64,000 bases of DNA, taken from positions 2,571 through 66,570 of the forward strand of contig JASEIC010000001.1 in assembly GCA_030017555.1 (NCBI GenBank), written 5' to 3'. A program made the position numbers and the translations under genes. The notes under the pieces are model-generated. The model was not told the origin of the DNA. It saw nothing but the letters and a program-made list of their open reading frames with translations, and searched no databases. Positions 1-64,000 of the stretch are shown piece by piece. How positions within the stretch are numbered: position 1 is the stretch's first letter; every line of letters begins with the position of its first letter. This DNA is from Patescibacteria group bacterium (lineage in GTDB: Bacteria; Patescibacteriota; Minisyncoccia; UBA6257; GWB1-50-10).

Positions 1-406
1 AACCAATGGAAGTCTTGAACATTAAATTGAATTTTCGAACTTTACCTTCAAAAATTTCACCACACGAAGCGCAGATAAATTTCTTTTCTTTTTCTTGTTC
101 CAATTCTTCAATTTTGAACCGCTTACGGCATTTCGTACATTCTAAAAACGAATCAGAAAACCCGCTCACGTGCCCCGAGGCTTCCCAAACTTTCGGATTC
201 ATAATAATCGCGGCCGAGAGGCCCACCACATCATCGCGGAATTGCACAACATCCCGCCACCAGGCCTGTTTTATATTAAACTTAAGCTCTACCCCCAGCG
301 GACCAAAATCATAAAAACCGCCTAAACCGCCGTAAATTTCCGAACCGGGATAAACAAAACCTCGCCGTTTGGCTAAACTAGTTATTTTTTCAAAAATATC
401 GTTCAT
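1..406 (-). CDS. glyQS: Glycyl-tRNA synthetase (class II, GlyQS type), N-terminal part only; the gene continues beyond the window start
   Basis: Minus-strand translation from ATG (rc at 404-406) gives MNDIFEKITSLAKRRGFVYPGSEIYGGLGGFYDFGPLGVELKFNIKQAWW, a typical GlyQS N-terminus. It was not in the ORF track because no stop falls inside the window. ORF 6..314(+) is antisense to it. Confidence 0.8.
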   Translation of the reverse strand, partial: MNDIFEKITSLAKRRGFVYPGSEIYGGLGGFYDFGPLGVELKFNIKQAWWRDVVQFRDDVVGLSAAIIMNPKVWEASGHVSGFSDSFLECTKCRKRFKIEELEQEKEKKFICASCGEIFEGKVRKFNLMFKTSIG

Positions 407-416
407 AAAATTTTTA

Positions 417-2351
417 TTAAGGCAAAACTACGCCGCTACCTTGACCAAGCGTCCGATCATCGGGCAGAGTTGAATCAATCGCTGTGTCGCTCCGCGAAAT
501 TTCCAAACCCGTGAAATCATCAACGGCTTTAAAAACCGACTCGGCAAGCAAGAACATTGCCTGACCAACGTTTACAACAGACGGCGTAACTCGAATTTGA
601 AAAACCGCTTCAACCGGATCATTAATGACGCCGGTCGTGGCAGAAATTTTCTTTTCAATATTCCAAATAACTTCTCCGGTTCTATTATTATAAGTTGGCT
701 TAGAATCAATATTGCTTTTCACCACGCCAGTCCATTCGACGCCCGGTTTAAGCGCGGATTTAACCGAAACATTTTTAATATCGGTTGAATAATTTTTAAT
801 CACCCAATGAACAGTAATATCCGTTGATTTGTTCGCCTGAAAAGGTATTTTTCCGCTATTTACAATACCGGATGGCGCGTCTCGATAAAATGCTTGTGCA
901 TCAAAAAACACCAGTCCAGCCACTTTTGTCTCTAAGCTAACCGAAGACTTTGTTTTTGCAGCCGAAAGATAATAAGGCACTGATGGAGAATCTATTTCAA
1001 TATTAAGCCTGACATAAAAATTCTTGTCATTCATCCGTCGAATAGGAAATTGTTGCTTTAAACTAATATTAAAACTGACCTCCCCCGAAGCTCCGGGACT
1101 TAAAAGCTTAAACGCGTCAATTTGTGAAGCATTCCAAGTTATCGAACCAGCCGCGTAATCAATGGCGCCGTTTGTATTAATAGAAGAAAAATCAAAAAGT
1201 TCCCCAACTGGCGTCGCTTTTACAATAAGATCAGCCAAGGCAATACCGCTGTTATTTTGATATTGAATATTATAAGTAAGAGAATCGCCAATTCTTGCTA
1301 TATAGTCTTGTTGACGATTTACAAGAATTTGAAGATTTATCGGCGATGGCGCGACTTCAAGATTTATAACATCTTCAGCTAATTTATAATCTTGACCGGA
1401 AAAACGAGCATAAATAATAACCGGGATGCTTAATCGAATATCACTGCCGCCTTCAAAAGTCCCCTTAACTTGAAGTTTGCCGGTCGAACCGGATTCTAAC
1501 GCGCCAAGCCGCCAATAATTATTTAGTGAATCGGGCCGAAGACTTGCCGATATGAATTTAAATGAAGTCGGATAACGGGTTTCAAGCACGACCTCCGGAA
1601 AACTAAAATCTGAAGTGTTTTTATAACTGACTTCAAATTCAAAAGTCGATCCTTGAAGCAAAAATTCCGGTTTCTTAACTTCAAGTTTTATTCCCGAACC
1701 GCGAATCAAAACCGTTTTTGCCTCATTTGCTTCGAATCGCGCCCTGCCGCCGCTAGTATAAATGAACTTGGCATTAATCTTAAGAGAAGAATTTTCTTCG
1801 CCGACCGGTAAAAACTTAAAAGTTCTTTTAGCCAAAGATCCGGCGCCGATATCGCCAATTGTTTCCTCAACTGTCGGACTGGGACCGCCCAAAGCAGTTA
1901 AATGCGCTATGCCGGGCGGCAAATTAAAACTCAAAACCGCGCCAGTAATTAACGTATCAAACCGATTTACAACATCAACTGTTACCTCAAATGGTACGCC
2001 CCGATTTACTTCCGACGGAACTATTATTGAAAGATTAATATTGCTTCCGTTATTACGATTCCCGCCAGAAAAAAGAATAATAACCGCGCTAACAACAATA
2101 AGAATCGAAAGGGCTGCGACAATTATTACTGCTTTTTTAAATATTCCTTTTTTGGCTTTTTGGGATTCTGAAATCGGCTCCTCTTCTCTAAAACTGCTTT
2201 CGTTTTTCAACTCTTCCCAAACTTGAGCTACTTCCTCTTTTTGATCTGAAGAATCGTCGCTTTTTGACGCATTTTTTTTGGAAACGCTGCGCCGTTTCAC
2301 GATATCGGAATTTTTCCGATAAAGTTCTTTTTCTAAATTATCCAATGACAT
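417..2351 (-). CDS. Large membrane-anchored surface protein with repeated beta-rich extracellular domains (hypothetical). It has a Lys/Ser-rich cytoplasmic N-terminus and a single TM.
   Basis: 644 aa ORF. TM helix AVIIVAALSILIVVSAVIILF follows a charged N-terminal tail. The remainder is rich in T/S/G/N and beta-like repeats. No catalytic motifs recognised. Confidence 0.55.
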   Translation of the reverse strand: MSLDNLEKELYRKNSDIVKRRSVSKKNASKSDDSSDQKEEVAQVWEELKNESSFREEEPISESQKAKKGIFKKAVIIVAALSILIVVSAVIILFSGGNRNNGSNINLSIIVPSEVNRGVPFEVTVDVVNRFDTLITGAVLSFNLPPGIAHLTALGGPSPTVEETIGDIGAGSLAKRTFKFLPVGEENSSLKINAKFIYTSGGRARFEANEAKTVLIRGSGIKLEVKKPEFLLQGSTFEFEVSYKNTSDFSFPEVVLETRYPTSFKFISASLRPDSLNNYWRLGALESGSTGKLQVKGTFEGGSDIRLSIPVIIYARFSGQDYKLAEDVINLEVAPSPINLQILVNRQQDYIARIGDSLTYNIQYQNNSGIALADLIVKATPVGELFDFSSINTNGAIDYAAGSITWNASQIDAFKLLSPGASGEVSFNISLKQQFPIRRMNDKNFYVRLNIEIDSPSVPYYLSAAKTKSSVSLETKVAGLVFFDAQAFYRDAPSGIVNSGKIPFQANKSTDITVHWVIKNYSTDIKNVSVKSALKPGVEWTGVVKSNIDSKPTYNNRTGEVIWNIEKKISATTGVINDPVEAVFQIRVTPSVVNVGQAMFLLAESVFKAVDDFTGLEISRSDTAIDSTLPDDRTLGQGSGVVLP

Positions 2352-2356
2352 ATTCT

Positions 2357-2941
2357 CTATCTTACTAATAATAACTCACTTAAAGGAATTTTTGTACGGC
2401 AGTTTGCGCATAAATAAGAATGATCAATTAACGAAAAATAACTTATTTCCTTATCACCGCAGTTTTCGCATTTAGCTGCTTTCGGATCATAACCAAAGAT
2501 TTTAAGAAAAAAACCAAAATCAATAAATGCCTTTTTAAAAACCCTGATAAGCGAATGCCACAAATTGAGATCTGAAACATGAAAAGGCGCGAAAATCTTG
2601 ACAATAAAAGCTAATTCCAAAGCCCGCCTTAAACTGCCCCGATTTTGTCTAAGCAATGAAAACCGGTTTTCGGTCAAAGCGTCGGTTATGGTAAATCCCT
2701 CCTTTTTTACCAATCGTACAGTCACTAAATTCAAAACATCAAGATGGGGAGAAAATTTCGAGAGCGGCTTTCGCCCCGCAATAACCTTAGCCGTAATCCG
2801 GCCGAAATCTTTTGTATAAAGTTGAACCTCTCGATCTGTTTCCCGATATGGTTTAATACCCAAAACAATAGCTTCGGTTATATAATCTTTCACAAAATAA
2901 AAAAAATAACTAATAAATAAACAAGCTCCAGTAAGTATCAA
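2357..2941 (-). CDS. recO: DNA repair protein RecO. The true start is probably an internal GTG/TTG near 2893, because the annotated 5' end overlaps the upstream gene.
   Basis: RecO-like N-terminal OB region (GIKPYRETDREVQLYTKDFGRITAKVIAGRK...). C-terminal CxxC...CxxC zinc motif (CENCGDK...CANCRTK). Confidence 0.65.
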   Translation of the reverse strand: MILTGACLFISYFFYFVKDYITEAIVLGIKPYRETDREVQLYTKDFGRITAKVIAGRKPLSKFSPHLDVLNLVTVRLVKKEGFTITDALTENRFSLLRQNRGSLRRALELAFIVKIFAPFHVSDLNLWHSLIRVFKKAFIDFGFFLKIFGYDPKAAKCENCGDKEISYFSLIDHSYLCANCRTKIPLSELLLVR

Positions 2942-3314
2942 GATTATAAATACCGCCGCCGGTAGTCATGAGCAAAAGCGCCGCGCCAGCGATTAAAAGA
3001 TCAAGCTCATAACCATGAATAAAACCTTTTTTCCGGTTGACTTTTAAAATAGCGATTAAAAAACGCGCGAAAACAAGAAAAGCGAAAACTTGAGTCAAGA
3101 ACCCGATGATTAAAGCAACGCCGCCGACAAATTCAACGAGCCCGACAATTGTCCCCCAAAACATACCCGGTTTAAATCCTGTTGTCGCAAAATTTTGGGC
3201 GTTAGTTTTTAAATCTTTTATTTTGGGCCAGCCGTAGACAACTAAAATAACGCCCAAAACAACGCGCAAAATCAAAATCGCCCAATCATTAAAAATCAAT
3301 AAAGGCTGAATCAT
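2910..3314 (-). CDS. DoxX-family small integral membrane protein
   Basis: 134 aa with four hydrophobic helices and a DoxX-like pattern (WAILILRVVLGVILVVYGWPKI...GFKPGMFWGTIVGLVEFVGGVALIIGF). Confidence 0.55.
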   Translation of the reverse strand: MIQPLLIFNDWAILILRVVLGVILVVYGWPKIKDLKTNAQNFATTGFKPGMFWGTIVGLVEFVGGVALIIGFLTQVFAFLVFARFLIAILKVNRKKGFIHGYELDLLIAGAALLLMTTGGGIYNLDTYWSLFIY

Positions 3315-3429
3315 AAAATAAATGAAACAAACGACCTTTCGTTTAAACTATTATAAACTAATTAATTAAAATAAAAAACACCGATGTTATTAAATTAATC
3401 ATCGGCATTTTTAAATATTTTTTAACTTT

Positions 3430-3615
3430 TTACTTTTTTACCAATTCTAATATCCGCTTCAATGTTTCGTTTAAATCATCTAATCCCGCCACAATATTCT
3501 TTAAATATTGGCACGTCAATCCAAAAAAAACAGCAACAACCAACGCTATCCCAGGATCAATGCTTGCAGTTATTAAACTAATTAAAATTATTAAAAAAAC
3601 AAGCCATAAAACCAT
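3430..3615 (-). CDS. Small membrane protein (hypothetical)
   Basis: 61 aa with two hydrophobic helices. Weak support. Confidence 0.3.
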   Translation of the reverse strand: MVLWLVFLIILISLITASIDPGIALVVAVFFGLTCQYLKNIVAGLDDLNETLKRILELVKK

Positions 3616-3815
3616 ATAAACCTTTCCGATTTTTATTTTATAGATTAAGCTTTTACCATTATATAAAGAATCTAAGAATATGTCAAATCAAAATAAAAAA
3701 GGCGCCGATATTCATTGTATCGGTCGCCTTGAAGCCTGTCGCGGCTTTTTGTTAACATATCAAACGGCGTAACCGTTCTCAAATATTAACCCGCCGGCTT
3801 GCAACTCATCGAAAA

Positions 3816-4232
3816 CTATTCCGCGTCTAAAAAATCAAGATCAACAAGTTTACGCTCTAACTTTTCGCCGTCTCTTCTTGTTTCGTAAACTTCACGATAA
3901 GAAATCGTAACCTGTTGTCCTTTTTTAAATCGTTCCCATAATCTTTTGGTTTTTCTCTGGTTTTTTTCAATTATAAAAATTGTGCCGTGCTTTTCGCATC
4001 TAAAAATAACTACGTATTTCTCCGCAACGGAGATACTTGTAAGTTGCAGACCTAACTTACCATCCATATCGATACTAGGACTTAAGCCACTACCATGACG
4101 CGAGGGCACATAAATAAGATCAACAATTTCTCCTTTTTCACGAAGAACTGGTGAGTATTCTTTCTCGGTCGTTACACAACCAGTAAAAACAGATAATACA
4201 AGAACTGTAAATAGAATGCCTACTATTTTCAT
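3816..4232 (-). CDS. Lipoprotein (hypothetical)
   Basis: Signal peptide with lipobox LSVFTGC. 138 aa. Confidence 0.5.
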   Translation of the reverse strand: MKIVGILFTVLVLSVFTGCVTTEKEYSPVLREKGEIVDLIYVPSRHGSGLSPSIDMDGKLGLQLTSISVAEKYVVIFRCEKHGTIFIIEKNQRKTKRLWERFKKGQQVTISYREVYETRRDGEKLERKLVDLDFLDAE

Positions 4233-4356
4233 ACATATTTCTCCTTACATGTCTTTTGAATAGAATTGAATTGTTAATTAAACTCATATAAGTATAGCAT
4301 ACTATAATGCTCATGTCAAGTTTCCAAAAAACGAGGAAAAATCTACTATATTTAAT

Positions 4357-5559
4357 ATGAAAATACTGGCGATTGAAACATCCTGTGATGAAACTGCTTT
4401 GGCTTATATTGAAGCAAGGGACGGAATTACAAAACCGCGATTTAAGATTTTAGAAAATCTTGTTTCATCGCAAATTAATATCCATCGGCCTTGGGGCGGC
4501 GTAGTGCCGAACCTTGCCAAACGCGAACACATAAAAAATCTGCCTTTAATTTTTAAAAAATTCTTTAAAAAACATAAACCGAAACCAAATCTCATGGCTG
4601 TAACCGTCGGGCCTGGACTTGAACCAGCTCTTTGGGCAGGAATTAATTTTGCTCTAACCATTCACAAAGATTATTTCTCGTCCGCCAGCCGGCGAATCCC
4701 GCTTGTCGGCGCAAACCACTTAGAAGGGCATCTTCATAGTTTTTTACTGCCAAAAACAACTGGCGAAGAAATTTTAAAGAAAAGAGGGTTAAAATTTATT
4801 TTTCCGGCGGTGGCGCTTGTGGTAAGCGGCGGGCACACGATTTTACTTTTAATGAAATCGCTCACTGATTGGAAAAAATTAGGCGAAACCCGAGACGATG
4901 CTGTTGGCGAAGCATTTGATAAAGTGGCGAAAATGCTAAATCTTCCTTATCCCGGCGGACCGGAAATCTCCCGTCTCGCTTTAACCGGCGATTCCAAAGC
5001 CATTAAATTCCCCCGCCCAATGATTAATTCGGAAAGTTATGATTTTAGTTTTTCGGGACTCAAAACATCCGTACTTTATTTTCTCAAAAACAATGAAGCT
5101 AAAATTGTTTTTGATATGGGCATGTCCAAAACGCGTTCAAAAATCAACGAACGAATAGAAAATTTACCGGGCGCCCGCGCGCGAAGCAAACAGGGCGGTA
5201 AATTTTCGTCTATGAGCGAGTTAGATTTTAACGCGCGTGGACTTGCAAATAAAAAAATAATTTTAGCTGACATAGCCGCAAGCTTTCAACAAGCCGCTAT
5301 TGATGCTTTGGTCAAAAAAACAATGCGCGCTGCCAATGAATTCAGGATAAAATCAATTCTTCTTTCTGGCGGCGTGGCTGCCAACAAACTACTCCGTGAA
5401 ACTTTGATAAAAGAAACCAAAAACAATAACTTAAACTTTTTTGTGCCGCCGATAAATTTTAACACTGACAATGCCGTCATGATCGCCGTCGCGGCGTATA
5501 TTAACTTTTTAAAAAACAAAAAATATCCGCTTCGTGCCAATGGAATTTTAAATTTATAA
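4357..5559 (+). CDS. tsaD: tRNA N6-adenosine threonylcarbamoyltransferase TsaD (Kae1/YgjD family) with a lineage-specific insertion
   Basis: MKILAIETSCDETALAYIE N-terminus, GANHLEGHL metal-binding motif, and C-terminal SGGVAANKLLRE. Confidence 0.85.
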   Translation: MKILAIETSCDETALAYIEARDGITKPRFKILENLVSSQINIHRPWGGVVPNLAKREHIKNLPLIFKKFFKKHKPKPNLMAVTVGPGLEPALWAGINFALTIHKDYFSSASRRIPLVGANHLEGHLHSFLLPKTTGEEILKKRGLKFIFPAVALVVSGGHTILLLMKSLTDWKKLGETRDDAVGEAFDKVAKMLNLPYPGGPEISRLALTGDSKAIKFPRPMINSESYDFSFSGLKTSVLYFLKNNEAKIVFDMGMSKTRSKINERIENLPGARARSKQGGKFSSMSELDFNARGLANKKIILADIAASFQQAAIDALVKKTMRAANEFRIKSILLSGGVAANKLLRETLIKETKNNNLNFFVPPINFNTDNAVMIAVAAYINFLKNKKYPLRANGILNL

Positions 5560-5562
5560 ATA

Positions 5563-5588
5563 AAAACCCTTCGAAATTTCGAAGGGTT
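5563..5588. terminator. Bidirectional intrinsic terminator (perfect palindrome aaacccttcgaaatttcgaagggttt) after tsaD
   Basis: 13+13 nt perfect palindrome flanked by A/T runs, between convergent genes. Confidence 0.6.
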
Positions 5589-5612
5589 TGATTTACATCT
5601 ATTAAATAAGGT

Positions 5613-5744
5613 TCACTGTCCGGGTTTTCTTCCGCACGTGAACGCAACGTACGGCACAATTATAAAAAGTACAAACGCCAAAGCCACAGCGATTAGGAAG
5701 AAAAACAGACTTAAAAACACGTGAAGTGGTTGAATAGTTTCCAT
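5613..5744 (-). CDS. 43-aa hydrophobic micro-protein (candidate)
   Basis: Minus-strand ORF METIQPLHVFLSLFFFLIAVALAFVLFIIVPYVAFTCGRKPGQ, preceded by a perfect SD AAGGAGGAAAC-ATG. Below the ORF-track size cutoff. Competes with track ORF 5602..5808 in another frame. Confidence 0.3.
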   Translation of the reverse strand: METIQPLHVFLSLFFFLIAVALAFVLFIIVPYVAFTCGRKPGQ

Positions 5745-5753
5745 GTTTCCTCC

Positions 5754-5945
5754 TTAAAAAATTTGCGATATAGAAAGAAAAAAACAAACCGTCGCACTGA
5801 TTATACAAATAATTGCTGGGGTTTTATAAATTTTTCCTTTCATATTTTTGATTGCCGCCAGAAAGAAAAAGAACGTAAGAATTCCAAAGCTGATTGCATA
5901 CATACTTTTTTCAAAAAGCTTTGGTATTGTCATTAAAATATCCAT
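5754..5945 (-). CDS. 63-aa two-helix small membrane protein (hypothetical)
   Basis: SD TAAGGAGTC directly upstream of the ATG at 5945. Hydrophobic. Confidence 0.35.
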   Translation of the reverse strand: MDILMTIPKLFEKSMYAISFGILTFFFFLAAIKNMKGKIYKTPAIICIISATVCFFLSISQIF

Positions 5946-6067
5946 TTGACTCCTTATTTTTTTATAGTTTTTTAATATTCTGTATTAATTATAGCATAAT
6001 GGTAATATTTGTCAATATCCTCTGTTTCCCTTTATTTTCTCACATTTTTTGACATATAATATATATA

Positions 6068-8167
6068 ATGTTTGATTCTCCCTACGACCCAAAAAAACAC
6101 GAAGAAAAAATCTACAAACTTTGGGAAAACTCGGGTTATTTTAACCCGGACAACTTAATCGGTAAAAAAACTTTTATTATTTACATGCCCTTACCCAACA
6201 TAACGGGCACGCTTCATATGGGCCACGCCCTTGATAATACTCTTCCCGATATTTTAATCCGCTATTACCGAATGAAAGGAATAAAAACCTTATGGCTTCC
6301 AGGCACAGATCATGCTGGTATTGCCACCCAATATGTCGTGGAAAAGGAACTTAAGAAAAAAGGAATTTCTCGATTTGAGCTTGGTCGAGAAAAATTTATT
6401 GAAAAAGTTTGGGAATGGAAAAAAGAATACGGCAATCTTATTTTGGAACAATTGAAAAAACTCGGTATTTCAGCTGATTGGTCGCGTGTGCGATTTACGA
6501 TGGATGAGGCCTATGCGCGGGACGTAAAACGCGCATTTATTCATTACTACAAAAAAGGCTGGCTTTATCGAGGTTTACGCACTGTAAATTGGTGTCCGCG
6601 TTGCGGCACAAGCCTTTCCGAGCTTGAGCTTGAATACAAAGACGAAGAAACAAAACTTTGGCACATAAAATATCCCGGCCGAAATGGCGATGTTACCGTA
6701 GTCACCACTCGACCCGAAACAATGTTGGGCGACACCGCAGTCGCGGTAAATCCAAGAGATGCGCGTTACAAAAAATTAATCGGCAAAACCGTTACCCTCC
6801 CGATTATGAATCGCGAAATACCAATTATTGAGGATGAAATTATTGATCAAAGTTTTGGCACGGGCGCAGTTAAAGTTACGCCCGCCCATGATATTGCTGA
6901 TTTCGAAATCAGCGAACGCCACAAACTTCCAATCATTCAAGTAATTGATGAACGCGGAAAAATGACAAAAGATGCGGGAAAATACGAAGGATTAAAAGCA
7001 ATCGAAGCGCGCACAAAAATCGTGGAAGAACTTACCAGGCTTGGACTTCTTTTAAAAACCGAAAAATATTCCCACCGAGTAACTGTTTGCTACCGTTGTA
7101 ATTCAACAATTGAACCAATTCCCTCTAAGCAATGGTTTTTGAAAATGAGTGAGCTTGCAAAGATGGCGCTTGAAGCGGTAAAAAGCGGGACCGTAAAAAT
7201 CCATCCCGAAAATTTTAAAAAGCCCTATTACGCGTGGCTCGAAAATATCCGCGACTGGACCGTATCGCGGCAGATTTGGTGGGGGCATCAACTGCCGGTG
7301 TGGTTTTGTAAAAATGACCCTGAAAAATTTGAAGTAAGCGAAGAAAAATCAAAAAAATGTTTATTCTGTAATAAATGCGAAATGGAACAATCGCCGGATA
7401 TACTGGACACCTGGTTTTCATCCGCTCTTTGGCCTTTTGCCGGATTTAGAGAAAAAGATCTTAAAAATTATTATCCCGGCGATTTAGTAATGAATGCTCG
7501 AGAAATTTTAAATCTTTGGGATGCCAGAATGATTTTTTCGGGATTAGAATTTAAAGGCGAAGTTCCTTTTAAAAACGTTTTAATTCACGGCACCATTCTT
7601 ACAAAAGACGGGAAACGCATGTCAAAAAGCTTGGGTACGGGCATTGATCCATTAAAATATATTGATCAATATGGCGCGGACGCAACTCGCTTTGCTGTTA
7701 TTTGGCAAGCAAATGGCCAGGATATTCGATGGGACGAAACAGCGGTTTTAGCCGGTCGAAAATTCACAAATAAAATTTGGAACGCGGCTCGCTTCGTAAT
7801 AGAAAAAACAAAAAATGTTAAAATAAAAAATAATGCGCCGAAAGCAAAAACTGAAGCCGACAAAAAAATTCTTGAATCTCTTTCGAATATAAAAAATAGC
7901 GTCGAAAAAGATATTGAAGACCTTGAATTCAACAAAGCCCTTCACAATTTTTACGATTTTTTTTGGCATGAATTCTGTGACGTCTATCTCGAAATATCAA
8001 AAAAACAATTTGAAAGCGAAAATAAAGAGTCGACCGTACAAATTTTAAACCGTATTTTAAGCGAATCGCTTAAACTTCTTCACCCTTTTATGCCTTTTAT
8101 CACTGAACAAATTTACCAAACACTTGAAGTAAAAAATAAAAAATTGCTCTTAATCGAACCATGGTAA
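6068..8167 (+). CDS. valS: Valyl-tRNA synthetase, short form lacking the long C-terminal coiled coil
   Basis: PNITGTLHMGHALDNTLPDILIRYYRMKG...GTDHAGIATQ (HIGH region). KMSKS motif (KRMSKSLGTGIDPL). 699 aa. Confidence 0.85.
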   Translation: MFDSPYDPKKHEEKIYKLWENSGYFNPDNLIGKKTFIIYMPLPNITGTLHMGHALDNTLPDILIRYYRMKGIKTLWLPGTDHAGIATQYVVEKELKKKGISRFELGREKFIEKVWEWKKEYGNLILEQLKKLGISADWSRVRFTMDEAYARDVKRAFIHYYKKGWLYRGLRTVNWCPRCGTSLSELELEYKDEETKLWHIKYPGRNGDVTVVTTRPETMLGDTAVAVNPRDARYKKLIGKTVTLPIMNREIPIIEDEIIDQSFGTGAVKVTPAHDIADFEISERHKLPIIQVIDERGKMTKDAGKYEGLKAIEARTKIVEELTRLGLLLKTEKYSHRVTVCYRCNSTIEPIPSKQWFLKMSELAKMALEAVKSGTVKIHPENFKKPYYAWLENIRDWTVSRQIWWGHQLPVWFCKNDPEKFEVSEEKSKKCLFCNKCEMEQSPDILDTWFSSALWPFAGFREKDLKNYYPGDLVMNAREILNLWDARMIFSGLEFKGEVPFKNVLIHGTILTKDGKRMSKSLGTGIDPLKYIDQYGADATRFAVIWQANGQDIRWDETAVLAGRKFTNKIWNAARFVIEKTKNVKIKNNAPKAKTEADKKILESLSNIKNSVEKDIEDLEFNKALHNFYDFFWHEFCDVYLEISKKQFESENKESTVQILNRILSESLKLLHPFMPFITEQIYQTLEVKNKKLLLIEPW

Positions 8168-8883
8168 TCACTACGATTCCTATCATTATTGTCGCGATAG
8201 TTGCGGCGCTTGCGCCCGCGCTCATTTGGTTTATATTACTTTCTAAAAAAGATATTCACCCGGAGCCAAAACGACTTATTATTTACACTTTTAATTTCGG
8301 CATAATGATAAGTCTTGCCGTACTCGCATTTCAAATCCTTTTCCGAAGCATTGCAGGCATACCAACCAGCAACTTAATTAGTATTATTAGCTTGGCGTTT
8401 ATCGAAGAAACATTTAAATTCTTATCGGCTTTTTGGGCAGTTCATAAAGATCCGGAATTTGATGAACCAATTGATGCCATGATTTATACAATAGTTGCCG
8501 CGCTTGGTTTTGCCACGGTTGAAAACTTTTTTATCATTCTAAATATTCCCAACATAACTGACATAATTGCCTCTTCTCCGCTTATTTTAAAAACAATTTC
8601 TCTTAGATTTGCCGGCGCGACCCTGCTTCATGTTCTGGCATCGGCAATCGTGGGTTATTATTGGGCGCGTGGTCGGAAAAAGAACAAAATCATAAAACCA
8701 ATAATGCTAGGCCTCATTATTGCCACAATTGTTCACTCTGTTTTCAACTTATTAATATACAAATTCCAATCCATAAACTTGTGGTATTCAAGCTTATTTT
8801 TAGTTATCGTGGTTTTCTTTGTATTAATAGATTTTGATAAACTCAAGAACGAAAAACCTTTTAATAATAAACCTTGCGGGTAG
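8161..8883 (+). CDS. PrsW-like intramembrane protease (putative); start overlaps the valS stop
   Basis: Polytopic membrane protein with conserved acidic and His motifs in TM segments (FIEETFKF, TVENFF, LLHVLASAIVGYYWA). Confidence 0.45.
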   Translation: MVITTIPIIIVAIVAALAPALIWFILLSKKDIHPEPKRLIIYTFNFGIMISLAVLAFQILFRSIAGIPTSNLISIISLAFIEETFKFLSAFWAVHKDPEFDEPIDAMIYTIVAALGFATVENFFIILNIPNITDIIASSPLILKTISLRFAGATLLHVLASAIVGYYWARGRKKNKIIKPIMLGLIIATIVHSVFNLLIYKFQSINLWYSSLFLVIVVFFVLIDFDKLKNEKPFNNKPCG

Positions 8884-8919
8884 CCGATTAAAATCACTTA
8901 TGTTATACTTTTAATTAAT

Positions 8920-9360
8920 ATGAAAGAAGAAAATAAAAATGATATCTTTGTAGAACTTGCTAAAGTCAAAAACAAACCGATGCCTATTAAAGTTGAAAAT
9001 GACGAAGATAATGACATTACCGAAGAAGAAGGACAGCTTACTGTTGATGTTTATCAAGATCAGGACAATATCATTGTTCAATCAACAGTCGCGGGCATAA
9101 AACCGGATGATATCGACATCAGCATTACCAATGAATCGGTAATTATTCGCGGTAAAAGAGAAAAAGAAGAAGCAATCGAAGATAAAGATTATTTTTACCA
9201 AGAGTGTTTCTGGGGCGCTTTTTCCCGTTCAATAATCTTGCCGCAGGAAATTGACCCGGACAAATCCCAAGCTTCAATGAAAAACGGCGTTCTGACCGTT
9301 AAAATGCCGAAGTTAAATCGCGCTAAAACAAAAACATTAAAAGTAAAAACTGATTTATAA
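8920..9360 (+). CDS. Hsp20 / alpha-crystallin family small heat-shock protein
   Basis: LTVDVYQDQDNIIVQSTVAGIKPDDIDISITNESVIIRGKRE...NGVLTVKMPK alpha-crystallin domain. Confidence 0.8.
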   Translation: MKEENKNDIFVELAKVKNKPMPIKVENDEDNDITEEEGQLTVDVYQDQDNIIVQSTVAGIKPDDIDISITNESVIIRGKREKEEAIEDKDYFYQECFWGAFSRSIILPQEIDPDKSQASMKNGVLTVKMPKLNRAKTKTLKVKTDL

Positions 9361-9378
9361 ATACCGGCTATAAAATTA

Positions 9379-9409
9379 CCCCGCTTATCCATGGATAAGC
9401 GGGGTTTTT
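9379..9409 (+). terminator. Intrinsic terminator after hsp20 (ccccgcttatccatggataagcggggttttt)
   Basis: 12-bp perfect stem followed by a T-run. Confidence 0.65.
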
Positions 9410-9572
9410 CTGAAAGATTGCGCGATTTCTTCAACGGTTTTTAGGCTTGACTTAATAATTGATATATAGCAATATTAAGCTTGAACTATAATTTCGTGTT
9501 CTTTAAAATAATTCACTAAATAAAAGGAGTTCTTACGAAAAATATTTTATTAGACAATGAGATTTCGAAACT

Positions 9573-9872
9573 ATGAAAAATATTTCATTCTATGCGTTAT
9601 TTATTATTGCGCTCGCTGCTTTTGGCCTTATTAATGGCTGCGACAATCAAACTACCAGAAAATTAGCAATTGAAAATTCTAACAGCATTGAACCGCAAAA
9701 CTTCGGCAACGGGGTTTATTATTTCAATTGTTACGCGGAAACTTTCGGTGCAAGCATTTCAAAATTTATCGAACGAGAACATAAATATTTGAAAATTATT
9801 GCTGTTGCTCCGAACGGTTTAAGCGAAGAGGGCACAACTCTTGGTTACTGGGTGATTTGCGAAGAAAAATAA
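9573..9872 (+). CDS. Small secreted protein or lipoprotein (hypothetical)
   Basis: Signal peptide ending ...LINGC. 99 aa. Confidence 0.4.
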   Translation: MKNISFYALFIIALAAFGLINGCDNQTTRKLAIENSNSIEPQNFGNGVYYFNCYAETFGASISKFIEREHKYLKIIAVAPNGLSEEGTTLGYWVICEEK

Positions 9873-9923
9873 AGTTTATTAAATCCCGCCTACCTATAGA
9901 TAGGCGGGAATATTTTTATAAAA

Positions 9924-10412
9924 TTAATGATGCAGTAAATTTAAATTTTTAAATTGTTCCAAAAGTCTTGGATAAAACGAATTCATACTCCGGATTGCAA
10001 TCAATTCCGCTTCATACGGATCAATTTCTTTTAAAAGCTCGGCCACCGCCAGCATAATTGCTTCATCTTCTTCTTCTTTTTTAAAACCTGAAAATGAAAA
10101 TATATAGCGTCTACCGCGTATGGCGCCGCCATATTTTTGTTCGGCTTCGTTTTTACTTTCAAAACTGCTTTTATGTTCTTGATGCTCAAAAAGTCTTTGA
10201 GATTTTTCAATTGAAAGTTCGTGATATTTTCCTGCTTTTTCAGCCAAAACCTCACCAACCATTGAAACAAGAATAGGACGACCCAAATCAATATCAAAAA
10301 GGCAAAAATATCCGCCTTTCCGCTTTTCGCCCGCAAACTTACTTGATTCTTTAACAACTTTTATAACAAGCCCGAGCATTGTCCAAATATGTTCGTTTCT
10401 GCAATTTTCCAT
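9924..10412 (-). CDS. Hypothetical protein
   Basis: 162 aa ORF with host-like composition. No recognised motifs. Confidence 0.4.
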   Translation of the reverse strand: MENCRNEHIWTMLGLVIKVVKESSKFAGEKRKGGYFCLFDIDLGRPILVSMVGEVLAEKAGKYHELSIEKSQRLFEHQEHKSSFESKNEAEQKYGGAIRGRRYIFSFSGFKKEEEDEAIMLAVAELLKEIDPYEAELIAIRSMNSFYPRLLEQFKNLNLLHH

Positions 10413-10534
10413 ACAACTTCCTTTCTTTAACTTTAACTGAATGATTTATTAAAAACTACTGTATTTAAAATATACTTAAAATAAAAAAATGTCAATAGTT
10501 AAAAACCCTCATACAAACGAGGGGCTTGGAGGAT

Positions 10535-10954
10535 TTATACTTGCGTTGATCGCCGCCGTTTCCGCGGGAGAAACTTTTTCTCCCACTTGCCCCGCAAATC
10601 AAGCGATTCAATTTCCTGATCTCTAAACCAACGAGCGATTAACGCCGCGTTTCTCGGCCGCTTTCTGCTCACTTTCCCGAAAAATATGGTCAGGCGCACT
10701 TTTCCCCGAAGAAACGGATGCGCGCTCTTAAACTCTCGCGCCCCTACGGTTATGGATTTTACTTTTCTTAATATCCGAACATCATAGCCGGATTCTTCTT
10801 TTGCTTCCCGCTCTGCCGCACCTTTCAAGCTTTCTCCTTTTTCAACGAAACCCAAAGGGAGCGACCAAAGGTTTTTCGCCGCTTTATGTTTTTCCCGCAC
10901 AAGAAGTATTTTGCCGTTTTTTCGGACTAGTACGCCACTGAACTCAAATTTCAT
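10535..10954 (-). CDS. NUDIX hydrolase
   Basis: Nudix box LPLGFVEKGESLKGAAEREAKEESGY. 139 aa. Confidence 0.75.
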   Translation of the reverse strand: MKFEFSGVLVRKNGKILLVREKHKAAKNLWSLPLGFVEKGESLKGAAEREAKEESGYDVRILRKVKSITVGAREFKSAHPFLRGKVRLTIFFGKVSRKRPRNAALIARWFRDQEIESLDLRGKWEKKFLPRKRRRSTQV

Positions 10955-12266
10955 GTTTTTTCTCTTTTTTATTCTTCGCTTTTTTTAACCCGTCGCCCGC
11001 CGGCTCAAGAACGGATGATTTCTTTTTATTTCCTTCTCCATCCTCTTTCTCAACTTTTTTTTCAATTGATGCTTCCTTAATTTTTTCAATAATTTCTAGA
11101 GCTGGTTTTTCCTCAACTATATCGGCTACTGCCACACCGTCTTCCTGAACTTCTTCGGGCCGCGACTGCGATCGCACATCTATCTTCCAACCCGTAAGCT
11201 TTGCTGCTAATCTCACGTTTTGACCGCCTTTACCAATCGCAAGCGATAATTGATCCTCGGCAACAAGCACTCGCGCTTCACGCCGCGGCAAAACCTCAAC
11301 TAATTTTACTTTAGCGGGCGACAGAGAATTGCCAATAAATTTGGCCGGATCGTCAGACCATTCAATAATATCTATTTTTTCATTGCCAAGCTCATTAGTA
11401 ACCGCCATAACTCTTGTGCCGCGTTGACCAACCGCCGAACCCACCGGATCAATGCCTTCCATTTTGGATAACACCGCGATTTTGGAACGACTGCCCGGTT
11501 CACGAGCAATTTGTTTTATTTCAACAGCCCCATCGGCAATTTCCGGCACTTCCATAGCAAAAAGTTTTGATATAAATTTTGGATGCGACCTGGAAAGAAC
11601 AATGCCAGGCCTGCGCGCATCATCCTGTACCGCGAAAACATAAAAACGTAATCTTTCGCCAACCCGATAATGCTCACCGGGAATACTTTCATTATGAAAC
11701 ATAATGCCGATAGCCCGTCCTAAATCAATATAAACATTACCTCGATCAAAACGTTGAATCACACCGCTTACAACTTCGCCTTCTTTATCGGCATATTCTT
11801 CTTTTACTGACATTCTTTCTGCTTCTCTAAGATTCTGTAAAATAACCTGCTTAGCGGTTTGAGCGGCAATTCGGCCAAAATCTTCATGAGTTTCAAGCGG
11901 AAATTCAAGTTCTTCGCCAATTTGCGCATCGGGTTTTATAATTTTGGCTTCCTCAATAAAAATATGCCGATCCGGATTATACCGCGGCAAAACATCTTCT
12001 CCTTCTTTTGGGGCTTCTTTTGAAATTTCTTCATTAGGATCAATAATCCTGACTTCTTTTGGATCAACTACGGTTTTAACTTGCCAGAATTTTAAGAAAC
12101 CGGTTTTTAAATCAAACTTACATTTTATAATTTCCGAACGCTTTCGATATTCTCTTTTGTAAGCTGCGCCAATAGCCGCTTCAATTGCGCCCAACACTTG
12201 TTCGCCTTCTATGCCTTTTTCCGCGGCAATCTGCTCTATGGCAGATGATAATGCTTTTAAATCCAT
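10944..12266 (-). CDS. nusA: Transcription termination/antitermination factor NusA with a Lys/Glu-rich C-terminal tail
   Basis: N-terminal MDLKALSSAIEQIAAEKGIEGEQVLGAIEAAIGAAYKREY. S1 and KH regions (GDVVSGVIQRFDRGNVYIDLG; GPRVKAI-like KH). Confidence 0.85.
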   Translation of the reverse strand: MDLKALSSAIEQIAAEKGIEGEQVLGAIEAAIGAAYKREYRKRSEIIKCKFDLKTGFLKFWQVKTVVDPKEVRIIDPNEEISKEAPKEGEDVLPRYNPDRHIFIEEAKIIKPDAQIGEELEFPLETHEDFGRIAAQTAKQVILQNLREAERMSVKEEYADKEGEVVSGVIQRFDRGNVYIDLGRAIGIMFHNESIPGEHYRVGERLRFYVFAVQDDARRPGIVLSRSHPKFISKLFAMEVPEIADGAVEIKQIAREPGSRSKIAVLSKMEGIDPVGSAVGQRGTRVMAVTNELGNEKIDIIEWSDDPAKFIGNSLSPAKVKLVEVLPRREARVLVAEDQLSLAIGKGGQNVRLAAKLTGWKIDVRSQSRPEEVQEDGVAVADIVEEKPALEIIEKIKEASIEKKVEKEDGEGNKKKSSVLEPAGDGLKKAKNKKEKKHEI

Positions 12267-12439
12267 GCTAATTATTTATATTTAATTTTTGGCCTTTACC
12301 CCAAACCAAAATAAATTGGCGTATGGGGTTTTATTTAGAAATGAACCGCTCTTGAGCGGAGCGGCAATTCAGTGTTATTAGTATAGCAAATCATTTTTAA
12401 AAGTCAAATCTCTTATATACTAACACTTTTCGCCTGGTA

Positions 12440-12467
12440 TTGACAAATTATTTCAATCTGCTATAAT
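12440..12467 (+). promoter_or_regulatory. Consensus sigma70-type promoter TTGACA-N16-TATAAT, with the -10 embedded in the 18-bp palindrome ctgctataattatagcag (12458..12475)
   Basis: Exact TTGACA at 12440-12445 and TATAAT at 12462-12467, upstream of ORF 12525. The same module is duplicated at 27178-27214 on the other strand. Confidence 0.55.
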
Positions 12468-12524
12468 TATAGCAGTTTTTAAACAATTAATCCACTAACC
12501 AGCGGAAAAGAAAAGAGATTTAGA

Positions 12525-12827
12525 ATGATTAAAGAAAACAGCGACTTTATTTTAGCTTATTTTAAAGATGACCATGGCAGGATTTTAAGAGTGCGCATCC
12601 ATAAGCCTAATATGCTTATAAGTGTATCAGTTTTTAATGAAAAACCGCCGAGGAAAAAAGGTCCGCGAATTCGAGATATGGTTCATGTTTATTTCCCGAA
12701 AGCAACTTTTGAGGAAGTAAAAAAAGATCCTGGAATGGAACTTGGCACATTCGAAATTTTAGAAAAAGAAGCGAAAAAATGCTCAATTACCCGTAGGACA
12801 AAACGCGCCAGAAAATTTCCAGTATAA
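12525..12827 (+). CDS. Hypothetical 100-aa protein with its own consensus promoter and strong terminator
   Basis: ORF between the promoter above and hairpin terminator 12838..12885 (aaatccctcatcctttt...aaaaggatgagggattt + T-run). Confidence 0.45.
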   Translation: MIKENSDFILAYFKDDHGRILRVRIHKPNMLISVSVFNEKPPRKKGPRIRDMVHVYFPKATFEEVKKDPGMELGTFEILEKEAKKCSITRRTKRARKFPV

Positions 12828-12837
12828 ATTTTAATCA

Positions 12838-12885
12838 AATCCCTCATCCTTTTATACAAAAGGATGAGGGATTTATTTTTTCTTA
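12838..12885 (+). terminator. Intrinsic terminator (17-bp stem plus T-run)
   Basis: aaatccctcatcctttt atacaa aaaaggatgagggattt followed by attttttc. Confidence 0.7.
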
Positions 12886-12942
12886 AAATCGTGTTACAGT
12901 TTTTTTACTATATAAATATCTGAAGGTTTTTTGTTTTTGCAG

Positions 12943-13320
12943 TTATATGTTTTCATAGTGATTTACCGCAAAATCATCTTTATTTTTTATCAAAGCAAGC
13001 ACATCAAGCCGCCATCCCTTTTTGTCATCTACTAAATCTTTGCGATGGCCGGCGTAAAGCGATGCGGCTTTTTTGAATTTTCGTATTTTGGCCGCGGTCA
13101 TTTGATGTTCTGGTTTAAGCCCAAAATCACCTGACTCGTACATTGTTTTAACTTCCACAAAAACCAAGATGCCGTCTTTGTTTTTTGCCACAATATCAAG
13201 TTCACCCCAAGGCCGTTTAAAATTTCTCTCAATGATCCAAAATCCCTTTCCCGCAAGATACACACACGCAAAATCCTCACCGATTTTACCCAATGAAATT
13301 TTATCTGAATTATTTGACAC
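12943..13320 (-). CDS. yraN: YraN-family (UPF0102) endonuclease
   Basis: GEDFACVYLAGKGFWIIERNFKRPWGELDIVAKNKDGILVFVEVKT matches the YraN signature. Confidence 0.7.
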   Translation of the reverse strand: MSNNSDKISLGKIGEDFACVYLAGKGFWIIERNFKRPWGELDIVAKNKDGILVFVEVKTMYESGDFGLKPEHQMTAAKIRKFKKAASLYAGHRKDLVDDKKGWRLDVLALIKNKDDFAVNHYENI

Positions 13321-13904
13321 AATATAAAAATTATAGCAAACCCAGTACTACAACCTCAATATAAAAACGCATTATTGAAGTTGTAGTGCTGGGCTAAAGA
13401 AAAAAACCTTACAACACGCAAGGGTTTTTATATTGAGGGGGTTAATAAATTTCAGAAACTGGAAGATTTTTGCCGATTTTTTGATTTAGGTTTCAAATCT
13501 TAAAACTAGACACTATGATTCTCCAACCAACAACAAGCACCAAAAGAAATAACTCAAATTATAAACCGCTTGTAAAAGCGGTTTTGTTTTGCGAATACCC
13601 CCAAAAATTGGGTCAAAATGTTTAGCGTGAAACATTTTGATTTTACGAAAAACAAAAGCGTAGGTTTCATCGCATTATCAGGCGCGCACATTTTTTATGT
13701 GTTTTTCACGATTTTATTATAAATGTAGGTTTCATGCGGTTATCTGATTTTTCGGGTTTTTTCTGTTTTTTGAGTTTTTTGAGTTTTCCCGGTTTTCCCA
13801 ATTTTATCATATTTCCCAGTTTTTTCAATTTTATCATATTTTCAAATAAAATAGGCCGACCAATTAAAGATCGACCTACTTAAAGTGCTGTTTTGATTAA
13901 TTAA

Positions 13905-14447
13905 TCAAAATGTATATTGTATTCCAATTAGTTCTGTTGAAATTTCGTCTTTTTGAAGAGTAGTTGCCCAACCAACAAATTTTCCTATATTAAATTGAAT
14001 ACGCGGACCATTACCAAAATACCGTTGATCCATAACCCCTAAACCCAATTCCTTTAAAAAGTTGATATTGACAACGATACGATGCCAAGGTCCAGAACCG
14101 CCATTTTCGTAAATCGCAAGAAACGAACCCTCGTCAATTCCAAGCCATAATGATGTGGCATATCTTCCAGCTGGATTTGCGCTTTCAATTCCATAAAAAA
14201 CACCAACCCGCGACCAAATAGTCGGGGAAAAAGTCGGCCCAATATATGCTTCAGACCAGTATTGACCCGAAAGCGACCACGCAGACCATCCGAAGTTGCC
14301 AATAATAGAACCATTTAAGTACAAATCAATATTCGGAGTTACTTGAGATTCAACAAAAGTAAATTGATTTTCAACATATCCAGTAATTTGAGCAAAAACT
14401 GGACAAGAAATAACAACAAGAACAAGAACCAAAAAAAGATTTTTCAT
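13905..14447 (-). CDS. Secreted beta-rich protein with an outer-membrane beta-barrel-like signature (terminal ...IQYTF)
   Basis: Signal peptide (cleavage near VFA-QI). Alternating aromatic/Gly-rich beta-strand-like segments. C-terminal aromatic-X-Phe end typical of small 8-strand OMPs. Confidence 0.45.
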   Translation of the reverse strand: MKNLFLVLVLVVISCPVFAQITGYVENQFTFVESQVTPNIDLYLNGSIIGNFGWSAWSLSGQYWSEAYIGPTFSPTIWSRVGVFYGIESANPAGRYATSLWLGIDEGSFLAIYENGGSGPWHRIVVNINFLKELGLGVMDQRYFGNGPRIQFNIGKFVGWATTLQKDEISTELIGIQYTF

Positions 14448-14612
14448 TGAATACCTCTTTTAGAAATAATTAATAGATTGGTTATTTAGATTTAAAAATT
14501 CTGATATTAAGTATAGCATACACGACTTGAGATGTCAATACCGCGTTATTTATTGAAATAATCAAACTATCCGCTTGAAATAAGAACAAATTTAAACTTT
14601 AATAAATAAGCC

Positions 14613-16673
14613 ATGGGGAAATATAAAAAGGATTTTAAGAAAAGGGAAAAAGAAGACCGTTTTTCAAATGAAAAAATAAAAGAAGAAAAACTTCATCCGG
14701 ATATTAGAAAAAACGTTTTGGTTGTTATTGGTTTGGGGCTCGGCGTTTTATTAATTTTAGCCGGCGTCAGCCAAGCCGGACCATGGGGCACTGCTTTTTA
14801 CGATCTGTTTTATAAACTTTTTGGCTGGGGTTATTATCTTTTGCCGATCCTGGCGTTTCTTCTTGCATTTTCATTTTTGCGTTCAGACCGAAAAAGACTT
14901 TGGGGAATCACGCTTATAAGCAGCATAATTTTTGTTGTAGCTGGTTTGGGATTTATTGATATAATTGCCTCCGGCAGTGGCGGTTTAACAGGTAATTTCA
15001 TTGGTTCGCTTAAAAACCCATTTGGCAATATCGCCGCTCTGGTAATTACTTTTACAGCGCTTGTCGCTTCATTTTTAGTAACTGCTAATCGACCTATAAA
15101 AATCACATTTAAAAAGAAGGAAGGAATCCGCCAACTGGCGGAAAAAGAAAATTTAAAAATAAACTTACCCCTTGAAGCGCCGGGAGTTGAAATTAAAAAA
15201 GAAATAAAAGAAATCCCTCTCACAAGCCAGCGAACCAAAGACAAAGCGGAAGAAATATTAAAAGTTACTGCGCAGAAACCTATTAAAGATTACACGCCGC
15301 CGCCGCTTTCGCTTATCTCGTCTTCTCTTGAAAAACCAACAATCGGCGACTTACAAGCAAACGCTAACATCATCAAACGCACTCTTGAATCGTTTGGCAT
15401 CTCGGTTGAAATGGGTGAAATAAATGTCGGCCCGACCGTTACTCGTTATAGTTTAAAACCAGCTGAAGGCATGAAACTTTCGAAAATCACCGCTTTAAGC
15501 CAGGACTTAGCTTTAGCGCTAGCGGCTCATCCAATACGGATTGAAGCGCCAATTCCGGGCAAATCACTGGTTGGCATTGAAGTGCCAAATAAAGTTGCCG
15601 CGCTCGTAAGACTTGGCAATCTTTTCCTTTATCCGGAGTTTTCAAAATCAGATCCGCTAACTTTTGCTCTTGGCCGCAATGTTTCCGGCGAACCAATTTT
15701 ACCATCAATTGATAAAATGCCCCATCTCTTGATTGCGGGCGCAACCGGTTCCGGTAAATCAATTTGCATCCACTCACTTATTATTTCTTTGCTTTATAAA
15801 AACTCGCCGGAAATGCTTAAGCTTCTTCTTATTGACCCGAAACGAGTTGAACTTTCTGTTTATGATGGTTTGCCGCATTTAATCGCGCCGGTTGTTACTG
15901 ACAATAAAAAAGCAATGGGCGCCTTCCGTTGGGCCATCCAAGAAATGGATCGCCGCTATGAATTGCTCTTGGGCGCCGGCTCGCGAGACATAAAAAGCTA
16001 CAACAATAATAATAGCGATCCGCTTTCTTATGTTGTGGTAATCATTGATGAATTGGCCGATCTTATGGCAACTTATGGCCGCGAAGTGGAAAACTCTATT
16101 ATCCGTTTGGCGCAAATGTCGCGCGCCACCGGCATTCATCTTGTCGTCTCCACCCAAAGGCCGTCAGTTGAAGTTATTACCGGACTTATTAAAGCCAATA
16201 TCACTTCTCGAATCGCATTACAAGTCGCAAGTCAAGTTGATTCAAGAACAATCTTGGATACCGCCGGCGCTGAAAAACTTTTAGGTCGCGGCGATTCACT
16301 TTATGTTTCCGCTGAAAAATCAAAACCGCAAAGAATCCAAGGCGCTTATATTACTGAAGATGAAATTAAAAAAGTTGTTAACTTTATAAAGAAAAATAAT
16401 GAGGCAACAACCGAAACAATTTCAATTGAAGCAACAAACGGCAATGGCGATGCTTCGCTTTTTGATGATTATGCTCAAGGCGGAGATTCAGATGAAGAAC
16501 TTTTTGAAAAAGCCATAGAAATTGTTCGTGCCGCCAAAAAAGCTTCAGCCTCACTGCTTCAAAGACGTCTTAAAATAGGCTACGCCAGGGCGGCAAGACT
16601 CCTAGATATGATGGAAGAAGAAGATATTATAGGTCCGGGAGATGGCGCAAAACCACGAGAAGTTAAAATCTAA
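14613..16673 (+). CDS. ftsK: DNA translocase FtsK/SpoIIIE
   Basis: N-terminal TM segments. Walker A LLIAGATGSGKS, Walker B VVVIIDELADLM, and C-terminal gamma wHTH (LLQRRLKIGYARAARLLDMMEEEDIIGP). Confidence 0.85.
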   Translation: MGKYKKDFKKREKEDRFSNEKIKEEKLHPDIRKNVLVVIGLGLGVLLILAGVSQAGPWGTAFYDLFYKLFGWGYYLLPILAFLLAFSFLRSDRKRLWGITLISSIIFVVAGLGFIDIIASGSGGLTGNFIGSLKNPFGNIAALVITFTALVASFLVTANRPIKITFKKKEGIRQLAEKENLKINLPLEAPGVEIKKEIKEIPLTSQRTKDKAEEILKVTAQKPIKDYTPPPLSLISSSLEKPTIGDLQANANIIKRTLESFGISVEMGEINVGPTVTRYSLKPAEGMKLSKITALSQDLALALAAHPIRIEAPIPGKSLVGIEVPNKVAALVRLGNLFLYPEFSKSDPLTFALGRNVSGEPILPSIDKMPHLLIAGATGSGKSICIHSLIISLLYKNSPEMLKLLLIDPKRVELSVYDGLPHLIAPVVTDNKKAMGAFRWAIQEMDRRYELLLGAGSRDIKSYNNNNSDPLSYVVVIIDELADLMATYGREVENSIIRLAQMSRATGIHLVVSTQRPSVEVITGLIKANITSRIALQVASQVDSRTILDTAGAEKLLGRGDSLYVSAEKSKPQRIQGAYITEDEIKKVVNFIKKNNEATTETISIEATNGNGDASLFDDYAQGGDSDEELFEKAIEIVRAAKKASASLLQRRLKIGYARAARLLDMMEEEDIIGPGDGAKPREVKI

Positions 16674-16728
16674 TTTGCGTTAAGCAAAAAAAGTAGTAAA
16701 ATCTAAGTAAAGAATTTCGCAATTCACT

Positions 16729-17364
16729 ATGGAAGTTGAAATAAAAAACCTATCCGCCATTCTTGTTGAAGCGCTTAGAACAAAAAGCCTGACTATTGAA
16801 AAACTATCTTCGATGACCGGTATTTCCGAAAGATTTTTAAATCTTTTACTTGAAGAAAATTTTAAAAAACTGCCGGCCGCGCCTTATGTTCACGGCTATA
16901 TTATTAAAATCGCTGATGTTCTAAATATGAATGGCGAAAAATTGTGGCAAGAATATTTAAAAGATCACAATTCAATCAATCGTTCCGGCAAAAAAGATAA
17001 ATTGCCCCAAAATAGGTTTGTTAACAAAAGCTTTAATAAAAAAACCGTTATTGTTGTTCTAATAATTGTATTAATTTTGCTTTATGTAATTATTCGCTTA
17101 CCGTCAATTCTAGGCAAACCGCCTCTCACATTAGCTAATATCGCAAATAATGCAATTGTTACAAATCCGGAATATCAAATAACCGGAAAAATAAATCCCA
17201 GCGATAAACTGACTATAAATAACGGAATTGTTTTTGCTGATCCGGAAGGCAATTTTCAAAAAACCATAAAACTTGATCCGGGGTTTAACACTTTTGAATT
17301 TAAAGTTAAAAATATTTTAGGTCGAGAAACGGCTTTAACAAAACAAGTTTTTTATAAACTTTAG
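16729..17364 (+). CDS. RodZ-like HTH membrane protein (cytoskeletal protein RodZ family, putative)
   Basis: N-terminal HTH (LTIEKLSSMTGISERFLNLLLEENFKKLPAAPYVHGYIIKIADVL) followed by a single TM and an extracytoplasmic domain. Confidence 0.5.
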   Translation: MEVEIKNLSAILVEALRTKSLTIEKLSSMTGISERFLNLLLEENFKKLPAAPYVHGYIIKIADVLNMNGEKLWQEYLKDHNSINRSGKKDKLPQNRFVNKSFNKKTVIVVLIIVLILLYVIIRLPSILGKPPLTLANIANNAIVTNPEYQITGKINPSDKLTINNGIVFADPEGNFQKTIKLDPGFNTFEFKVKNILGRETALTKQVFYKL

Positions 17365-17382
17365 AAGCAAATATTTTAAACA

Positions 17383-18441
17383 ATGTCATTAATTAAAAAA
17401 CAAGAAAAAGAAGTCCGTAAGCCGGCGGATTCAAAAGAATTAGACTCTTTAATAGAGTCTCTTCAATCGCGATTTGGCGAAGGCGCGATTATGAAATTAG
17501 GTGAAACTCACCATATAAAAGTAGAAACTATTCCTTCCGGGTCATTTTCGCTGGATATAGCCTTAGGCGGTGGCTTGCCAAAAGGTAGAATTATTGAGAT
17601 TTTTGGACCAGAAAGCTCGGGTAAAACCACTCTTGCTCTTCACGCTGTGGCAGAAACTCAAAAACGAGGCGGCAAAGCGGCTTTTATCGACGCGGAACAC
17701 GCGCTGGACCCGGAATACGCCGCAAAAATTGGCGTTAAAGTAAAAGACTTAATTATTTCCCAACCCGACAACGGAGAAGAAGCCTTGAATATTTTAGAAA
17801 GTTTGGTTCGATCGGGAATTATAAATATTATTGTTGTTGATTCAGTAGCGGCTTTAACGCCTCGCGCGGAAATTGAAGGCGAAATGGGCGCGCATCAAGT
17901 TGGCGCCCAAGCGAGACTTATGTCCCAAGCGCTCCGAAAACTTACGGCCATAGCCGCGAAATCAGGCACTATTATTATTTTCATAAACCAAATGCGGCAG
18001 AAAATCGGCATTATGTTCGGCAATCCTGAAACAACGCCGGGCGGTTTGGCGCTTAAATTTTACACTTCGGTCAGAATTGACATCCGCCGCACGGCCCAAG
18101 TCAAAAAAGGAGAAGAAATTGTCGGCAACCGCACTAAAGCAAAAGTCGTAAAAAATAAAGTCGCGCCGCCGTTTAAAATCGCGGAATTTGATATCATGTA
18201 CGGGGAAGGTATTTCTTATGAAGCTGATATCCTGAATACCGCGATTAAATACGGTGTTGTTACAAAATCCGGCGCGAGCTACAGTTTTGGTCCGCCGCCC
18301 GGCGGAGAAAAATTGGGCGTTGGTTTTGACAATATCAGAGGAAAATTAAAAGAAGATAAAAAACTAACCGAAGAAATAAAAAAGAAAACAATTATCGCGG
18401 CAGAAACAAAAGGAATAGCAGGTAACGAAAGTGAAGAATAA
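17383..18441 (+). CDS. recA: Recombinase RecA
   Basis: [20 protein letters not shown] Walker A and the full RecA core. Confidence 0.95.
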
Positions 18442-18444
18442 TTA

Positions 18445-18475
18445 AAACCCTCGATATTCATCGAGGGTTTTTAAA
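18445..18475 (+). terminator. Intrinsic terminator after recA (aaaccctcgatattcatcgagggttttt)
   Basis: 9-bp stem plus T-run. Confidence 0.65.
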
Positions 18476-18567
18476 TACACTGCTTAAATTTATAATGTCA
18501 ATTAGCTTTCTTAATTAATTCAACGTATAAAAATTTTCAAATAATAAAAAATTTCTAAATAATTGTT

Positions 18568-18783
18568 TTATTTTTTAATTCCTTCCCAATCTTTAAATCC
18601 CCTAGATTCAAGTTGATGCCATGCCTCTTCTCTGGTCGGCTCTGTGATTATTTCTACAATAGTGTCGGAATCCTTCACTATAATTCTATACCATTTACCA
18701 CCAACAAGGGATTCTTCTTCTACATCAAAAAATTTAACCACTTTTCTTCTAATCATTTCATCTCCTTTTTTTATTACTAGCAT
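18568..18783 (-). CDS. Hypothetical 71-aa protein
   Basis: Small ORF. No motifs. Confidence 0.3.
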   Translation of the reverse strand: MLVIKKGDEMIRRKVVKFFDVEEESLVGGKWYRIIVKDSDTIVEIITEPTREEAWHQLESRGFKDWEGIKK

Positions 18784-18833
18784 TAAATTGTTAAAGTTTC
18801 AGCTAAAATTATATCACAGAACTATAATTTCCG

Positions 18834-19661
18834 TCAAATATCCGACAAATTGTTAATTTTAAAGAAGTTCTCGAAAAGCTTAGCCACTAGAATCGGGCCA
18901 GTGCCGCCCGGCATCGGAGTATAAAACGAAAGCCGTGAAATATCTCCAGAAACATCTAAATCGCCAGCTAATTTGTTGTTAATTTCGCTGTAACCGAAAT
19001 CAATAACTGCCGCGCCTTGTTTTAATACATCTGATTTAATTAAACCGGTTTTACCAACTCCAGAAATCACTAAATCAGCTTGTTTTAATCCGCCAGCTGG
19101 CGGACTTAAATCACTGCCAATATCAAGCAAATAAATTTCTTGCGCCTTGCCCATAAGCCAAGTTGCGATTGGTTTGCCAATCAAAAAACCCAAACCAACT
19201 ACCGCGATTCTTGATTCTTGAATCTTGAATCTTGTTTCTTTAATTATTTTTTCTACTACTCCGACTGCTGGCGGCAAAATTGGATTTCGACCATTGTAAA
19301 ACGCGCCCAGTACCCGCTCACCCAAAACATCAACATCTTTTTCCCGTGGAATCACATTTAAAACATAATACTTATTTATGTGTTCTGGTAATGGCAATTG
19401 CACGATTATGCCGCCGCAGGTTTTATGATTTGCGATTTTCAAAACTTCTTTCCGCAATTCATCTTGTGAAATTGTTTCCGGAAATTTATACAATCTGAAA
19501 TCAATTTTTAATTCTTGCGCTATTTTCTCCTTTTGCTTTAAAAAGCTGATTGACGCTGAATTTTCACCAATCAAAAATGCGCCTAAAAATTTTGTGGGCT
19601 TCGACAATTTTTTTAGCTCTTCAATAATTCCCTGCGCAATTTTTCTACCATCTATTACCAT
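18834..19661 (-). CDS. folD: Bifunctional methylenetetrahydrofolate dehydrogenase/cyclohydrolase FolD
   Basis: MVIDGRKIAQGIIEELK start, Rossmann GxGxxG-like VVGLGFLIGKP, and length consistent with FolD. Confidence 0.8.
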   Translation of the reverse strand: MVIDGRKIAQGIIEELKKLSKPTKFLGAFLIGENSASISFLKQKEKIAQELKIDFRLYKFPETISQDELRKEVLKIANHKTCGGIIVQLPLPEHINKYYVLNVIPREKDVDVLGERVLGAFYNGRNPILPPAVGVVEKIIKETRFKIQESRIAVVGLGFLIGKPIATWLMGKAQEIYLLDIGSDLSPPAGGLKQADLVISGVGKTGLIKSDVLKQGAAVIDFGYSEINNKLAGDLDVSGDISRLSFYTPMPGGTGPILVAKLFENFFKINNLSDI

Positions 19662-19672
19662 AATAATAAAAA

Positions 19673-20911
19673 TTATTCACCGATAGGAAATTGGGCGCAT
19701 AGTTTTTGAATTACCTCCTTAACTTCCTTTATTTGCTTTCTTAAAATTTTATCAATTATTTGGGCAATAAGCCTCATTTCCTTTTCTTTCATCCCTCTGG
19801 TAGTTAAAGCCGCGGCGCCCAAGCGAATGCCCGAGGGATCTTTTGGCGGCCTTAAATCATAAGGAATTGCCTCAATATTTACCACAATTCCGGCTTTTTC
19901 CAATAAATCCGCTGCCTCATTGCCGCTTATACTATTTTTAAAAGTATCTACATTAAATAAATGGGTATTGGTGCCGCCGGAAATAATTCTCCAACCGAGT
20001 TTTTTTAGTTCTTCGGCTAAAATATAAGTATTTTTTACAACTTGTTTCGCATATTTTTTAAAACTGGGAAGTGATGCCTCATAAAGCGCCACGCCAACTG
20101 CCGCAATAGCATTCATATGCGGTCCGCCTTGAATGCCCGGAAAAACCATCCGGTCAATATTTTTCGATAATTCTTTTTTGGAAAAAATTAATGCGGCTCT
20201 TGGACCACGCAAAGTTTTATGAGTCGTGGTCATTACTACGTGAGCATGGGGAAAAGGCGACGGATATGCACCACCTGTCACCAACCCGGCAAAATGCGAC
20301 ATATCAACCAAAAGTATTGCTTCTACAGCATCAGCAATTTCTCTAAATTTTTTAAAATCTATTACTTTAGAATACGCGCTTCCGCCGGCAATAATGAGTT
20401 TTGGTTTTTCTTTTTTGGCTAATTTTAAAATCTCATCATAATCCAAAAGCTCTGTTTTTGGATCTAAAACATAAGGAATTTGCCGCCACAATTTGCCCGT
20501 AACGCTTGCTTTATAACCATGAGTTAAGTGCCCGCCCATATCCAAGCGCATTCCCATGATTTTTCCCTGCCTACCGGCAGGCAGGTTGCCGCGCGGCACA
20601 AGCGCGAGCAGAATCGCCAAATTAGCCGGCGAACCAGAATATGGCTGAACATTCACATTCCATTTTTTTGACGACAACTGAAATAATCTAAGCGCTCGAG
20701 CTTGAACCAATTCTTCAAGCTCATCAGCAACTTCCGTGCCGCTGTAATAACGCGCGCCAGGATAACCCTCGGCGTATTTATTGACAAAAACCGAACCAAG
20801 CGCGTTCAAAATATCGCCTGATACAAAATTTTCCGAGGCAATTAAATTTAAAGTTTTATTTTGCCGTGTTTGCTCCCGTTTTATTAATTTTTTGATTTTC
20901 CTATCTCGCAT
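19673..20911 (-). CDS. glyA: Serine hydroxymethyltransferase GlyA
   Basis: LIASENFVS plus the PLP-lysine region TTTHKTLRGPR. Confidence 0.95.
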   Translation of the reverse strand: MRDRKIKKLIKREQTRQNKTLNLIASENFVSGDILNALGSVFVNKYAEGYPGARYYSGTEVADELEELVQARALRLFQLSSKKWNVNVQPYSGSPANLAILLALVPRGNLPAGRQGKIMGMRLDMGGHLTHGYKASVTGKLWRQIPYVLDPKTELLDYDEILKLAKKEKPKLIIAGGSAYSKVIDFKKFREIADAVEAILLVDMSHFAGLVTGGAYPSPFPHAHVVMTTTHKTLRGPRAALIFSKKELSKNIDRMVFPGIQGGPHMNAIAAVGVALYEASLPSFKKYAKQVVKNTYILAEELKKLGWRIISGGTNTHLFNVDTFKNSISGNEAADLLEKAGIVVNIEAIPYDLRPPKDPSGIRLGAAALTTRGMKEKEMRLIAQIIDKILRKQIKEVKEVIQKLCAQFPIGE

Positions 20912-20959
20912 AAATCTAAATGTAAACTAAATTCGCTTTTATTTCCAGAAAAAGCAAAA

Positions 20960-20994
20960 TCGCCATTCCTTTTTAAAATGGCGATTTTTTATTA
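20960..20994. terminator. Hairpin terminator (aaaatcgccat...atggcgatttt)
   Basis: 11-bp perfect stem flanked by T/A runs, between minus-strand genes. Confidence 0.55.
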
Positions 20995-21011
20995 CTTCTT
21001 ATTTTAATAAT

Positions 21012-21350
21012 TTACTGATTTAGAAGTTTATTTAACTCGTCCAAGGATTGTCCTTCTTCGGATAAACCCTTAAACCCTTGCGGCTCAAGTTTTACCGGAA
21101 CAGTCAAGCTTGTTGGCGTGGAAGTTACGGCTGAAGTTGAGTTTTCGAGAGGAATAACTGGCGTCACAACCATCTGCTCTCCTCCGGTTTGTTCATTTTG
21201 AGGAAAAGCATTATTTACTTGATTTGCGTCTTGAGGAATATTATTGCTTGGTAAAAAAATCAAAGGCACATACGCGCCAACCACGCCAATCGCAACAATA
21301 ATTACAACAATTTTAACAAATTTTTGCTTTTTCTTAGTATTTAAATTCAT
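21012..21350 (-). CDS. Small N-terminally anchored membrane/secreted protein (hypothetical); start trimmed to the internal Met
   Basis: The MNLNTKKKQKFVKIVVIIVAIGVVGAYV start avoids the overlap with the upstream gene. Confidence 0.4.
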   Translation of the reverse strand: MNLNTKKKQKFVKIVVIIVAIGVVGAYVPLIFLPSNNIPQDANQVNNAFPQNEQTGGEQMVVTPVIPLENSTSAVTSTPTSLTVPVKLEPQGFKGLSEEGQSLDELNKLLNQ

Positions 21351-21411
21351 ACCCCCTCTATTAAAGCTCCAGAAAATAAAGAAGTCAATCCCATCCCATA
21401 CGAGGCAAAAC

Positions 21412-21978
21412 TTAAATAAGCTGGGGATGAGAATTTTCTTCTTTTGGAACTTGCAATTCAACTTTAAGCATTTTAACGCTATTTCTGTCAGGAAACCATA
21501 AAAAGCCTTGTTTTTTTATAAGTTCGAAGATTTCCTTGGTAATTTTCACGTCCTGAAGACAATAATTCTTTAATTTCTCTATTTCACCATTGCGGTAAAA
21601 ATCAATTGCTTCCAAACCGTGGGCGCTTTTTTTCATGCCTAGATTTGCTTCCGCAAGCATGCCTAAACCGATGCGCCGACTCATTTTTTTTTCAATTTCC
21701 TCCAAAATATCAAAGTGGGGTATAGCCGCTAAATTAAAAGGAAAATATTTTTCCAAAACCGGCACATCAAAACGTTTACTCGAAAAACCAATCAGCATTT
21801 TTGCGTTTTGTAAAAGTTTGCCCGCTTTTTCCAATTCATGCTCATTAAAACAAATGTAACTATCGTCCGCGTAAGAATAAACACCAATGACCGAAACATC
21901 GAGTCTTTTTAAATTTTCCTGACCCCCCACATCAGCAAATGAATTTTTTGTTTCAATATCAAAAACTATTTTATCCAT
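21412..21978 (-). CDS. RNase H-like 3'-5' exonuclease, PolB-exo-like (YprB / RNase_H_2 family, putative)
   Basis: N-terminal FDIET Exo I motif (MDKIVFDIETKNSF...VIGVYSY). Confidence 0.5.
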   Translation of the reverse strand: MDKIVFDIETKNSFADVGGQENLKRLDVSVIGVYSYADDSYICFNEHELEKAGKLLQNAKMLIGFSSKRFDVPVLEKYFPFNLAAIPHFDILEEIEKKMSRRIGLGMLAEANLGMKKSAHGLEAIDFYRNGEIEKLKNYCLQDVKITKEIFELIKKQGFLWFPDRNSVKMLKVELQVPKEENSHPQLI

Positions 21979-21981
21979 ATC

Positions 21982-22464
21982 CTACACGTGCCTGTCCGCA
22001 ACTTTGGACGCGGCATAACTTTCTGGTTTTGTTTTTGCTTCAAAATTATTAGCTCGAATCATACCCACCACCTCCTGAATTAAAACCCTTGTTTCGCCAT
22101 TTTCACCAACATCAGCGTGAATTTCAAAATCCCATTCCATAAAACCTGCTTCTTTTTCAAGCGTTAAAAGCAATTCTTTGGCAATATCAATCGAAAGTAA
22201 TACTTCTTTAATTATCCGATCTCGAAGCGTATGAAACTTGCCTAAAGTAATTCGCCGCCAAAAATAACGCCCGCCATTACCGACTCGATGAACAACAATC
22301 GCGGTCACAAAATCGCCGTTTTTGTTTGAAAGCTGCTCTGAATCAGTGCCAATAATTACTTTATAAAACCGCTTAGTGTCGGCTTTCATGAAACGAATGA
22401 TTTCTTGAACCACATCTTTAATATTAAGTTGTAAGCCAAATGAACTATGAAAAAGTAACGGCAT
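21982..22464 (-). CDS. DUF458/YkuK-like RNase H-fold protein (putative)
   Basis: IIGTDSEQ motif and ~160 aa size resemble the YkuK family. Adjacent to the exonuclease-like gene. Confidence 0.4.
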   Translation of the reverse strand: MPLLFHSSFGLQLNIKDVVQEIIRFMKADTKRFYKVIIGTDSEQLSNKNGDFVTAIVVHRVGNGGRYFWRRITLGKFHTLRDRIIKEVLLSIDIAKELLLTLEKEAGFMEWDFEIHADVGENGETRVLIQEVVGMIRANNFEAKTKPESYAASKVADRHV

Positions 22465-22596
22465 TAATTTACATTATGCTTAAAATATTATCTCGTCAAT
22501 CTTTTGATAATTCGATAAACTCACCACAATGTTTTGATTAATAAAAAAGCCCCACCATCGGCAGAACAAATATTGTTTCCCATGCCGTTTTTTGTT

Positions 22597-23139
22597 TTAA
22601 ATTATTTTATTGCCGCGTTTTCCGAATCCTGTTGCGTACTCGCCAAAATTTGTTTTACCAGCCAAATAACCCCAGGAATCAGCAAAAATAATGCGGTTTT
22701 TTGTTTTTATTTCCAAATACTGGTGAATATTAAATTCATAAAAAGTAAGATGCTCTTTAACGTCATTTTCACTAAACCTTCCGCTCTTTATAAGCATTGT
22801 TTTTAGCGCGAAATTTAACACGTTACACGTTTGTTTTTCGCCAATTTGATTCCAAATTTTATCAATATTTTTACGAAACATAATTTGAGGATATAAATGA
22901 GTTTGCCCAATCTTTATAATGTATCGCTTTTTTAAAAAATCTAAAAGCAATTTAATAAATTTTTCATCAGAGTTTTTTGTTTTTTCAGAAATTTCATCAG
23001 CGGTTTTTTGCATTTCAGAATTAATTACTTCTGGTATGGAAATTTTTCGCAAATGCGGAATAACAAACGGCGCAACAACGAAAATAATGAAAAAATAAAC
23101 TAAAATAACAATAAGAATTATAAGAACAAAAAACGGCAT
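22597..23139 (-). CDS. N-terminally anchored membrane protein (hypothetical)
   Basis: Strong N-terminal TM (FFVLIILIVILVYFFIIFVVAPFVI). 180 aa. Confidence 0.45.
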   Translation of the reverse strand: MPFFVLIILIVILVYFFIIFVVAPFVIPHLRKISIPEVINSEMQKTADEISEKTKNSDEKFIKLLLDFLKKRYIIKIGQTHLYPQIMFRKNIDKIWNQIGEKQTCNVLNFALKTMLIKSGRFSENDVKEHLTFYEFNIHQYLEIKTKNRIIFADSWGYLAGKTNFGEYATGFGKRGNKII

Positions 23140-23154
23140 GAAAATTTTTGTAAG

Positions 23155-23226
23155 TGGGCACTGAGGGGATTGAACCCCCGACCTACTCGGTGTAAACGAG
23201 TCGCTCTACCACTGAGCTAAGTGCCC
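23155..23226 (-). tRNA. tRNA-Val (anticodon UAC); no CCA encoded
   Basis: Reverse complement gggcacttagctcagtggtagagcgactcgtttacaccgagtaggtcgggggttcaatcccctcagtgccca folds as a cloverleaf with anticodon loop ttTACac. Confidence 0.85.
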
Positions 23227-23237
23227 TCAAATCTAAC

Positions 23238-23280
23238 GGGGTGAATAAACTGAACGCTCTAATCACTGAGCTATGCGCCC
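23238..23280 (-). pseudogene. Orphan tRNA 5'-half fragment: acceptor 5' strand, D-arm and start of anticodon stem, with no 3' partner
   Basis: Reverse complement gggcgcatagctcagtgattagagcgttcag... has a perfect acceptor/D-arm but no complementary anticodon stem, T-arm or acceptor 3' strand before tRNA-Val begins. Confidence 0.5.
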
Positions 23281-23286
23281 AAGCTT

Positions 23287-23362
23287 TGGTGGGCGCGGAA
23301 GGGATCGAACCTTCGACTTCTGACTTATAAGGTCAGCGTTCTGCCACTGAACTACGCGCCCC
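23287..23362 (-). tRNA. tRNA-Ile with genomically encoded UAU anticodon; CCA encoded
   Basis: Reverse complement gggcgcgtagttcagtggcagaacgctgaccttataagtcagaagtcgaaggttcgatcccttccgcgcccacca. Anticodon stem ctgac/gtcag with loop ctTATaa. Confidence 0.8.
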
Positions 23363-23374
23363 CAAACATTCTAG

Positions 23375-25252
23375 TTATTTAATAACTATCGGTTTAAGAT
23401 TAAAACTTTTTATAATTTTGTAAAACTCTTCATGTTCTAAAGTTTCTTTTTCAATCAAGATTTTAGCAATTCTATCAAGTGTTTCTTTTCGAGTTTCAAT
23501 TATTTTCTTAGCCGTATTTAAAGCTTTATTTATAAGACTTTTTACTTCTTTATCTATTTCCGCGCCAATTTCTTCAGAATAATCCTTTTCAGTAGAAATC
23601 TCGCGGCCTAAGAAAATAAGCTCTTGGGTTTTACCAAAAGACCTTGGACCTAATTTTTCATTCATTCCGTATTGAGTAATTAATCGATGAGCTAATTCAG
23701 TCGCTTGCCGAATATCACTTGAAGAACCGGTGGTAATATCTTTAAAAATTAAAAGTTCCGCCGCGTAACCGCCAAACGAAACCGCAAGATCTGTTAAAAA
23801 TTGAGACTTGGTTCTTAACCGCCGCTCTTCAATTGGAAGTTTAATAGTATAACCGCCGGCAATACCGCGACTAACAATTGAGACTTTATGAATCGGATCG
23901 GCTTCTTTTAATGACGCCGCAACCAACGCATGGCCTGCTTCGTGATAAGCGGTAATTTCTTTTTCTTTTGGTGAAATAATTCTGCTTTTTCTAGCAGGAC
24001 CTAAAAGCACTTTTTCAATAGAAGTTAAAATATCATCTTGAGCAATGATTTTGCGATTATGCCTTGCCGCCATAATTGCGGCTTCATTCAGTAAATTAGC
24101 GAGATCAGCGCCGGCAAAACCCGGCGTTCTTACGGCGACAGTTTTTAAATCGGTATTTTTATCCAAATTTTTCCCGCGACTGTGAATTTTTAAAATTTCC
24201 TCCCGGTCATTTATATCCGGCATATCAAGAATAACTCTTCGATCAAATCGGCCGGGACGCAAAAGCGCTTGATCTAAAATATCAGCCCGATTTGTCGCAG
24301 CTACAACAATAACATTTGTATCCCGTTCAAAACCGTCCATTTCCACCAAAATTTGATTTAGGGTTTGCTCCCTTTCGTCATGCCCGCCACCCAAACCAGC
24401 GCCACGCTCACGCCCGACCGCATCAATCTCATCAATAAAAACAATGGAAGGCGCGGCCCGCTTTGCGGTTTGAAACAAATCTCTTACCCGGGATGCGCCA
24501 ACGCCAACAAACATTTCCACAAACTCTGACGCGGAAATATGGAAAAATGGAACATTTGATTCGCCAGCGACCGCTCGCGCAAGAAGAGTTTTGCCTGTAC
24601 CTGGTGGGCCCATTAAAAGCACGCCACGGGGAATTCGAGCGCCGATTTCCAAAAACTTTTTTGGATTTTTTAAAAAATCCACAACTTCTTCTAATTCTTC
24701 TTTTGATTCCCTAAGCCCGGCCACGTCTTTAAAAGTTACCTTATCGCGCGATTGAGCAAAAAGACGAAGATTAACTTTACCAAAAGAAAAAGCTTGATTA
24801 ACGCCGGTTTTTGCCTGACGGAAAATCCACCAAAAAAGAGCGACCAAAATAATAATTGGCAAAAGAGAAGGAATAAGAATGCCTAACCAATATTTAATAC
24901 CGCTTTCGTCTTCGATTTTGTAAGAAACTTTTTGGAGCGCTTTTTCGTCAACGCCATAGTTTTTCAAAGTTTCCGTAAGCGAACTTTCGGCTTCTTTCCG
25001 AGAAATAGCATTAGTGCCGTCTTGAAGCAAAACCTTAACATCAGAACCGCCAACTGTAATATTTTTTACTTCACCAGCGTTAATCTTTTCGGCAACCTGA
25101 TCTAAAGTAAGTATCTGCGCGTCCGGCGAGCTAGATTCAAAAAGAAACGAAAAAAGAAGAGTAATGGAAAAAAGGACAATAAACGCCCAAAAGAAATTTT
25201 TGCCTAAATTTTTCATCCTTAAAATATTACAGGAATTTAAAACGAAAATCAA
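23375..25252 (-). CDS. ftsH: ATP-dependent zinc metalloprotease FtsH
   Basis: Walker [17 protein letters not shown] region, and zinc motif HEAGHA. Confidence 0.95.
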
Positions 25253-25267
25253 TTTAAAATAAAAAAC

Positions 25268-25289
25268 CGCTCCGAGTCTGGACTCGGAG
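25268..25289 (-). terminator. Intrinsic terminator for the minus-strand gene 25306..25974 (gctccgagtc tg gactcggagc + T-run on the minus strand)
   Basis: Perfect 10-bp stem. The A-run on the plus strand gives a U-run on the minus strand. Confidence 0.6.
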
Positions 25290-25305
25290 CGAGATGATTA
25301 TAATT

Positions 25306-25974
25306 TTAAAATTGAAGAATTATTCCCCTGCAATACGCTTCAGCAATTCTGATTATCTTGTTTTTAATAGTAAATTCCGTATCTTTTTCATTTACAATTA
25401 ATGCGGGAATTTTATGGCCAAATTGACGCGCGTGCTCTTTTAATCCCTCGAATGAACTTTTTACCTGAATCGGTATTTCTTTTTGTTCTTCTTTGGAAAT
25501 AAATAAAATATTAAGATCAATACCATCATATCGGTCTTGATTTTTTGTGGACAGCCAAACATCCCTCACTGGTGAATTGCCAATCATATTTTTTGCTGTT
25601 GCAAAAACCATATCTTCATGCTGCCAACCTTTTTTACGAGCGTTAATTTCCCTTAAAATTGTCTCCGTCAAATCTTTAAAATCAGGAACTTCTTTTAAAA
25701 AAATTTGGCCGTGATAAGCCGATTCTCTGTGCCGCCAATCCTTTACTGGTTCAATGAATTCAATTTTTAAACGCGGTTTGTCTTTTCTTATTTTAAGAAT
25801 AAATTCAATTAGTCTTGCTTCTACTTTTCCTTCTTTGTAACCTTCAATTACATTATTGTCCCGTAAATCTTTTAAGACTTGTCGAATTAAACTTTTGCTC
25901 CAGCTAATTACTCTTGATCGCAGTTTGGTTTTTTTCATTTTCAGCACCGTCCTTTTCTTTAATTGACTGCTCAA
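25306..25974 (-). CDS. Hypothetical protein, possible PD-(D/E)xK-like nuclease fold (weak)
   Basis: 222 aa. Segment YDGIDLNILFISKEEQKEIPIQVKSS loosely resembles D...(E/Q)xK nuclease motifs. The overlap with the next gene makes the exact start uncertain. Confidence 0.4.
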   Translation of the reverse strand: MSSQLKKRTVLKMKKTKLRSRVISWSKSLIRQVLKDLRDNNVIEGYKEGKVEARLIEFILKIRKDKPRLKIEFIEPVKDWRHRESAYHGQIFLKEVPDFKDLTETILREINARKKGWQHEDMVFATAKNMIGNSPVRDVWLSTKNQDRYDGIDLNILFISKEEQKEIPIQVKSSFEGLKEHARQFGHKIPALIVNEKDTEFTIKNKIIRIAEAYCRGIILQF

Positions 25975-26215
25975 TCACGTGTTTTACGTTATCGAAATTA
26001 ATCGGGAAAAAAGAATCAAAATTAATAACAATCGGACTTTTATTATCAGCGCGAATTATTCGAGCTTTTATTTTAAAAATCTCTTTGGTTGATGACTGGA
26101 TTACTGAAAAACTTTCAATACCAAACATACCTCTTTTTTTTAAACTGCAAAGAGCTGATTTAATGGTAGAAATTCGAACGTTTAATTCATTAAAGCTAAT
26201 TAGTGGTTTTTTCAC
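25904..26215 (-). CDS. Hypothetical 103-aa protein; overlaps the downstream gene by 35-71 nt
   Basis: ORF only. No motifs. Confidence 0.35.
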   Translation of the reverse strand: MKKPLISFNELNVRISTIKSALCSLKKRGMFGIESFSVIQSSTKEIFKIKARIIRADNKSPIVINFDSFFPINFDNVKHVIEQSIKEKDGAENEKNQTAIKSN

Positions 26216-26351
26216 TCTGTTTCCTTATTTAGTTATCAAATTTAGCTAAAGTAAAACATAACACTAACTAGAAAATAATGCAAGGTGTTATAAAAATGAA
26301 AAGCCCCGCAAGATTTTTAGTTCTGGGGGCTTAAATATTACTTTAAATTAT

Positions 26352-27128
26352 TTAGACGGCTGTCGGCTGGGCAGAAATCCCTTTTCGAGTCGCATTCACC
26401 ATATCCCAATAAGCATTTTTTTCGGCTAAATCAGTGATCGCGTAGTGCGGCGGGCACTCTTCGTAAAAGCAGTTATGGCTTGCTTTAAACCATGCCTGTT
26501 CTGCGGCTAGCGTAAAATTCTTTTCTGCTATTTTACGCATAATGTGTTCGGGCGGAGAATTGCCATCAGCGATCCAAAAGAATGCTTCGTTCGTCCACTT
26601 AATAGTTGGCGTTTCTTCATGAAACTCAATCGCGGTTTTCGTAACTCGGAAGTCAACTGGCAGCTTCTTCGCAAGAAGGTAGAAACTATCGCTTTCCGGC
26701 ACAATGCTATATGCGATGATAGTCCCAAAATCGCGAAGCGCGCTCGCTTCCACGACATAAAGCACATCGTGGACAGTACGAAATCCAGCAATTGGACCGT
26801 TGGTCCACTCAACTGGCAACTTTTGACCAAGTCGGTTACAGATAATCTTCCCACAATTCGGTTCGCTAATTTCTACCGCTTGAAGTTGGAAGAAAAACTT
26901 CAAACCCTGAGGAATTTCAACTAACGGAACGATCTTATAAATCTCTTCACCCGTCTTTTCGGTAAAGTCATCTTCAAGACTACAGAGAATTTGTGTCCGA
27001 GGCACATTTTTTCCCCCTTGCCGAACAAACATCACTTGTTTATTTTTCTTGTTTAAGGCAAGTTCTCGAAATTGCCCGCGATGACCATTGATCATCGCAA
27101 AAACTTCAACGTTGTTTAATTTAGTCAT
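26352..27128 (-). CDS. Hypothetical 258-aa protein encoded by a GC-rich compositional outlier gene; monocistronic with its own consensus promoter and terminator
   Basis: Visibly higher G+C than its neighbours, with overlapping alternative-frame ORFs. SD AGGAG upstream of the ATG. Promoter at 27186-27214(-). Hairpin terminator at ~26295-26330. Confidence 0.55.
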   Translation of the reverse strand: MTKLNNVEVFAMINGHRGQFRELALNKKNKQVMFVRQGGKNVPRTQILCSLEDDFTEKTGEEIYKIVPLVEIPQGLKFFFQLQAVEISEPNCGKIICNRLGQKLPVEWTNGPIAGFRTVHDVLYVVEASALRDFGTIIAYSIVPESDSFYLLAKKLPVDFRVTKTAIEFHEETPTIKWTNEAFFWIADGNSPPEHIMRKIAEKNFTLAAEQAWFKASHNCFYEECPPHYAITDLAEKNAYWDMVNATRKGISAQPTAV

Positions 27129-27185
27129 TTTAAAATCTCCTATTAAATTGTTAAAAAATAATTATTGAATTATAAAAACTGCTAT

Positions 27186-27214
27186 AATTATAGCAGTCCT
27201 TGTTTCGTTTGTCA
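27186..27214 (-). promoter_or_regulatory. Minus-strand consensus promoter TTGACA-N17-TATAAT with the same 18-bp palindromic -10 module (27178..27195) as the promoter at 12440
   Basis: Reverse complement reads ggtattgacaaacgaaacaaggactgctataattatagcagttttta. Shares the identical blocks GGTATTGACAA and CTGCTATAATTATAGCAGTTTTTA with the 12.4 kb site. Confidence 0.55.
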
Positions 27215-27245
27215 ATACCGAATAAGCCTTTATTTTACTAAGTTT

Positions 27246-28334
27246 TTACCCTTTAAATTTCAAAATAATGCGTTTTTCCTCAGGTTTTATACCTTCAATT
27301 ACAAATTGATATTCTTTACCCTGAACAATCTGTTTTTTCATTTCTTCAACACTGCCAAATTCAGTAACGCTTAATTGTCCCTGAAGCTCATTGCCTAAAT
27401 CAATAATCGCGCCAAATGGATTAAAACTATAAACCTTTCCTTTTGCTTCTTGACCTTTTTTATAATGCTCGCCGAAAGTGAGCCACGGATCAGAAACGAG
27501 GACCTTAAGAGAAAGCGAAATTTTACCATCTTTAATTTCCGTAATTTTAACTTTTACCACATCATCAACTTTTACTATTTCTTTCGGATTTTCGATTATC
27601 CGGTGACTTAATTCCGAAATATGGATTAAGCCTTCAACCGCGGGATTATCCGTAAACCTTACAAAAACTCCAAAATCAGCAACGCTTGAAACAATACCTT
27701 CCACAATCTGACCTACTGAATAATTTTTGACTAATTCTTTTGTTGAAATTTCAGTTGCCTCTCTTTCAGAAACAATAAGTTTGTTGTTTCTGGGATTTGC
27801 TTCAATTATTTTTACGGTTAATTCCTGGCCAACCAGAAGCTCGAGAGCCTGAGAAAAACCCGTTTTATTATCAACTGCCGTTTTTGGATAATGTTCGGTT
27901 GATAATTGGGAAACCGGCAAAAACGCCTGAAGACCGCTAATAACTCCAGTAAGTCCGCCTTTGTTAAAAGCTAAAAATTTAACTTTAATTGGTTCGTCTT
28001 TTTCTTTTATTTCTTGAACTTCAGCCCAAGCTCTTTGTTTGCCGGCTTCAGAAAGAGAAAGCTCAACAAAACCTTCTTTATTATCAACGGTAATAACTTT
28101 AGCATGAACAATATCGCCGACTTTTAAATTTTTCACGGCTTCCTTGGCATTTTGAACTTCGGCTCGATAAACCGCGCCTGTGCCAAATCTACCCAAATCA
28201 ACCATAAGCATATTGGATCGATTCTCCAAAACTCGTCCTTCCACTAAATCTCCTGTTTTAAAAAGCGAAAAAAGTCCAGGCTCGAATTTAATAAGCTGGG
28301 AAATTAGCGCGTTGTTATTTTTATTACTATTCAT
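27246..28334 (-). CDS. rpsA: 30S ribosomal protein S1 (short form with four S1 domains)
   Basis: Repeated S1 OB-fold repeats (GDLVEGRVL..., GDIVHAKVI..., GQELTVKII..., GQIVEGIVS...). Confidence 0.75.
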   Translation of the reverse strand: MNSNKNNNALISQLIKFEPGLFSLFKTGDLVEGRVLENRSNMLMVDLGRFGTGAVYRAEVQNAKEAVKNLKVGDIVHAKVITVDNKEGFVELSLSEAGKQRAWAEVQEIKEKDEPIKVKFLAFNKGGLTGVISGLQAFLPVSQLSTEHYPKTAVDNKTGFSQALELLVGQELTVKIIEANPRNNKLIVSEREATEISTKELVKNYSVGQIVEGIVSSVADFGVFVRFTDNPAVEGLIHISELSHRIIENPKEIVKVDDVVKVKITEIKDGKISLSLKVLVSDPWLTFGEHYKKGQEAKGKVYSFNPFGAIIDLGNELQGQLSVTEFGSVEEMKKQIVQGKEYQFVIEGIKPEEKRIILKFKG

Positions 28335-28421
28335 ATACGAGCAAGGTTATCACACTAAGCCGTTGAAAATCAAGTAAAAAAATCTTATAATTAACAACAC
28401 CTCATTTCAAACACCCAAAAC

Positions 28422-29018
28422 ATGGTCATTACTTATCAAGGCGACAATTATTTTAAATTTCAATCAGGAGAAACCGCAATTTTAATAGACCCGACAAATC
28501 AACGTTCTTTTAAAGGAGCGGTTTTAGTTGTCAACACCGAAGAACCAAGCGCCGTTACGCCAGATAAAAAAAAAGAGGAAAGAGAACAGGGTTTACCTTT
28601 TTTTATAAATCATCAAGGCGAGTACGAAATTAAAGGCATTCAAGTAAAAGGCGTAAGTATTGGTTATGATGAAAAAGAAAAAAAAGAAAATACTCTTTAT
28701 CAAATAATTTTTGATGAAATAAAAATCGCTTGCTTAGGTCATTTAAAAAACGAACTGAATCCAAAACTTCTGGCTGATTTAGAGGACGCTGACATCATGA
28801 TTTTACCCGGCGGCGGCAAGCCGTTTATAAACGAAGCTCAAGCCGCAAAAATAGCAAGACAAATCGCGCCAAGCATAATAATTCCTTCGCTTTATAAAGA
28901 TGTCAAAAATTTCTTAAAAGAATTTGATAAAACAAAGCTTGAATCGCAAGATAAATTAGTAATCAAAAAGAAAGATTTGAAACCGGAAGCGCTTTCAATA
29001 ATTTGGTTAAAACCATAA
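28422..29018 (+). CDS. Metallo-beta-lactamase-fold-like protein lacking a canonical HxHxDH motif (hypothetical)
   Basis: N-terminal MVITYQGDNYFKFQSGETAILIDP pattern of the MBL-like UPF0173 type. Only weakly supported. Confidence 0.35.
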   Translation: MVITYQGDNYFKFQSGETAILIDPTNQRSFKGAVLVVNTEEPSAVTPDKKKEEREQGLPFFINHQGEYEIKGIQVKGVSIGYDEKEKKENTLYQIIFDEIKIACLGHLKNELNPKLLADLEDADIMILPGGGKPFINEAQAAKIARQIAPSIIIPSLYKDVKNFLKEFDKTKLESQDKLVIKKKDLKPEALSIIWLKP

Positions 29019-29025
29019 AATAGCA

Positions 29026-29430
29026 ATGGCGTTTTTATTTAATATAAAGAAATATTTGCGTGAATTACAGCGAGCTGATGATCAAAGAAAAAAACATTGG
29101 CTTGTGAGCGTTTCAATGGTATCAATGATTTTAATAATTTTTCTTTGGGCTGTCTTTTTCAATCTGGATCTCAAACCAACAAATCAAGACAAAGAAATAA
29201 CAGCTGCAAACAATCAAAAAGAAAGTTTTTGGCAAACAGTAAATAACGGAATCAAATCCATAAGCAGCGCTTTCAATGGGAAAATCAGTGATATAAGAAA
29301 CAGCATTAACAAAAGCCTTGAATCATTAAAAAAGAAAGCTGAAAAAACCAATGACTTTTCTGTAAATGAGAATGCAATAAATCCGCCAATATCAAATTTT
29401 ACGCCGTTACCATCGACGCCACTTCCCTAA
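29026..29430 (+). CDS. Single-pass membrane protein (hypothetical)
   Basis: TM VSVSMVSMILIIFLWAVFF. 134 aa. Confidence 0.4.
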   Translation: MAFLFNIKKYLRELQRADDQRKKHWLVSVSMVSMILIIFLWAVFFNLDLKPTNQDKEITAANNQKESFWQTVNNGIKSISSAFNGKISDIRNSINKSLESLKKKAEKTNDFSVNENAINPPISNFTPLPSTPLP

Positions 29431-29436
29431 AAAAAT

Positions 29437-31923
29437 ATGACTAAACCGGAAAAAACAACACAAAATTCAAATCACGGGAAAATCGAACAAAAAGAAATAA
29501 CCGACGAACTCCGCGAATCTTATCTTGATTATGCGATGTCAGTTATTATTTCACGCGCCTTACCCGATATTCGTGATGGCTTAAAACCGGTTCAACGCCG
29601 AATTTTATGGTCAATGTGGGATGATAACATAACTCATAGCGCGAGATTTAGAAAATCAGCCAACATTGTCGGTTCAGTTCTTGGCCGCTATCATCCCCAC
29701 GGCGATATTCCAGTCTACGACGCTATGGCCCGCTTAGCTCAAGAATTCTCTCTTCGCTATCCATTAATTGATGGCCAAGGCAACTGGGGATCAATTGACG
29801 GCGACCCGCCAGCCGCTATGCGTTATACCGAAGCTCGACTTTCAAAAATAGCCGAGGAGGTTTTAATTGATATAGAAAAGGAAACCGTTGATTGGCAACC
29901 AAACTACGACGGCACTCGCAATGAACCAAAATTTTTGCCAGCCAAATTACCCAGTCTCCTTTTAAACGGGACGGTTGGCATTGCCGTTGGTATGGCAACG
30001 TCCATTCCGCCGCATAATCTTGTTGAAGTTGTGAATGCATTAACATATTTAATTAAAAATCCCGATGCGACCACTGAAGATTTAATGAAATTTCTGCCCG
30101 GACCGGACTTCCCGACCGGCGGCATAATTTACGGCATAAAATCCTTGGAAGAAGCCTATACGACCGGACGCGGTTCAGTTACTATTCGCGGCGTAGCCGA
30201 AATAGAAGAAGGAAAACGAGGTTCCAATCAAATTATATTCACAGAAATTCCTTACCAAGTGAATAAAGCTAACTTGGTTTCAAAAATCGCCGAACTAGCG
30301 CAAGAAAAAAAAATTGAGGGTATTCGCGATTTGCGAGATGAATCCGATCGTACGGGCTTGCGTATTGTAATTGAATTGAAATCAGACTGCATTCCTCAAA
30401 AAGTATTAAATCAGCTTTATGAATACACCGAACTTCAAAAAAACTTTTATTTCAACGTATTAGCTTTAGTGGGCGGCATTCAACCTCAAGTTCTTTCATT
30501 AAAAGAAGTTCTTTCTCAATACCTTGACCACCGAACAAAAATTATCCGCCGTCGAACCGAATTTGATTTAAAACACGCGGAGGAACGAGCTCATATATTA
30601 GAAGGTTTGGCAAAAGCGCTTAGCGTTATTGATAAAATAATCTCCACTATCAAAAAGTCCCGTGATCGCGAGGAAGCGAAAAAGAATCTTATTAAAAATT
30701 TCAAATTCTCCGAAGCCCAAACAATTGCCATTTTAGAAATGAAACTTCAAACTCTCGCGGCGCTTGAACGAGAAAAAATCGAGGATGAATTAAAAGAAAA
30801 GAAAAAACTAATTACCGAGCTAACTCTTATTTTGAAAAATCCAAAGAAAATTTCCGGCATTATTTCTCAAGAAATAAATGGATTAAAATCCAATTTTCCC
30901 TCTCCTCGCAAAACTAAAATTATCGCGGCGGACTTAAAAGAATTCCGAGAAGAAGACCTTATCCCCGACGAAGAAGCAATAATTACTCTAACCGAAGACG
31001 GATATATCAAACGGATGCCGCCGACCGCTTTCAAAGCGCAACGTCGGGGCGGCAAAGGATTAATCGGTTTTGAGCTAAAAGAAGAAGATCAAATCCATCA
31101 ACTAATTGCGGTTGATACTCATGATAATATTCTATTTTTCACTGACCGCGGTCGGACATTCCAAACCAAAACTTATGAAATTCCCGCTGCCAGTCGGACA
31201 TCAAAAGGCAAATCAATTCACAATTTTTTAACTATCCCGCCTCAAGAAAAAATAAGCGCAATTGTAAGTTATTCAGAAAAAGAAGCTGAAAGTTCGGGTA
31301 AAGAACAGAAATTCCTTGTTATGGCCACAAAAAAAGGACTGGTTAAGAAAACGCCGCTTAAAGATTTTAGCAATGTGAGAAAAACAGGAATTATCGCGAT
31401 TAACCTAAAATCCGATGATCTTTTAAGATGGGTAAAGCTTTCTTCGGGTGACGACCAAATTATTATTGTTTCACGGTTTGGCCAATCAATTCGCTTTAAA
31501 GAAAAGGACGTTCGCGGAATGAGCCGAACCGCGGCCGGCACTAAAGGAATTCGCATAAAAAAAGATGATTGTGTTTCCGGACTTGATATAATAAAGAAAG
31601 AACAGGCTGAAAATCAAAAAGACCTGCGTTTGCTTGTAATCATGACGCGCGGTTTTGCCAAACAAACGCCCCTTAAAGAATATAAAATCCAGCATCGAGG
31701 CGGCGGCGGCATAAAAACCGCAAAGGTTACTGAAAAAACCGGACCAGTCATTGCCGCTCATGTTATCTCTAAAGAAAACGAAGAAGTTCTTGCTTTTTCA
31801 TTAAAAGGCCAAGCTCTCCGAACTAAGTTAAATAATATTCGCCTCGCGGGCAGAGCCACTCAAGGAGTAAAAATAATGAATTTGGAAAAAGATGACGCGT
31901 TAATCGGCGTTATTTGCTTTTAA
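29437..31923 (+). CDS. gyrA: DNA gyrase subunit A
   Basis: [26 protein letters not shown], catalytic Tyr region [10 protein letters not shown], and C-terminal beta-pinwheel repeats. Confidence 0.95.
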
Positions 31924-31926
31924 AAA

Positions 31927-33246
31927 ATGACATTTAATAAAAATCAAATCATAGTTATTGCCTCGGTTTTCGGCGCAGTTTTAATTCTTATTTTAATTTT
32001 CACCGGTATTATTCCCGGCCTTAAGCCTAAACCGGAAGTAGTCGAACAATATGAAGCGACTCTTGAGTTCTGGGGAGTTTTTGATACGCCCGAATCTTAT
32101 CGGGCCGGTTTTCAAAATTTTGGAACTATTTACCCTAAAGTCACCATAAATTATCGCGGTTTTTCTGATCCGGAAAATTATGAACGGAATATAATTGAAG
32201 CTCTTGCCGAAGGGCGAGGACCCGATATTTTTATGATCAGGAACACAAGTCTTTTAAATTATTTGGGCAAAACAACGCCGATTCCAAATCAAAAATTCAA
32301 TATTTTCCAATTACGCCGACTTTTCCCGGAAATTGTTGAACAAGATTTTTCAAACCAAGAAAATATTTTTGCTTTACCGGCTTCAATCGATACCTTGGCT
32401 TTAATTTATAATCGCGATCTTTTTAATCAAGCGGGTATTGTTTATCCGCCAGCGACTTGGGAAGCTTTTAAAGATTTGATTCCTAAACTTGTTAAACGCG
32501 AATCAGCCACAAAAATCGTTCGCGCGGCCGCGGCGATTGGAGGTTCCAATAAAACAATAAGCCGAGCAGCCGATTTATTGTCGCTTCTTATGCTTCAAAC
32601 AGGCACAAAAATGGTAAATGAAAATTTAAGCGGCTCCGAGATTGCTTCGCAACAAGCGATAAACGCCCTGGAGTTCTATACCCAATTTTCTGATGCCGCC
32701 AAAGAAAGCTATACCTGGAACGATACTATGCCTAAAGATTTGGATTTTTTTAGCGCGGAAAAAACAGCAATGATTTTTAATTATTCAAAATCCATTCCTG
32801 AAATCCAAAATAAAAACGCTTTTTTAAATCTTGCGGTCGCTCCATTACCTCAGCCAAAAGCCGCCCAAAAACCGATTACTTTTGCCAATTACTGGGGGTA
32901 TGTTGTTTCGCGTCAATCCCGTTTTAATAATGTCGCTTGGGATTTTATTCTTAAACTTACAACCGACGAAGGAAACGCGAAAAGTTACATTGATTCAGCG
33001 AAAAAACCGCCGGCTCTTCTTTCGCTTATTAACCAAGCTGTAAATGACGAGTCAAAACCAAATGAAGCGGTTTTTGCAAAACAAACTCTTATTGCCAAAT
33101 CCTGGCCGGAAACCGAACCGCTCACAATTCAAAAAATTTTTTCTAATGCGATTTCTTCAGTTATAACCGGACAAAAAAGCGTCAAAGGCGCTTTAGAAGA
33201 AGCTAATAATTTAGTATCGCAAATTTTATCAAGGCGAACGCAATAA
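31927..33246 (+). CDS. Extracellular solute-binding protein (ABC transporter substrate-binding, family 1-like), membrane-anchored
   Basis: N-terminal TM anchor followed by a type-2 periplasmic-binding-protein-like sequence. 439 aa. Confidence 0.55.
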   Translation: MTFNKNQIIVIASVFGAVLILILIFTGIIPGLKPKPEVVEQYEATLEFWGVFDTPESYRAGFQNFGTIYPKVTINYRGFSDPENYERNIIEALAEGRGPDIFMIRNTSLLNYLGKTTPIPNQKFNIFQLRRLFPEIVEQDFSNQENIFALPASIDTLALIYNRDLFNQAGIVYPPATWEAFKDLIPKLVKRESATKIVRAAAAIGGSNKTISRAADLLSLLMLQTGTKMVNENLSGSEIASQQAINALEFYTQFSDAAKESYTWNDTMPKDLDFFSAEKTAMIFNYSKSIPEIQNKNAFLNLAVAPLPQPKAAQKPITFANYWGYVVSRQSRFNNVAWDFILKLTTDEGNAKSYIDSAKKPPALLSLINQAVNDESKPNEAVFAKQTLIAKSWPETEPLTIQKIFSNAISSVITGQKSVKGALEEANNLVSQILSRRTQ

Positions 33247-33284
33247 AACTTGCAAGATATTTATTAAAATTTATAATTAAATCA

Positions 33285-33701
33285 ATGAAACCTTTTTTAG
33301 CAGCGCTTTTTATTATTCTTATTGCTTTCTCTTTTTTGCCCATAATTACTCATGGCGCAGAGGGCACGGGGATTTGGGCAAGCACCACCTGCGCTGCCAC
33401 TAGCAATACTGGCGGACCAAACAAGCCTTGTTCGTTTTGCGATGCTCTTATTGTTACAAAAAATATTATTGATTTTCTTTTTAAAGTCGCTATTCCGTTA
33501 GCGGTTGCTATTGCTGTTTATGGCGCGGTTATGATGATGCTTGCGGCGGGCTCAGAAGAAAGAGTAAGAAAATCAAAACAAATCATTACCAGAGCTTTTA
33601 TCGGGCTTGCAATCGCGCTATCGGCTTGGGTTATTATAAATACTTTTCTTCATATATTAACCGGCCAGCCAGATTTCCCGTGGGCAACCATAACGTGTTA
33701 A
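33285..33701 (+). CDS. Pilin-like small protein, paralog 1 (signal peptide plus two C-terminal hydrophobic helices split by a short charged loop; VirB2/TrbC-like topology)
   Basis: Signal peptide. ...VAIPLAVAIAVYGAVMMMLAAGSEERVRKSKQIITRAFIGLAIALSAWVI. Confidence 0.45.
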   Translation: MKPFLAALFIILIAFSFLPIITHGAEGTGIWASTTCAATSNTGGPNKPCSFCDALIVTKNIIDFLFKVAIPLAVAIAVYGAVMMMLAAGSEERVRKSKQIITRAFIGLAIALSAWVIINTFLHILTGQPDFPWATITC

Positions 33702-33716
33702 AATCAAAAAAATAAT

Positions 33717-34058
33717 ATGAAAAAAATAAACATTGCGCTTATTATATTAATTGGTTGGCTGATTAATTTGATTTCTTTTAAAAACGTTTCTGCGACAACC
33801 ACGATTGAGTTGCCAAATCCAATAAATGCCACAAGCACTATTGCGATTTTAAATTCTATTTTAGCCGTATTACAAACTTTTGCGCATCTAATTGTTGTTA
33901 TTATGGTTTTGATTGGCGCTTTTCAGATACTTTTCGCGGCCGGCGATCCGGAAAAATTCAGCAAAGGCAAAAAAACAATATTGTATTCTGTTATAGGATA
34001 TGCTATAGTATTAGTTGCTGGCGGAATAACCAGCTTCATCGCTGATTTTCTACAGTAA
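33717..34058 (+). CDS. Pilin-like small protein, paralog 2
   Basis: Same architecture: ...IVVIMVLIGAFQILFAAGDPEKFSKGKKTILYSVIGYAIVLVAGG. Confidence 0.45.
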   Translation: MKKINIALIILIGWLINLISFKNVSATTTIELPNPINATSTIAILNSILAVLQTFAHLIVVIMVLIGAFQILFAAGDPEKFSKGKKTILYSVIGYAIVLVAGGITSFIADFLQ

Positions 34059-34146
34059 TTTTGCTATAATTAAATCGGCGATCAAAAAGTCATAAAAAGG
34101 TCGAAATCTGGATTTATTTCCTAAACATGAAATTACTAAAAAAAAT

Positions 34147-34509
34147 ATGAAATCAATAATCAAATTCACGGCAATTGTCGGGATAGCAATAATTATGGCC
34201 TTACCACTTATCACCTCGGCCAGAGCAGCCGGACCATTAACACCACCTGTTACTTATGTCCCACCAATTACTAGCATCACGGAAGTAAAAGGCCTTTTAG
34301 ACCGGCTCATTAATTGGTTACAATACATATTCTTCGCTTTAACCGCTTTTTTCCTTATCGGAGCCGCATTCTTATACCTTACTGCTGCTGGCGATGAAGA
34401 TAAAGTAAAGAAAGCGAAACAAATGATTATTTACGCTGTTATTGCAATGGTGATTGCGCTTTTAGCAACAGCGGTTAACACGATTGTCATTACTTTATTA
34501 CAAAGATAG
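34147..34509 (+). CDS. Pilin-like small protein, paralog 3
   Basis: Same architecture: ...LTAFFLIGAAFLYLTAAGDEDKVKKAKQMIIYAVIAMVIALLATAV. Confidence 0.45.
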   Translation: MKSIIKFTAIVGIAIIMALPLITSARAAGPLTPPVTYVPPITSITEVKGLLDRLINWLQYIFFALTAFFLIGAAFLYLTAAGDEDKVKKAKQMIIYAVIAMVIALLATAVNTIVITLLQR

Positions 34510-34556
34510 CAGTAACGGCTGATAAAGGATTTCTCACGAAATTTCTAAAAACACAA

Positions 34557-34600
34557 CCCCCGTCTCTTTCAAAAGGATTTGACGGGGTTTGTTTTATTTT
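34557..34600 (+). terminator. Intrinsic terminator after the pilin-like triplet (acccccgtc...gacggggtttgttttatttt)
   Basis: 8-bp GC-rich stem plus T-run. Lies inside the 5' extension of track ORF 34579, whose real start is therefore 34654. Confidence 0.6.
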
Positions 34601-34653
34601 TAATTTGCCGTCTAAGCTGGAACCGATTTATAATAAATCAAACAAACCGAAAA

Positions 34654-36006
34654 ATGGAGAAAAAACTTCATCTTTTTCTTTTTCTGCTTATCCTTGCTTT
34701 TAACATTCTTTTTCACGTTTTTAATATCGCTTATCCGGCAAAACCAGTTTTTGATGAAGCCCATTTCGCGACTTATGCCGCCCGTTATGCTACTCATCAA
34801 CCGGTCTTTGACATTCATCCGCCTTTGGGCAAACTTTTTTACGCCCTTCCTTTAATTTTTAATCCGGAAAAAGCAAATATTTCTGATGCGAATTTTATTG
34901 AAATGAAAAAAAATCAAAAAACCGGTATTTTTGAAACAACAACTCCTAAAAAAGAATATAGCAACTTTCCTTATGTTCCCTTACGCTTGGTAAATGTTTT
35001 TTTTGGCATCTTGCTTTCAATTTCTGTATTTGCTTTTTTAAAAGCTCTTACGAAAAACAATTTAATTGCTTTATTGGGCATGTTTTTAACTGTTTTTGAC
35101 AACGCCCTGCTTCTTGAGGGCCGTTTAATTCTTTTAAATATAATGTATTTGTCTTTTGGCTTTTTCTCGCTTGCGCTTTTTTTCAAACAAAAATCCTCGC
35201 CGATTTTAGCCGGAATTATTTGGGGGTTTGCTTTAAGCGTGAAATTAATTTCAATAGTTTTTTTGGGCCCGGTTATTACTTTAATTATCCTTTCCAAAAA
35301 TCAGGAAAAATTTAACGCTATAAAAAAATTTGTTATTTTTCTTTTTATTGGGTTCTTTGTCCTTGCCATTGCTCTACTTTTTATAAATCCGATTATTTTC
35401 GGAGCAAACAACAGCCTAAACTTCTATAAAACTCTAATAAGCGATTTAAATCCCGATGCTCAAATAATAAAAAATCCGTTTTTCTCGTTTTTAAATCCTA
35501 TCGCCTCCAACATAAAAGTGGCGGCTATTGAGTTTTATGTAATGCTTTCGGGCTACACCACCGGCGCGTCGCCCCATCCATCTCAAAGCCATTGGTACGC
35601 GTGGCCTATTATGCAAAAAACCATTCCATATTTTATAGAATCGACAAATGAAACAACCAAAACAATCAGCCTTATTGGAAATCCTGTAATTTGGGCTTTG
35701 GGTTTGTTGTCAATATTATTTTTTATTTTCAGAAAACATAAAATTTTTGAAGGTCTTGAAAAAGAAACATGGATAATTTTCATCGGTTATCTCGCTTCAC
35801 TCTTGCCTTATATTTTCATATCCCGCCCGGCCTTTCTTTATCACTACTTCCCCGCTCTTATTTTTTCAATTTGTCTTGCTTCAATTTTTATTGCTAAAAA
35901 AAATAGAAAAGATGAATTAAAAATAAACAAGGTTTTGTTAATAAGTTTAATAACAATTATTATAACAGGATTTATAATAATCTTACCCCGTACGTACGGT
36001 TTCTAA
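34654..36006 (+). CDS. PMT-family (GT39-like, GT-C fold) protein O-mannosyltransferase or related polyprenyl-phosphate-sugar-dependent glycosyltransferase
   Basis: Loop-1 DE motif in PVFDEAHFATYAARY (compare VFDEVHFG of Pmt1) and a polytopic membrane topology. Start trimmed to MEKKLHLF with an SD. Confidence 0.65.
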   Translation: MEKKLHLFLFLLILAFNILFHVFNIAYPAKPVFDEAHFATYAARYATHQPVFDIHPPLGKLFYALPLIFNPEKANISDANFIEMKKNQKTGIFETTTPKKEYSNFPYVPLRLVNVFFGILLSISVFAFLKALTKNNLIALLGMFLTVFDNALLLEGRLILLNIMYLSFGFFSLALFFKQKSSPILAGIIWGFALSVKLISIVFLGPVITLIILSKNQEKFNAIKKFVIFLFIGFFVLAIALLFINPIIFGANNSLNFYKTLISDLNPDAQIIKNPFFSFLNPIASNIKVAAIEFYVMLSGYTTGASPHPSQSHWYAWPIMQKTIPYFIESTNETTKTISLIGNPVIWALGLLSILFFIFRKHKIFEGLEKETWIIFIGYLASLLPYIFISRPAFLYHYFPALIFSICLASIFIAKKNRKDELKINKVLLISLITIIITGFIIILPRTYGF

Positions 36007-36014
36007 TTTTTAAA

Positions 36015-37238
36015 ATGCATTTATTGTTCCAAAATTTAAAAAAATACATTGATCCTATAATTTTGATATCCTGTTTTTCTAACTTAGGAATCATTTTAAT
36101 AACCTTCAATATCATAACAAATACCGCTGAACATTTTTCTTACTTGGCTGAAAGTTTTATAAGTGGCGTTACTTATTTTCTTAAAATGCCGGCAATGAGC
36201 TGGGGTGATACAACGCTTTTCAATAATCACTATTATTGGCCTCTTGGTCCTTTTCCGGCCGTACTTCTCATTCCATTCGTATGGATATTTAAACAATTCA
36301 ACGTATTTTTCCACCAAGGTTATCTTCAATTGCCAATAGTAATAGGAATAGGATATCTTTTTTTTGCTGTTGCCAAACGATTAAAAATAAATAACCGCGA
36401 TTCGCTCTACGCAACTCTCGCATTCATTTCATCATCCTTCTTTATGTTGGCTATTCAGCCTTCCGGTTGGATATTTTCTCAAATAATAGTTATTTTCTTT
36501 ATATTTCTTGCCCTTCTTGAATATTTAACCCGCAAACGGTATCTAATTATCGGATTTTTAATGGGGTGTGTACTTGCCACTCGAATTACTGCCGGACTTG
36601 GCATTTTATTTTTTGTGCTTGATATTATATTTTCTCAAGAATCAAAAAAAATAAAATATCAAAATCTCATAAATCTTGCTGCACCGTTTATGATTATAAT
36701 TATATTACTTGGTTTTTATAATTACCTAAGATTCGAAAATTTTTTAGATTCCGGATATAAACATCAAATCCTTACAAATCCCGCTCTTATAAAAGCGCGG
36801 GATTACGGACTTTTTAGCATTCATCACCTTGCTTCAAATCTTTATTATTTTCTTTTAGCCGGCCCGATTCCGGTCTTTAAAGACAGCATTTCCCGCGTCC
36901 TTGCTTTTCCGTTTATAAAACCCGATCCATGGGGCATGAGTATATTTATAACATCACCATATCTACTTTATATGTTCTGCTTAAAATACAAAGACGGGCT
37001 TTCTAAAATTATTTTAATTACTGCCACGATTATTGCTTTACCAATATTTCTTTATTATGGCATCGGTTGGATACAATTTGGTTACCGTTACGCATTTGAT
37101 TTTTTGCCGTTTATATTTCTTCTCTTTATAAAAAATTACAATGATCGTTACCATAATTTCTCAAAACTTTTAAAAATTATCATAGTTTTCTCGCTCTTCT
37201 TCAACCTGTTTTTAATATTTACGGGCTTCTTAAAATAA
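36015..37238 (+). CDS. Polytopic membrane protein, possible GT-C glycosyltransferase (hypothetical)
   Basis: 407 aa with ~10 TM segments, in an operon with glycosyltransferases. Confidence 0.4.
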   Translation: MHLLFQNLKKYIDPIILISCFSNLGIILITFNIITNTAEHFSYLAESFISGVTYFLKMPAMSWGDTTLFNNHYYWPLGPFPAVLLIPFVWIFKQFNVFFHQGYLQLPIVIGIGYLFFAVAKRLKINNRDSLYATLAFISSSFFMLAIQPSGWIFSQIIVIFFIFLALLEYLTRKRYLIIGFLMGCVLATRITAGLGILFFVLDIIFSQESKKIKYQNLINLAAPFMIIIILLGFYNYLRFENFLDSGYKHQILTNPALIKARDYGLFSIHHLASNLYYFLLAGPIPVFKDSISRVLAFPFIKPDPWGMSIFITSPYLLYMFCLKYKDGLSKIILITATIIALPIFLYYGIGWIQFGYRYAFDFLPFIFLLFIKNYNDRYHNFSKLLKIIIVFSLFFNLFLIFTGFLK

Positions 37239-37256
37239 AAACCAATCAAATATCAT

Positions 37257-37964
37257 ATGGATAAAATTATTATTATCATGCCTGCCTATAATGCGGAACA
37301 AACGCTTAACAGAACTTATCAAGAATTGCCAAAAATATATTCCGAAATAATCCTATGCGACGATGGCAGTAAAGACAAAACCGTTGAAATAAGCCGTACT
37401 TTGAACATCACGACCCTCTTTCATAAAGAAAATAAGGGGTACGGCGCAAACCAAAAAACGCTTTATAACTCGACAATGCAAAAAAATCCAGAAATCATTG
37501 TTATGGTTCACCCAGACAATCAATATGATACAAACTCTATTCCTCTCATGGTGGAAATAATCCGAAGCGGAAAAGCAGATATGGTATTAGGATCAAGGAT
37601 AAAAACAGCTCTTCAAAACGGAATGCCGTATTGGAAATATATTAGTAATAGATTTTTATCTTTTATGCAAAACTTAATATTTAAAACTAATTTATCAGAA
37701 TTTCATTCTGGGCTACGAGCATATAAGGCTTCGATTTTTTTAAAAATGCCTTATCAAAAATTTAAGGACGATTTTACATTTGATAGTGAAATTATTGCTT
37801 GGCTTATTGCGCACAAAATGACGATTAAAGAGATTGATACACAATGTTTTTATACAAAGGAATCGATCTCAAAAACAAATCTTAGACAAAGCATCAATTA
37901 CGGCATCGGCACTCTAAAAACTCTTATAAAATATTTGTTTGGTTATTACAAAAATTTAAAATAA
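37257..37964 (+). CDS. GT2-family glycosyltransferase (polyprenol-phosphate mannose/glucose synthase-like)
   Basis: MDKIIIIMPAYNAEQTL and the DDGSKD DxD-type region typical of Dpm1/GtrB-like GT2 enzymes. Confidence 0.65.
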   Translation: MDKIIIIMPAYNAEQTLNRTYQELPKIYSEIILCDDGSKDKTVEISRTLNITTLFHKENKGYGANQKTLYNSTMQKNPEIIVMVHPDNQYDTNSIPLMVEIIRSGKADMVLGSRIKTALQNGMPYWKYISNRFLSFMQNLIFKTNLSEFHSGLRAYKASIFLKMPYQKFKDDFTFDSEIIAWLIAHKMTIKEIDTQCFYTKESISKTNLRQSINYGIGTLKTLIKYLFGYYKNLK

Positions 37965-37966
37965 CC

Positions 37967-40021
37967 GTGAAAACTCCTAATAAAAAATACGATTATGTAT
38001 TTATAGTGCCGGTTTTTAATGAGGCGTTCATTATTGATCGGTCTTTGAAACTGCTTCTTTCTTTTTTGGAAACCGAATGGATTCACAAAAACAGTGATTG
38101 GAAAATTATTGTGGCTGACAATGCTTCAGCCGATGATTCACGTCAAATTTTGGAAAAACTAAAAAAAGAAAACGAATCTCACGTTGATTACTTATTCGTA
38201 CCCATCAAAGGGCGTGGCAATGCCTTAAAAGAAGTTATAAAAACTTTTGATTCTCAATATTATCTTTATCTCGACGCCGACATACCAATCAATCTCAAGG
38301 AATTGCCCTCAATGTTCGGACCTCTTGAAAACAAAAGGGCTAATCTTACTGTTGGTAGTCGCCGCGGTAAAAGACCTTGGCAAAGAAAAATACTTACTTA
38401 CGGTCTAAAATTTATTGATTGGCTAATTTTTGATTTGAAAATTTCAGATTCTCAATGCGGTATCAAAGCCTTTGATCAAAAAACCGCTTCTTTATTATTA
38501 GAAAAATGCGAAGAAATTGGCTATTTTTTAGATACCGAACTTTTGATTCAAGCCCAAAACAATAATCTCAAAACCCAAGAAGTACCAATTAACTGGATTG
38601 AACAGCGTTACCCGGAAAGAAAAAGCAAAGTTAATTTAATATCCGACGCAATAAAAGCTTTAAATACTATTAAAAAATTAATTCTAAGAACTTGCCCAAA
38701 AATAATATCAAGCACAATCAGTATTGTTACAATCGGTATATTATTATTTGTTATTTTTATCTTTAACAAAATCTACCTTACACTTCCAAATTTTCTAGTT
38801 GCGCATCAATTCCAAGAATCTGCAAAAAAAGTGGTAATTTTTGCTTTTATTTTTTTTATATTTTCAATATTTATCTGGCATGTAACAAAGAAAATAAAAA
38901 ATCTCCCACAAAAATTTGCAACTTTTTTAATCGCTACTGTTTTTATTGCCATCTCCTTAATTGCTATTTTTACCAAACCAACCAGATCACAAGATATTTA
39001 CTGGAACTTACTTTTAACCAAAGGGTTTACTGAACAAGGTCTTAATCCTTACAAAACAACTCCAGAAATATTAAAAAACGATCCGTGGTCGCCGCCAGTT
39101 AAAGATTGGCGCAATCTTTCAATGACCCATGGACCTCTTTGGATTATATTTCTAAGCATTTTCACAACCTTAAAATTATCATTAAATACTTCTCTTATTT
39201 TTATAAAATTAATTTATTTTTTAATTTTGCTTTTTTCCGGTTTTTTAATTTTTAGATTAATGAATGAATTTAATTTTGATGCTGTGAAAAAAAATCAATT
39301 ACTTCTGGTTTTGGCTTGGAATCCAATTTTATTCCAAACAGCTTTAATTGATTTACATAATGATGTTTTTATTCTTTTTTCTATATTAATAAGTTTTTTC
39401 TTTTTTACCAGAAAAAAATACGAACTCAGCACATTGTCTTTGATAATCGGGGGGTTTATAAAATACGCCCCATGGCTTTTAATTCCCTTACCCCTTTTTT
39501 ATTTATTAAAAGGGGGTAACGTTAAAAAAAATATAATCAAAATTATCTTAGGAATCGGAGTTTTTTTGCTTCTAGCTTTCATATTTTATTTACCTTTTGG
39601 TTTTTCCGAGAAAAATTTTGTTGGTTTATCAGTCGAACTCTCTGAACGTAGCAACTATTTTTTTTCGCTTCCAAGTACAATAATTTTTCTGTTATTTCTA
39701 AACCCTTTACAAATAAAATTTTTAGGAATTATCCTGGGATTTTTTGCAATTTATTATTGTATTCAAAAAAATAAACCGTTTTTAGGCTACTTACTTCCTT
39801 TTTTATTAATTTTTCTTTTTGCCACGCCTTGGTTTCAACCATGGTACGTTTTATGGATTCTACCTCTTCTTGCTCTTTCCTGGTCAGTTGAAGCAATTCT
39901 ACTTTTTTCAACTATCCTTATTTTAATGCACGAAGCCATGCCATCTCTCATAATTTCTTTGTTAATCGGCCCTGCTATATTAATAATCTATCTAATAAAA
40001 AAATCGGGATTTTTAAAATAA
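37967..40021 (+). CDS. Fusion of a GT2 polyprenyl-phosphate sugar synthase domain with a large C-terminal polytopic (GT-C-like) membrane domain
   Basis: N-terminal YVFIVPVFNEA...LDADIP...SQCGIKAF GT2 motifs, then ~12 TM helices. Architecture resembles Ppm1/AglD-type fusions. Confidence 0.6.
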   Translation: MKTPNKKYDYVFIVPVFNEAFIIDRSLKLLLSFLETEWIHKNSDWKIIVADNASADDSRQILEKLKKENESHVDYLFVPIKGRGNALKEVIKTFDSQYYLYLDADIPINLKELPSMFGPLENKRANLTVGSRRGKRPWQRKILTYGLKFIDWLIFDLKISDSQCGIKAFDQKTASLLLEKCEEIGYFLDTELLIQAQNNNLKTQEVPINWIEQRYPERKSKVNLISDAIKALNTIKKLILRTCPKIISSTISIVTIGILLFVIFIFNKIYLTLPNFLVAHQFQESAKKVVIFAFIFFIFSIFIWHVTKKIKNLPQKFATFLIATVFIAISLIAIFTKPTRSQDIYWNLLLTKGFTEQGLNPYKTTPEILKNDPWSPPVKDWRNLSMTHGPLWIIFLSIFTTLKLSLNTSLIFIKLIYFLILLFSGFLIFRLMNEFNFDAVKKNQLLLVLAWNPILFQTALIDLHNDVFILFSILISFFFFTRKKYELSTLSLIIGGFIKYAPWLLIPLPLFYLLKGGNVKKNIIKIILGIGVFLLLAFIFYLPFGFSEKNFVGLSVELSERSNYFFSLPSTIIFLLFLNPLQIKFLGIILGFFAIYYCIQKNKPFLGYLLPFLLIFLFATPWFQPWYVLWILPLLALSWSVEAILLFSTILILMHEAMPSLIISLLIGPAILIIYLIKKSGFLK

Positions 40022-40075
40022 AACTCTTTTAGTAGATTTTTATTTGTTTGCGAGTTAGGATAATCTCGTATAACT

Positions 40076-40160
40076 GGGCAGGTGATGAAACTGGCAGACA
40101 TGCAAGGTTTAGGACCTTGTGCCGCAAGGCTTGAGGGTTCAAATCCCTCCCTGCCCACCA
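40076..40160 (+). tRNA. tRNA-Leu (anticodon UAG), class II with long variable arm; CCA encoded
   Basis: gggcaggtgatgaaactggcagacatgcaaggtttaggaccttgtgccgcaaggcttgagggttcaaatccctccctgcccacca. Anticodon loop ttTAGga. Confidence 0.85.
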
Positions 40161-40194
40161 AAACAGAACTGATTGGCTTTTTGAGAGTCAGATC

Positions 40195-40219
40195 GTGGGC
40201 GGCCGCAACGGCCGCCCAC
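40195..40219 (+). terminator. Very stable GC hairpin (gtgggcggccg caa cggccgcccac) followed by a U-rich tract; probable tRNA-Leu terminator
   Basis: 11-bp perfect GC stem with a 3-nt loop, then tgattttg. Confidence 0.55.
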
Positions 40220-40220
40220 T

Positions 40221-40297
40221 GATTTTGCGCACGACCAATTTCTTCTAAGAAGGAAAATAAAGTTTTTCTGCTCGGCTCCGCGCGAGTACGCGCGGGC
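40221..40297. repeat. Left copy of a ~77-bp GC-rich inverted repeat flanking gene 40365..42755
   Basis: gattttgcgcacgaccaatttcttctaagaaggaaaataaagtttttctgctcggctccgcgcgagtacgcgcgggc. Its reverse complement matches 42919..42995 with 1 mismatch and 1 indel. Confidence 0.85.
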
Positions 40298-40364
40298 TAA
40301 AAATAAAAATGGATGATAGTATTAAAATGTGGTATATTTGTACTATCGTATTTAACACAATCCC

Positions 40365-42755
40365 ATGCCTAAATCTATCAAGCACAATATACTTCCAGTT
40401 GTAGTTTTTATCACCGGAGCGTGCGTTTTGATTGTGGAAATAGTCGCAACTCGTGTGCTTTCTCCGTTTTATGGAAACACGATTTTTACAGTTTCCAGCG
40501 TAATTAGTGTCATCCTTGCAGCTTTGAGTGTTGGGTATTATGCAGGAGGTCGGCTTGCTGATCGTCACCCTTCTTTACGTTGGTTTTTCAGCATAATTCT
40601 TTTGAGCGGTCTTGCTTTACTCTTGTTTCATTTTATAGGCGCAATCGCTCTGCCGATTTTGGGGTATACGCTCTCAATTTCGGCTGGGCCGTTGATTTCT
40701 TCTTTACTTCTATTTTTCATCCCAGCATTTCTACTTGGCACATTATCTCCATACGCCGTTAAACTTCAAAGCGTAAATTTTCCTGAGCAAGGCATTGGAA
40801 GTGTTGCGGGAAAAATTTTCTTTTGGTCTACACTTGGAAGTATCGTCGGAAGTTTATTAGCCGGCTTTATACTCATTCCGTATTTCGGAGTAAATCAGAT
40901 TATCATTGCAAACGGAGTTGTATTATTTTTTCTCGGTTTGATACCGCTCTCAATATTAGGTGAGAAAAAATATCTAGGTAAATCTTTGTTGGCATTGATA
41001 ATTCTCGTTAGTATCTCGCTATATATTTTCCACACAACAAGAGAAAATGTTTTATATAGCAAAGACGGAATATACGAAAAAATCACTATTTATGATGGTC
41101 AGTTTGCCGGACGGCCAACAAGATTTTTCGAGCAAGATCGTAGCAGATCGGGCGCTATGTTTTTAGATTCCAATGACCCAAAAGATTTAGTGTATGACTA
41201 TACAAAATATTATTCACTCTACAAAGTATTCAATCCGGAAGTTAAAAATGCCCTCGTAATAGGCGGCGGCATGTATTCGATCCCAAAAGCATTGCTCGCA
41301 GATTTACCGAACGCAACTATTGATGTTTCAGAAATAGAGCCTTTATTATACGACCTCGCAAAAAAATACTTCGGCGTAAATGACAATCCGCGACTCCACA
41401 ATTACATCAATGACGGCCGCCGCCTACTTCACGATTCAAGCAAAAATTATGACCTGATATTTAGCGATGTGTGCTATTCGCTTTCAATACCAGCACACTT
41501 CACGACTGAAGATTTTTTTGAAATTGCTAAAGAGAAACTAAATAAAGATGGAATTTTCGTTACGAACATAATAGGCGATTTGTCACGCCAGCAACCCTCG
41601 CTAATCATGTCGGAAATCAAAACTTTTCAAGCTGTTTTTCCAAATAGTTATTTTTTTGCGGTTGAATCACCAAAAAAAACTCAATCGCAAAATATCATTT
41701 TTGTTGGGTACAATAGCGATAAACATATTGATCTGAACGCACCGTCAATCATTGCTAATTCCGACCCGATTATCCGTTCTCTACAAAATAAAGTTATAGA
41801 TACGAATAGATTTGATTTATCGCCCTATCCGATAATGACGGACAATTACTCGCCAGTAGAATATTTGACGGGCCAAGTGTTGCAAAGAACTTTCAATCAG
41901 AAGGATTTTTTTGATGGAAAAGAAATGTTAGCAATTATTGATCAACAATTACGCTATGGCCCGCGTTATCCAACCGCAACTGGGCATAAGCAAGTACAAG
42001 ATTTTCTCGTTGCGGAAATGAAGGAGCTAACGCAAGAAGTAAAGACGCAAACATGGCAACACACCGAATCAAACGGGAAATCGTATGAATTGACAAACAT
42101 TATTGCTCGACTATATCCAACACAGACAAAGCGCATAATACTTGCAACACACTATGACAGTCAAAAAAATTCTTTCAAAAATTCCTCCAATCAAGATCAA
42201 CCATCGCCAGGTGCCAACAATTCAGCTTCAGGCGTTGCGATATTAGTCGAGCTGGCTCGTCTTTTGGGTAATTCTCATGTGTTGCCGAGCGTTGGTGTTG
42301 ATATTGTATTTTTTGACGGCAAGGAAGGAGAGGAAAATCAAAGTGGAGATTTTACGAACTGGAAACCGCTCGGCTCCGCTTATTTTGCACAACATCTGAA
42401 CGAAATTTATGGGAATAATAAACCAGTGTCCGGTGTTGTGTTAGATATGGTCTGTGATAAGGATTTGAAAATTTCTAAAGAGGCTTCGTCTGTGAAAAAC
42501 GCTCCAACTCAAACAGAAGCATTTTGGAATATCGCGCGAAAAATCAACAGCAATGTATTTCAGAATAAGGTTGGGCAAGAAATTCGAGACGATCATACTT
42601 CACTCAACCAAGCTGGCATACCGAGCTTTCTTGTGATTGATTACGATTATCCTCAATACGCGACCACGAACGATACTATAGATAAATGCAGTTCTGAAAG
42701 TTTACAAACGGTTGCCGAGGCAGTTTGGAATTATGTCTACTACGGAGTTCAATAA
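40365..42755 (+). CDS. Three-part fusion: N-terminal MFS-like polytopic membrane domain, central spermidine-synthase-like (class I MTase fold) domain, and C-terminal M28-peptidase / glutaminyl-cyclase-like domain
   Basis: ~8 N-terminal TMs. Spermidine-synthase-like core VIGGGMYSIPKALL...DLIFSDV. C-terminal M28-like ATHYDSQKN...PGANNSASGVAILVELARLL...VVLDMV. Confidence 0.6.
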   Translation: MPKSIKHNILPVVVFITGACVLIVEIVATRVLSPFYGNTIFTVSSVISVILAALSVGYYAGGRLADRHPSLRWFFSIILLSGLALLLFHFIGAIALPILGYTLSISAGPLISSLLLFFIPAFLLGTLSPYAVKLQSVNFPEQGIGSVAGKIFFWSTLGSIVGSLLAGFILIPYFGVNQIIIANGVVLFFLGLIPLSILGEKKYLGKSLLALIILVSISLYIFHTTRENVLYSKDGIYEKITIYDGQFAGRPTRFFEQDRSRSGAMFLDSNDPKDLVYDYTKYYSLYKVFNPEVKNALVIGGGMYSIPKALLADLPNATIDVSEIEPLLYDLAKKYFGVNDNPRLHNYINDGRRLLHDSSKNYDLIFSDVCYSLSIPAHFTTEDFFEIAKEKLNKDGIFVTNIIGDLSRQQPSLIMSEIKTFQAVFPNSYFFAVESPKKTQSQNIIFVGYNSDKHIDLNAPSIIANSDPIIRSLQNKVIDTNRFDLSPYPIMTDNYSPVEYLTGQVLQRTFNQKDFFDGKEMLAIIDQQLRYGPRYPTATGHKQVQDFLVAEMKELTQEVKTQTWQHTESNGKSYELTNIIARLYPTQTKRIILATHYDSQKNSFKNSSNQDQPSPGANNSASGVAILVELARLLGNSHVLPSVGVDIVFFDGKEGEENQSGDFTNWKPLGSAYFAQHLNEIYGNNKPVSGVVLDMVCDKDLKISKEASSVKNAPTQTEAFWNIARKINSNVFQNKVGQEIRDDHTSLNQAGIPSFLVIDYDYPQYATTNDTIDKCSSESLQTVAEAVWNYVYYGVQ

Positions 42756-42918
42756 AAAGTAGCCCGCGCCCGCCGAAAATCCGCCGCGCATTCCTCCCGC
42801 ACCCTCCTGCGCGGCGGATACAAAATCTCGCAGTTTTGAAAAAAGAGCCGAGGCAAAGCAAATCCTTTTCCTCCCGCAAAAATAGTTTTGCTTTGCCTTG
42901 TCCGCTTTGTGTCCCGCC

Positions 42919-42995
42919 GCTCGCGCGTACTCGCGCGGAGCCGAGCAGAAAAACTTTATTTTCCTTCTTAGAAGAAATTGGTCGTGCGCAAATCC
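42919..42995. repeat. Right copy of the ~77-bp inverted repeat
   Basis: gctcgcgcgtactcgcgcggagccgagcagaaaaactttattttccttcttagaagaaattggtcgtgcgcaaatc is the reverse complement of 40221..40297. Confidence 0.85.
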
Positions 42996-43130
42996 GAAAA
43001 GCAAGGAACATTTTTCTTTGAGATTGCCGAGTGAAGCAAGGCGGTGGCGGGACGATTCATTCAGCGATTTTGGAAATAGGTGCGAGCTTGGTACAATAGA
43101 GACACCAAAATTTGAAGGTAACTACAAAAT

Positions 43131-44015
43131 TTATTTTCTTCTTCGGCCATGGAAAGCTTCGTGAACTTCGCGAAGTTCTTTATTGGTAATGTGCGTGTAA
43201 ATCTGAGTCGTTGAGATGTTGGCGTGCCCCAGAAGCTCCTGGACCGAGCGCAAATCCGCGCCGTTTATCAAAAGATCGGTCGCAAAACAATGTCTTAAGA
43301 GATGCGGATGAACTTTTTTAGAAATCCCGGCCTCACGAGACCTTAAATCAACTAATCGCTCAACTGCTCGAGGCGTAATTCGTCCAATAACTTCGTTGCT
43401 CTTTGTTAAACTCACAAAAAGAGCTTCTTCAATATCAGTTCGTTTATTTAAATATTTTTTAATGGTTTGTTTTGCCATATCAGCCAGAAAAACAACACGC
43501 AATTTATCGCCTTTGCCGCGGATAGATATTTCACCACGCTCCAAATCAATATTGCGATTTAACTTGCAAAGTTCAGATAACCGAAGACCCGTAGAAAACA
43601 GGATTTCTAAAATCGCGCGATCCCTCAAGCTCCGAAGATCGTTGCCGCCTGAAGCATTAAGCAAGCGTTCTAATTCTTTATAATCCAAAATTTCGATATC
43701 GCGACGCGAAACTTTTGGCAATTCAATTGTTTCGGGAGATAAAACTTCTATACCGCGTTTAATTAAATATTTTAAAAAATTTCTGATGGCAATGACATAA
43801 TAGCTTTGGGTTATTTTTTTCAGTTCTTGCCTTGAAAGGGAAACGCGAAAACTTCTTATCACTTCGGGCGTAATATCTTTTACTTTTTTAATGTTTGTTC
43901 CTTTTACGAATGCATTTAAATAACGCTCATAATTTTCCCGGGTTTTCAAAGACCGGTTTTTTTCAACTTCCAAATAATCCAGGTAGTCTTTTAAATAATT
44001 TTCTATTTCACTCAT
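43131..44015 (-). CDS. Tyrosine recombinase, XerC/XerD-like
   Basis: Catalytic R...HxxR...Y tetrad (LRDRAILEILFSTGLRLSEL; HLLRHCFATDLL; GHANISTTQIYTH). 294 aa. Confidence 0.8.
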   Translation of the reverse strand: MSEIENYLKDYLDYLEVEKNRSLKTRENYERYLNAFVKGTNIKKVKDITPEVIRSFRVSLSRQELKKITQSYYVIAIRNFLKYLIKRGIEVLSPETIELPKVSRRDIEILDYKELERLLNASGGNDLRSLRDRAILEILFSTGLRLSELCKLNRNIDLERGEISIRGKGDKLRVVFLADMAKQTIKKYLNKRTDIEEALFVSLTKSNEVIGRITPRAVERLVDLRSREAGISKKVHPHLLRHCFATDLLINGADLRSVQELLGHANISTTQIYTHITNKELREVHEAFHGRRRK

Positions 44016-44139
44016 GATATTATTTTAATACCAAAGTGTCGCAAAATAAAGACCATTCCAATAAAAATATCGAAAAACACACAAAGATTTTACGCGGTCT
44101 TTTGACATAAAAAGTATCTTATATTAAGATTAAATTGCT

Positions 44140-44406
44140 ATGCTATCAAAAAGACAAAAAACAGCTGCAATTAAAGATTTTTCAAGGCACGACACTGACA
44201 CTGGTTCAGCTGAAGTCCAAATCGGTCTTTTATCAAAGCAAATAAAAGAATTAGCCGAACATTTGAAAAAACACTCAAAAGATCATCATTCCCGAAGAGG
44301 ACTTTTAATGATGGTCGGAAAACGCCGAAAATTCCTTCAATACTTAAAACGAGAAAACGAAAAACACTACGAGAAACTTGTAAAAAAGTTAGAACTCAAA
44401 GTGTAG
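44140..44406 (+). CDS. rpsO: 30S ribosomal protein S15
   Basis: TGSAEVQIGLLSKQIKELAEHLKKHSKDHHSRRGLLMMVGKRRKFLQYL. Confidence 0.9.
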   Translation: MLSKRQKTAAIKDFSRHDTDTGSAEVQIGLLSKQIKELAEHLKKHSKDHHSRRGLLMMVGKRRKFLQYLKRENEKHYEKLVKKLELKV

Positions 44407-44427
44407 AAATTTTAAATTAATAATTAC

Positions 44428-44955
44428 ATGACAAACAATCATCCGGCCCAGCGAGTGGGAATTTTTATTGATGTTCAGAATATTTATCACTCGGCAAAAA
44501 ATCTTTATCATTCGCGCGTAAATTTTAACGAACTCATCAAAGCCCTTGTTGGCAACAGGTCTTTAATTCGATCCGTTGCTTATGTGGTAAAAAGTGAAAC
44601 GGCTTTTGGCGAAGAATCTTTTTTTGACGCCTTAAGAAAAACCGGCTTGGAACTCCGCGTAAAAGACTTGCAAATTTACCCGGGCGGCAGTAAAAAGGCT
44701 GACTGGGATGTCGGACTAGCAGTTGACGCCATCAGAATGGCTAATTCCTTAGACGTAATAATTTTAGTGACCGGTGACGGAGATTTTATTCCTCTTGTTG
44801 ATTATTTACGCTGGGGTATGGGCCGCCAAGTAGAAATTGCGTCGTTTAGCCGGACAGCTTCAAGCAAGCTTCGCGAAACTTCTGATATTTTTTATGAAAT
44901 TGAAAATATCCCAAAAATACTTTTAAAAATCAGAGGGGTTAAATCTAAAAAATAA
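44428..44955 (+). CDS. NYN-domain (LabA/YacP-like) putative RNase
   Basis: VGIFIDVQNIYHSAK...VTGDGDFIPLV acidic motifs of the NYN/PIN-like fold. Confidence 0.65.
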   Translation: MTNNHPAQRVGIFIDVQNIYHSAKNLYHSRVNFNELIKALVGNRSLIRSVAYVVKSETAFGEESFFDALRKTGLELRVKDLQIYPGGSKKADWDVGLAVDAIRMANSLDVIILVTGDGDFIPLVDYLRWGMGRQVEIASFSRTASSKLRETSDIFYEIENIPKILLKIRGVKSKK

Positions 44956-45208
44956 AGGCTTTGTCTCCGACCTTGCGTCGGAGCAATAAAACCTTACCCC
45001 GCCAAGAGTTTTATAAATACAGTAATTAGCAATAAAATGTTTAATAGCAATCAAAACAATTTTAAGTCGAATAAGCGTCCAGTTAAAAACTGGAGCGAGG
45101 TGCTCAATGTTGTAGTAAAATTGATTGCTCCGCAATCATCCCGCATACTGCGGGATGGAAGCGAGGCTTCCACTTCGCGTTGGGCTTGTAAATTTTAATA
45201 ACATTGGC

Positions 45209-47254
45209 ATGAGTTTAAGTAGAAAAATTTTTGAGACAGAATTAAATAACGAAAAAATAAGCTTTGAAATATCAGATCTCGCAAAACAAGCAAATGCCGC
45301 AGTAATTGGCCATTACGGCGACACAGCTGTTTTAGCAGTCGTTGTTATGAGTGACAAAGAAGTTGCCGGCGATTTTTTCCCTTTAACCGTTGATTATGAA
45401 GAACGGTTTTATGCGGCTGGAAAAATTTTGGGCAGCCGTTATGTTCGCCGGGAAGGCAAATCTTCAGACGAAGCAACACTATCCGGACGATTAGTAGATA
45501 GAACTATCCGCCCGCTTTTTGACAGCCGTCTTCGCCGAGAAATCCAAATCACCCTAACTGTGCTTGCTTATGATGAAGTGCATGATCCGGATGAAATCGG
45601 ACTTTTGGCAACTTCCATTGCTTTGAGCATTTCTGACATTCCGTGGAATGGGCCAATAGGCTGTATCCGAGTTAAAAATTTTGACTCGCAAGGCAATTTC
45701 CGTTATCAGGGATTTTTTGCCGGTCCGGAATCAAAAGTAAACATGATTGAGTTTGAAGGCGTTGAAATTGAAGAAAAAGAAGCTGAAACTATTTTCCCTT
45801 TGGTCCAAAAGGAAATCAACCGTTTTGTTTCTTTTCAAAAAGAAATTATAAAACAAATTGGCAAGAAAAAAGCAAACGTAATTATTCCCGAACCAGATCA
45901 AAATCTTCGAGAAAAAATAAAAGATTTTGTTTTAAAACAAATCGAAACAGCAATAAAAAATAAAACTTTAGGAGAATTAAAAAATTTATTATTCGAACAA
46001 TTAAAGCAAAATAACGAACCTCAAGAAAATCTATTTTTTGTCGAAGGAATCTTTGAAGAAGAAATAGACGCTTATGTCCACCGCCAAATTATCGAACATA
46101 ATAATCGTCCTGATGGAAGAAAATTAGATGAAATTAGACCGCTTTATAGCGAAGTTGGACTTTTTAATCGCACTCACGGTTCTGCTCTGTTTATGAGGGG
46201 AGATACCCAAGTTCTTGCTGTAACCACCTTAGGATCTCCATCTGCCGAACAAACATTTGAAACAATGGAAGGATCGGGCAGAAAACGCTTTATGCTCCAC
46301 TATAATTTCCCGAAATTCTCAACCGGAGAAGTTGGACGATCTCGCGGTCCGGGCAGACGAGAAATTGGTCATGGCGCGCTCGCCGCAAAAACAATTGCCA
46401 ATATGCTTCCGCCAAAAGAAGAATTTCCATACACAATCAGAGTGGTAGCGGAAACACTTTCTTCAAATGGTTCGTCTTCAATGGCTTCAACCTGCGCGGC
46501 TACCCTCTCTTTAATGGACGCGGGCGTACCGCTTAAAAAACCGGTAGCGGGCATTGCTATGGGACTTATGTCAAACAAAAAAGGGGAATATAAAATTTTA
46601 ACTGATATTCAAGGACTTGAAGATCATTATGGCGATATGGATTTTAAAGTCGCGGGCACTGACAAGGGCATAACCGCAATTCAAGTAGATGTGAAAATCG
46701 AAGGTATAACAGAATCTATGTTTAAAGACTCTTTAGAAGGAGCGAAAATAGCTCGAACAAAAGTTTTAAAAGTATTAACTGATACATTAAGAGCGCCACG
46801 CAAAGAACTTTCAAAATACGCGCCAAAAATCATAACCGTAAATATTAATCCTAACCGAATCGGTGAAGTGGTTGGCCCTGGCGGCAAAGTTATAAACGGA
46901 ATTATTGCGGCGACGGAAAATAAAATAACTATTGATATTGATCAAACCGGCCAAATATTTATCGCAGGCACAGAAATGCCGCTTGTTGAAAAAGCAAAAG
47001 CTATGATAGAAGCGATCGTAAAAGAATACTCAATCGGAGAAATCGTAGAAGGTAAAATTATAAAAATTCTTGATTTCGGGGCAATTGTCGATTTGGGCGG
47101 CAAGCAAGACGGCATGCTCCACGTTTCAGAACTAAAAGAAGGCTTTGTGAAAAGAGTCGAAGACATTGTTAAACTAGGCGATAAAGTGAAAGTAAAAGTA
47201 ATTCGCGTTGATCCTGATGGCCGTATTGGTTTATCGCTAAAAAACATAAAGTAA
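45209..47254 (+). CDS. pnp: Polynucleotide phosphorylase (PNPase)
   Basis: Two RNase PH domains, KH and S1 C-terminal domains. Start set at MSLSRK (45209) rather than track start 45125, which runs through leader hairpins. Confidence 0.9.
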   Translation: MSLSRKIFETELNNEKISFEISDLAKQANAAVIGHYGDTAVLAVVVMSDKEVAGDFFPLTVDYEERFYAAGKILGSRYVRREGKSSDEATLSGRLVDRTIRPLFDSRLRREIQITLTVLAYDEVHDPDEIGLLATSIALSISDIPWNGPIGCIRVKNFDSQGNFRYQGFFAGPESKVNMIEFEGVEIEEKEAETIFPLVQKEINRFVSFQKEIIKQIGKKKANVIIPEPDQNLREKIKDFVLKQIETAIKNKTLGELKNLLFEQLKQNNEPQENLFFVEGIFEEEIDAYVHRQIIEHNNRPDGRKLDEIRPLYSEVGLFNRTHGSALFMRGDTQVLAVTTLGSPSAEQTFETMEGSGRKRFMLHYNFPKFSTGEVGRSRGPGRREIGHGALAAKTIANMLPPKEEFPYTIRVVAETLSSNGSSSMASTCAATLSLMDAGVPLKKPVAGIAMGLMSNKKGEYKILTDIQGLEDHYGDMDFKVAGTDKGITAIQVDVKIEGITESMFKDSLEGAKIARTKVLKVLTDTLRAPRKELSKYAPKIITVNINPNRIGEVVGPGGKVINGIIAATENKITIDIDQTGQIFIAGTEMPLVEKAKAMIEAIVKEYSIGEIVEGKIIKILDFGAIVDLGGKQDGMLHVSELKEGFVKRVEDIVKLGDKVKVKVIRVDPDGRIGLSLKNIK

Positions 47255-47386
47255 ATCCCTCGCCTTTCCACAGAACATTAACTCCAAAAAATGACAGGGG
47301 AGTAAAAGATTATGAAAAATTCTAGAAAGGTAAGGAATAAAAGTTTATCCACAGCTCTCTTAAATTTTTTGATGTATAATTAAAAT

Positions 47387-48523
47387 ATGCCACAAGATCC
47401 TTTTTCTCAATCAAAATGGTCCGACCAAAATCAATCGTTAGGAACAGGCGAAGGCGAATCGCCTCTTATGACTCCGGGAACGCCTTCTCCTAAAATTGAT
47501 GTTCGGACTATGGCTTCGGACATAAAATCAACGCAAGAATCTGGCGGCGGCACACCTCATCCTTACACGCCGCCACCACCACCTGTTAAAACCGAGAATA
47601 TTAACGCCGAATCATCAAATTTAAGAATTGAACAAAAACCAGCAGATAAAAAACCCAATGATTCTATTTTTAGACCGCCCGAAGCACCGGTAACGCCCGC
47701 GCCAACAATAATTTCAAAAACATTTCCCGGCGGACAATTAAAATCAAAGAAAAAAACATTGCTTTGGATTATTATTGCGGTTGTTGTTATCGGTCTTGTT
47801 ACTCTTGGCTATTTTGTTTTGTATCCTGTTTTATATCCAATGTTCTTTCCAAAAAGCCCGATTGTGGTTGAAAATTCGATTCCGACACCAATAATACCTG
47901 CGCCAACACCAGAGCCAGAGCCTGCGCCAATTCCCATAGAAATACAACCAATTCCCGAACCGCTAATCACTCACACTTCTTTATTTAAAGAAACGGCTGA
48001 TCTTACAACTGAAATTTCTCTGCCTAGTCTTTCGCTTCAAGATTTGAAAGCTTCAATAGAATTTGCCACGGCTGACGTTCCAATACTAAAAGAAATCGTA
48101 CTAAAAGACAGTAATAATAACTTAGTTAACGCTGAAAAAATAATGGGGCTTTTTGATTCATCTACGTTTTCAAGCCCTGCCATGCAAAACTTCGATCAAG
48201 ATCCAACCATATTTTCTTATACAAACAATCAAGGAACATGGTTAGGCATTGTTTTAAAACTAAGCTCTAGCGCATCAATCAACGCGGTGAAAACAGATAT
48301 AAATAAAATAGAAACAAATAACAACGCAACCAATTTCTTCTTAACAGACCCGGGAAAATCATCAACCTGGAAAGACGGCAAGGTTAATAATTATCAAGCT
48401 CGTTATATTGGATTTTTAAAAACGGGAGCCGCTCTAAGCTACGCCTGGGTCAATGATCAGTTCCTCCTTATAAGCACAAATTATGCAGGAGCCCAAGAAG
48501 CTACAAAACTTTTAGGTTTTTAA
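47387..48523 (+). CDS. Pro-rich bitopic membrane protein (hypothetical)
   Basis: Cytoplasmic Pro/Thr-rich N-terminus, TM LLWIIIAVVVIGLVTLGYFVLYPVLYPMFF, and an extracytoplasmic domain. Confidence 0.45.
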   Translation: MPQDPFSQSKWSDQNQSLGTGEGESPLMTPGTPSPKIDVRTMASDIKSTQESGGGTPHPYTPPPPPVKTENINAESSNLRIEQKPADKKPNDSIFRPPEAPVTPAPTIISKTFPGGQLKSKKKTLLWIIIAVVVIGLVTLGYFVLYPVLYPMFFPKSPIVVENSIPTPIIPAPTPEPEPAPIPIEIQPIPEPLITHTSLFKETADLTTEISLPSLSLQDLKASIEFATADVPILKEIVLKDSNNNLVNAEKIMGLFDSSTFSSPAMQNFDQDPTIFSYTNNQGTWLGIVLKLSSSASINAVKTDINKIETNNNATNFFLTDPGKSSTWKDGKVNNYQARYIGFLKTGAALSYAWVNDQFLLISTNYAGAQEATKLLGF

Positions 48524-48524
48524 C

Positions 48525-49286
48525 TTGTCTCTTAATGAAATAAAATCCTGGGATAAAGCCGCAAAAGAATACAACGATTTTATTCAGAAAGGCGATGTGT
48601 TTCGCGCGCAACTTCTAGACGGGGTTGTTCTTAAACTTCTTGGCGATTTGAACGATAAAAAAATTCTCGATGCGGGTTGCGGTCAAGGATATTTCTCTAA
48701 AATGCTTTCCGACAAGAAAGTTAAAAAAGTGGTGGGCGTTGACGGATCAGAAAATCTTATCAAATTAGCAAAAAGTAATTATCCGGAAAATGAAAAATTG
48801 CAATTTTTCATACAAAATCTCAAAAACCCGCTACCCTTCAAAAATAATGAATTTGACATTATTGTCTCGAATTTAACGCTTATGGATTTTGATCCAATTG
48901 ATGCCGCGATAAGCGAATTTGCTCGCATACTCTCTCCTCAAGGTTGTTTAATTTTTTCAATTCTTCATCCTTTATTTGCAAATGGTTATTTGCACAAAAG
49001 CATAAAAGAGACAGTTTTTCACAAGCCGCCTCACTATGCAATATCAAATTACGCCACGCCTTTTCAAAAAAAATGGCGTATCCAAGGAATTACCCACGCC
49101 ACAACAATCTATCACCGTCCGATTGAATATTATTCCAATGCGCTTTCTTTGCACTCGTTTGTCATCTCACAAATCCAAGAGCCCACATTTTCAAAAAGCA
49201 TAATTCAAGGCAAAAATAATTTTATAAAACTGTCTGCTGAAATACCGCAATTTCTTGTTATAAAAGCTCTAAAAGCGCAAAATTAA
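48525..49286 (+). CDS. Class I SAM-dependent methyltransferase
   Basis: SAM motif ILDAGCGQGYFSKML plus motif II/III spacing. Confidence 0.6.
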   Translation: MSLNEIKSWDKAAKEYNDFIQKGDVFRAQLLDGVVLKLLGDLNDKKILDAGCGQGYFSKMLSDKKVKKVVGVDGSENLIKLAKSNYPENEKLQFFIQNLKNPLPFKNNEFDIIVSNLTLMDFDPIDAAISEFARILSPQGCLIFSILHPLFANGYLHKSIKETVFHKPPHYAISNYATPFQKKWRIQGITHATTIYHRPIEYYSNALSLHSFVISQIQEPTFSKSIIQGKNNFIKLSAEIPQFLVIKALKAQN

Positions 49287-49349
49287 AAGCTTAAAAATAA
49301 ATACTTATAAACATTGACAAGGCCTAGCGGCTCGGCTAATTTTATTCGT

Positions 49350-49691
49350 ATGATGATAAACGAAAAAGAATTGAATGAATTTGAAGAACAGTTGCGTAAA
49401 GAGGCTGAAAAAACAGAAACCCATCTTCAAAAGTTTGAACAAAATGTCGATTTCGGCAACGATGTCGACCATTTTGACGAAGAAGCTGATGAAGCGGAAG
49501 AATTTGCAAACCGCTTGGGCTTAAGGAAAGTTCTTCAAGAACGATTAAAAAGAATATACGAAGCGTTAGATCGAATTAAAAAAGGAATTTATGGCGTTTG
49601 TGAAAAATGTAATGGTGAAATATCATCAAAACTTTTAAATATAGATCCGGCGACAAATTATTGTCAGAAGTGCAAACAGCTGGTTTTATGA
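49350..49691 (+). CDS. DksA/TraR-family C4 zinc-finger protein; start trimmed to MMINEK
   Basis: Coiled-coil followed by CEKCNGEI...CQKC. Its stop overlaps the ATG of the next gene (ATGA). Confidence 0.6.
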   Translation: MMINEKELNEFEEQLRKEAEKTETHLQKFEQNVDFGNDVDHFDEEADEAEEFANRLGLRKVLQERLKRIYEALDRIKKGIYGVCEKCNGEISSKLLNIDPATNYCQKCKQLVL

Positions 49692-51223
49692 AATCCGTTC
49701 CAAAAATCTACTCGGCCGAACTAAACGGAATCCAAGCCGAGCTCGTAGAAGTGGAGGCCGATTTAAATGTCGGTCTCCATTCTTTTCAAATAGTTGGATT
49801 GGCCGATAAAGCTGTTTCTGAAGCAAAAGAAAGAGTAAATTCGGCTTTGAAAAATTGCGGCATTAAACCGCCCACCAAAGAGAATCGCCGAATTACTATT
49901 AATCTTGCTCCAGCTAATACCAAAAAGGTTGGTTCGCGTTTTGATCTTCCAATTGCCCTTGCGTATCTTTTGGCTAGCGATCAATTAAAGCCTTTTGAAA
50001 CTAAAGATAAAATTTTCGTCGGCGAATTATCGCTTGACGGTTCTCTCCGAGAAGTAAGCGGTTGTCTCTCAATTGCCATTGAAGCGAACCACAAACATAT
50101 AAAATATGTTTTTGTGCCCGAAGCAAACGCAAAAGAAGCGGCAATAATTGAAAATATTGAAGTTATTCCTGTTAAACATTTAAAAGATTTAATCGAGCAC
50201 TTGGAGAATTTTAAAAACATACCTCCCGAGCCAAAAACAAAAATTGAATTAAAATTTCCGCCAACCATTACAAGCATTAGCGAAGTAAAAGGTTTAGAAG
50301 TTGCAAAACGAGCTCTTCTTATTGCCGCAAGCGGCGGTCACAATATTATAATGTCGGGTCCGCCCGGCACCGGCAAAACCATGCTTGCCCAAGCCTTAAC
50401 TTCAATACTTCCTCCGCCAACAAAAGAAGAATGTATTGAAATCACGCAAATTTACAGCGCGGTAAGATTAAATACCGATACGCCATTTATTAGTTGGCGT
50501 CCTTTTCGCGCTCCTCACCATAGCGCTTCTTTAACCGCGGTTATGGGTGGCGGGTCAAATCCCCAACCCGGAGAAATCAGCTTAGCTCATCGCGGCGTTT
50601 TATATCTAGACGAGATTCCGGAATTTCACAGAGATGTTTTGGAAGGATTAAGACAACCCTTGGAAGAAGGGAAAATTCACGTGGCTCGCGCTAAAAAATC
50701 GCTAATTTTCCCGGCTCACTTTATGCTTGTCGCTTCCATGAATCCTTGTCCTTGCGGTTATTTTGAAGATCCGCAAAAAGAATGCCGCTGCACGGCTAAC
50801 GAAGTTCTTCGATACCAAAAAAAAATTTCCGGACCACTTCTTGATCGTATTGATATTCAAATTGACGTGCCTCGAATACCTATTGAGGAATTAAGAAAAG
50901 ACAGAAAACCGAGCGATGAAAATATTTTCCGCGAAAAAGTTTCCAGGGCGCGCGAAATTCAAAAACAAAGATTCAAGGAAATAAAACCGAAGATACACTC
51001 AAATACCGAGATGACTTCAAAACAAGTTGATAATTTTATAAAATTAGAGCCGCAAGCAGAAACGTTTTTGAAACGAACGTTGGAGAAAACTTTTATTTCC
51101 GCGCGCGGTTATTACCGAACATTAAAAGTCGCTCAAACAATCGCTGATCTTGAAAATTCCATAACAATAAAAACCGAACATTTGGCTGAAGCTTTTCAAT
51201 ATCGATTAAAAACCTACGAATAA
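49688..51223 (+). CDS. comM: YifB/ComM-family Mg-chelatase-like AAA+ ATPase; start trimmed to MKSVPK
   Basis: Lon-like N-domain. Walker [20 protein letters not shown]-terminal ChlI-type domain. Confidence 0.8.
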   Translation: MKSVPKIYSAELNGIQAELVEVEADLNVGLHSFQIVGLADKAVSEAKERVNSALKNCGIKPPTKENRRITINLAPANTKKVGSRFDLPIALAYLLASDQLKPFETKDKIFVGELSLDGSLREVSGCLSIAIEANHKHIKYVFVPEANAKEAAIIENIEVIPVKHLKDLIEHLENFKNIPPEPKTKIELKFPPTITSISEVKGLEVAKRALLIAASGGHNIIMSGPPGTGKTMLAQALTSILPPPTKEECIEITQIYSAVRLNTDTPFISWRPFRAPHHSASLTAVMGGGSNPQPGEISLAHRGVLYLDEIPEFHRDVLEGLRQPLEEGKIHVARAKKSLIFPAHFMLVASMNPCPCGYFEDPQKECRCTANEVLRYQKKISGPLLDRIDIQIDVPRIPIEELRKDRKPSDENIFREKVSRAREIQKQRFKEIKPKIHSNTEMTSKQVDNFIKLEPQAETFLKRTLEKTFISARGYYRTLKVAQTIADLENSITIKTEHLAEAFQYRLKTYE

Positions 51224-51256
51224 GAATCTCGCCCCGACTTTAGGTCTAAACAAAAT

Positions 51257-52330
51257 TTATTTCAAAGCAAATGGGTTTTTCGCGCCATAAACTTCAAAAT
51301 GAAGATGACAACCAGTTGGCCCGTGAGTGTTGCCGGTATTGCCAATAAGACCTACTTCTTCCCCTTGCGAAACATAATCACCAATCCTCACTGTTACTTT
51401 TCCTAAATGGGCATAACGAGATTTTGTGCCATTTGGATGCTCAATAAAAACAAACAAACCATACCCGTTATTCCATCCGCTTAAACCGTCCCCCAAAGAT
51501 TCGTCCGGCACCACAAGTCCTTCAGCCGCGGCATATACTGGCGCACCGCAACGATTAGCAATATCAACGGCATTAATCTCGTGAAGCACGCCCCAATTCC
51601 AACCTTGAACCGGTAAAACAAAATAGCTCTTTAAATCCGGCAACCTACTACCCAGACGATTTAAAGAACTAATCCGCTTTATATTTTTAACATAAGGAAG
51701 AACAACCAAACTGCCCGGTTCGTTAAAAAGTTTTTGATAATCGGCATTATATTGCTTGATTAAACCTTGATTAACCTCGTATCGACTAGCTACGGCTTCA
51801 AGAGAATCTCCTTCTTTTACCTCATAAAGCGCTCCGGAAACCGGCAAAATTACAAGCTCTTGCCCCGATCGAATACTTGACCCAAGACCGCCGTTGGCTT
51901 CCCGGAGAGTTTCAAGCGATATGCCAAATTGAGCCGCAATATTGGACAAATTGTCGCCGACACGAACACTGTAACGTTTAAGACCTCCTCTTACTTCCAC
52001 AATATTTGTGAGCGAATTAGAAACCCCCATAACCGTACCGCTATCTAACGCCGGTATTTGTCCTTTTCCTCGTTGAAATTCCCCGGTTATCCCGCTTGTT
52101 GTGACAAACGCGGCTTCTTTTTCTAAATTAACTACCGGACCGCCAATATTTAAATTTTCAAAATTTTCGCGCAATAAATTACGGTTATAAAAATCATTAA
52201 CGCTACCCGAAATCGCAATCAAAAAAACAATAAAAACAAGCGACCAGAAATTGGCCGATTGAAATATACGCTTTAAAAAAGCCTGAATTAAAGCTATCAT
52301 TCTCTTATAAACTTGATTATAGCATAACAA
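51257..52330 (-). CDS. M23-family peptidase with two LysM domains (peptidoglycan hydrolase)
   Basis: LysM repeats (VRVGDNLSNIAAQFGISLETLREAN; VKEGDSLEAVASRYEVNQGLIKQYN) and the M23 motif GCHLHFEV. Confidence 0.8.
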   Translation of the reverse strand: MLCYNQVYKRMIALIQAFLKRIFQSANFWSLVFIVFLIAISGSVNDFYNRNLLRENFENLNIGGPVVNLEKEAAFVTTSGITGEFQRGKGQIPALDSGTVMGVSNSLTNIVEVRGGLKRYSVRVGDNLSNIAAQFGISLETLREANGGLGSSIRSGQELVILPVSGALYEVKEGDSLEAVASRYEVNQGLIKQYNADYQKLFNEPGSLVVLPYVKNIKRISSLNRLGSRLPDLKSYFVLPVQGWNWGVLHEINAVDIANRCGAPVYAAAEGLVVPDESLGDGLSGWNNGYGLFVFIEHPNGTKSRYAHLGKVTVRIGDYVSQGEEVGLIGNTGNTHGPTGCHLHFEVYGAKNPFALK

Positions 52331-52357
52331 GTTAAATATTCAAACCATACTAACAAA

Positions 52358-53188
52358 ATGCGACAAAAATTCGGACAGCATTTTCTTAAAAATAAAATCC
52401 AATTAAAAAAAATCGCGGATGCGCTCGAGTTAAAAGAAAATGATGCGATTATTGAAATTGGTTCGGGCCACGGAGAATTGACCTTTGAAATTATCAGTAC
52501 ATTCAAATCTTTGAACATTAATAATTTTAAAATTTTTGCGATTGAAAAAGATCCGCTTTTGGCAAAAAGATTGAGAAAAAAGATTTTGAATTTAAAGTTC
52601 ACGAACGCGATTGAAATTATAGAGGGCGACGCATTTAAAAAAATTCCTATTATTCTTGAATCCAGAATTCCACTTCATGAAAACTATAAACTTGTCGGCA
52701 ATATTCCATATTATATTACCGGTTTTTTATTCAGGTTTTTGGGCGAATTGGAACCCAAACCAAATATTATTGTTTTTACCGTCCAAAAAGAAGTGGCGGA
52801 AAGGATTGCCGCTAAACCGCCGAAAATGAACATTTTATCAGCCAGTATTTGCTATTGGAGCTTACCCAAAATCATAGATTTCATACCAAAAAAAGCTTTT
52901 TTACCAATCCCAAAAGTTGATTCAGCGATTATTAAACTGGACTGCATAAAAAATAACGCTTCTTTTTTGCGAGAAAAAGAAAATTACTATAGATTCATCA
53001 AACTCTTGTTCAAGCAACCTCGTAAAACTATTTTAAATAACGTTTTAGGAAAAAATAGAAATCTTTCGTTAATCCAAAAAGAACAAATTATAAAAAAAAT
53101 AGACAGCATCAGCATTAATCCGTTAGCCAGACCGCATAATTTGAGTATAGAAAATATTAAAAATCTAAGTCAAATATTGTATAATTAA
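52358..53188 (+). CDS. rsmA: 16S rRNA (adenine1518/1519-N6)-dimethyltransferase RsmA/KsgA
   Basis: MRQKFGQHFL...IEIGSGHGELT...NIPYYIT. Confidence 0.85.
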   Translation: MRQKFGQHFLKNKIQLKKIADALELKENDAIIEIGSGHGELTFEIISTFKSLNINNFKIFAIEKDPLLAKRLRKKILNLKFTNAIEIIEGDAFKKIPIILESRIPLHENYKLVGNIPYYITGFLFRFLGELEPKPNIIVFTVQKEVAERIAAKPPKMNILSASICYWSLPKIIDFIPKKAFLPIPKVDSAIIKLDCIKNNASFLREKENYYRFIKLLFKQPRKTILNNVLGKNRNLSLIQKEQIIKKIDSISINPLARPHNLSIENIKNLSQILYN

Positions 53189-53192
53189 TGTA

Positions 53193-53630
53193 ATGAAAAT
53201 GAAACGGAAAAAAATAATTATTTTCTCGTTTATTCTAATATCGGTTATTTTTCTTATTGCTTTGGCTGTTTTTGCAATCCCGGAACAAACAACCGCCCAG
53301 CTTTCTTCTCTTTTTATAAAACCTTTCGGCGGGAGAGTAACGATTACCAATATACCGCCTTTGATACAATGCGGGCTCAGTACAGAAGTTTTTTTAATAC
53401 TGCCAGCCGGTATTTCATCGGCCGGCCCTTTCGTTGCTTTGCCGTCAACTAAACGCTATGGCATTTGGAGCCAATTCTTCGGCGTTGCCCCTTTGCCGCC
53501 ACGCGCCATAAAAGGACTTTATACCCCTTTCGCAATCCCTTGCTTCACCAACACCGCTCCGCCAGCGCCAGCTCCGCCTCCATTTACAACAGCTTTTCCA
53601 ATTATTCTGTTTGGCACCTCGCTTTTCTGA
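53193..53630 (+). CDS. Small N-anchored Pro-rich protein (hypothetical)
   Basis: TM IIIFSFILISVIFLIALAVFA followed by a Pro-rich C-terminus. Confidence 0.4.
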   Translation: MKMKRKKIIIFSFILISVIFLIALAVFAIPEQTTAQLSSLFIKPFGGRVTITNIPPLIQCGLSTEVFLILPAGISSAGPFVALPSTKRYGIWSQFFGVAPLPPRAIKGLYTPFAIPCFTNTAPPAPAPPPFTTAFPIILFGTSLF

Positions 53631-53777
53631 AAAATGAATCCCTCACCCTCCAAAGATTGTTTAACATAAAAACAAAAAATATTCCTATGAATTACAAGCA
53701 ATTAAAAACAACAAGTTTCAAAACGCTTCTCTGGTCGCGAAGCGACTTTATCTTTGAAAGGTGAGGGATGAAATTTT
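53631..53777. mobile_element. Miniature inverted-repeat element (copy A, no ORF) of the tccctcaccc/gggtgaggga family. The right repeat provides the stop, SD and ATG of the downstream gene.
   Basis: Left aaaatgaatccctcaccctccaaagat (53631-53657) and right atctttgaaaggtgagggatgaaatttt (53750-53777) are imperfect inverted repeats around a 92-bp core with an internal gtcgcgaagcgac hairpin. Confidence 0.45.
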
Positions 53778-54577
53778 CACCAACTAAAAAATCAGCGGCT
53801 GTTATCATAATTATCACAAGCATATTTGCTTCGGTTTTTATTATTTTTTCATCGCAAACGCCTCAAGAAAAAGGTTTTTTAAAAATCTCGGCAAACTTAA
53901 ATGACGCGAATCCTTATTTAAATTTTAAAGCTCTTACAAATAACGGATTAACTGAAGCTGCAAAAAAAACCGAAAATAAAGTTTTGACTGATAATTTAAC
54001 CGATCAGCTCATCAACAATTACGGCTATGAAATTCTAAAGCGGAATCCCAGTGGCCCCTTAAACCGGGGTGGCGGACAAAGTCTGACTATGCCTTCTCAA
54101 AATCTTCTTCAAAAATTGCTGGAGGACAAATTAACGCAAAATCTCAAAATAGATTTTTATGAAATCAAAGACTTAAAAATTGGCAACGACAATTCTCTTA
54201 AAGCTGTCCGCGCTTATCTTGAAGTTTTAAACAGCGTCAATAAAAAAAATCTTTTGGTCATAAAAAAATCTCCTTTTGCGATGTTTAATGATTTTTTCCG
54301 CAAAAAAAATCCGGATCAGCTTTATCAGTATCTCGGTTTTTTATCTAGTTATACAACCGACCTTTTGAAAATTTCAGTGCCGTCTTCTTGGCAGGCATTT
54401 CATTTGGAATTATTAAACTTAGAGCAGAAAAAAATTACTATTTATCAAACCCTTGTTAATGCGGAACAAGATCCAGTCAAAGCCCTGATTGCCGCCCAAG
54501 AAATAGAAAAAATTGACCAAGAAGAACTCGATTTAGCCACGGTTTTACAAGAAAAATTAAAGGACTTAAATATTTAA
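53768..54577 (+). CDS. N-anchored membrane protein, possible VirB8/TcpC-like T4SS component (hypothetical)
   Basis: Single N-terminal TM plus a ~240-aa extracytoplasmic domain. First gene of the T4SS-like cluster. The ATG sits inside the repeat. Confidence 0.35.
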   Translation: MKFSPTKKSAAVIIIITSIFASVFIIFSSQTPQEKGFLKISANLNDANPYLNFKALTNNGLTEAAKKTENKVLTDNLTDQLINNYGYEILKRNPSGPLNRGGGQSLTMPSQNLLQKLLEDKLTQNLKIDFYEIKDLKIGNDNSLKAVRAYLEVLNSVNKKNLLVIKKSPFAMFNDFFRKKNPDQLYQYLGFLSSYTTDLLKISVPSSWQAFHLELLNLEQKKITIYQTLVNAEQDPVKALIAAQEIEKIDQEELDLATVLQEKLKDLNI

Positions 54578-54580
54578 TTT

Positions 54581-56374
54581 ATGCTAAAAACGCAAAAAAT
54601 AATTACTATTTTCCTTGTTATTTCAGTTATAACCGCCGGCTTTTTCTTTCCTTTTCAAATAAAAGAGGCTAAAGCGGACATTGCCGGTGATTTTACGAAA
54701 CATTGTGTTGGCGACTTACTTTTTGATATAGGGTTGGAGTTAGGTCTTGGTAATGTCATTACTAAAATTGAAGAATTTCTTTCGCCAGGATCAGTGCCTT
54801 CAAGTGATGCAAATACTAAAGCGGAGCTAAGAAGATTTGAGCTTAAAGAATGTTTTAGGCGCTTAAAAGATCTGGCAATTGTTGCGGCCCACAATTATTT
54901 GAAAAAACGGCTTTTAGACCGGCTTGTTGACCAGACTGTTCAATGGATTCAAAACGGCGACGAACCAAGATTTGTCAGTGACTTTGACGAATTTCTTAAA
55001 GACGCGCACCAAGCGGCCGTTGGCGATACGCTTCGCGATATTGGTTTGGCAAAATTATGCGATGGGACTTTCGGAGCAAAATTAGAGCTTACTTTGGGAA
55101 AACGCGAACCGAGAAAGCTGACCCGAGACGTTACCTGCACATTAGATCAGGTTGTAGGCAATATTAATGCTTTTCGCAATGACTTTCAAAAAGGCGGCTG
55201 GCTTGGCATTCAAGAGGCCGCAAATCCAAGAAATAATATCTTTGGTTTAAAACTCATGGTTGTGGACAGAACAATCCGAGAAATTAGTATAAAACAAGAA
55301 ACAACTAAAGCTGAAGTCGCGGCAACCGGAATTAAGCCCCAAAAAAAATGTCTTGAATACACACTACTGGACAAAAAAACAGACGCTATTCTTAGACCAG
55401 GAGACTTTCATCCAATTGGCTCTGGCGGCTCTGATATGCTTGTGGGTCTAAATCCTACACCAGCTAATGCTGACGGCACGCCGCCAAGTCTATATGATGT
55501 AGCTATTAATTCCGGCCGCGCTTATTGGCGCTGTTCTAATGAACAAATAATAACTCCGGCTAACACCATAGCCGCAATAATAGCTAAAACCGGGGGCTTA
55601 GATTATGATTATATTTTAAACAGCGAAGATGTTTCTTCTTATTTTTCAGTTATATCTGACGCATTAATCAATCGGCTTACCACTGAAACCGGCAAGGGTT
55701 TGCGCGGTCTTTTTAAAGGCGGCGGCAGTCCTTCGCGAGGCGACGCAGGGTATCGCAACACTGATTATATAGACAGTAATACCGCTACTGCAATCCAAAA
55801 CTACGAAGGCACACTTACTGAAAATTATGAACTTAGCCCTGCCACAATAACCGCCAGTAAAGATGGTATGCTTGCCGCGATTGCTAAAGCCACTTCTTCT
55901 ATTGCAAATGCAGGAATAAATCTTAATACCGCAACACCAAAAAGATTAGAATTACTTCATTTGCTTTCTAACACGGCATTGAAGCCGGGTTGGGGCCTTA
56001 TTCAATGCATAAATCATATTGCAAATGTACACTCGCCCTTCACTTATGCAAGCGATCCGCCTATTGGACCAGACGTCCAAAGCACTTATGATTCTTACAA
56101 CACAGGCGGCGCTAACGCGCAAATTATTACGTCTTTAACAAATCAAATCGCGCCGCTTAATACTTCGGCAAACACCTTAAAAACCCAGGTAACAAACGCG
56201 GTTACTTCAGCAGATATTACGGCTTTAATACCTAAAGTAAATTCGCTTCTTACTGACGCTAAAAGTCTTGAAACAAATTCTCAATCAATCTTAAACGGGT
56301 TAGTAGAATTAGTAGCAACCGCCACAAATCAACGTCGGGACTGCAATGATTTTGATAGCGAATTTGATTCATAA
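54581..56374 (+). CDS. Secreted 597-aa protein (hypothetical; possible T4SS surface/adhesin component)
   Basis: Signal peptide MLKTQKIITIFLVISVITAGFFFPFQIKEAKA. No catalytic motifs recognised. Confidence 0.45.
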   Translation: MLKTQKIITIFLVISVITAGFFFPFQIKEAKADIAGDFTKHCVGDLLFDIGLELGLGNVITKIEEFLSPGSVPSSDANTKAELRRFELKECFRRLKDLAIVAAHNYLKKRLLDRLVDQTVQWIQNGDEPRFVSDFDEFLKDAHQAAVGDTLRDIGLAKLCDGTFGAKLELTLGKREPRKLTRDVTCTLDQVVGNINAFRNDFQKGGWLGIQEAANPRNNIFGLKLMVVDRTIREISIKQETTKAEVAATGIKPQKKCLEYTLLDKKTDAILRPGDFHPIGSGGSDMLVGLNPTPANADGTPPSLYDVAINSGRAYWRCSNEQIITPANTIAAIIAKTGGLDYDYILNSEDVSSYFSVISDALINRLTTETGKGLRGLFKGGGSPSRGDAGYRNTDYIDSNTATAIQNYEGTLTENYELSPATITASKDGMLAAIAKATSSIANAGINLNTATPKRLELLHLLSNTALKPGWGLIQCINHIANVHSPFTYASDPPIGPDVQSTYDSYNTGGANAQIITSLTNQIAPLNTSANTLKTQVTNAVTSADITALIPKVNSLLTDAKSLETNSQSILNGLVELVATATNQRRDCNDFDSEFDS

Positions 56375-56380
56375 AATTCT

Positions 56381-58801
56381 ATGCGGAAACATTTAAAGAA
56401 AATCGCGTTAATATCAATCCCGATAATCATCTTAATTTCTCTTGTGCCAATACTGGCTCATAGTCAGGGCTTTTGGGAAGTTTTAAATCCAATTAACTGG
56501 ATTAAGTGGGCAATAATGGCTGTTCTTTACCTTATTTCTTATATCGGCACATTATTTTTCAGTTTGGCGGGTTATTTGGTCGGTTTCTTTTTAAAATTCA
56601 ATTATGGAATTTTAAATTCAAATAATTTAATTGACCGCGGCTGGGCAATCACAAGAGATATTGCCAATCTCGGTTTTGTTCTGGTAATCGTGATTATTGC
56701 CCTCGCTACCATCTTACGATTTCAAGAATACGGCTACAAAAAACTCTTGCCGAAACTTATCGCGGCGGCAATTCTTGTAAATTTCAGCCTGGCCATTGCC
56801 GGCGTTTTTATTGATTTTTCCCATGTTTTAACCAAACAATTTTTCAGCGCGGTTGAAAGCCCGGGCACTGATATAGTCCAAGTGCTCTCCGGCGCCTTTG
56901 AGCCGCAAAAATTTTATACCGAACCTCTTGACCCGGCTCCAATTGACCCTGAAGAAGAAGCCGGCGGCTTTGAAGGATTTACGGTTTCCGTGCTCCTTGA
57001 TATTTCAAAACTTTTATTTACGGCAATTTTTATTTTTGCCGCGGCATTTGTTCTGTTTGCTTTTGCTTTTATGCTTCTTCTCCGATATATTTATTTATCG
57101 CTTCTTTTGGTTATCGCGCCTATTGCCTGGCTTTTTTGGGTTTTTCCGGCTTTGTCGGGCCAATTTAAAAAATGGTGGAGTAAATTCCTGGAATGGGTAT
57201 TTTTCGCGCCCGTTGTCGCTTTTTTCTTTTATTTAACGCTCACTTCCATAAAAAGCTTGAATCAAAACGCTCTTTTGCCGGACGGCACGTTCTTTAAAGG
57301 CACTCTTTCTGATTTAATGGCTCAAGGCGCGAAAATGGTTTTGCTCATCGGCCTTCTTTTTGGCGGCTTAATTATTGCCCAACAAATGGGTATTACCGGC
57401 GCGGCCGGCGCCATGAAAATGGCAAACACGGTCGGCAACAAAACCAAAAAATGGGCCGGAGAGAAAATGAAAGCTGGCGGTATTGCGGCTGGCAGACGAG
57501 CTCTTACGACCGGCGCTGGCAAAGATTTGGAAGGCAAATCCGCGCTTGAAAGAGCTGGAGAAGGAGTTGGCGGCAAGCTGGCGGAGTGGGGTTCCACAAA
57601 ATGGGGCAGGCGCTTTGGCATTGGAGTCTTAAGTAAACCATTCACCGGTATTGCCGGCGCGTCAGCTCAAGCTAAAGAAAAATTAAAAGCTGAAACCGAA
57701 GCCAGAGCAAAAAAGAGAATGCCGGAATCTTCGGAACTTGCTTTAGCGCGAATGCGTCTAGAATTAAGCAAACCTGAAGCGCTTGCTGATTCAGCATCAA
57801 CTGTCGCTAGTTTTACAAAAATCGCTCAAGATAAAAAAATGTGGGGTAGCCTAACCCCGCAAGAACAAGAAAAAATGCGGGATCGCGCTATTTCCGCCGG
57901 CCGGAAAACTAATTCTCTAGATAAGGTCATAGATGCCGACAAAGCATTGCTGGATCGACCGGAAATATTACCCGACGAAAAATTACTCAAGGCTTCTCTT
58001 GACGCGCAAAAATCTCCGGACTTTGAAAATCTGCCGGATGACATAAAACAAGCTATTTATGAAGGAATAGCGAGAACAGTTTTAAAACTGCCGGATAATC
58101 TAACGGATATCGCGCCTAATATTATAAAACTGCTTGAAAATAAAGACGCCCGCGAAATCATAAGACAACGCGGCTTAGAAGACGCGCTTTACAGCAAAAT
58201 AGAAGCTTCCAATGCTACCGGAGCCGTTAATAGAAACTTGCGTATTCAAGCTGCCGCGCTAGATCCTAGCAGGTTTTTTGAAAGTCTAGGTTTTGATGCG
58301 CCAAGCATATCAAATGACGAAAAAGATGAATCAATGAAAGAAATTCTTTCCAGAGTAAAAGATCCGGCAAATCTGATAATAAATGATCTAAGCGCTCTTT
58401 CCCAAAATCAGCGCGCTATTCAAACACGCCTTGTTCAAAATTTGAGCTTTAATCTGCACAGTAAAATTGGCAGTGAAGGTTCGCCAGAACTTAAAACCAA
58501 CACTATTCACACTCTTGCAAGAGGCATTGATCAACTTACTGGCACAAATACTTTTGCTGATCTTAAAAAGTTCTCTGGTGATATTAAGGAATTTGAAGAG
58601 CAATACGAAGCCTTAAGACGAGAGAAGGGCGCAAACGATAGCTCTACTCTGGCTAAAGCTGCTCAATTCAACCAAGCCAAAACCGATCTAAAAACAGCAG
58701 AAACAAATCTTAAAAACATCTCCAAAGACGCTCATCAACTTTGGCAAGTTTATCAAAAAGATCTTAAAGACACCAATTATCAAGACGCAACTTGGCCTTA
58801 A
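56381..58801 (+). CDS. VirB6/TrbL-like polytopic membrane protein with a long C-terminal hydrophilic domain (TcpH/PrgH-type)
   Basis: ~8 N-terminal TM helices over ~330 aa, then a ~470-aa charged domain. The architecture matches Gram-positive VirB6 homologues. Confidence 0.5.
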   Translation: MRKHLKKIALISIPIIILISLVPILAHSQGFWEVLNPINWIKWAIMAVLYLISYIGTLFFSLAGYLVGFFLKFNYGILNSNNLIDRGWAITRDIANLGFVLVIVIIALATILRFQEYGYKKLLPKLIAAAILVNFSLAIAGVFIDFSHVLTKQFFSAVESPGTDIVQVLSGAFEPQKFYTEPLDPAPIDPEEEAGGFEGFTVSVLLDISKLLFTAIFIFAAAFVLFAFAFMLLLRYIYLSLLLVIAPIAWLFWVFPALSGQFKKWWSKFLEWVFFAPVVAFFFYLTLTSIKSLNQNALLPDGTFFKGTLSDLMAQGAKMVLLIGLLFGGLIIAQQMGITGAAGAMKMANTVGNKTKKWAGEKMKAGGIAAGRRALTTGAGKDLEGKSALERAGEGVGGKLAEWGSTKWGRRFGIGVLSKPFTGIAGASAQAKEKLKAETEARAKKRMPESSELALARMRLELSKPEALADSASTVASFTKIAQDKKMWGSLTPQEQEKMRDRAISAGRKTNSLDKVIDADKALLDRPEILPDEKLLKASLDAQKSPDFENLPDDIKQAIYEGIARTVLKLPDNLTDIAPNIIKLLENKDAREIIRQRGLEDALYSKIEASNATGAVNRNLRIQAAALDPSRFFESLGFDAPSISNDEKDESMKEILSRVKDPANLIINDLSALSQNQRAIQTRLVQNLSFNLHSKIGSEGSPELKTNTIHTLARGIDQLTGTNTFADLKKFSGDIKEFEEQYEALRREKGANDSSTLAKAAQFNQAKTDLKTAETNLKNISKDAHQLWQVYQKDLKDTNYQDATWP

Positions 58802-58817
58802 TTTAATTATTTAAAAT

Positions 58818-59738
58818 ATGCCAACAACACTAAAAGAGGTTCCAATAAAAATTAAAACTCATCTTGGTTCAGATGAAATTATTGGCGTTATTGACCGGTT
58901 AAACAATAATGCTCGGATTTTTGAACCGCGAACCATACCACTCATTCTTTTTAAACTTATTACCAAAATACTTGCTCCAGAAAAAATTTATGAACAAATT
59001 TTAAAAGATTTAAATTTTTCTGAAGAAAAAACAAAAGCAATTACAAGAGAGATAAAAGAAAAAATTTTAGAACCGATCAAAGACGATTTAAAAAAACGGG
59101 GAATTGATATTGATGTAATTGACACAAAAAACTCTTTACTATTTCATGATTTTCTTAAAAAAGAAAAAGAGGAACTCCAAAAATTCGGCATTTCTTTTGA
59201 AATCATTGAAGAGCCCGAACCAATAAAAAGAATTTCGCTTGATAAAATAGGCGAGGCGCCGATGGCTAAAAAAATCCCGATTGAACAAACTGAAAACTTT
59301 TTTTCAAACAAACAAGATGGTTCGCCGCTCATTATTCATCAGGTAAAACCCTTAACCGAAACAAAACCAAAAACATCAACCCCGCTTTTTTCTCTTCCTT
59401 TTAAATTTCTAAAATCAAAATTGTCTCAAAGAAACCTGGAAAAACCGGTAATGGCTCGAATTGAAACGCCTGAAAAAACCATGCCCGAACCAGAAGAAAA
59501 TCAAGCATCAAAAAGAGTTGTTCATTACAGCGGCAATCGTACCCCTTTTTCTCCCGCTGAAACACCTGATTTTATTAATTTGGAAAAATTATCGCCGGAT
59601 ATTCCCGCGCCCCCTTCTCCGCCAACGCCGAAAAAAGAAAACGCGGAGCCAAAAACTCCTCCGCCAACGCCAAAAACAACAGAAATTGACGATAAAAACA
59701 AACCCAAACTAGACGGCAACATCGTTGATTTGAGCTAA
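58818..59738 (+). CDS. Hypothetical protein with a Pro-rich C-terminus
   Basis: 306 aa. C-terminal PAPPSPPTPKKENAEPKTPPPTPK. Confidence 0.4.
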   Translation: MPTTLKEVPIKIKTHLGSDEIIGVIDRLNNNARIFEPRTIPLILFKLITKILAPEKIYEQILKDLNFSEEKTKAITREIKEKILEPIKDDLKKRGIDIDVIDTKNSLLFHDFLKKEKEELQKFGISFEIIEEPEPIKRISLDKIGEAPMAKKIPIEQTENFFSNKQDGSPLIIHQVKPLTETKPKTSTPLFSLPFKFLKSKLSQRNLEKPVMARIETPEKTMPEPEENQASKRVVHYSGNRTPFSPAETPDFINLEKLSPDIPAPPSPPTPKKENAEPKTPPPTPKTTEIDDKNKPKLDGNIVDLS

Positions 59739-59823
59739 AACACGCCCATGAATCCCGTTAGAAGCAACTAAATCATGAAACCTATAAATACTAAGCATTT
59801 ATCTGAATCAATAAAAGGGATGA

Positions 59824-60121
59824 ATCCCTCACCCTTGAAAAACTAACTGATTATGTTTTACATTTATCTACTAAAATCAAGGCTTAATAATGGTTTTTGT
59901 GTTGGGTTTACGCCTGACTTGAAATCCAGACTGCTAAAACATAATCGGGGAGATGTTTTATCAACAAAACGTTATCTGCCTCGGGAATTAATGTACTATG
60001 AAGCGTATAAATCTAAAAAAGACGCTGTCTTGCGAGAAAAACAGCTTAAACGATTCGCCAAAAGCTTTTCGATGTTAAAACGTCGACTTAAATATTCCTT
60101 GGTTTTTCAAGGGTGAGGGAT
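59824..60121. mobile_element. Inverted-repeat-bounded GIY-YIG cassette (copy B of the tccctcaccc repeat family)
   Basis: 20-bp perfect inverted repeats atccctcacccttgaaaaac (59824-59843) and gtttttcaagggtgagggat (60102-60121) bracket ORF 59853..60116. Confidence 0.5.
59853..60116 (+). CDS. GIY-YIG nuclease-domain protein (YhbQ/UPF0213-like, 87 aa)
   Basis: FYIYLLKS...GFCVGFTPDLKSRLLKHNRG...STKRYLPRELMYYEAY...REKQLK matches GIY-YIG motifs. Its stop TGA lies inside the right repeat. Confidence 0.7.
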   Translation: MFYIYLLKSRLNNGFCVGFTPDLKSRLLKHNRGDVLSTKRYLPRELMYYEAYKSKKDAVLREKQLKRFAKSFSMLKRRLKYSLVFQG

Positions 60122-60617
60122 GAACTTCCAAGTACCGCAATTTATAGACGAACAAGCCAAAATTATCGGCTTTCTTACCTTAAAACAATTTGGTTTTATT
60201 GCCGTCGCCTTCATCACGGCGCTTATTTCTTTTCATTACTTTACTTTTTCTCTTGCTCTTATTATTACCGTAATTGTTGGCGCCTTAGCCATTGCTTTGG
60301 CATTTGGCAAAGTAAACAGCCAACCGTTGCCAAAAGTGATTTTAGCTGGTTTGGGATATTTGTGGAGTCCCAGAACTTATACATGGCAGCGCGCAATGAA
60401 AGAAACCGATCTTGATATTTCCGCTTTAGAAAAATTGGAGACGACAAGAAGAAATATGAGCATTCAAGAAAAAATAAAATCCATCGCCTTATCAATTACC
60501 ACCAGTAAATTCTTGTCGCCAAAACAAATGCGAGAAAATAATGAAAAGAAAAAATACCAAGTGGTTAGTTTTTCAACTGGAGAACGCAAATTTGCCAAAC
60601 GGGTTGACTATAAATAA
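60120..60617 (+). CDS. VirB3/PrgI-like two-TM protein (putative)
   Basis: Two adjacent TM helices (FGFIAVAFITALISFHYFTFSLALIITVIVGALAIALAF), placed upstream of the VirB4-like ATPase. ATG at 60120 lies inside the repeat. Confidence 0.4.
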   Translation: MNFQVPQFIDEQAKIIGFLTLKQFGFIAVAFITALISFHYFTFSLALIITVIVGALAIALAFGKVNSQPLPKVILAGLGYLWSPRTYTWQRAMKETDLDISALEKLETTRRNMSIQEKIKSIALSITTSKFLSPKQMRENNEKKKYQVVSFSTGERKFAKRVDYK

Positions 60618-60666
60618 TAACACAAAAAATATTTAGTTCGACTATAATAAATTTAATCACACTTTC

Positions 60667-61314
60667 ATGGAACCGGCATTGCCAACTCAAAAATTCGTTG
60701 ATATAAAAAACGTCAAAGACGGCGCGGTTTATCTCAAAAATAACGGCTTACGAAAAATACTGATTGTGAGCGGCGTAAATTTTGATTTAAAATCCGAAGC
60801 CGAACAATCTTTAATCTTAAATACCTTTCAAAACATGTTAAACTCTCTGGACTTTTCAATTCAATTCTTTGTTCATTCCCGCAAAATCAACGTCGACGAA
60901 TACCTCGCAAATATGAGCACGAAAAAAGAAAAAGAACCGAACGAACTTCTCAAAATTCAAATCGAGGAATATGTCGAATTTATTCGTTCGTTTGTTCAAG
61001 AAAATTCTATTATTTCTAAAGCTTTTTTTGCTATCGTTCCTTATGACCCCCAACCGATTACTTCTCAAACACGAGGTTTTTTGAACACTTTTAAAACACT
61101 TGTTAAAAAACCAAGCACAAATAAAGTAGAAGAAGAAAATACTCAAAAAAATCTGGAACAGCTTGACCACCGAGTAAATCAAGTTATTGACGGCTTAGAA
61201 CAAATTGGACTCCGGGCAGTTCCTCTTGAAGATGATGAAATTACCGAACTTTTCTATAATCTTTATAATCCTCAACTTGTTGAAAAAAAAGGTTTAAATA
61301 TCGCAGAAAAATGA
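60667..61314 (+). CDS. Hypothetical protein; possibly the detached N-terminal domain of VirB4
   Basis: 215 aa. 4-nt ATGA overlap with the downstream 585-aa VirB4-like ORF. The combined length of ~800 aa equals a canonical VirB4. Confidence 0.35.
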   Translation: MEPALPTQKFVDIKNVKDGAVYLKNNGLRKILIVSGVNFDLKSEAEQSLILNTFQNMLNSLDFSIQFFVHSRKINVDEYLANMSTKKEKEPNELLKIQIEEYVEFIRSFVQENSIISKAFFAIVPYDPQPITSQTRGFLNTFKTLVKKPSTNKVEEENTQKNLEQLDHRVNQVIDGLEQIGLRAVPLEDDEITELFYNLYNPQLVEKKGLNIAEK

Positions 61315-63068
61315 CAAAAATTAAAATTCCACAACCTTATAAACCGAGCTCTGAAGACGTAGCAAATATTATTGCTCCGGCCGGTCTTGAAGCAAGTCCA
61401 AATTACATGAAATTGGGGGACTATTTTGTTAAAACTCTTTTTATTTTCACTTACCCGAGATATATTTCAAGCGGTTGGTTTTCTCCAATAATTAATCTCG
61501 CGGAAATGATGGATATTTCTATTTTTGTCCACCCAATGGATACGGCTTTAGCGCTTAGAAATTTAAGGAAAAAAGTCGCTCAAATTCAAGCTGAAGCAAG
61601 CGAAAGAGAAGAAAAGGGCCTTGTCCGCGATCCGATTTTAGAAACCGCTCACCAAGACATTGAAAATCTCCGCGACGCTCTCCAGCAAGCCCGGGAAAAA
61701 CTTTATAGGATCGGGGTTTACATAACAATTTACGGCAAAGGCTTGGAAGAATTAAATAAATTGGAAAATAAAATAGAAAACATGCTTGAAGCGAAACTTG
61801 TTTATATAAAACCCGCGCTCTTCCGACAACTTGAAGGTTTTGCCTCAACCCTGCCTCTTTGCCAAGATAAATTATTGATTCATACGGCTTTAAATTCCGG
61901 CCCTTCTTCTTCGCTTTTTCCTTTTGTTTCACCGGACTTAACCTCGGATAAAGGCATCCTTTACGGCGTTAATATGCACAATGCCAGTCTTATAATTTTT
62001 GACCGATTTTCTCTTGAAAACGCCAACACTGTTGTCTTTGCTAAATCCGGCGCGGGCAAATCTTATGCCACTAAACTTCAAATCCTTCGTTCTCTTATGA
62101 TCGGGACAAACGTCATTGTTATTGATCCGGAAAATGAATATCAAAACTTAGCTAACGCGATTGGCGGCAGTTATTTTAAAATTTCTCTAACCTCGCCAAA
62201 CCATGTTAATCCTTTCGACATTCCAATCAGTCCGGAGGGCGAGAAACCGGCTGATGTTTTTAAATCTCATGTTTTGAACTTAACCGGACTAGTAAAATTA
62301 ATGCTCGGCTCTATTACGCCCGAAGAAGACAGCCTTTTAGATCGGGCTATTACTGAAACTTATGCTTCTCGCGATATTACCGCTGAAACATTCGGCGCCA
62401 TAAAAGAATTAAATCCGCCCCTCTTAGAAGATCTGCAGGTTGTTCTTAAAAACACTGAAGGCGGCGCTGGCATTGCTCAACGGCTTGAGAAATTCACTCG
62501 CGGTTCTTACGCTGGTTTTACAAACGCGCCCACCAACGTTGATATAAAAAACCGGTTCATTGTTTTTTCAATAAGAGATTTGGAAGAAGAATTAAGACCC
62601 GTGGCAATGTACATAGTCTTAAATTTTGTCTGGAACTTGGTTCGGTCAGAATTAAAACAACGGCTTATGATTATTGATGAAGCTTGGTGGATGATGAAAT
62701 ACAAAGATTCGGCGGCTTTTCTTTTTGGCCTCGTGAAACGCGCCCGCAAATACTATTTGGGCATTACCACCATCACTCAAGACGTTGAAGATTTCTTGAA
62801 ATCCGATTATGGCCGGCCGATTGTCACTAATTCCTCAATCCAATTTTTGATGAAACAATCAACAACCTCCATTGGTTCGGTTGCTCAAGCTTTTGATCTT
62901 ACCGAGAGCGAAAAAACTTTTTTAGTCGAAGCCGGCGTCGGCGAAGGATTATTTTTTGCCGGCTTAAAACACGTCGCCATAAAAATTATCGCCTCCTTTA
63001 CCGAAGATCAAATTATTACCACCAATCCCGAACAAATGATTGAACTTAAAGGGCTAACTAAAAAATAA
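61311..63068 (+). CDS. VirB4/TrbE/CagE-family type IV secretion ATPase (C-terminal ATPase part)
   Basis: Walker A VVFAKSGAGKSYATKL. NPFD motif. Walker B LMIIDEAWW. RKYYLGITTITQ conserved C-terminal block. Confidence 0.7.
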   Translation: MTKIKIPQPYKPSSEDVANIIAPAGLEASPNYMKLGDYFVKTLFIFTYPRYISSGWFSPIINLAEMMDISIFVHPMDTALALRNLRKKVAQIQAEASEREEKGLVRDPILETAHQDIENLRDALQQAREKLYRIGVYITIYGKGLEELNKLENKIENMLEAKLVYIKPALFRQLEGFASTLPLCQDKLLIHTALNSGPSSSLFPFVSPDLTSDKGILYGVNMHNASLIIFDRFSLENANTVVFAKSGAGKSYATKLQILRSLMIGTNVIVIDPENEYQNLANAIGGSYFKISLTSPNHVNPFDIPISPEGEKPADVFKSHVLNLTGLVKLMLGSITPEEDSLLDRAITETYASRDITAETFGAIKELNPPLLEDLQVVLKNTEGGAGIAQRLEKFTRGSYAGFTNAPTNVDIKNRFIVFSIRDLEEELRPVAMYIVLNFVWNLVRSELKQRLMIIDEAWWMMKYKDSAAFLFGLVKRARKYYLGITTITQDVEDFLKSDYGRPIVTNSSIQFLMKQSTTSIGSVAQAFDLTESEKTFLVEAGVGEGLFFAGLKHVAIKIIASFTEDQIITTNPEQMIELKGLTKK

Positions 63069-63434
63069 ATGGATCAAGAACACAATAAATACAAAGAAGT
63101 AGAATTAATCCTTGGCAGTATGGTAACAATTAGCATTGATGGTGTTTGTTTTATTCTTGATTTTACTGGAATCGGCGACATTATCACTCCTTTCATACAA
63201 AGCGCCGGTACGGCGTGCCTTTCTTTGTGGGCCTGGCGAAAAGGCGACAAAGCCTCGCTTAAACTCGGAAGGCAAGCAACAAAATACGCTTCAAACGCAC
63301 TACCATGGCTCCCCACGCTCACGGCCATGTTCTTAATAGAAGCTTATATGCATAATCATCCGGAAAAATTCGCTTTAGCCCAAAAAGCCATGAGCGCCGG
63401 TTCGGGCAAACCCGCTGTTACTGCAGTCAAATAA
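63069..63434 (+). CDS. Small hydrophobic protein (hypothetical T4SS accessory)
   Basis: 121 aa, immediately after the VirB4-like gene. Confidence 0.35.
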   Translation: MDQEHNKYKEVELILGSMVTISIDGVCFILDFTGIGDIITPFIQSAGTACLSLWAWRKGDKASLKLGRQATKYASNALPWLPTLTAMFLIEAYMHNHPEKFALAQKAMSAGSGKPAVTAVK

Positions 63435-63464
63435 CAAATTTCGCGCTATAATTAAATAATAACA

Positions 63465-64000
63465 ATGAAATTTCTGTCTATAATTACAATACTTGTTTTA
63501 GCTGGATTTTTTGGATTATCTAGCTCTGTTTCTTCTCAAACCGAATCTCAAGGAGAAATAATTTTCACCTGGCAAACCAAGAATTTTTACCCGGCTGATT
63601 TCAAAGGCAAATCTCTTCCGGTTCAAAATTCATTTGTTGATATTTCTTTGGAGCTTTTAAAAAACAGCAAACTTCAAGATTTATCTCTAGCCGATATTAC
63701 CTGGTTTTTAGATGAAAAAGTGATAAATCGCGGAACGGGAAATAACGAAACTTCTTTTATCGTAAAAAAGGCTGATAGCGATTCTCATTTTATCCGGGTT
63801 GCCGTAAAGCTGGGCAATGACCTGCACGAAAGTTCAATGCGTCTTTATGTGTCAAAACCGAAAATCGCCATAACCACAAATCCTTTTCCAAACTCCTTTG
63901 TCCCGCCGGGCGCGGAACTGACTCTTCAAGCCATTCCTTATTTTTTTAATATAAACAACATTCAAGACCTTTTGTTTTTTTGGCAAATAAACAGCGAAAA
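63465..64000 (+). CDS. Secreted protein, 5' part only (continues past the window end)
   Basis: ATG at 63465. Signal peptide MKFLSIITILVLAGFFGLSSSVSSQ. Open to the window edge. Confidence 0.45.
   Translation, partial: MKFLSIITILVLAGFFGLSSSVSSQTESQGEIIFTWQTKNFYPADFKGKSLPVQNSFVDISLELLKNSKLQDLSLADITWFLDEKVINRGTGNNETSFIVKKADSDSHFIRVAVKLGNDLHESSMRLYVSKPKIAITTNPFPNSFVPPGAELTLQAIPYFFNINNIQDLLFFWQINSE

Follow-up and report, generated by a model that had tools for sequence, protein, structure and literature searches.

The junction at 53.6 kb of the 64-kb stretch of Patescibacteria (CPR) DNA analysed here (the window) is occupied by an inserted, palindrome-ended element, hereafter the mini, which is probably REPIN/MITE-like and non-autonomous and is related through its arms to a GIY-YIG cassette lying 6 kb further downstream. 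Comparison with orthologous sites in relatives supports the view that both are inserted elements of one mobile-type family. With their counterparts elsewhere they appear to represent a widespread family of small mobile elements, seemingly not described before, whose insertion sites lie between operon genes.

Table 1. Positions of the mini, its flanking genes, the companion cassette and the related hairpin in the window.
Feature	Position	Strand	Basis or remark
Upstream gene, 145 aa, membrane-like	53193..53630	+	ORF list; weak ABC2_membrane_4 match
Stop TGA of upstream gene	53628-53630	+	ORF list
Left target copy ATGAA, orphaned start codon	53634..53638	+	Filled vs empty sites
Mini left arm ATCCCTCACCCTCCAAAGAT	53638..53657	+	Outer 12 nt as in left arm of GIY-YIG cassette
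Mini interior, AT-rich, 92 nt	53658..53749	+	Comparison with L206 and cassette DNA
Internal mini-ORF, 25 codons (MNYKQLKTTSFKTLLWSRSDFIFER, then stop)	53687..53764	+	ATG 53687, stop TGA 53762-53764
Small G+C-rich hairpin GTCGCGAAGCGAC (GTCGC-GAA-GCGAC)	53734..53746	+	3 nt ahead of right arm
Mini right arm ATCTTTGAAAGGTGAGGGAT	53750..53769	+	Holds mini-ORF stop, adjoins start codon
Right target copy ATGAA, functional downstream start	53768..53772	+	Filled vs empty sites
Downstream gene, 269 aa, first of T4SS-like cluster	53768..54577	+	ORF list, relatives
Stem-only relative, 17-bp hairpin AAATCCCTCATCCTTTT / AAAAGGATGAGGGATTT, then T-run	12836..12875	.	Between convergent genes
Companion GIY-YIG cassette, arms and ORF	59824..60121	+	
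Cassette left arm	59824-59846	+	23 nt, 96% complementary to right arm
Cassette right arm	60099-60121	+	
GIY-YIG ORF, 87 aa, stop TGA within right arm	59853-60116	+	Pfam GIY-YIG 1.1e-11
ATGAA copies flanking cassette	59820-59824 and 60120-60124	+	

The mini measures ~130 bp (132 bp overall, with 20-bp arms), and its arms open with ATCCCTCACCC and close with GGGTGAGGGAT. A repeat search recovered the arm pair and 92-nt spacer described in the original prediction: 53628-53657 and 53750-53779 (30 nt, 83% complementary) form the longest inverted repeat within 53000-61000, and the 20-bp core inside them is well paired with two C/A mismatches. The small hairpin expected between the arms is likewise present. 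Contrary to the original prediction the mini is not ORF-less: it has an ORF of 25 codons whose stop is the right-arm TGA, 3 nt upstream of the downstream ATG. Folding of the RNA at 53625-53785 gave -40.4 kcal/mol (z = -5.9 versus shuffles). Scans of 53300-54000 found no promoter site, and the terminator scan returned the small internal hairpin alone, at chance frequency; the stem of the mini directly abuts the start codon, whereas an intrinsic terminator has a stem followed by a U-run. The element also lies between two protein genes and not in an rRNA helix, as an rRNA intervening sequence would. Rfam detected three tRNAs and nothing else in the window, with no ribozyme core (group I/II intron, IStron).

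The junctions of both the mini and the cassette are uninterrupted in a syntenic relative (L207), and both elements are present in another (L206). The orthologs of the upstream gene are 139 aa long in L206 and 138 aa in L207. At the empty mini site (L207:7636-7655) the sequence reads TTTTAAAATGAAATTAAAAG, with a single ATGAA, whereas the window and L206, in which the site is filled, have AAAATGAA-T-CCCTCACCC...GGGTGAGGG-ATGAA-A. In L207 the TAA stop is followed after 1 nt by ATGAAATT at the mini site and after 11 nt by ATGAATTTCC at the cassette site; in the window and L206 each element is flanked by ATGAA. At the filled mini site this 5-bp direct duplication includes the start codon. The target that the mini hit is thus the start of the gene that opens the T4SS-like cluster, with the 5 bp ATGAA duplicated. 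The apparent duplication differs in size among copies of the family, being 5-6 bp in some and AT alone in minis of the TAAT...ATG form. A second pair of genomes, L001 and L004, share an aaRS-MreB-MreC-x-PBP-GreA operon with the cassette at different junctions in each, and a mini is found at PBP|GreA in L004 only, L001 reading TAATG there. Judged from these junctions, the pair is an independent reciprocal empty-site case. The proposal of a mobile family is thus borne out by the empty and filled orthologous sites, the ATGAA duplication, this reciprocal case and the unrelated operon junctions occupied elsewhere.

The right arm had been thought to supply a stop, an SD and an ATG to the next gene. 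It does hold the TGA; the ATG is the target's own, duplicated at 53634-53638, and the downstream protein begins with MK(F/Y/L) in the window, L206 and L207 alike. The SD reading is in doubt: an SD-like motif is present in just 4 of the 33 long genes of the window, and the GAGGG abuts the ATG, whereas an SD would stand at a spacing of 5-9 nt in an SD-using genome.

The pattern search that had been recommended was run on the window, where TGAATCCCTCACCCT with ≤3 mismatches has seven matches (0.67 expected; 0 of 100 shuffles reached seven). Four are the arms of the mini and the cassette, two lie in the hairpin at 12836-12875 and one stands solo at 47252. The arms of the mini and those around the GIY-YIG gene have the outer 12-mer ATCCCTCACCCT in common, which agrees with the shared core of the original prediction; subterminally the cassette arm reads GAAAAAC and the mini arm CAAAGAT. 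Either arm of the hairpin is one mismatch from the 12-mer of the cassette. The 64 kb of the window contain just a single mini, a single cassette and a single stem-only hairpin, a count that weighs against the mobile-element reading. The segment 59754-59819 was considered as a decayed second mini and rejected, as it has no fold (z = -1.2) and no partner arm. That the palindrome arose by chance, or is a motif generally found near SDs, has a negligible probability: weak repeats are numerous in this AT-rich genome, but the excess of motif matches, the strong fold and the empty orthologous site speak against this reading, and none of the other genes counted for SD-like motifs carries that of the mini. 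It is refuted by the motif excess, the empty site and the SD count, and the condition named beforehand as fatal to a mobile element, a palindrome common before many genes, does not apply.

Further minis of the type seen in CPR genomes were taken from a pattern scan of metagenomes. They lie at the junctions TsaE|ValRS, membrane|PilB-like, M23|Mur ligase and ?|FtsW. Between the end of the upstream stop and the mini core there are 1-12 nt. As had been asked of the copies, they do precede a start: a long downstream ORF begins right after GGGTGAGGG in all eight minis. Those of L004 and L134 are full-length homologs at different loci; otherwise the interiors of different minis are unrelated. Across the minis 97% of arm cells are paired, with six pairs changed on both sides and none on one side only; the inner arm positions covary, and pairing is kept via compensatory changes. 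Of nine minis, eight have a comparable internal ORF that ends in the right arm (p ~4e-4 from shuffles, combined), and a similar hairpin stands in the same place ahead of the right arm in L136, L092 and L004. The arms of the window mini are nearer to minis of other genomes, with their CAAAGAT subterminus, than to the resident cassette. The mini had been regarded as a derivative of the ORF-bearing copy. The shared arms agree with this, but an nhmmer profile of six cassette interiors had no match in the mini interiors on either strand, so an internal-deletion derivative cannot be demonstrated. Three minis do contain ATGTTTA(C/T), a sequence similar to ATGTTTTAC at the start of the GIY-YIG gene. 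Minis, cassettes and G+C-rich palindromes all went unmatched in Rfam. The metagenome scan mostly returned these palindromes, an unrelated class of inverted pairs of boxC/TMECO-like triplex repeats, and no GIY-YIG gene was found near the 120 metagenome matches.

Exact look-ups found no identical protein on record for the GIY-YIG protein or the 269-aa protein of the window, and homologs were therefore taken instead. Among solved structures, those of UPF0213 proteins and of SLX1, a structure-specific nuclease, are closest to the GIY-YIG protein. Pfam finds only the GIY-YIG domain, covering residues 1-69 of the 87 aa, and no DNA-binding domain. The NCBIfam model of group I intron endonucleases (grpIintron_endo) did not match the window protein and gave a homolog E = 0.003, below its cut-off. 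By these comparisons the cassette encodes a catalytic-domain-only GIY-YIG nuclease of the Slx1/UPF0213 branch. The YIG motif has a Tyr in almost all homologs but Cys16 in the window protein, and because of this the nuclease may be inactive.

At least 554 GIY-YIG loci are present among GTDB species representatives. Among homolog loci from many phyla, 47 of ~84 have clear inverted repeats bracketing the ORF, and in the loci compared this ORF is always the sole gene between the arms. The cassettes are oriented like their close neighbours (28 to 3 upstream, 28 to 2 downstream). The inverted-repeat class tracks the protein phylogeny, with 60% identity within classes versus 48% between them (0 of 2000 permutations as extreme). 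At 11 of the 47 loci there are additional ORF-less pairs or hairpins bearing the 12-mer of the local cassette, ~5x the rate at other loci. The nuclease gene is thus flanked by the same palindromic repeats that are found dispersed elsewhere, as in REPIN/RAYT systems. In L008 a cassette with the arms CCCCTCACCATTTC / GAAATGGTGAGGGG lies inside the 23S rRNA gene.

There is about an even chance, in our estimate, that the GIY-YIG protein mobilises these elements. The nuclease would recognise the outer arm sequence and/or the arm hairpin or cruciform and promote the copying of arm-bounded units, with the mini as a non-autonomous passenger, as REPINs are on RAYT or MITEs on a transposase. The cassette shares the outer 12-mer of the mini, and its protein is of a nuclease type not known to transpose DNA; GIY-YIG enzymes are hydrolytic nucleases with no known strand-transfer activity. 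A target duplication of 5 bp is more typical of DDE transposases. Movement of MITE-like units by another enzyme, such as a transposase elsewhere in the genome, with the GIY-YIG protein as cargo or as a helper that cuts empty sites, is unlikely. It would account for the 5-6 bp duplications, for a nuclease type not known to join DNA, for mini interiors without similarity to the cassette and for the missing YIG tyrosine. Yet across phyla the class of the inverted repeats changes together with the GIY-YIG clade, no other gene lies between the arms, no transposase gene adjoins any of the loci read, and ORF-less pairs carry the 12-mer of the neighbouring cassette.

The mini is 89% identical between the window and L206 (its interior 86%), compared with 54% at 4-fold degenerate sites of the flanking genes, and the identity jumps exactly at the element borders. 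The flanks adjoining it are just 52-66% identical, without a co-conversion tract. The sequence comparison points to arrival or replacement well after the divergence of the hosts, or to strong constraint. The original prediction took the insertions to be not recent; the two arm mismatches of the window copy and its presence also in L206 agree with this, whereas the excess over neutral identity does not. Spread of the homing type, in which the nuclease cuts empty alleles and repair copies the filled allele from relatives, new loci being rare, is distinctly improbable. The same mini at the same junction in two genomes with diverged flanks and sharp borders would suit it, the GIY-YIG fold is classical among homing endonucleases, and CPR rRNA insertions are described as carrying GIY-YIG ORFs (PMC11270868). 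Homing, however, requires no inverted repeats and leaves no target duplication, the protein lacks a DNA-binding domain and groups with Slx1/UPF0213 and not with the I-TevI type, the co-conversion tract is absent, and the elements sit at many unrelated junctions.

The high conservation of the mini could instead reflect a host function. A regulatory RNA that is not primarily mobile, acting for example as RNase III site, translational operator or stabiliser for the T4SS-like operon, would explain the strong predicted stem and the conservation far above neutral, and related arm pairs are found inside rRNA genes, where the stems of intervening sequences are RNase III substrates; the related hairpin at 12836-12875 also resembles an intrinsic terminator. 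We hold this explanation to be very improbable, since L207 lacks the element at the same junction, the same type of element precedes unrelated genes, interiors differ between minis, a target duplication is present, the arms show no G-U tolerance and no Rfam family matches.

The elements keep to one kind of place, directly after the stop of a cistron and ahead of the next start codon, in the sense orientation. They would survive only where they are harmless, and they would be transcribed together with the operon. A 20-bp stem would then bury the downstream start, and in this SD-poor genome a structured, G-rich leader would need opening. The internal ORF (the GIY-YIG gene, or the ~25-codon ORF of the minis) extends into the right arm, its stop lying 3 nt ahead of the next ATG, so translating ribosomes would open the stem and hand over by translational coupling. 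We consider coupling across the mini about as probable as its opposite. The idea relies on a sense-strand RNA stem, and the arm mismatches are symmetric on the sense strand (15 of the GU type versus 18 of the AC type), which lends no support to such a stem over a DNA palindrome.

Several known systems resemble the family in part. The family has in common with REPIN/REP-RAYT systems short palindromic units, present either singly as hairpins or doubled into long hairpins (the REPIN-like minis). Inverted copies of these repeats also enclose a small nuclease gene, and the units occupy transcribed intergenic spots, some as terminator-like hairpins (12836-12875). RAYT is, however, an HUH/Y1 transposase of the IS200/IS605-like kind, whereas the bracketed gene here encodes an Slx1/UPF0213-like GIY-YIG nuclease. 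The arms are unrelated to the REP consensus, insertion is at stop/start junctions with a duplication that includes the start codon, and the window holds a single mini, cassette and hairpin, unlike the high copy number of REPINs.

The mini has several properties of a MITE, with terminal inverted repeats bounding less than 300 bp, a target duplication backed by an empty site and no internal transposase gene. It resembles the bacterial elements Correia/NEMIS of Neisseria, ERIC/IRU, RUP and the Rickettsia palindromic elements in size (~100-150 bp), in terminal repeats of ~20-26 bp, in the short target duplication, in presence or absence between relatives, in co-transcription with neighbours and in a stem that is a potential RNase III substrate. 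It differs from them in showing no sequence similarity, in the strict rule that the downstream ATG directly follows the right arm, in the conserved small ORF ending in that arm and in a putative autonomous partner that encodes a GIY-YIG nuclease and not a DDE transposase.

Free-standing GIY-YIG homing genes (phage T4 seg, I-TevI-like) have the same fold, lie between host genes and are possibly site-selective. The protein studied here differs from these in its 87 aa, its lack of a DNA-binding domain and its Slx1/UPF0213 affiliation, and its gene in being enclosed by inverted repeats, in the duplicated target and in the presence of ORF-less companions. The CPR rRNA insertions with GIY-YIG ORFs share the protein family and the arm type, as seen for the 23S cassette of L008, whereas the mini lies in a protein-coding operon. 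These insertions have been characterised as neither group I/II introns nor homing-like (Tsurumaki et al., 2024; PMC11270868); inverted repeats, ORF-less companions and insertions at operon junctions do not figure in the passages located there by term search. The boxC/TMECO elements are enterobacterial intrastrand-triplex repeats (Holder et al., 2015; PMC4666352). They share with the mini family the decamer AGGGTGAGGG, an asymmetry of pyrimidine-rich and purine-rich arms, an intergenic location in inverted pairs and the lack of a known enzyme that mobilises them; they differ in being G+C-rich, in an additional module, CCCTCTCCCC/GGGGAGAGGG, through which a triplex can form, and in following no junction rule. 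Literature searches returned no description of GIY-YIG cassettes bracketed by inverted repeats or of bacterial MITEs linked to GIY-YIG genes, an absence that is not proof of novelty.

Minimal GIY-YIG nucleases of the Slx1/UPF0213 type have hitherto been treated as vertically inherited repair proteins. It is conceivable, if somewhat short of probable, that they are instead the engine of a widespread and undescribed class of prokaryotic mobile elements, a GIY-YIG counterpart of REPIN-RAYT. Such a class would comprise a ~290-bp cassette (nuclease gene and 13-28-bp inverted repeats), minis with the same arms and stem-only hairpins, and would insert at the first bases of genes, that is at start codons, tRNA 5' ends and rRNA helices. 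The elements would neutralise themselves, the internal ORF restoring translational coupling. This would give a role to the very large family of "hypothetical" GIY-YIG proteins of 80-100 aa, newly tie a nuclease class to MITE/REP-like repeats of bacteria and explain the non-intron, GIY-YIG-bearing rRNA insertions of CPR genomes, and perhaps orphan repeats like boxC/TMECO. A selfish insert in the packed operons of a minimal genome would thus hit a start codon, duplicate it and end its own ORF at the next start. The units also affect annotation, as they create orphan ATGs, mimic SD sequences and lengthen upstream ORFs into the left arm. The last of these is seen in L004, where the upstream ORF extends into the left arm of the element.

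The mini, the inverted-repeat-ended insert of ~130 bp at 53.6 kb of the window, which comes from a Patescibacteria MAG, is probably a mobile element, and the sequence at 53628–53780 is as the original prediction described it. A repeat search of 53000–61000 returned the arms of the mini as the longest inverted repeat (30 nt, 83% complementary, 92 nt between them), with a well-paired core of 20 bp (53638–53657 against 53750–53769) that holds two C/A mismatches. The second-best repeat by quality was the arm pair flanking the GIY-YIG ORF of the cassette 6 kb downstream (23 nt, 96%). The motif TGAATCCCTCACCCT at ≤3 mismatches has seven matches in the window against 0.67 expected, a count reached by no shuffle. 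All four arms of mini and cassette are among them; two more matches make up a stem-only hairpin, and the seventh stands alone at 47252. At this site (47252–47266) an arm-like TAAATCCCTCGCCTT immediately follows a stop codon, and no complementary partner was seen nearby. The stem of the mini folds at -40 kcal/mol (z = -5.9).

Coordinates of arm-bearing elements and associated features
Feature	Locus	Position	Details
Stem-only hairpin	Window	12836–12875	17-bp perfect stem, AAATCCCTCATCCTTTT / AAAAGGATGAGGGATTT, 6-nt loop, then T-run
Mini, arms	Window	53628–53657 / 53750–53779	
GIY-YIG cassette, arms	Window	59824–59846 / 60099–60121	
GIY-YIG ORF	Window	59853–60116	
Cassette directly 5' of tRNA gene	L010	4250–4337	Ala
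Cassette directly 5' of tRNA gene	L028	4260–4362	Ser
Cassette directly 5' of tRNA gene	L054	4249–4336	Pro
GIY-YIG cassette in 23S gene	L008	3963–4267	Arms CCCCTCACCATTTC / GAAATGGTGAGGGG
Group I intron in 23S gene	L008	7266–7545	
CCCTCACC...GGTGAGGG pair in 23S gene	L008	7801–7880	Helix-98 region

Two syntenic loci, L206 and L207, were reached through homologs of the 269-aa gene that follows the mini and opens the T4SS-like cluster. In L207 (neighbour proteins ~65% identical) the KsgA-like, 138-aa and 259-aa genes are present with a gap of 1 nt and the junction reads ...TTTTTTAAAATGAAATTAAAAG, whereas the filled site in L206 and the window reads ...AAAATGAA-T-CCCTCACCC...GGGTGAGGG-ATGAA-AT.... 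Comparison of the two states shows that the mini was inserted and that 5 bp, ATGAA, are directly duplicated on either side of it. This duplication includes the start codon of the downstream gene, so that insertion duplicates the first bases of that gene, and the ATG is target-derived rather than supplied by the element as first proposed. The cassette junction is likewise empty in L207 (TAA, 11 nt, then ATGAATTTCCAAG) and filled in L206. A second, independent case came from the GIY-YIG homologs P0003 and P0005, whose loci L001 and L004 have an aaRS-MreB-MreC-x-PBP-GreA operon in common. The cassette lies between MreC and x in L001 and between aaRS and MreB in L004, each junction being empty where the other is filled. 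An additional ORF-less mini with arms (TCCCTCACCCTTCAAAGAT...ATCTTTGAAGGGTGAGGGA) nearly identical to those of the window mini occupies the PBP|GreA junction of L004, where L001 reads AAAATAATGAAAAG.

Two further observations concern the insertion sites. The upstream aminoacyl-tRNA synthetase ORF of L004 runs into the cassette left arm and stops on a TAA inside it (9970–9990, ...IIIPHP*); the original C-terminal codons and stop of this gene were therefore replaced by the insertion. The 85-nt spacer between the 306-aa gene and the cassette left arm in the window (59739–59823) has a 94% identical counterpart in L206 and none in L207, where the spacer measures 11 nt. Within it, 59754–59819 is flanked by ATGAAT copies (59748–59753 and 59820–59825) and begins with CCCGTTAGAAG, much as left arms of a different class do. 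This segment does not fold (z = -1.2) and lacks a partner arm; it may be what is left of an older insertion into the same ATGAA site.

A metagenome pattern scan with CCCTCACCYT-N(90–120)-ARGGTGAGGG gave at least 120 stretches. The AT-rich CPR-type matches (L092, L104, L134, L136, L173 and L199) together with L004 and the window provided eight minis. All eight place the ATG of a long ORF directly after GGGTGAGGG, and the stop of the upstream ORF ends 1–12 nt ahead of the core (TAA-T-CCC in 5/8). The minis have a sense orientation and obey a junction rule. They occupy unrelated junctions (TsaE|ValRS, membrane protein|PilB-like ATPase, M23 peptidase|Mur ligase, unknown|FtsW). The L004 and L134 minis can be aligned over their whole length despite their different loci. 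Across nine aligned minis, 97% of cells in the 20-bp stem are paired, and six pairs changed on both sides with none changed on one side only, showing that compensatory changes maintain arm complementarity. The outer ten arm positions were set by the search pattern and their invariance therefore carries no information. Arm mismatches are symmetric in type (15 GU-type, 18 AC-type), which fits a palindrome acting at the DNA level.

The original prediction also held that the mini is ORF-less and that its right arm brings an SD. An ATG at 53687 opens 25 codons and ends on a TGA (53762–53764) in the right arm, so that the internal ORF extends into this arm; the GIY-YIG ORF stops at the equivalent position within its own right arm. 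Similar ATG ORFs of 24–29 codons occur in 8/9 minis and stop within or at the right arm, five of them on the same TGA (combined shuffle p ~4e-4, one mini counted per homologous pair). In the L206 sequence one uninterrupted frame can be read from the orphan left ATGAA across the entire mini, and its stop overlaps the real start as ATGA. No similarity was detectable between the mini interior and cassette DNA. The SD is doubtful, since GAGGG abuts the ATG and GGAG, GAGG or AGGA lies within 22 nt upstream of only 4/33 long ATG-initiated ORFs in the window; translation in the source organism seems largely SD-independent.

The insertion is common to the window and L206, with two arm mismatches in the former and perfect arms in the latter. 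The two minis are 88.7% identical (interior 86%), against 66–74% DNA identity for flanking genes and 54% at their 4-fold degenerate sites (binomial p = 7e-11), and identity rises stepwise exactly at the mini borders. As minis at other loci have unrelated interiors, we prefer, over sequence constraint, a scenario in which the mini reached or was replaced at this junction once the hosts had separated, which would amount to site-selective horizontal spread. The mini might also have a locus-specific function.

The window GIY-YIG protein (87 aa; Pfam 1.1e-11) consists of the catalytic domain throughout and is named by no NCBIfam model. By family profile, its closest solved relatives are UPF0213 proteins (1zg2 at 1.9e-9; 1ywl) and SLX1 structure-specific endonucleases. 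The UPF0213/SLX1 branch has been described as minimal, mostly vertically inherited and probably repair-related, in contrast to a selfish UvrC-like lineage (Dunin-Horkawicz et al., PMC1564403). At residue 16 the window protein reads GFCVGF where YIGF stands in at least 90% of relatives, with Cys in place of the YIG-motif Tyr, and its catalysis may be impaired. Among genomes scanned at one per GTDB species, at least 554 loci encode relatives of the nuclease, and 47 of ~84 examined have a clear inverted repeat of 12–28 bp tightly around the ORF. Arms fall into sequence classes (CCCTCACC, CCCCACACC, CCCGTTAGA, CCCGTAGAG and others) that follow the protein phylogeny (identity 60% within and 48% between classes; 0/2000 permutations as extreme). 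Close neighbours mostly lie in the same orientation as the cassette (28 to 3 upstream, 28 to 2 downstream), and 11/47 loci have extra ORF-less pairs or bare hairpins nearby with the cassette's own 12-mer, ~5x the rate of other loci.

Taken together, the mobile family stands in its core (insertion, ATGAA duplication, copies at other loci and in other genomes), with corrections to the details of ATG source, SD and missing ORF; we read the mini as a new form of MITE/REPIN-like element. An SLX1-like nuclease might recognise the arms, or their hairpin or cruciform, and drive copying, with the minis riding on it as REPINs do on RAYT. A parallel to the REPIN-RAYT system with GIY-YIG as its driver is plausible, at somewhat less than even odds, and would be of high interest if true. 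Against such a mechanism, GIY-YIG enzymes are not known to join DNA, and the duplication varies in size by copy (ATGAA, ATGGA or TAATG in many, only AT in TAAT...ATG minis). In the operon transcript of an SD-independent organism, the stem would make the downstream start inaccessible. Ribosomes that translate the internal ORF would unfold the stem, terminate 3 nt ahead of the ATG and so could restore translational coupling.

No account of Slx1-like GIY-YIG cassettes bracketed by inverted repeats and accompanied by ORF-less units at operon junctions turned up in the literature searched. Tsurumaki et al. (2024, PMC11270868) describe CPR rRNA insertions with GIY-YIG ORFs as non-intron and unlike homing, and L008 has such a cassette, with the same arm type, in its 23S gene. 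This Microgenomates gene (3162–7977) spans 4.8 kb, and L101 has a pair similar to that of L008 just past a 16S 3' end. Most of the metagenome matches listed (L086–L205) are nested palindromes of high G+C content (CCCTCACCCTnnCCCTCTCCCC...GGGGAGAGGGnnAGGGTGAGGG), recovered from numerous soil and water metagenomes. They consist of inverted pairs of the boxC/TMECO type, an enterobacterial intrastrand-triplex repeat (Holder et al., 2015, PMC4666352), and have the AGGGTGAGGG decamer in common with CPR arms; no GIY-YIG gene lies near them among the matches listed.

At the three tRNA cassettes the right arm overlaps the first 4–6 nt of the tRNA, and the arm end plus tRNA 5' end recurs as an 8–10-nt copy to the left of the left arm, which corresponds to the ATGAA duplication seen at protein genes. 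The stem-only hairpin of the window lies between convergent ORFs (12525–12827, +; 12943–13320, -), each arm one mismatch off the cassette's ATCCCTCACCCT, and looks like an arms-only family member serving as terminator. Comparable bare hairpins occur near cassettes in L046 and L060. Genes downstream of the GIY-YIG ORF are PrgI-like and VirB4/TraC-like. The VirB4/TraC-like ATPase is encoded by two overlapping ORFs (60667–61314, 215 aa; 61311–63068, 585 aa), and as L207 has the same split (217 + 585 aa) this is a conserved arrangement and not a frameshift error.

Follow-up and report, generated by a model that had tools for sequence, protein, structure and literature searches.

A probable Patescibacteria-type type IV secretion locus, chromosomal and lacking a conjugation module, at the end of a Minisyncoccia contig stretch

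The stretch of DNA analyzed here (the window; 64,000 nucleotides from a Patescibacteria group bacterium) carries, at positions 53768-64000, a co-oriented gene cluster on the plus strand that encodes PrgI/VirB3-like, VirB4 ATPase and polytopic VirB6-like proteins. Every ORF that a preliminary description had claimed for this cluster is present where it had been placed, on the plus strand. The genes of the locus and its upstream border are as follows.

51257..52330, minus strand: LysM + M23 peptidoglycan endopeptidase, 357 aa (PF01551, E=5e-24; two LysM domains)
52358..53188, plus strand: KsgA/RsmA 16S rRNA dimethylase, a conserved housekeeping gene flanking the locus at its upstream border (PF00398, E=8e-40)
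53193..53630, plus strand: 145-aa product of a possible accessory gene, Pro-rich in its tail and with an N-terminal TM segment (8-26)
53768..54577, plus strand: N-anchored 269-aa lineage-specific accessory protein (TM residues 9-27)
54581..56374, plus strand: secreted 597-aa accessory protein with a signal-peptide-like N-terminus and 8 Cys
56381..58801, plus strand: probable extended VirB6-like polytopic membrane protein, 806 aa (predicted fold and orthologs)
58818..59738, plus strand: 306-aa accessory protein, Pro-rich at its C-terminus (23% Pro over the last 70 residues) and devoid of TM segments
59853..60116, plus strand: free-standing GIY-YIG nuclease gene, 87 aa (PF01541, E=1e-11)
60120..60617, plus strand: PrgI/VirB3-like protein, 165 aa, with two TM segments (18-36, 45-63) (PF12666)
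60667..61314, plus strand: TrsD-like protein, 215 aa, a separately encoded VirB4 N-terminal domain (N-terminal parts of VirB4 models)
61311..63068, plus strand: VirB4 ATPase, C-terminal two-thirds, of the monoderm (MPF_FATA / CD1110) type, 585 aa (NF045971, PF19044)
63069..63434, plus strand: hydrophobic 121-aa accessory protein
63465..64000, plus strand: 5' part (178 codons from an ATG at 63465) of a secreted-protein gene, full length ~224-235 aa, cut by the window end

The membrane core consists of a VirB4 in two polypeptides (a TrsD-like N-terminal domain and an ATPase part), together with the PrgI/VirB3-like protein with its two TM segments and the extended VirB6-like protein. The expected VirB4-like ATPase with its Walker motifs is borne out, as the 585-aa part scores 361 bits against the NCBIfam model NF045971 of the "VirB4-like, CD1110 family" (cut-off 325; model positions 183-733 of 752), matches PF19044 (E=2e-28), and contains GAGKS as Walker A and LMIIDE as Walker B. 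It is 30-35% identical to VirB4 proteins of Bacillota and Actinomycetota plasmids and 65-93% identical to those of 80 related Patescibacteria loci, and these identity levels, together with the taxa of the matches, suggest a placement in the Patescibacteria clade. The gene for the 215-aa protein had been recognized earlier, but not its identity as the split-off N-terminal domain of VirB4. This protein aligns with the N-terminal region of VirB4 models (NF045975, E=2.6e-10; TIGR00929, positions 18-178) as well as NF041427 TrsD (E=2e-6), and its gene is joined to the VirB4 gene by an ATGA overlap. The two parts are fused into one ORF of 716-795 aa in four of the related loci (L067, L071, L073 and L074), and the fused protein of L071 aligns with positions 4-724 of 792 of TIGR00929. 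Because the model coordinates are complementary and fused orthologs exist, the 215-aa protein represents the N-terminal domain, and VirB4 is therefore split over two genes.

The 165-aa protein, described beforehand as a VirB3/PrgI-like two-TM protein, is placed in the PrgI family by the HMM check (28.5 bits against Pfam PF12666, gathering score 27, E=2e-6); it also matches TraL (TIGR02762) weakly, and tblastn finds orthologs in 71 of the 80 related loci. The case for the VirB6-like protein is more indirect. The 806-aa window protein itself gave no VirB6 match in any direct HMM search, and to this extent the earlier assignment failed its check. It has ~7 hydrophobic segments within residues 1-340, with a conserved TM domain (residues 1-~350) followed by a variable hydrophilic domain (residues ~400-806). 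The best natural structural matches of its AF2 model (pLDDT 86) are TrwI/VirB6 and DotA, with Foldseek E-values of 1e-3 to 5e-2 and TM-scores of 0.3-0.55, and an ortholog 48% identical to it passes the Pfam TrbL threshold. Predicted fold and TrbL-passing orthologs thus agree in suggesting, indirectly, a VirB6-like protein.

Around this core are lineage-specific conserved proteins, namely the 269-, 597-, 306- and 121-aa proteins and the secreted protein of ~224 aa. By tblastn, 43 loci have an ortholog of the 269-aa protein (22-36% identity) at the corresponding place. It has no Pfam or NCBIfam match, and its family profile found nothing in PDB; the AF2 model (pLDDT 57) leaves residues 1-124 unstructured and folds residues 130-269 into a helical bundle. 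Foldseek gave a best E-value of 0.46 and no NTF2/VirB8 match, and hhalign against pCF10 PrgL and PrgD gave a probability of <1%. The VirB8/TcpC-like label once queried for this protein thus finds no support in HMM, PDB profile, Foldseek or hhalign comparisons. The 597-aa protein has a conserved Cys-containing core at ~residues 90-400 and a coiled-coil-like C-terminal part, with orthologs in 59 loci (tblastn); its family counts 1873 representative clusters when 1.84 billion representatives are searched at E<=1e-3. Its core matches no Pfam domain, and the PDB matches of the family profile are coiled coils only; a few family members carry added fn3 or PKD domains, as would suit a protein located outside the cell.

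In 36 loci, an ortholog of the 306-aa protein (24-37% identity) separates the VirB6 gene from the PrgI gene, and no ortholog has a family match. The 121-aa protein has orthologs directly 3' of VirB4 in 45 loci; it is not detectably a pilin, as 0/31 family members match a pilin or any other recurring family. The truncated secreted protein is 64% identical, over its 5' part, to a complete 224-aa ORF in one related locus (L001:3407-4081) and has orthologs in 72 loci, two of which weakly match the Ig-like BiPBP_C. The 145-aa protein (20% Pro over its last 70 residues) has no family match in Pfam or NCBIfam, and its relatives (30-39% identity by tblastn) are restricted to 8 loci, mostly between ksgA and the remainder of the cluster. 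The 87-aa GIY-YIG gene, missed in the preliminary description, interrupts the operon between the 306-aa and PrgI genes. It is absent from 77/80 related loci; in the other three (L018, L043 and L046), its relatives (39-43% identity) are found between genes of this operon, each time at a different site. It is a sporadic operon insertion and not a T4SS component.

The gene order M23(-)-ksgA-269-597-VirB6-306-PrgI-TrsD-VirB4-121-secreted is kept, gene by gene, in 36-74 of the 80 Patescibacteria species representatives, and synteny of the cluster as a whole in ~50-70 of them; in 50 related loci the cluster is preceded by ksgA. The suspicion that the locus continues past 64 kb is borne out in relatives, where the operon proceeds to a VirB2-type pilin-domain protein (two genes past the window end; PF18895, E=2e-7) and a 384-aa N-anchored protein and ends in the replication origin region, at jag-yidC-rnpA / dnaA-dnaN; in ~50 loci, the downstream order is pilin domain-384-jag/yidC/rnpA-dnaA-dnaN-PBP. 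Judging from relatives such as L001, whose VirB4 is 93% identical, a pilin-domain gene probably lies beyond the window end in this genome as well. The relatives' pilin-domain proteins measure 177-594 aa, with variable extensions, compared with ~100 aa for canonical pilins. Mean identity to L001 across the same genomes is 77% for VirB4, 69% for DnaA, 50% for DnaN and 55% for YidC, and VirB4 identity co-varies with that of DnaA, DnaN and YidC (Spearman 0.62-0.70). In GC content (0.35-0.43), the locus resembles the remaining window, which is made up of chromosomal housekeeping genes, e.g. LeuRS, NusA, SHMT, FtsH, GyrA, PNPase, ComM and KsgA. No DNA similar to the locus was found in plasmid and phage collections.

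The M23 gene lies near ksgA on the opposite strand in most of 33 related loci (tblastn), and the best NCBIfam matches of its 357-aa product are of the DipM/MepM type, all far below cut-offs. VirB1-like matches with M23/LysM domains occur near virB4 in Paceibacteria, and KsgA is among the genes common there (PMC12102498). We tentatively suggest that the M23/LysM protein acts as a cell-wall-opening helper in the manner of VirB1; alternatively, it may simply be a hydrolase of ordinary cell division.

The conjugation module appears to be missing. A scan of 20 ORFs elsewhere in the window (19 of the 21 largest, plus a XerC/D-type gene) found no phage, relaxase or VirD4 gene, and queries with the pCF10 T4CP PcfC and relaxase PcfG (tblastn, phmmer) found nothing in the window or the 80 loci, whereas a PrgJ query in the same searches finds VirB4 in 81/81. 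Two genes of the window look housekeeping.

14613-16673: FtsK with alpha and gamma domains
43131-44015, minus strand: XerC/D-type tyrosine recombinase

The earlier claim that the window holds no VirD4, relaxase, integrase or phage genes therefore stands for VirD4, relaxase and phage, but not for recombinases, given the XerC/D-type gene. Downstream, where a VirD4 or relaxase had been proposed as worth seeking, ~50 syntenic relatives run into rnpA-dnaA-dnaN, and neither was found. VirD4 homologs exist in most Patescibacteria, far from virB4 (PMC12102498), and a coupling protein could be encoded elsewhere in this genome.

Taken together, the locus is very probably a chromosomal, vertically inherited T4SS typical of the ultrasmall Patescibacteria (CPR), of MPF_FATA monoderm-conjugation ancestry and without a DNA-processing module. 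Its gene arrangement is that of Paceibacteria/Parcubacteria-like genomes. Both our analysis and the literature support the initial idea of a minimal, Gram-positive-type, chromosomal T4SS with a probably non-conjugative or episymbiont role. In such a system, VirB4 would dock on VirB3 and VirB6 at the cytoplasmic membrane and provide the energy for building a tube or pilus of pilin across the cell wall. Accessory proteins, secreted or anchored, would supply the wall-spanning and tip parts, and the apparatus would serve contact-dependent macromolecule transfer between epibiont and host cell rather than conjugation. T4SS genes are essential for epibiotic growth in Southlakia epibionticum, a member of the Saccharimonadia and thus of a different class (PMC10633639).

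The direction of transport and the substrate, as distinct from the identity of the locus, allow for alternatives. One tentative possibility is an importer of host DNA, RNA or other macromolecules, similar to ComB or Ced, which would feed a cell unable to make nucleotides. This hypothesis is favored in PMC12102498 and raised in PMC11665869, and a 2026 preprint on a cultivated relative reports tubular structures at the host-parasite interface and host RNA uptake. The lack of a relaxase or T4CP nearby is in its favor, and the conservation of VirB4, on a par with core housekeeping genes, would suit a feeding function that the cell cannot do without. VirB4 also weakly but recurrently matches CedB (E=6e-9) and CedD, ATPases of archaeal DNA import; however, with 35 and 20 bits these matches fall far short of the cut-offs of 700 and 600, and they reflect the shared P-loop domain only. 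Further, no DNA-binding or nuclease component is identified in the operon, the GIY-YIG gene being a sporadic insertion, and no experiment ties any Patescibacteria T4SS to uptake.

Alternatively, the apparatus could be an exporter or adhesion device, that is, an attachment pilus and/or a means of injecting effector proteins into the host bacterium like the effector-translocating T4SSs, a reading that we regard as equally tentative. The relatives' pilin-domain gene, the several secreted or anchored accessory proteins, and the fn3/PKD domains of some 597-aa family members, which are typical of surface proteins, are consistent with it, and protein export or an alternative capacity was suggested by Wang et al. 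(2023; PMC10633639). On the other hand, no candidate effector or effector-recruiting coupling protein is seen in the locus, and the unusual length of the pilin-domain proteins makes polymerization only putative. The idea of a conjugative plasmid or ICE, or its decaying remnant, with relaxase and T4CP just outside the window is highly improbable and largely refuted: the VirB4 family is otherwise found on conjugative elements (3759 of the best 5000 plasmid matches are conjugative) and the window stops inside the locus, but this is countered by the fixed, relaxase- and T4CP-free downstream genes of ~50 relatives, the conserved ksgA synteny upstream, the stronger conservation of VirB4 compared with DnaA and its divergence in step with housekeeping genes (the opposite of decay), the lack of a compositional island or of matching plasmid or phage DNA, and a sole recombinase in the window, the XerC/D-type gene, that lies 10 kb away.

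The Patescibacteria-type T4SS favored here does not differ in kind from the Patescibacteria-clade systems in their Paceibacteria arrangement (Quinonero-Coronel et al. 2025; PMC12102498), with which it shares a VirB4 of MPF_FATA ancestry, an adjacent TrsD-like gene, PrgI/VirB3 and VirB6 beside virB4, a nearby VirB2-like pilin domain (here in relatives), the absence of a relaxase, and a chromosomal position near ksgA, rnpA, dnaA and dnaN. The SEML1_0006-0019 cluster of S. epibionticum ML1 (Wang et al. 2023; PMC10633639) is likewise a monoderm-type T4SS with pilin genes (here in relatives) and no recognizable relaxase or coupling protein; to judge from its low locus-tag numbers, it probably lies close to where the genome record begins. 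However, it has six short VirB2-like pilins in an array, whereas in the relatives of our locus there is a single pilin-domain protein that carries a long extension of variable sequence, and its peptidase/lysozyme genes lie directly 3' of virB4, whereas the M23 peptidase of the window is upstream on the other strand.

Among Bacillota MPF_FATA systems (pCF10 Prg/Pcf, pGO1/pSK41 Trs), whose CD1110-family model the window VirB4 passes, pCF10 has the same VirB6-VirB3-VirB4 order in prgH-prgI-prgJ, and the pGO1 subclass also has a separate TrsD-like protein before VirB4. Unlike pCF10, pGO1 and pSK41, our locus has no detectable T4CP, relaxase, PrgK-type hydrolase, PrgL/VirB8-like protein or LPXTG adhesin, is chromosomal, origin-adjacent and off mobile elements, and has (in relatives) a pilin-domain gene that is missing from those systems according to PMC12102498. 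The Mycoplasma ICE VirB4 model Mbov_0397 matches both split parts (C-part, E=9e-85; TrsD-like part, 2.6e-10), and the L001 pilin-domain protein weakly matches the pilin-like family Mbov_0395 (E=7e-4), with all scores under curated cut-offs (285 vs 590; 19 vs 40); those ICEs are mobile and have their own DNA-processing genes, none of which was found at this locus. Helicobacter ComB and archaeal Ced, which similarly have a VirB4-family ATPase without a relaxase, offer a functional analogy for a non-conjugative, possibly importing T4SS, although the similarity of CedB/CedD to the window VirB4 is weak and at the P-loop level only.

The locus is therefore an ordinary member of a kind already described in 2023 (PMC10633639) and 2025 (PMC12102498), and the Patescibacteria system has been reviewed as a new T4SS type (PMC12857230). 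To this, our analysis adds six syntenic accessory families without family assignment, TrsD-VirB4 fusions in four genomes, a VirB4 conserved more strongly than DnaA, and the GIY-YIG insertion in this genome.

All the open reading frames that a preliminary description had listed for the locus of a type IV secretion system (T4SS) exist on the + strand at their coordinates, but an 87-aa GIY-YIG gene lying among them had been overlooked. The locus is composed as follows.

Genes of the T4SS locus (window positions, strand, product)
53768-54577, +, 269-aa protein with a single N-terminal transmembrane (TM) segment
54581-56374, +, 597-aa protein with a signal-like N-terminus and 8 Cys
56381-58801, +, 806-aa protein with about 7 hydrophobic segments within the first 340 residues
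58818-59738, +, 306-aa protein without a TM segment, with a Pro-rich tail
59853-60116, +, 87-aa GIY-YIG protein (PF01541, E=1e-11)
60120-60617, +, 165-aa protein with two TM segments
60667-61314, +, 215-aa protein with no predicted features
61311-63068, +, 585-aa protein with the motifs GAGKS and LMIIDE
63069-63434, +, 121-aa hydrophobic protein
from 63465, +, secreted-protein gene, incomplete, running past the window end

The product of the gene at 61311-63068 passes the curated model for monoderm VirB4 proteins of the CD1110 family, which is also its best curated model (NF045971, 361.4 bits; cut-off 325), matches PF19044 (E=2e-28) and retains intact Walker A (GAGKS) and Walker B (LMIIDE) motifs. 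It aligns only to positions 183-733 of the 752 in NF045971. The 215-aa protein encoded directly before it, left unassigned in the preliminary description, matches VirB4 models in their N-terminal parts (NF045975, E=2.6e-10; TIGR00929, positions 18-178) and also the TrsD family, and the two genes overlap by ATGA, with an identical 4-base overlap in 10 related loci. Since one gene matches the N-terminal parts and the other the remainder, and the two overlap in this manner, we conclude that VirB4 is split here into a TrsD-like N-domain and an ATPase, so that the full-length architecture (N-terminal domain and C-terminal ATPase domain) is present via two polypeptides. Four more distant relatives carry a fused single ORF of 716-795 aa (L067:9551-11701, L071:9305-11692, L073:9314-11686 and L074:2860-5241), and the fused protein of L071 covers positions 4-724 of the 792 in TIGR00929. 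These fusions show directly that a TrsD-like protein is an N-domain detached from VirB4. The relatives come from a scan for VirB4 loci in one genome per species, made with DNA patterns back-translated from the window protein and thus reaching close relatives only. Among the best 80 of the 134 loci, VirB4 identity ranges from 65 to 93%, and all come from Patescibacteria/CPR or from unclassified MAGs (their labels include Jorgensen-, Brenner-, Wolfe- and Harrison-bacteria and Paceibacterota); plasmid-borne VirB4 proteins reach no more than about 35% identity to that of the window.

Two membrane partners complete a three-part core made up of the split VirB4, a VirB3-like and a VirB6-like protein. 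The VirB3/PrgI-like call made earlier for 60120-60617 is borne out, as the protein exceeds the gathering score of Pfam PrgI (PF12666, 28.5 bits against 27), with TM segments at residues 18-36 and 45-63 and its gene lying two genes upstream of the VirB4 ATPase gene. The 806-aa protein is a harder case. The preliminary description had counted failure to place it in the VirB6 family by HMM against its own reading, and no VirB6/TrbL HMM matches it at E<=1, even when the TM domain is scanned alone; the assignment is supported instead by its orthologues and its modelled fold. TrbL/VirB6 (PF04610) is matched by 4 of 55 orthologues, a homologue that is 48% identical to the window protein (P0013) reaches 29 bits, above the gathering score of 25.9, and alignment of the family profile with PrgH, the VirB6-like protein of pCF10, gives a weak match (hhalign, E=0.085). 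When residues 1-400 are modelled with AF2 (pLDDT 86, pTM 0.78), the predicted fold is polytopic and helical and resembles solved VirB6 structures, and the top seven Foldseek matches to it are TrwI/VirB6 of plasmid R388. Searched against the PDB, the full-length family profile picks up nothing but noise from coiled coils and low complexity, which stems from its variable C-terminal half. The label PF19590 is precomputed on many VirB6-like homologues, but a fresh scan of P0001 came out without it, and for this reason it does not count as evidence here. On orthologue matches and a predicted structure, we accept the 806-aa protein as an extended VirB6 whose C-terminal half is hydrophilic and variable.

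The surroundings of this core are conserved as well, in the order M23 peptidase (-), ksgA, 269-aa, 597-aa, VirB6, 306-aa, PrgI, TrsD, VirB4, 121-aa and secreted-protein gene. Because many loci lie on truncated contigs, the counts over the 80 loci are lower bounds: 74 for the TrsD-like gene, 72 for the secreted ~224-aa gene, 71 for PrgI, 63 for the VirB6-like gene, 59 for the 597-aa gene, 50 for ksgA, 45 for the 121-aa gene, 43 for the 269-aa gene and 36 for the 306-aa gene. In the window, ksgA lies directly upstream of the locus. What follows downstream can be read from L001, the closest relative (93% identity in VirB4), where VirB4 is followed by genes for a protein of 121 aa, a secreted protein of 224 aa that shares 64% identity with the incomplete window ORF, a 506-aa protein whose N-terminus is a T4SS pilin domain (Pfam T4SS_pilin PF18895, E=2e-7) and a 384-aa N-anchored protein, past which lie jag, yidC and rnpA (other strand), then dnaA, dnaN and a penicillin-binding protein. 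This downstream order is common to about 50 loci, with rnpA, dnaA and dnaN 4-7 kb downstream of VirB4. The pilin domain, which lies beyond the window end, was found in L001 (gene at 4190-5710) and by tblastn in 65 loci; it is of VirB2 type and forms the N-terminus of 177-594-aa proteins with variable C-terminal extensions rather than a stand-alone pilin of ~100 aa, and in L001 it weakly matches the Mbov_0395 pilin-like family of Mycoplasma ICEs. Judged from the relatives, the locus ends at the replication-origin region, and it is fixed in the chromosome beside the origin together with conserved secreted and anchored partners. In the window itself (1-64000), 28 of 32 two-kb bins have a negative + strand GC skew and the cumulative value declines steadily to -2.73, which lends weak support to an origin just to the right; such a position would make the T4SS operon transcribed toward the origin, head-on to replication. 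GC skew in a further related genome (L003), at a 1.5-kb scale, was too noisy for locating the origin.

An ordinary conjugative element, whether plasmid or ICE, is an alternative explanation for the locus, and a VirD4 and relaxase just downstream had been named in advance as what would favor it. With the pCF10 coupling protein (PcfC) and relaxase (PcfG) as queries, tblastn and phmmer find no match in the window or within +/-10 kb in the 80 loci, while pCF10 VirB4 finds matches in 81 of 81 (window and 80 loci), and the relatives run into the origin region. By this test the locus does not have a VirD4 and a relaxase at its side. The earlier statement that the window lacks an integrase is literally incorrect, as a XerC/D-type recombinase is encoded at 43131-44015 (-), but its housekeeping look stands. 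We rejected this recombinase as an ICE integrase, given its XerC/D-type architecture and its position 10 kb off among housekeeping genes, and we likewise rejected FtsK (14613-16673, +) as a TcpA-type coupling protein, as it is a full FtsK with 4TM, alpha, motor and gamma domains and resembles a housekeeping gene too. The remaining window is ordinary chromosome (LeuRS, NusA, FtsK with its alpha and gamma domains, SHMT, FtsH, GyrA, PNPase, ComM, M23/LysM peptidase and KsgA), its three tRNAs (Rfam) lie outside the locus, GC content is even across the whole window, and megablast searches of plasmid and phage DNA turn up nothing similar to the locus. Two further ORFs in the window, at 36015-37238 (+, 407 aa) and 47387-48523 (+, 378 aa), have no Pfam match at E<=0.001. 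Promoter and terminator scans gave counts at chance level, so no operon boundaries can be called from them.

The pattern of divergence also speaks against a mobile element. Over the same genomes, mean identity to L001 is 77% for the ATPase part of VirB4, 69% for DnaA, 55% for YidC and 50% for DnaN, and VirB4 divergence correlates with that of DnaA, DnaN and YidC each (Spearman 0.62-0.70). This conservation and co-divergence indicate vertical inheritance under strong constraint and not a mobile or decaying element. Taken with the housekeeping synteny, the uniform GC content and the plasmid and phage search, the locus fails to show the defining features of a conjugative element. The overall interpretation of the preliminary description, that of a chromosomal, non-conjugative apparatus, is thus supported, save for its VirB8 guess and the VirB4 split that it had not recognized.

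The guess that the 269-aa protein is VirB8/TcpC-like found no support from any of four approaches: no HMM matches it, a 44-sequence profile has no match in the PDB, hhalign shows no similarity to PrgL or PrgD of pCF10, and Foldseek returns no VirB8-like match for its model. Of the features of VirB8/TcpC/PrgL proteins, the N-terminal TM anchor is present and the alpha+beta NTF2-like domain was not found; the AF2 model, which is of low confidence (pLDDT 57) because it is built on 8 sequences, has an ordered C-terminal domain predicted as an all-helical bundle, not NTF2-like. Homologues numbered 3 by a single-sequence word-index search and 9 by profile. Pfam scans of orthologue sets returned no recurring family for the 269-, 597-, 306-, 121-, ~224- and 145-aa accessory families. 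The family of the 597-aa secreted protein is widespread, very large and without annotation (1873 representative clusters at E<=1e-3, 812 at E<=1e-10). Its conserved core has Cys, Trp and Gly positions that are near-invariant, and its C-terminal part is coiled-coil-like; the fn3 or PKD domains added in a few members suggest a location at the surface. Beside the locus, the window encodes an M23 endopeptidase with two LysM domains (51257-52330, -), for which 33 related loci give tblastn matches; in most of these it lies on the opposite strand, just upstream of ksgA. Given this synteny and a remark in the literature, the enzyme could be a stand-in for VirB1 that opens the wall for the T4SS, or it may be a plain cell-division hydrolase.

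A recent survey of 3,035 Patescibacteria genomes (Quinonero-Coronel et al. 2025; PMC12102498) described a monophyletic Patescibacteria VirB4 clade nested in MPF_FATA, with TrsD as its commonest companion, PrgI/VirB3, VirB6 and VirB2-like pilins close to virB4, rare VirB8 and VirB1 homologues, relaxases almost absent, T4CP homologues mostly far off, and a neighborhood of dnaA, dnaN, rnpA, rpmH and ksgA. The window locus shows every one of these features that is testable here: TrsD, PrgI and VirB6 lie in the window and the pilin domain in the relatives, ksgA lies upstream in the window and rnpA, dnaA and dnaN downstream in the relatives, and no relaxase is nearby. It is a member of an already published kind of system and adds no new kind. 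As a clean example of the Paceibacteria arrangement, it refines the published findings and could guide structural and genetic work. Our additions are the fission and fusion of TrsD and VirB4 across genomes, the conservation of VirB4 above DnaA, a catalogue of the orphan accessory families with conserved synteny, the negative test for VirB8 and the probably mobile GIY-YIG genes. Handles for such work include the naturally split VirB4, fused in four related genomes, an ATPase at least as conserved as housekeeping genes, the syntenic accessory families, one with about 1900 representative clusters, and the lack of a detectable VirB8-like protein.

Patescibacteria represent a large part of the diversity of bacteria and are dependent on host cells, and the chromosomal T4SS is among the few candidate machines for this dependence. 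In Southlakia epibionticum, T4SS genes are essential for epibiotic growth, and the system has pilins and is without relaxase and coupling proteins (Wang et al. 2023; PMC10633639). Possible T4SS pili at a host interface are described in a 2026 preprint. By analogy with established T4SS biology, VirB4 would dock on VirB3 and VirB6 and power the assembly of a pilin-based conduit, lineage-specific extracellular proteins would provide its wall-spanning and tip parts, and the machine would act on the host cell upon contact. Reviews describe a system of unknown function, for which effector delivery and the import of nucleic acids have been put forward (PMC12857230; PMC11665869), and we give import and export roughly equal weight as the direction of transport. 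A more specific form of import, which we consider rather improbable, is that the Paceibacteria-type CPR T4SS is a feeding organelle running in reverse, with an extracellular part made almost wholly of proteins unique to the lineage, that imports nucleic acids or other macromolecules from the host. Its extracellular parts would comprise the anchor of 269 aa, the widespread Cys-rich/coiled-coil protein of 597 aa, the Ig-like secreted protein of ~224 aa, a pilin domain to which long variable extensions are fused, and the anchor of 384 aa, a structure that would replace the VirB8, VirB1 and adhesins of known monoderm systems. If true, such a role would account for an ATPase conserved above DnaA and for an operon beside the origin.

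Finally, the gene missed earlier has a distribution of its own. It encodes a free-standing GIY-YIG nuclease and lies between the 306-aa and PrgI genes. Relatives with 39-43% identity occur in 3 of the 80 related loci (L018:2157-2351, L043:2363-2614 and L046:9741-9998), so that GIY-YIG genes are found in 4 of 81 genomes, and their sites within this T4SS operon fall at three distinct intergenic positions. These differing positions suggest a mobile, homing-type gene that has probably landed in the operon repeatedly.

Follow-up and report, generated by a model that had tools for sequence, protein, structure and literature searches.

A putative mobile GIY-YIG cassette framed by terminal inverted repeats at a start codon in a Patescibacteria genome

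Why should the gene of a small nuclease stand between two exact inverted repeats, one of which also carries the stop codon of that gene and the start codon of the next? The question is raised by a locus in the window, that is, the whole stretch of 64,000 nucleotides of Patescibacteria DNA analyzed here. A sequence-only reading of this DNA had described a 20-nt inverted repeat around an 87-aa GIY-YIG ORF, and reading both arms directly bears it out. The left arm (ATCCCTCACCCTTGAAAAAC = atccctcacccttgaaaaac; 59824..59843, + strand), also recovered by a repeat search, has its exact reverse complement in the right arm (GTTTTTCAAGGGTGAGGGAT; 60102..60121, +), and the search extends the pair to 23 nt with 96% complementarity. 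With up to three mismatches allowed, the 20-mer occurs at two sites only in 64 kb, against an expectation of 0.01, and 0 out of 100 shuffled sequences contained two matches. From one host junction to the other the distance is 296 bp, of which the nuclease ORF (59853..60116, +) takes up 264. Within the right arm lie the codons for VFQG, with which the nuclease ends, and the TGA stop (60114-60116) of that ORF; the arm then closes with two bases, AT, that begin the ATG at 60120. The gene opening there was correctly read as VirB3-like, its product matching PrgI.

The junctions themselves carry a direct repeat of 5 nt, ATGAA, at 59820-59824 and 60120-60124, unremarked in the sequence-only reading. 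The left copy (59820..59824, +) is evident from direct reading as a duplicate of the 5 nt with which the PrgI-like gene begins; the corresponding duplicates at other loci are specific to their hosts. It probably marks the original start codon of this gene, with the native A/T-rich leader still ahead of it. The duplicated ATG opens a mini-ORF (MNPSPLKN and a stop; 59820..59846, +), which crosses the entire left arm and stops 6 nt ahead of the nuclease ATG. A second helix was found by the repeat search: its 5' strand (ATTATGTTTTA; 59850..59860, +) includes the nuclease start codon, and its 3' strand (TAAAACATAAT; 59935..59945, +), also seen in the alignment, encodes L-K-H-N. This start-occluding helix also occurs in loci L001, L003, L028 and L114, and 83% of its cells are paired in alignment A3. 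Direct reading also reveals a second copy of the left-junction 9-mer ATGAATCCC 71 nt upstream of the junction (59749..59757, +), and the spacer around it has no similarity to any cassette. Spacers of 50-100 nt to the left of some other cassettes were considered as cassette remnants, an idea that we rejected because their similarity to cassettes is not significant.

The encoded protein consists of the catalytic domain only, as indicated by Pfam, alignment and structure prediction. It matches the Pfam family GIY-YIG (PF01541) over residues 1-69 with 45.3 bits (cutoff 22.6; E = 1.1e-11), and its AF2 model (pLDDT 87.8) has the GIY-YIG fold, a three-stranded sheet with helices, as the catalytic domain, together with one long helix. 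A sequence-specific DNA-binding domain is absent. Foldseek returned 1ZG2 (UPF0213 BH0048) as the best match, followed by Slx1 (7CQ3, 6SEI and 4XM5; probability 1.0), with further matches to the catalytic domain of I-TevI (1LN0) and to UvrC-N (1YD6). In a phmmer search of PDB, 1ZG2 was again the best solved-structure match by sequence (E = 0.019), and 1YWL had an E of 0.18. Judged from these matches, the nuclease appears to be nearest to UPF0213 and Slx1; it may belong with the single-domain proteins of ~85-100 aa such as BH0048/EF2693. Searches with the cassette and nuclease found no match in NCBIfam, PHROGs, PADLOC or Rfam, the last giving no intron at the cassette. The UPF0213-like family is large, with 5,356 clusters at E <= 1e-10, and the GIY-YIG ORFs of the cassette family are under purifying selection (dN/dS 0.05-0.16). 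Y3 and Y5 (the GIY Tyr is thus among the invariant residues), R26, H30 and E50 are invariant in 20 aligned sequences. The Tyr of YIG at position 16 is replaced by Cys in the window copy, alone among the 20, and this copy may therefore be decaying or impaired.

The sequence-only reading had considered that the gene might be a mobile cassette, in which case further pairs of arms should be found elsewhere. Such pairs exist, with and without an ORF. The same arms surround GIY-YIG homologs at ~29 unrelated gene junctions in Patescibacteria MAGs, and every copy is co-oriented with the host genes. In alignment A1 the homology begins with ATCCC and ends with GGGA, while the flanks are unrelated. Homologs that are 64-71% identical are bracketed by the arms at the MreC/MreD junction, at the ProS/MreB junction and upstream of ClpP, and further bracketed cassettes were found in 18 more MAGs and in loci L116-L118. 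The genes downstream of the cassettes are likewise unrelated, encoding a T4SS coupling protein, deformylase, an AI-2E transporter, pilin, a histidine kinase, SMC, L10, a GalT-like protein and T2SSE. The cassettes of L005 and L020 are 96-97% identical within flanks that share no similarity, one identical 84-aa protein occurs in three contexts, and the syntenic loci L001 and L003 have reciprocal empty sites, at which there are no arms. Copy number is low, at about one per genome. No long or short arm pairs were found in viral contigs, and thus there is no sign of a phage vector. Across 119 loci we found neither abutted ends of the AAGGGTGAGGGA-TCCCTCACCCTT type, as a circle or tandem junction would have, nor collapsed solo hairpins.

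The alternative that the sequence-only reading had set against mobility is a fixed gene whose repeats are a shared RBS/terminator palindrome. In a fuller form, the GIY-YIG gene would be a vertically inherited member of a T4SS operon, and the repeat either such a palindrome or a gene-specific regulator of translation. The gene at the insertion site (60120..60617, +), whose start codon is situated at the stem base, encodes 165 aa and matches PrgI (PF12666) with 28.5 bits (cutoff 27); its assignment is also supported by synteny with L008 and with 80 metagenomic loci. PrgI is the VirB3 analog of Gram-positive T4SS. Profile matches identify the ORFs after it (60667-61314 and 61311-63068) as a split VirB4/TraC-like ATPase. 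A fixed gene would agree with the presence of a cassette ahead of a PrgI-like gene both in the window and in L008, and with an arm-like hairpin that occurs as an apparent terminator at 12837-12874. However, neither the gene nor the arms occur in any of the 80 orthologous T4SS loci, 54 of which have a readable PrgI start, including relatives whose VirB4 is 78-82% identical. Moreover, the L008 cassette is more similar to cassettes at other loci (88-90% identity) than to that of the window (68%), with a different type of junction, and the same arms and gene recur at the ~29 unrelated junctions. The expectation of an operon gene without other copies and with conserved synteny is thus contrary to what is found, and we judge the fixed-gene explanation, which we regard as extremely improbable, to be already refuted by these comparisons. 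That a gene invaded an older host hairpin was also rejected, because the orthologous empty sites have no arms. The predicted empty site of the window itself (ATCTGAATCAATAAA N0-30 CTTCCAAGTACCGC) had no exact match in metagenome contigs. These comparisons show that gene and arms have moved together to unrelated sites and that orthologous sites are empty.

Where do the cassettes enter? The right end abuts the downstream ATG at 24 out of 29 junctions. Target duplications measure 5 nt in six of these 29 junctions, 8 nt in one and 0-2 nt in the other 22, so that seven insertions duplicate the first 5-8 nt of the host gene. They are host-specific, for instance ATGAA in the window, ATGGA in L028 and ATGATTGA in L117. 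The left end in many copies adjoins or contains the upstream stop codon, or follows the duplicate of the host start: among 21 loci, in a count that includes duplicates of one locus, the stop is 0 nt from the arm in nine and within the arm in five, and L116 and L118 add one case of each. A mini-ORF crossing the left arm is present in all seven duplicated insertions. At L005, L017 and L019 there is no upstream stop close by, and the start is not duplicated.

The two arms also bear the marks of a helix. Their lengths are 19-20 bp in every copy, and the stem of the arms alone, a 20-bp helix, has a predicted energy of -35 kcal/mol. Folding, which the sequence-only reading had suggested as a check on pairing, gave a z-score of -5.5 at both window sites, i.e., at the cassette and at the ORF-less element described below. 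Covariation, too, supports the pairing strongly. The outer helix is 99.4% paired, with double-sided changes in 5 out of 16 pairs, and the covariation score of 0.214 exceeds that of slid control helices (<=0.051) and was reached in 0 out of 500 shuffles. These substitutions show that arm pairing is kept by compensatory change. In the left arm, the inner 7-8 nt covary with their counterparts on the right, while no variation occurs in the outer 12 nt (TCCCTCACCCTT) among the 21 aligned cassettes of that arm type, although this invariance is inflated because the search pattern demanded exact outer arms. Had RNA pairing alone counted, these 12 bp would be expected to covary; that they are invariant suggests sequence-specific recognition, probably at the DNA level. 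Stem mismatches comprise two G.U and two C.A, without asymmetry between strands, and do not favor selection at the RNA level over selection at the DNA level. Arm families (TCCCTCACC, CCCCTCAC and TCCCGTAGT) follow the protein clades. Arms remain around pseudogenized ORFs in L010, L012, L015 and L017, and are perfect in the first three.

The second pair of arms in the window, also unremarked in the sequence-only reading, has no GIY-YIG ORF between them. ATGAA (53634-53638) comes ahead of its left arm (ATCCCTCACCCTCCAAAGAT; 53638..53657, +), which is placed 8 nt past the upstream stop (53628-53630), and its right arm (ATCTTTGAAAGGTGAGGGAT; 53750..53769, +) carries the ATG at 53768, where an ORF of 269 aa belonging to the same T4SS-like cluster opens. 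A comparable short form without an ORF is found in L006 (5071-5209). The 92-nt interior of the window element has no significant similarity to GIY-YIG cassettes. It would be tempting to see the short forms as internally deleted cassettes, but we rejected this, since local alignment against all cassette interiors was no better than with shuffled sequences (58 and 142 out of 200 shuffles scored as high).

What does the insertion do to the gene behind it? According to the sequence-only reading, the cassette may donate a translation-initiation signal, with a Shine-Dalgarno sequence in the right repeat. The cassette part of that proposal passes every check suggested with it, whereas the donation of a Shine-Dalgarno sequence is doubtful because the genome is SD-poor, with an SD-like tetramer at only 9 of the 51 gene starts in the window, and because GGTGAGGG adjoins the ATG with a spacing of zero; calling it a Shine-Dalgarno sequence is unjustified. 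The nuclease ORF itself is not preceded by an SD-like sequence. The A of the ATG, and all of the sequence leading up to this codon, certainly come from the right arm.

We therefore consider it probable that the region from 59824/5 to 60120/1 is a small selfish mobile cassette, in which a stand-alone gene for an 87-aa GIY-YIG protein is carried inside terminal inverted repeats of 19-20 bp, and which belongs to a family that is spreading among Patescibacteria, enters between the A and the TG of start codons (A/TG) in the orientation of the host gene, forms a stem in RNA that relays translation so as to keep the host gene coupled, and moves by action of the nuclease on the arms. The functional steps of this RNA relay and of nuclease mobility are ones that we infer. 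In the operon transcript, the arms would make a stem of about -35 kcal/mol that loops out the nuclease ORF and buries both ATGs, that of the nuclease and that of the host gene. On entering or crossing the left arm, ribosomes arriving from upstream would melt the stem and so make the right-arm ATG accessible; they could come from the preceding gene, when it terminates at the foot of the stem, or from the mini-ORF opened by the duplicated start codon. The sequence-only reading had also proposed that the paired arms occlude the downstream RBS until the GIY-YIG ORF is translated. Pairing is strongly backed by folding and covariation, and is compatible with mobility; opening by ribosomes on the GIY-YIG ORF is less likely than opening by upstream ones, because the nuclease ATG is itself occluded. 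If upstream ribosomes melt the stem, the host gene would stay translationally coupled to its original upstream signal, and the nuclease would be made at a low, coupled level. An insertion might thereby do almost no harm to a compact genome that is poor in SD sequences. As for the DNA, the cassette may owe its mobility to its nuclease, which would act on the conserved outer 12 bp or on the arm hairpin. The relay cannot be universal, because L005, L017 and L019 have neither stop nor duplicate and the insertions in L014 and L022 come after a terminator-like hairpin.

It is possible, though we would not call it probable, that the repeats are primarily terminal repeats at the DNA level, serving in cis as the ends of a transposon of a new kind, and that their effects on mRNA are a tolerated side effect. 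The nuclease, Slx1-like and possibly structure-specific, would recognize the outer 12 bp, or a hairpin or cruciform in single-stranded or supercoiled DNA, would cut at A/TCCC and GGGA/T, and would drive excision and insertion at A/TG. This explanation overlaps with the mobile cassette preferred above, the main difference being what maintains the stem. It fits an invariant outer 12 bp beside a covarying inner part, arm families that vary together with protein clades, ORF-less derivatives that share the arms only and are thus MITE-like, host-specific duplications at 7 out of 29 junctions, near-identical cassettes in unrelated flanks, and nearest folds in UPF0213 and in Slx1, a nuclease of branched DNA. 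Strand transfer, however, is not a known activity of any GIY-YIG enzyme, the 87-aa protein included. The duplication is absent or short at 22 out of 29 junctions and otherwise 5 or 8 nt, unlike those made by classical transposases. Start-codon placement and the co-orientation of every copy would demand strong selection or a constraint linked to RNA or translation, and perfect arms around dead ORFs, the lack of circle junctions among the 119 loci and about one copy per genome also speak against it.

A second explanation places the function of the stem in RNA processing, and we think it unlikely. Here the stem would be an RNase III site like the IVS of 23S rRNA: the cassette would be cut from the transcript at the 20-bp helix, separating the upstream and downstream messages and leaving the latter with a very short leader ending in AUG, and related GIY-YIG insertions could persist in CPR rRNA genes by the same means. 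The constant, perfect duplex of 19-20 bp in all copies and a right arm that ends exactly at the ATG would suit such a site, and in an SD-poor genome such as this one, initiation could work well on a short or leaderless 5' end. Insertions with 30 GIY-YIG ORFs have been described in CPR rRNA genes as neither group I nor group II introns and as 'outside the context of homing', and RNase III-cleaved IVS are discussed for the same genes (PMC11270868). Cutting within the stem could nevertheless remove or truncate the start region, and the placement of upstream stops and mini-ORFs at the left arm would be left unexplained.

Patescibacteria have tiny, gene-dense genomes in which nearly any insertion would be expected to be lethal. 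The mobile cassette, as we prefer to read it, suggests a route of entry for a parasite: landing at a start codon, it supplies a stop and a start of its own, and its stem keeps the operon junction together. It also offers a testable function for the huge, uncharacterized family of ~90-aa GIY-YIG (UPF0213-like) proteins. More speculatively, and with considerable doubt, we suggest that it represents a class of prokaryotic mobile elements not recognized before. Such an element would be minimal and autonomous, ~290 bp long, with an 87-aa UPF0213/Slx1-type GIY-YIG protein and a 20-bp terminal hairpin. Its nuclease would act on the structure that the ends of the element form and move the element to A/TG of start codons, and the hairpin in RNA, whether it works as a 'translational relay' or is cut by RNase III, would make insertion phenotypically silent. 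Should this be true, selfish mobility would be the function of a large part of the UPF0213-like family, and the non-intron GIY-YIG insertions in CPR rRNA genes would have a candidate explanation. The arrangement also offers a natural blueprint for placing a gene in an operon without polarity, and a marker with which horizontal transfer between uncultivated bacteria can be followed. For annotation, its consequences are false C-terminal tails (ending in IPHP before the stop), N-terminal extensions (beginning with MNPSP) and fused ORFs. Our searches of the literature on GIY-YIG proteins in Patescibacteria, on GIY-YIG with (terminal) inverted repeats and on UPF0213/YhbQ found no description of the cassette.

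How, then, does it compare with known systems? Intronless homing by the seg genes of T4-like phages offers one parallel: a nuclease gene lies between host genes, outside any intron or intein, its distribution is patchy among relatives and its copies decay, as a homing cycle predicts. Expression of free-standing phage GIY-YIG genes is, moreover, held back by RNA hairpins that bury the start or by overlap or coupling with the upstream ORF (PMC2988022). However, seg proteins exceed 200 aa and have a DNA-binding domain, whereas the cassette encodes an 87-aa catalytic domain in cellular genomes. Also, seg genes spread allelically through flanking homology and have no terminal inverted repeats, whereas the cassette has a covarying 20-bp repeat, ~29 non-homologous start-codon sites, some duplications and ORF-less derivatives. 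Terminal inverted repeats, short forms reduced to the ends, occasional target duplication and spread to unrelated sites and genomes are shared with insertion sequences and MITEs. In contrast to insertion sequences, the cassette has no DDE, HUH, serine or tyrosine transposase, its sole ORF being the GIY-YIG nuclease; duplication is inconsistent, copy number is about one per genome, orientation and start-codon position are strict, and the arms also serve as coding sequence and supply a stop codon and a start codon.

The rRNA IVS resemble the cassette in their long closing helix, in the occasional presence of an ORF and in their horizontal spread, and the non-intron rRNA insertions of CPR resemble it in carrying GIY-YIG ORFs. 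Such elements, however, are located within helices of rRNA and excised by RNase III, whereas the cassette sits between protein genes in an mRNA operon. Proteins of the UPF0213/COG2827 (YhbQ-like) group share the size and single-domain architecture of the cassette nuclease, and in our literature searches we found no description of mobility, terminal repeats or a link to start codons for them; Slx1, unlike the cassette nuclease, needs Slx4 and a RING domain. Integron cassettes, finally, are also promoterless single genes, co-oriented with the host transcript, with an imperfect inverted repeat that folds, and the attC repeat influences translation of the next cassette. Integron cassettes differ, however, in having attC at the 3' end only and in forming arrays at attI beside an integrase, whereas the cassette described here, with no integrase nearby, has repeats on both sides of its ORF and occurs as single insertions in housekeeping operons.

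The exact 20-nt inverted repeat that the sequence-only reading had placed around an 87-aa GIY-YIG ORF was confirmed. The left arm (ATCCCTCACCCTTGAAAAAC, 59824-59843) has its exact reverse complement at 60102-60121, and the pair can be extended to 23 nt with 96% complementarity. At up to three mismatches, the 20-mer has no further site in the window, whose G+C content is 37.6% (expected count 0.01; two matches in 0 of 100 shuffles). The ORF (59853-60116; Pfam GIY-YIG 45.3 bits vs. a cutoff of 22.6) terminates within the right arm, at TGA 60114-60116, and the final AT of this arm starts the ATG of the next gene at 60120, as had also been read. ATGAA, which had escaped that reading, is present at both junctions (59820-59824 and 60120-60124). 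The next gene encodes a PrgI-family protein (PF12666), the VirB3 analogue of Gram-positive T4SS, and is followed by a TraC/VirB4-like ATPase that is split into an N-terminal ORF (60667-61314) and a P-loop ORF (61311-63068) with a 4-nt overlap. In the syntenic metagenomic locus L008 this ATPase is likewise split, into adjacent ORFs (4350-4988 and 2624-4348), so the split appears to be conserved rather than a sequencing error.

Homologues of the GIY-YIG protein with 64-71% identity sit at unrelated places: between mreC and an mreD-like gene (locus L001), between proS and mreB (L003), and 5' of clpP (L004), all co-oriented with the operon and all between the same repeat. When the cassettes are aligned, similarity runs from ATCCC to GGGA, and the flanks are unrelated. 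A scan of one genome per species for the pattern TCCCTCACCCTT-N(255-285)-AAGGGTGAGGGA recovered 18 loci, one per MAG, each with an intact or broken GIY-YIG ORF and all in Patescibacteria-type MAGs, one of them binned as Nanoarchaeota; short contigs gave three further insertions. The downstream genes are mutually unrelated, encoding a T4SS coupling protein, peptide deformylase, an AI-2E transporter, a T4SS pilin, a histidine kinase, SMC, ribosomal protein L10, a GalT-like enzyme, and a T2SSE ATPase. The arms belong with the gene rather than with the locus. The contig binned as 'Nanoarchaeota archaeon' (L007, JAUYPG010000061.1) carries a typical cassette with an ATGAA duplication, 5' of the AI-2E transporter gene; either the contig was binned wrongly or the cassette has passed between ultra-small bacteria and archaea. 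Seven to nine of 29 insertions lie in T4SS, T2SS, or pilus-type loci (PrgI, coupling proteins, pilins, T2SSE; window 53768 and 60120, and L005, L008, L009, L020, L028, and L111), a share that may stem from co-transfer with DNA-exchange machinery or from target bias.

The proposal of a mobile cassette that lands at start codons is supported by these unrelated sites and by empty orthologous sites. The cassettes of L005 and L020 are 96-97% identical, and that of L008 is 88-90% identical to both, yet their flanks, compared over 1.5 kb to either side, share no nucleotide similarity. L001 and L003 are syntenic (proS-mreB-mreC-mreD-PBP2; proteins 69% identical) and carry the cassette at different junctions, so that each displays the other's site in the empty state (gaaTAAaATGata in L001, an ordinary 75-nt spacer in L003), with no trace of an arm at either. 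As to the site occupied in the window, neither the GIY-YIG gene nor a credible arm was present in 80 orthologous metagenomic T4SS loci (VirB4 56-82% identity; 581 kb), and in 54 of them the PrgI start is visible with at least 110 nt upstream. A lone copy in conserved synteny, which would have spoken for a fixed gene, is thus not what was found. At L031, the closest orthologous locus, the upstream gene closes with ...GNIVDLSE-TAA-a-ATG; the window has the matching C-terminus (...GNIVDLS-TAA), followed by 86 nt, the cassette, and the PrgI-like ORF, whose ATG begins in the right arm. This position is shared with L008 only, and an independent hit there is more likely, since the cassette of L008 is more similar to cassettes elsewhere and its junction differs in type from that of the window.

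Across 29 independent junction pairs, the right end reads GGG followed directly by ATG in 24, the last A of the arm being the A of the start codon, and the last base of the left flank is A in 25. At most loci the upstream stop adjoins the left arm (TAA/TCCC), or the upstream ORF enters the arm and ends there. In seven loci the left junction repeats the opening 5-8 nt of the host gene (ATGAA in five, ATGGA in L028, and ATGATTGA in L117); because the duplicated bases vary with the host gene, this is genuine target duplication and not element sequence. In all seven the duplicate ATG begins a short ORF that traverses the entire left arm, those in the window encoding MNPSPLKN and MNPSPSKDCLT before a stop. 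This anatomy suggests one precise junction (A/TG) and one variable junction. Gene calls are distorted by the cassette, with arm-encoded tails on upstream proteins (...IPHP, ...SLTLEA), N-terminal (...NPSPFQH-M) or C-terminal (...KGEG) extensions of the GIY-YIG ORF, or its fusion to the next gene (L003 3970-3990, L009, L011, L018, and L118; proteins P0010, P0007, and P0095). A second copy of the left-junction 9-mer ATGAATCCC lies at 59749-59757, 71 nt 5' of the real junction, within the 86-nt spacer, which is absent from the closest orthologous loci. In an unrelated family member (P0109) the N-terminus is doubled, 'MNPAPSP...MNPAPSP', which hints at recurrent doubling of the left end.

Further arm pairs occur not only with the GIY-YIG ORF but also without it. 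One such element, not seen in the sequence-only reading, lies at 53638-53769, 6.4 kb 5' of the cassette in the same T4SS-like gene cluster. Its left arm (ATCCCTCACCCT..., 53638-53657) is preceded by ATGAA, as at the cassette, its 92-nt interior has no ORF, and its right arm (...AGGTGAGGGAT, 53750-53769) closes in the ATG (53768) of a 269-aa ORF. Sequence comparison with the cassettes detected no derivation of the two known ORF-less interiors from them. Elsewhere in the window, between convergent ORFs (12525-12827, plus strand; 12943-13320, minus strand), a hairpin at 12837-12874 (AAATCCCTCATCCTTTT-ATAC-AAAAGGATGAGGGATTT, then a T-run) has a stem that matches the cassette arms except at one base in each arm. 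Its appearance is that of a bidirectional terminator; it may represent a collapsed arm pair, or the resemblance may be coincidental, and none similar was found in 119 loci.

The regions of the cassette and the ORF-less element are both predicted to fold with the arms paired (z -5.55 and -5.47, respectively), and no shuffle folded as well. Among 22 aligned cassettes, 99.4% of the cells of the outer helix are paired. The outer 12 pairs are invariant save for one U-A to C-G change in L023; this invariance is partly due to the search pattern, and holds too in loci found via the protein. Compensatory changes are frequent among the inner pairs (a single column has AU 8, CG 7, GC 5, UA 1, and UG 1), and the covariation score of 0.214, vs. 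at most 0.051 in slid controls, was reached in 0 of 500 shuffles. A second helix, in which the GIY-YIG start (ATTATGTTTTA) pairs with the LKHN codons ~75 nt 3', is 83% paired. The arms are intact around pseudogenised ORFs (L010, L012, L015, and L017) and around the two ORF-less interiors. On this comparative evidence, the stem is under selection. More distant relatives retain the architecture with different arm sequences, as in L023 (CCCCTCACCCTT) and in a second arm family (ATCCCGTAGT... / ...ACTACGGGAT; L028, L114, and L119), where the second helix is present again and, in L028 and L114, the final bases are the AT of the next gene's ATG. Arm families go with protein clades. In contigs of Candidatus Scalindua type, one and the same 84-aa GIY-YIG protein is found in three contexts (L111 1900-2560, L112 620-1290, and L113 1210-1745), within a ~440-nt conserved block that also bears a 42-aa ORF, variant arms (ACCCCTCACTTT / AAAGTGTGGGGT), and outer GTAGGGAG-type repeats; relatives of the element therefore exist outside Patescibacteria.

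Purifying selection on the ORF itself is strong (dN/dS 0.05-0.16, also between copies at different sites). Y3, Y5, R26, H30, and E50 are invariant, and the YIG Tyr is kept in 19 of 20 sequences, the exception being a Cys in the window copy, which may therefore be heading to decay. The AlphaFold model, a confident one (pLDDT 87.8), is most like UPF0213 BH0048 (1ZG2), followed in turn by Slx1, a nuclease that acts specifically on branched DNA, and by the I-TevI and UvrC catalytic domains. The protein had no match in NCBIfam, PHROGs, or PADLOC; a profile search returned 23,216 clusters at E <= 1e-3 and 5,356 at E <= 1e-10, and the family is thus very large. A homologue with 52% identity (P0022; L024 2900-3520, also L025-L027) lies in a tRNA array without the arm pair, where a ~75-nt unit (cccgacaaaagcc...ggcattttgacgggcccgcca.aatatctgcttcgcagattttgggcggggagca) is repeated at 2918-2994 and 3368-3440 of L024, after tRNA-like 5' halves.

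That the right arm donates a Shine-Dalgarno sequence, as had been proposed, is doubtful: its GAGGG adjoins the ATG with zero spacer, and the genome is nearly devoid of such sequences, with SD-like tetramers at -18 to -4 of 9 of 51 crude gene starts in the window, two of these nine arm-linked, and 25% G+C in the 20-nt leaders. The alternative proposal, arm pairing in the mRNA that occludes the downstream start, stands as regards pairing, by folding and covariation; its trigger is likelier to be upstream ribosomes than translation of the GIY-YIG ORF. The stem alone (-35 kcal/mol) would hide the host ATG, and together with the second helix it would hide the nuclease ATG. The left arm seems placed to meet ribosomes that end the preceding gene at the stem foot or inside the stem, or that translate a mini-ORF from the gene's original start codon, with its native leader retained. 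By melting the outer stem, these ribosomes would free the right-arm ATG, and ribosomes on the nuclease ORF would stop 4-10 nt 5' of the host ATG. The host gene would thereby retain its original translational input, and nuclease output would be sparing. We infer every step of this from position and covariation.

This melting by upstream ribosomes would not apply to every copy, as L005, L017, and L019 lack an upstream stop close by and L014 and L022 are preceded by a hairpin resembling a terminator, and it leaves the invariance of the outer 12 bp and their clade specificity unexplained. These two features, together with arm-only derivatives and target duplications, suggest that the cognate nuclease also recognises the ends, either as DNA or in hairpin form. 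By analogy with rRNA intervening sequences, it is also possible that RNase III cleaves the 20-bp helix, an attractive idea given that GIY-YIG ORFs have been reported in non-intron insertions of CPR rRNA genes (PMC11270868).

On the sequence evidence, we rate the cassette as a selfish nuclease-gene cassette. It does not qualify as an IS element, having neither a transposase nor a fixed-length duplication, nor as an integron cassette or a group I intron. A search of the literature found no description of such an element, and we would propose a distinct class of mobile element only tentatively. Among described systems, the free-standing seg genes of T4-like phages, also of GIY-YIG type, come closest: they show intronless homing, with starts hidden in hairpins and coupled to the preceding ORF (PMC2988022). 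The cassette differs from them in that its protein is a bare catalytic domain, it resides in cellular genomes, it has terminal inverted repeats, its sites are non-allelic and always at a start codon, and it shows occasional target duplication and arm-only derivatives.
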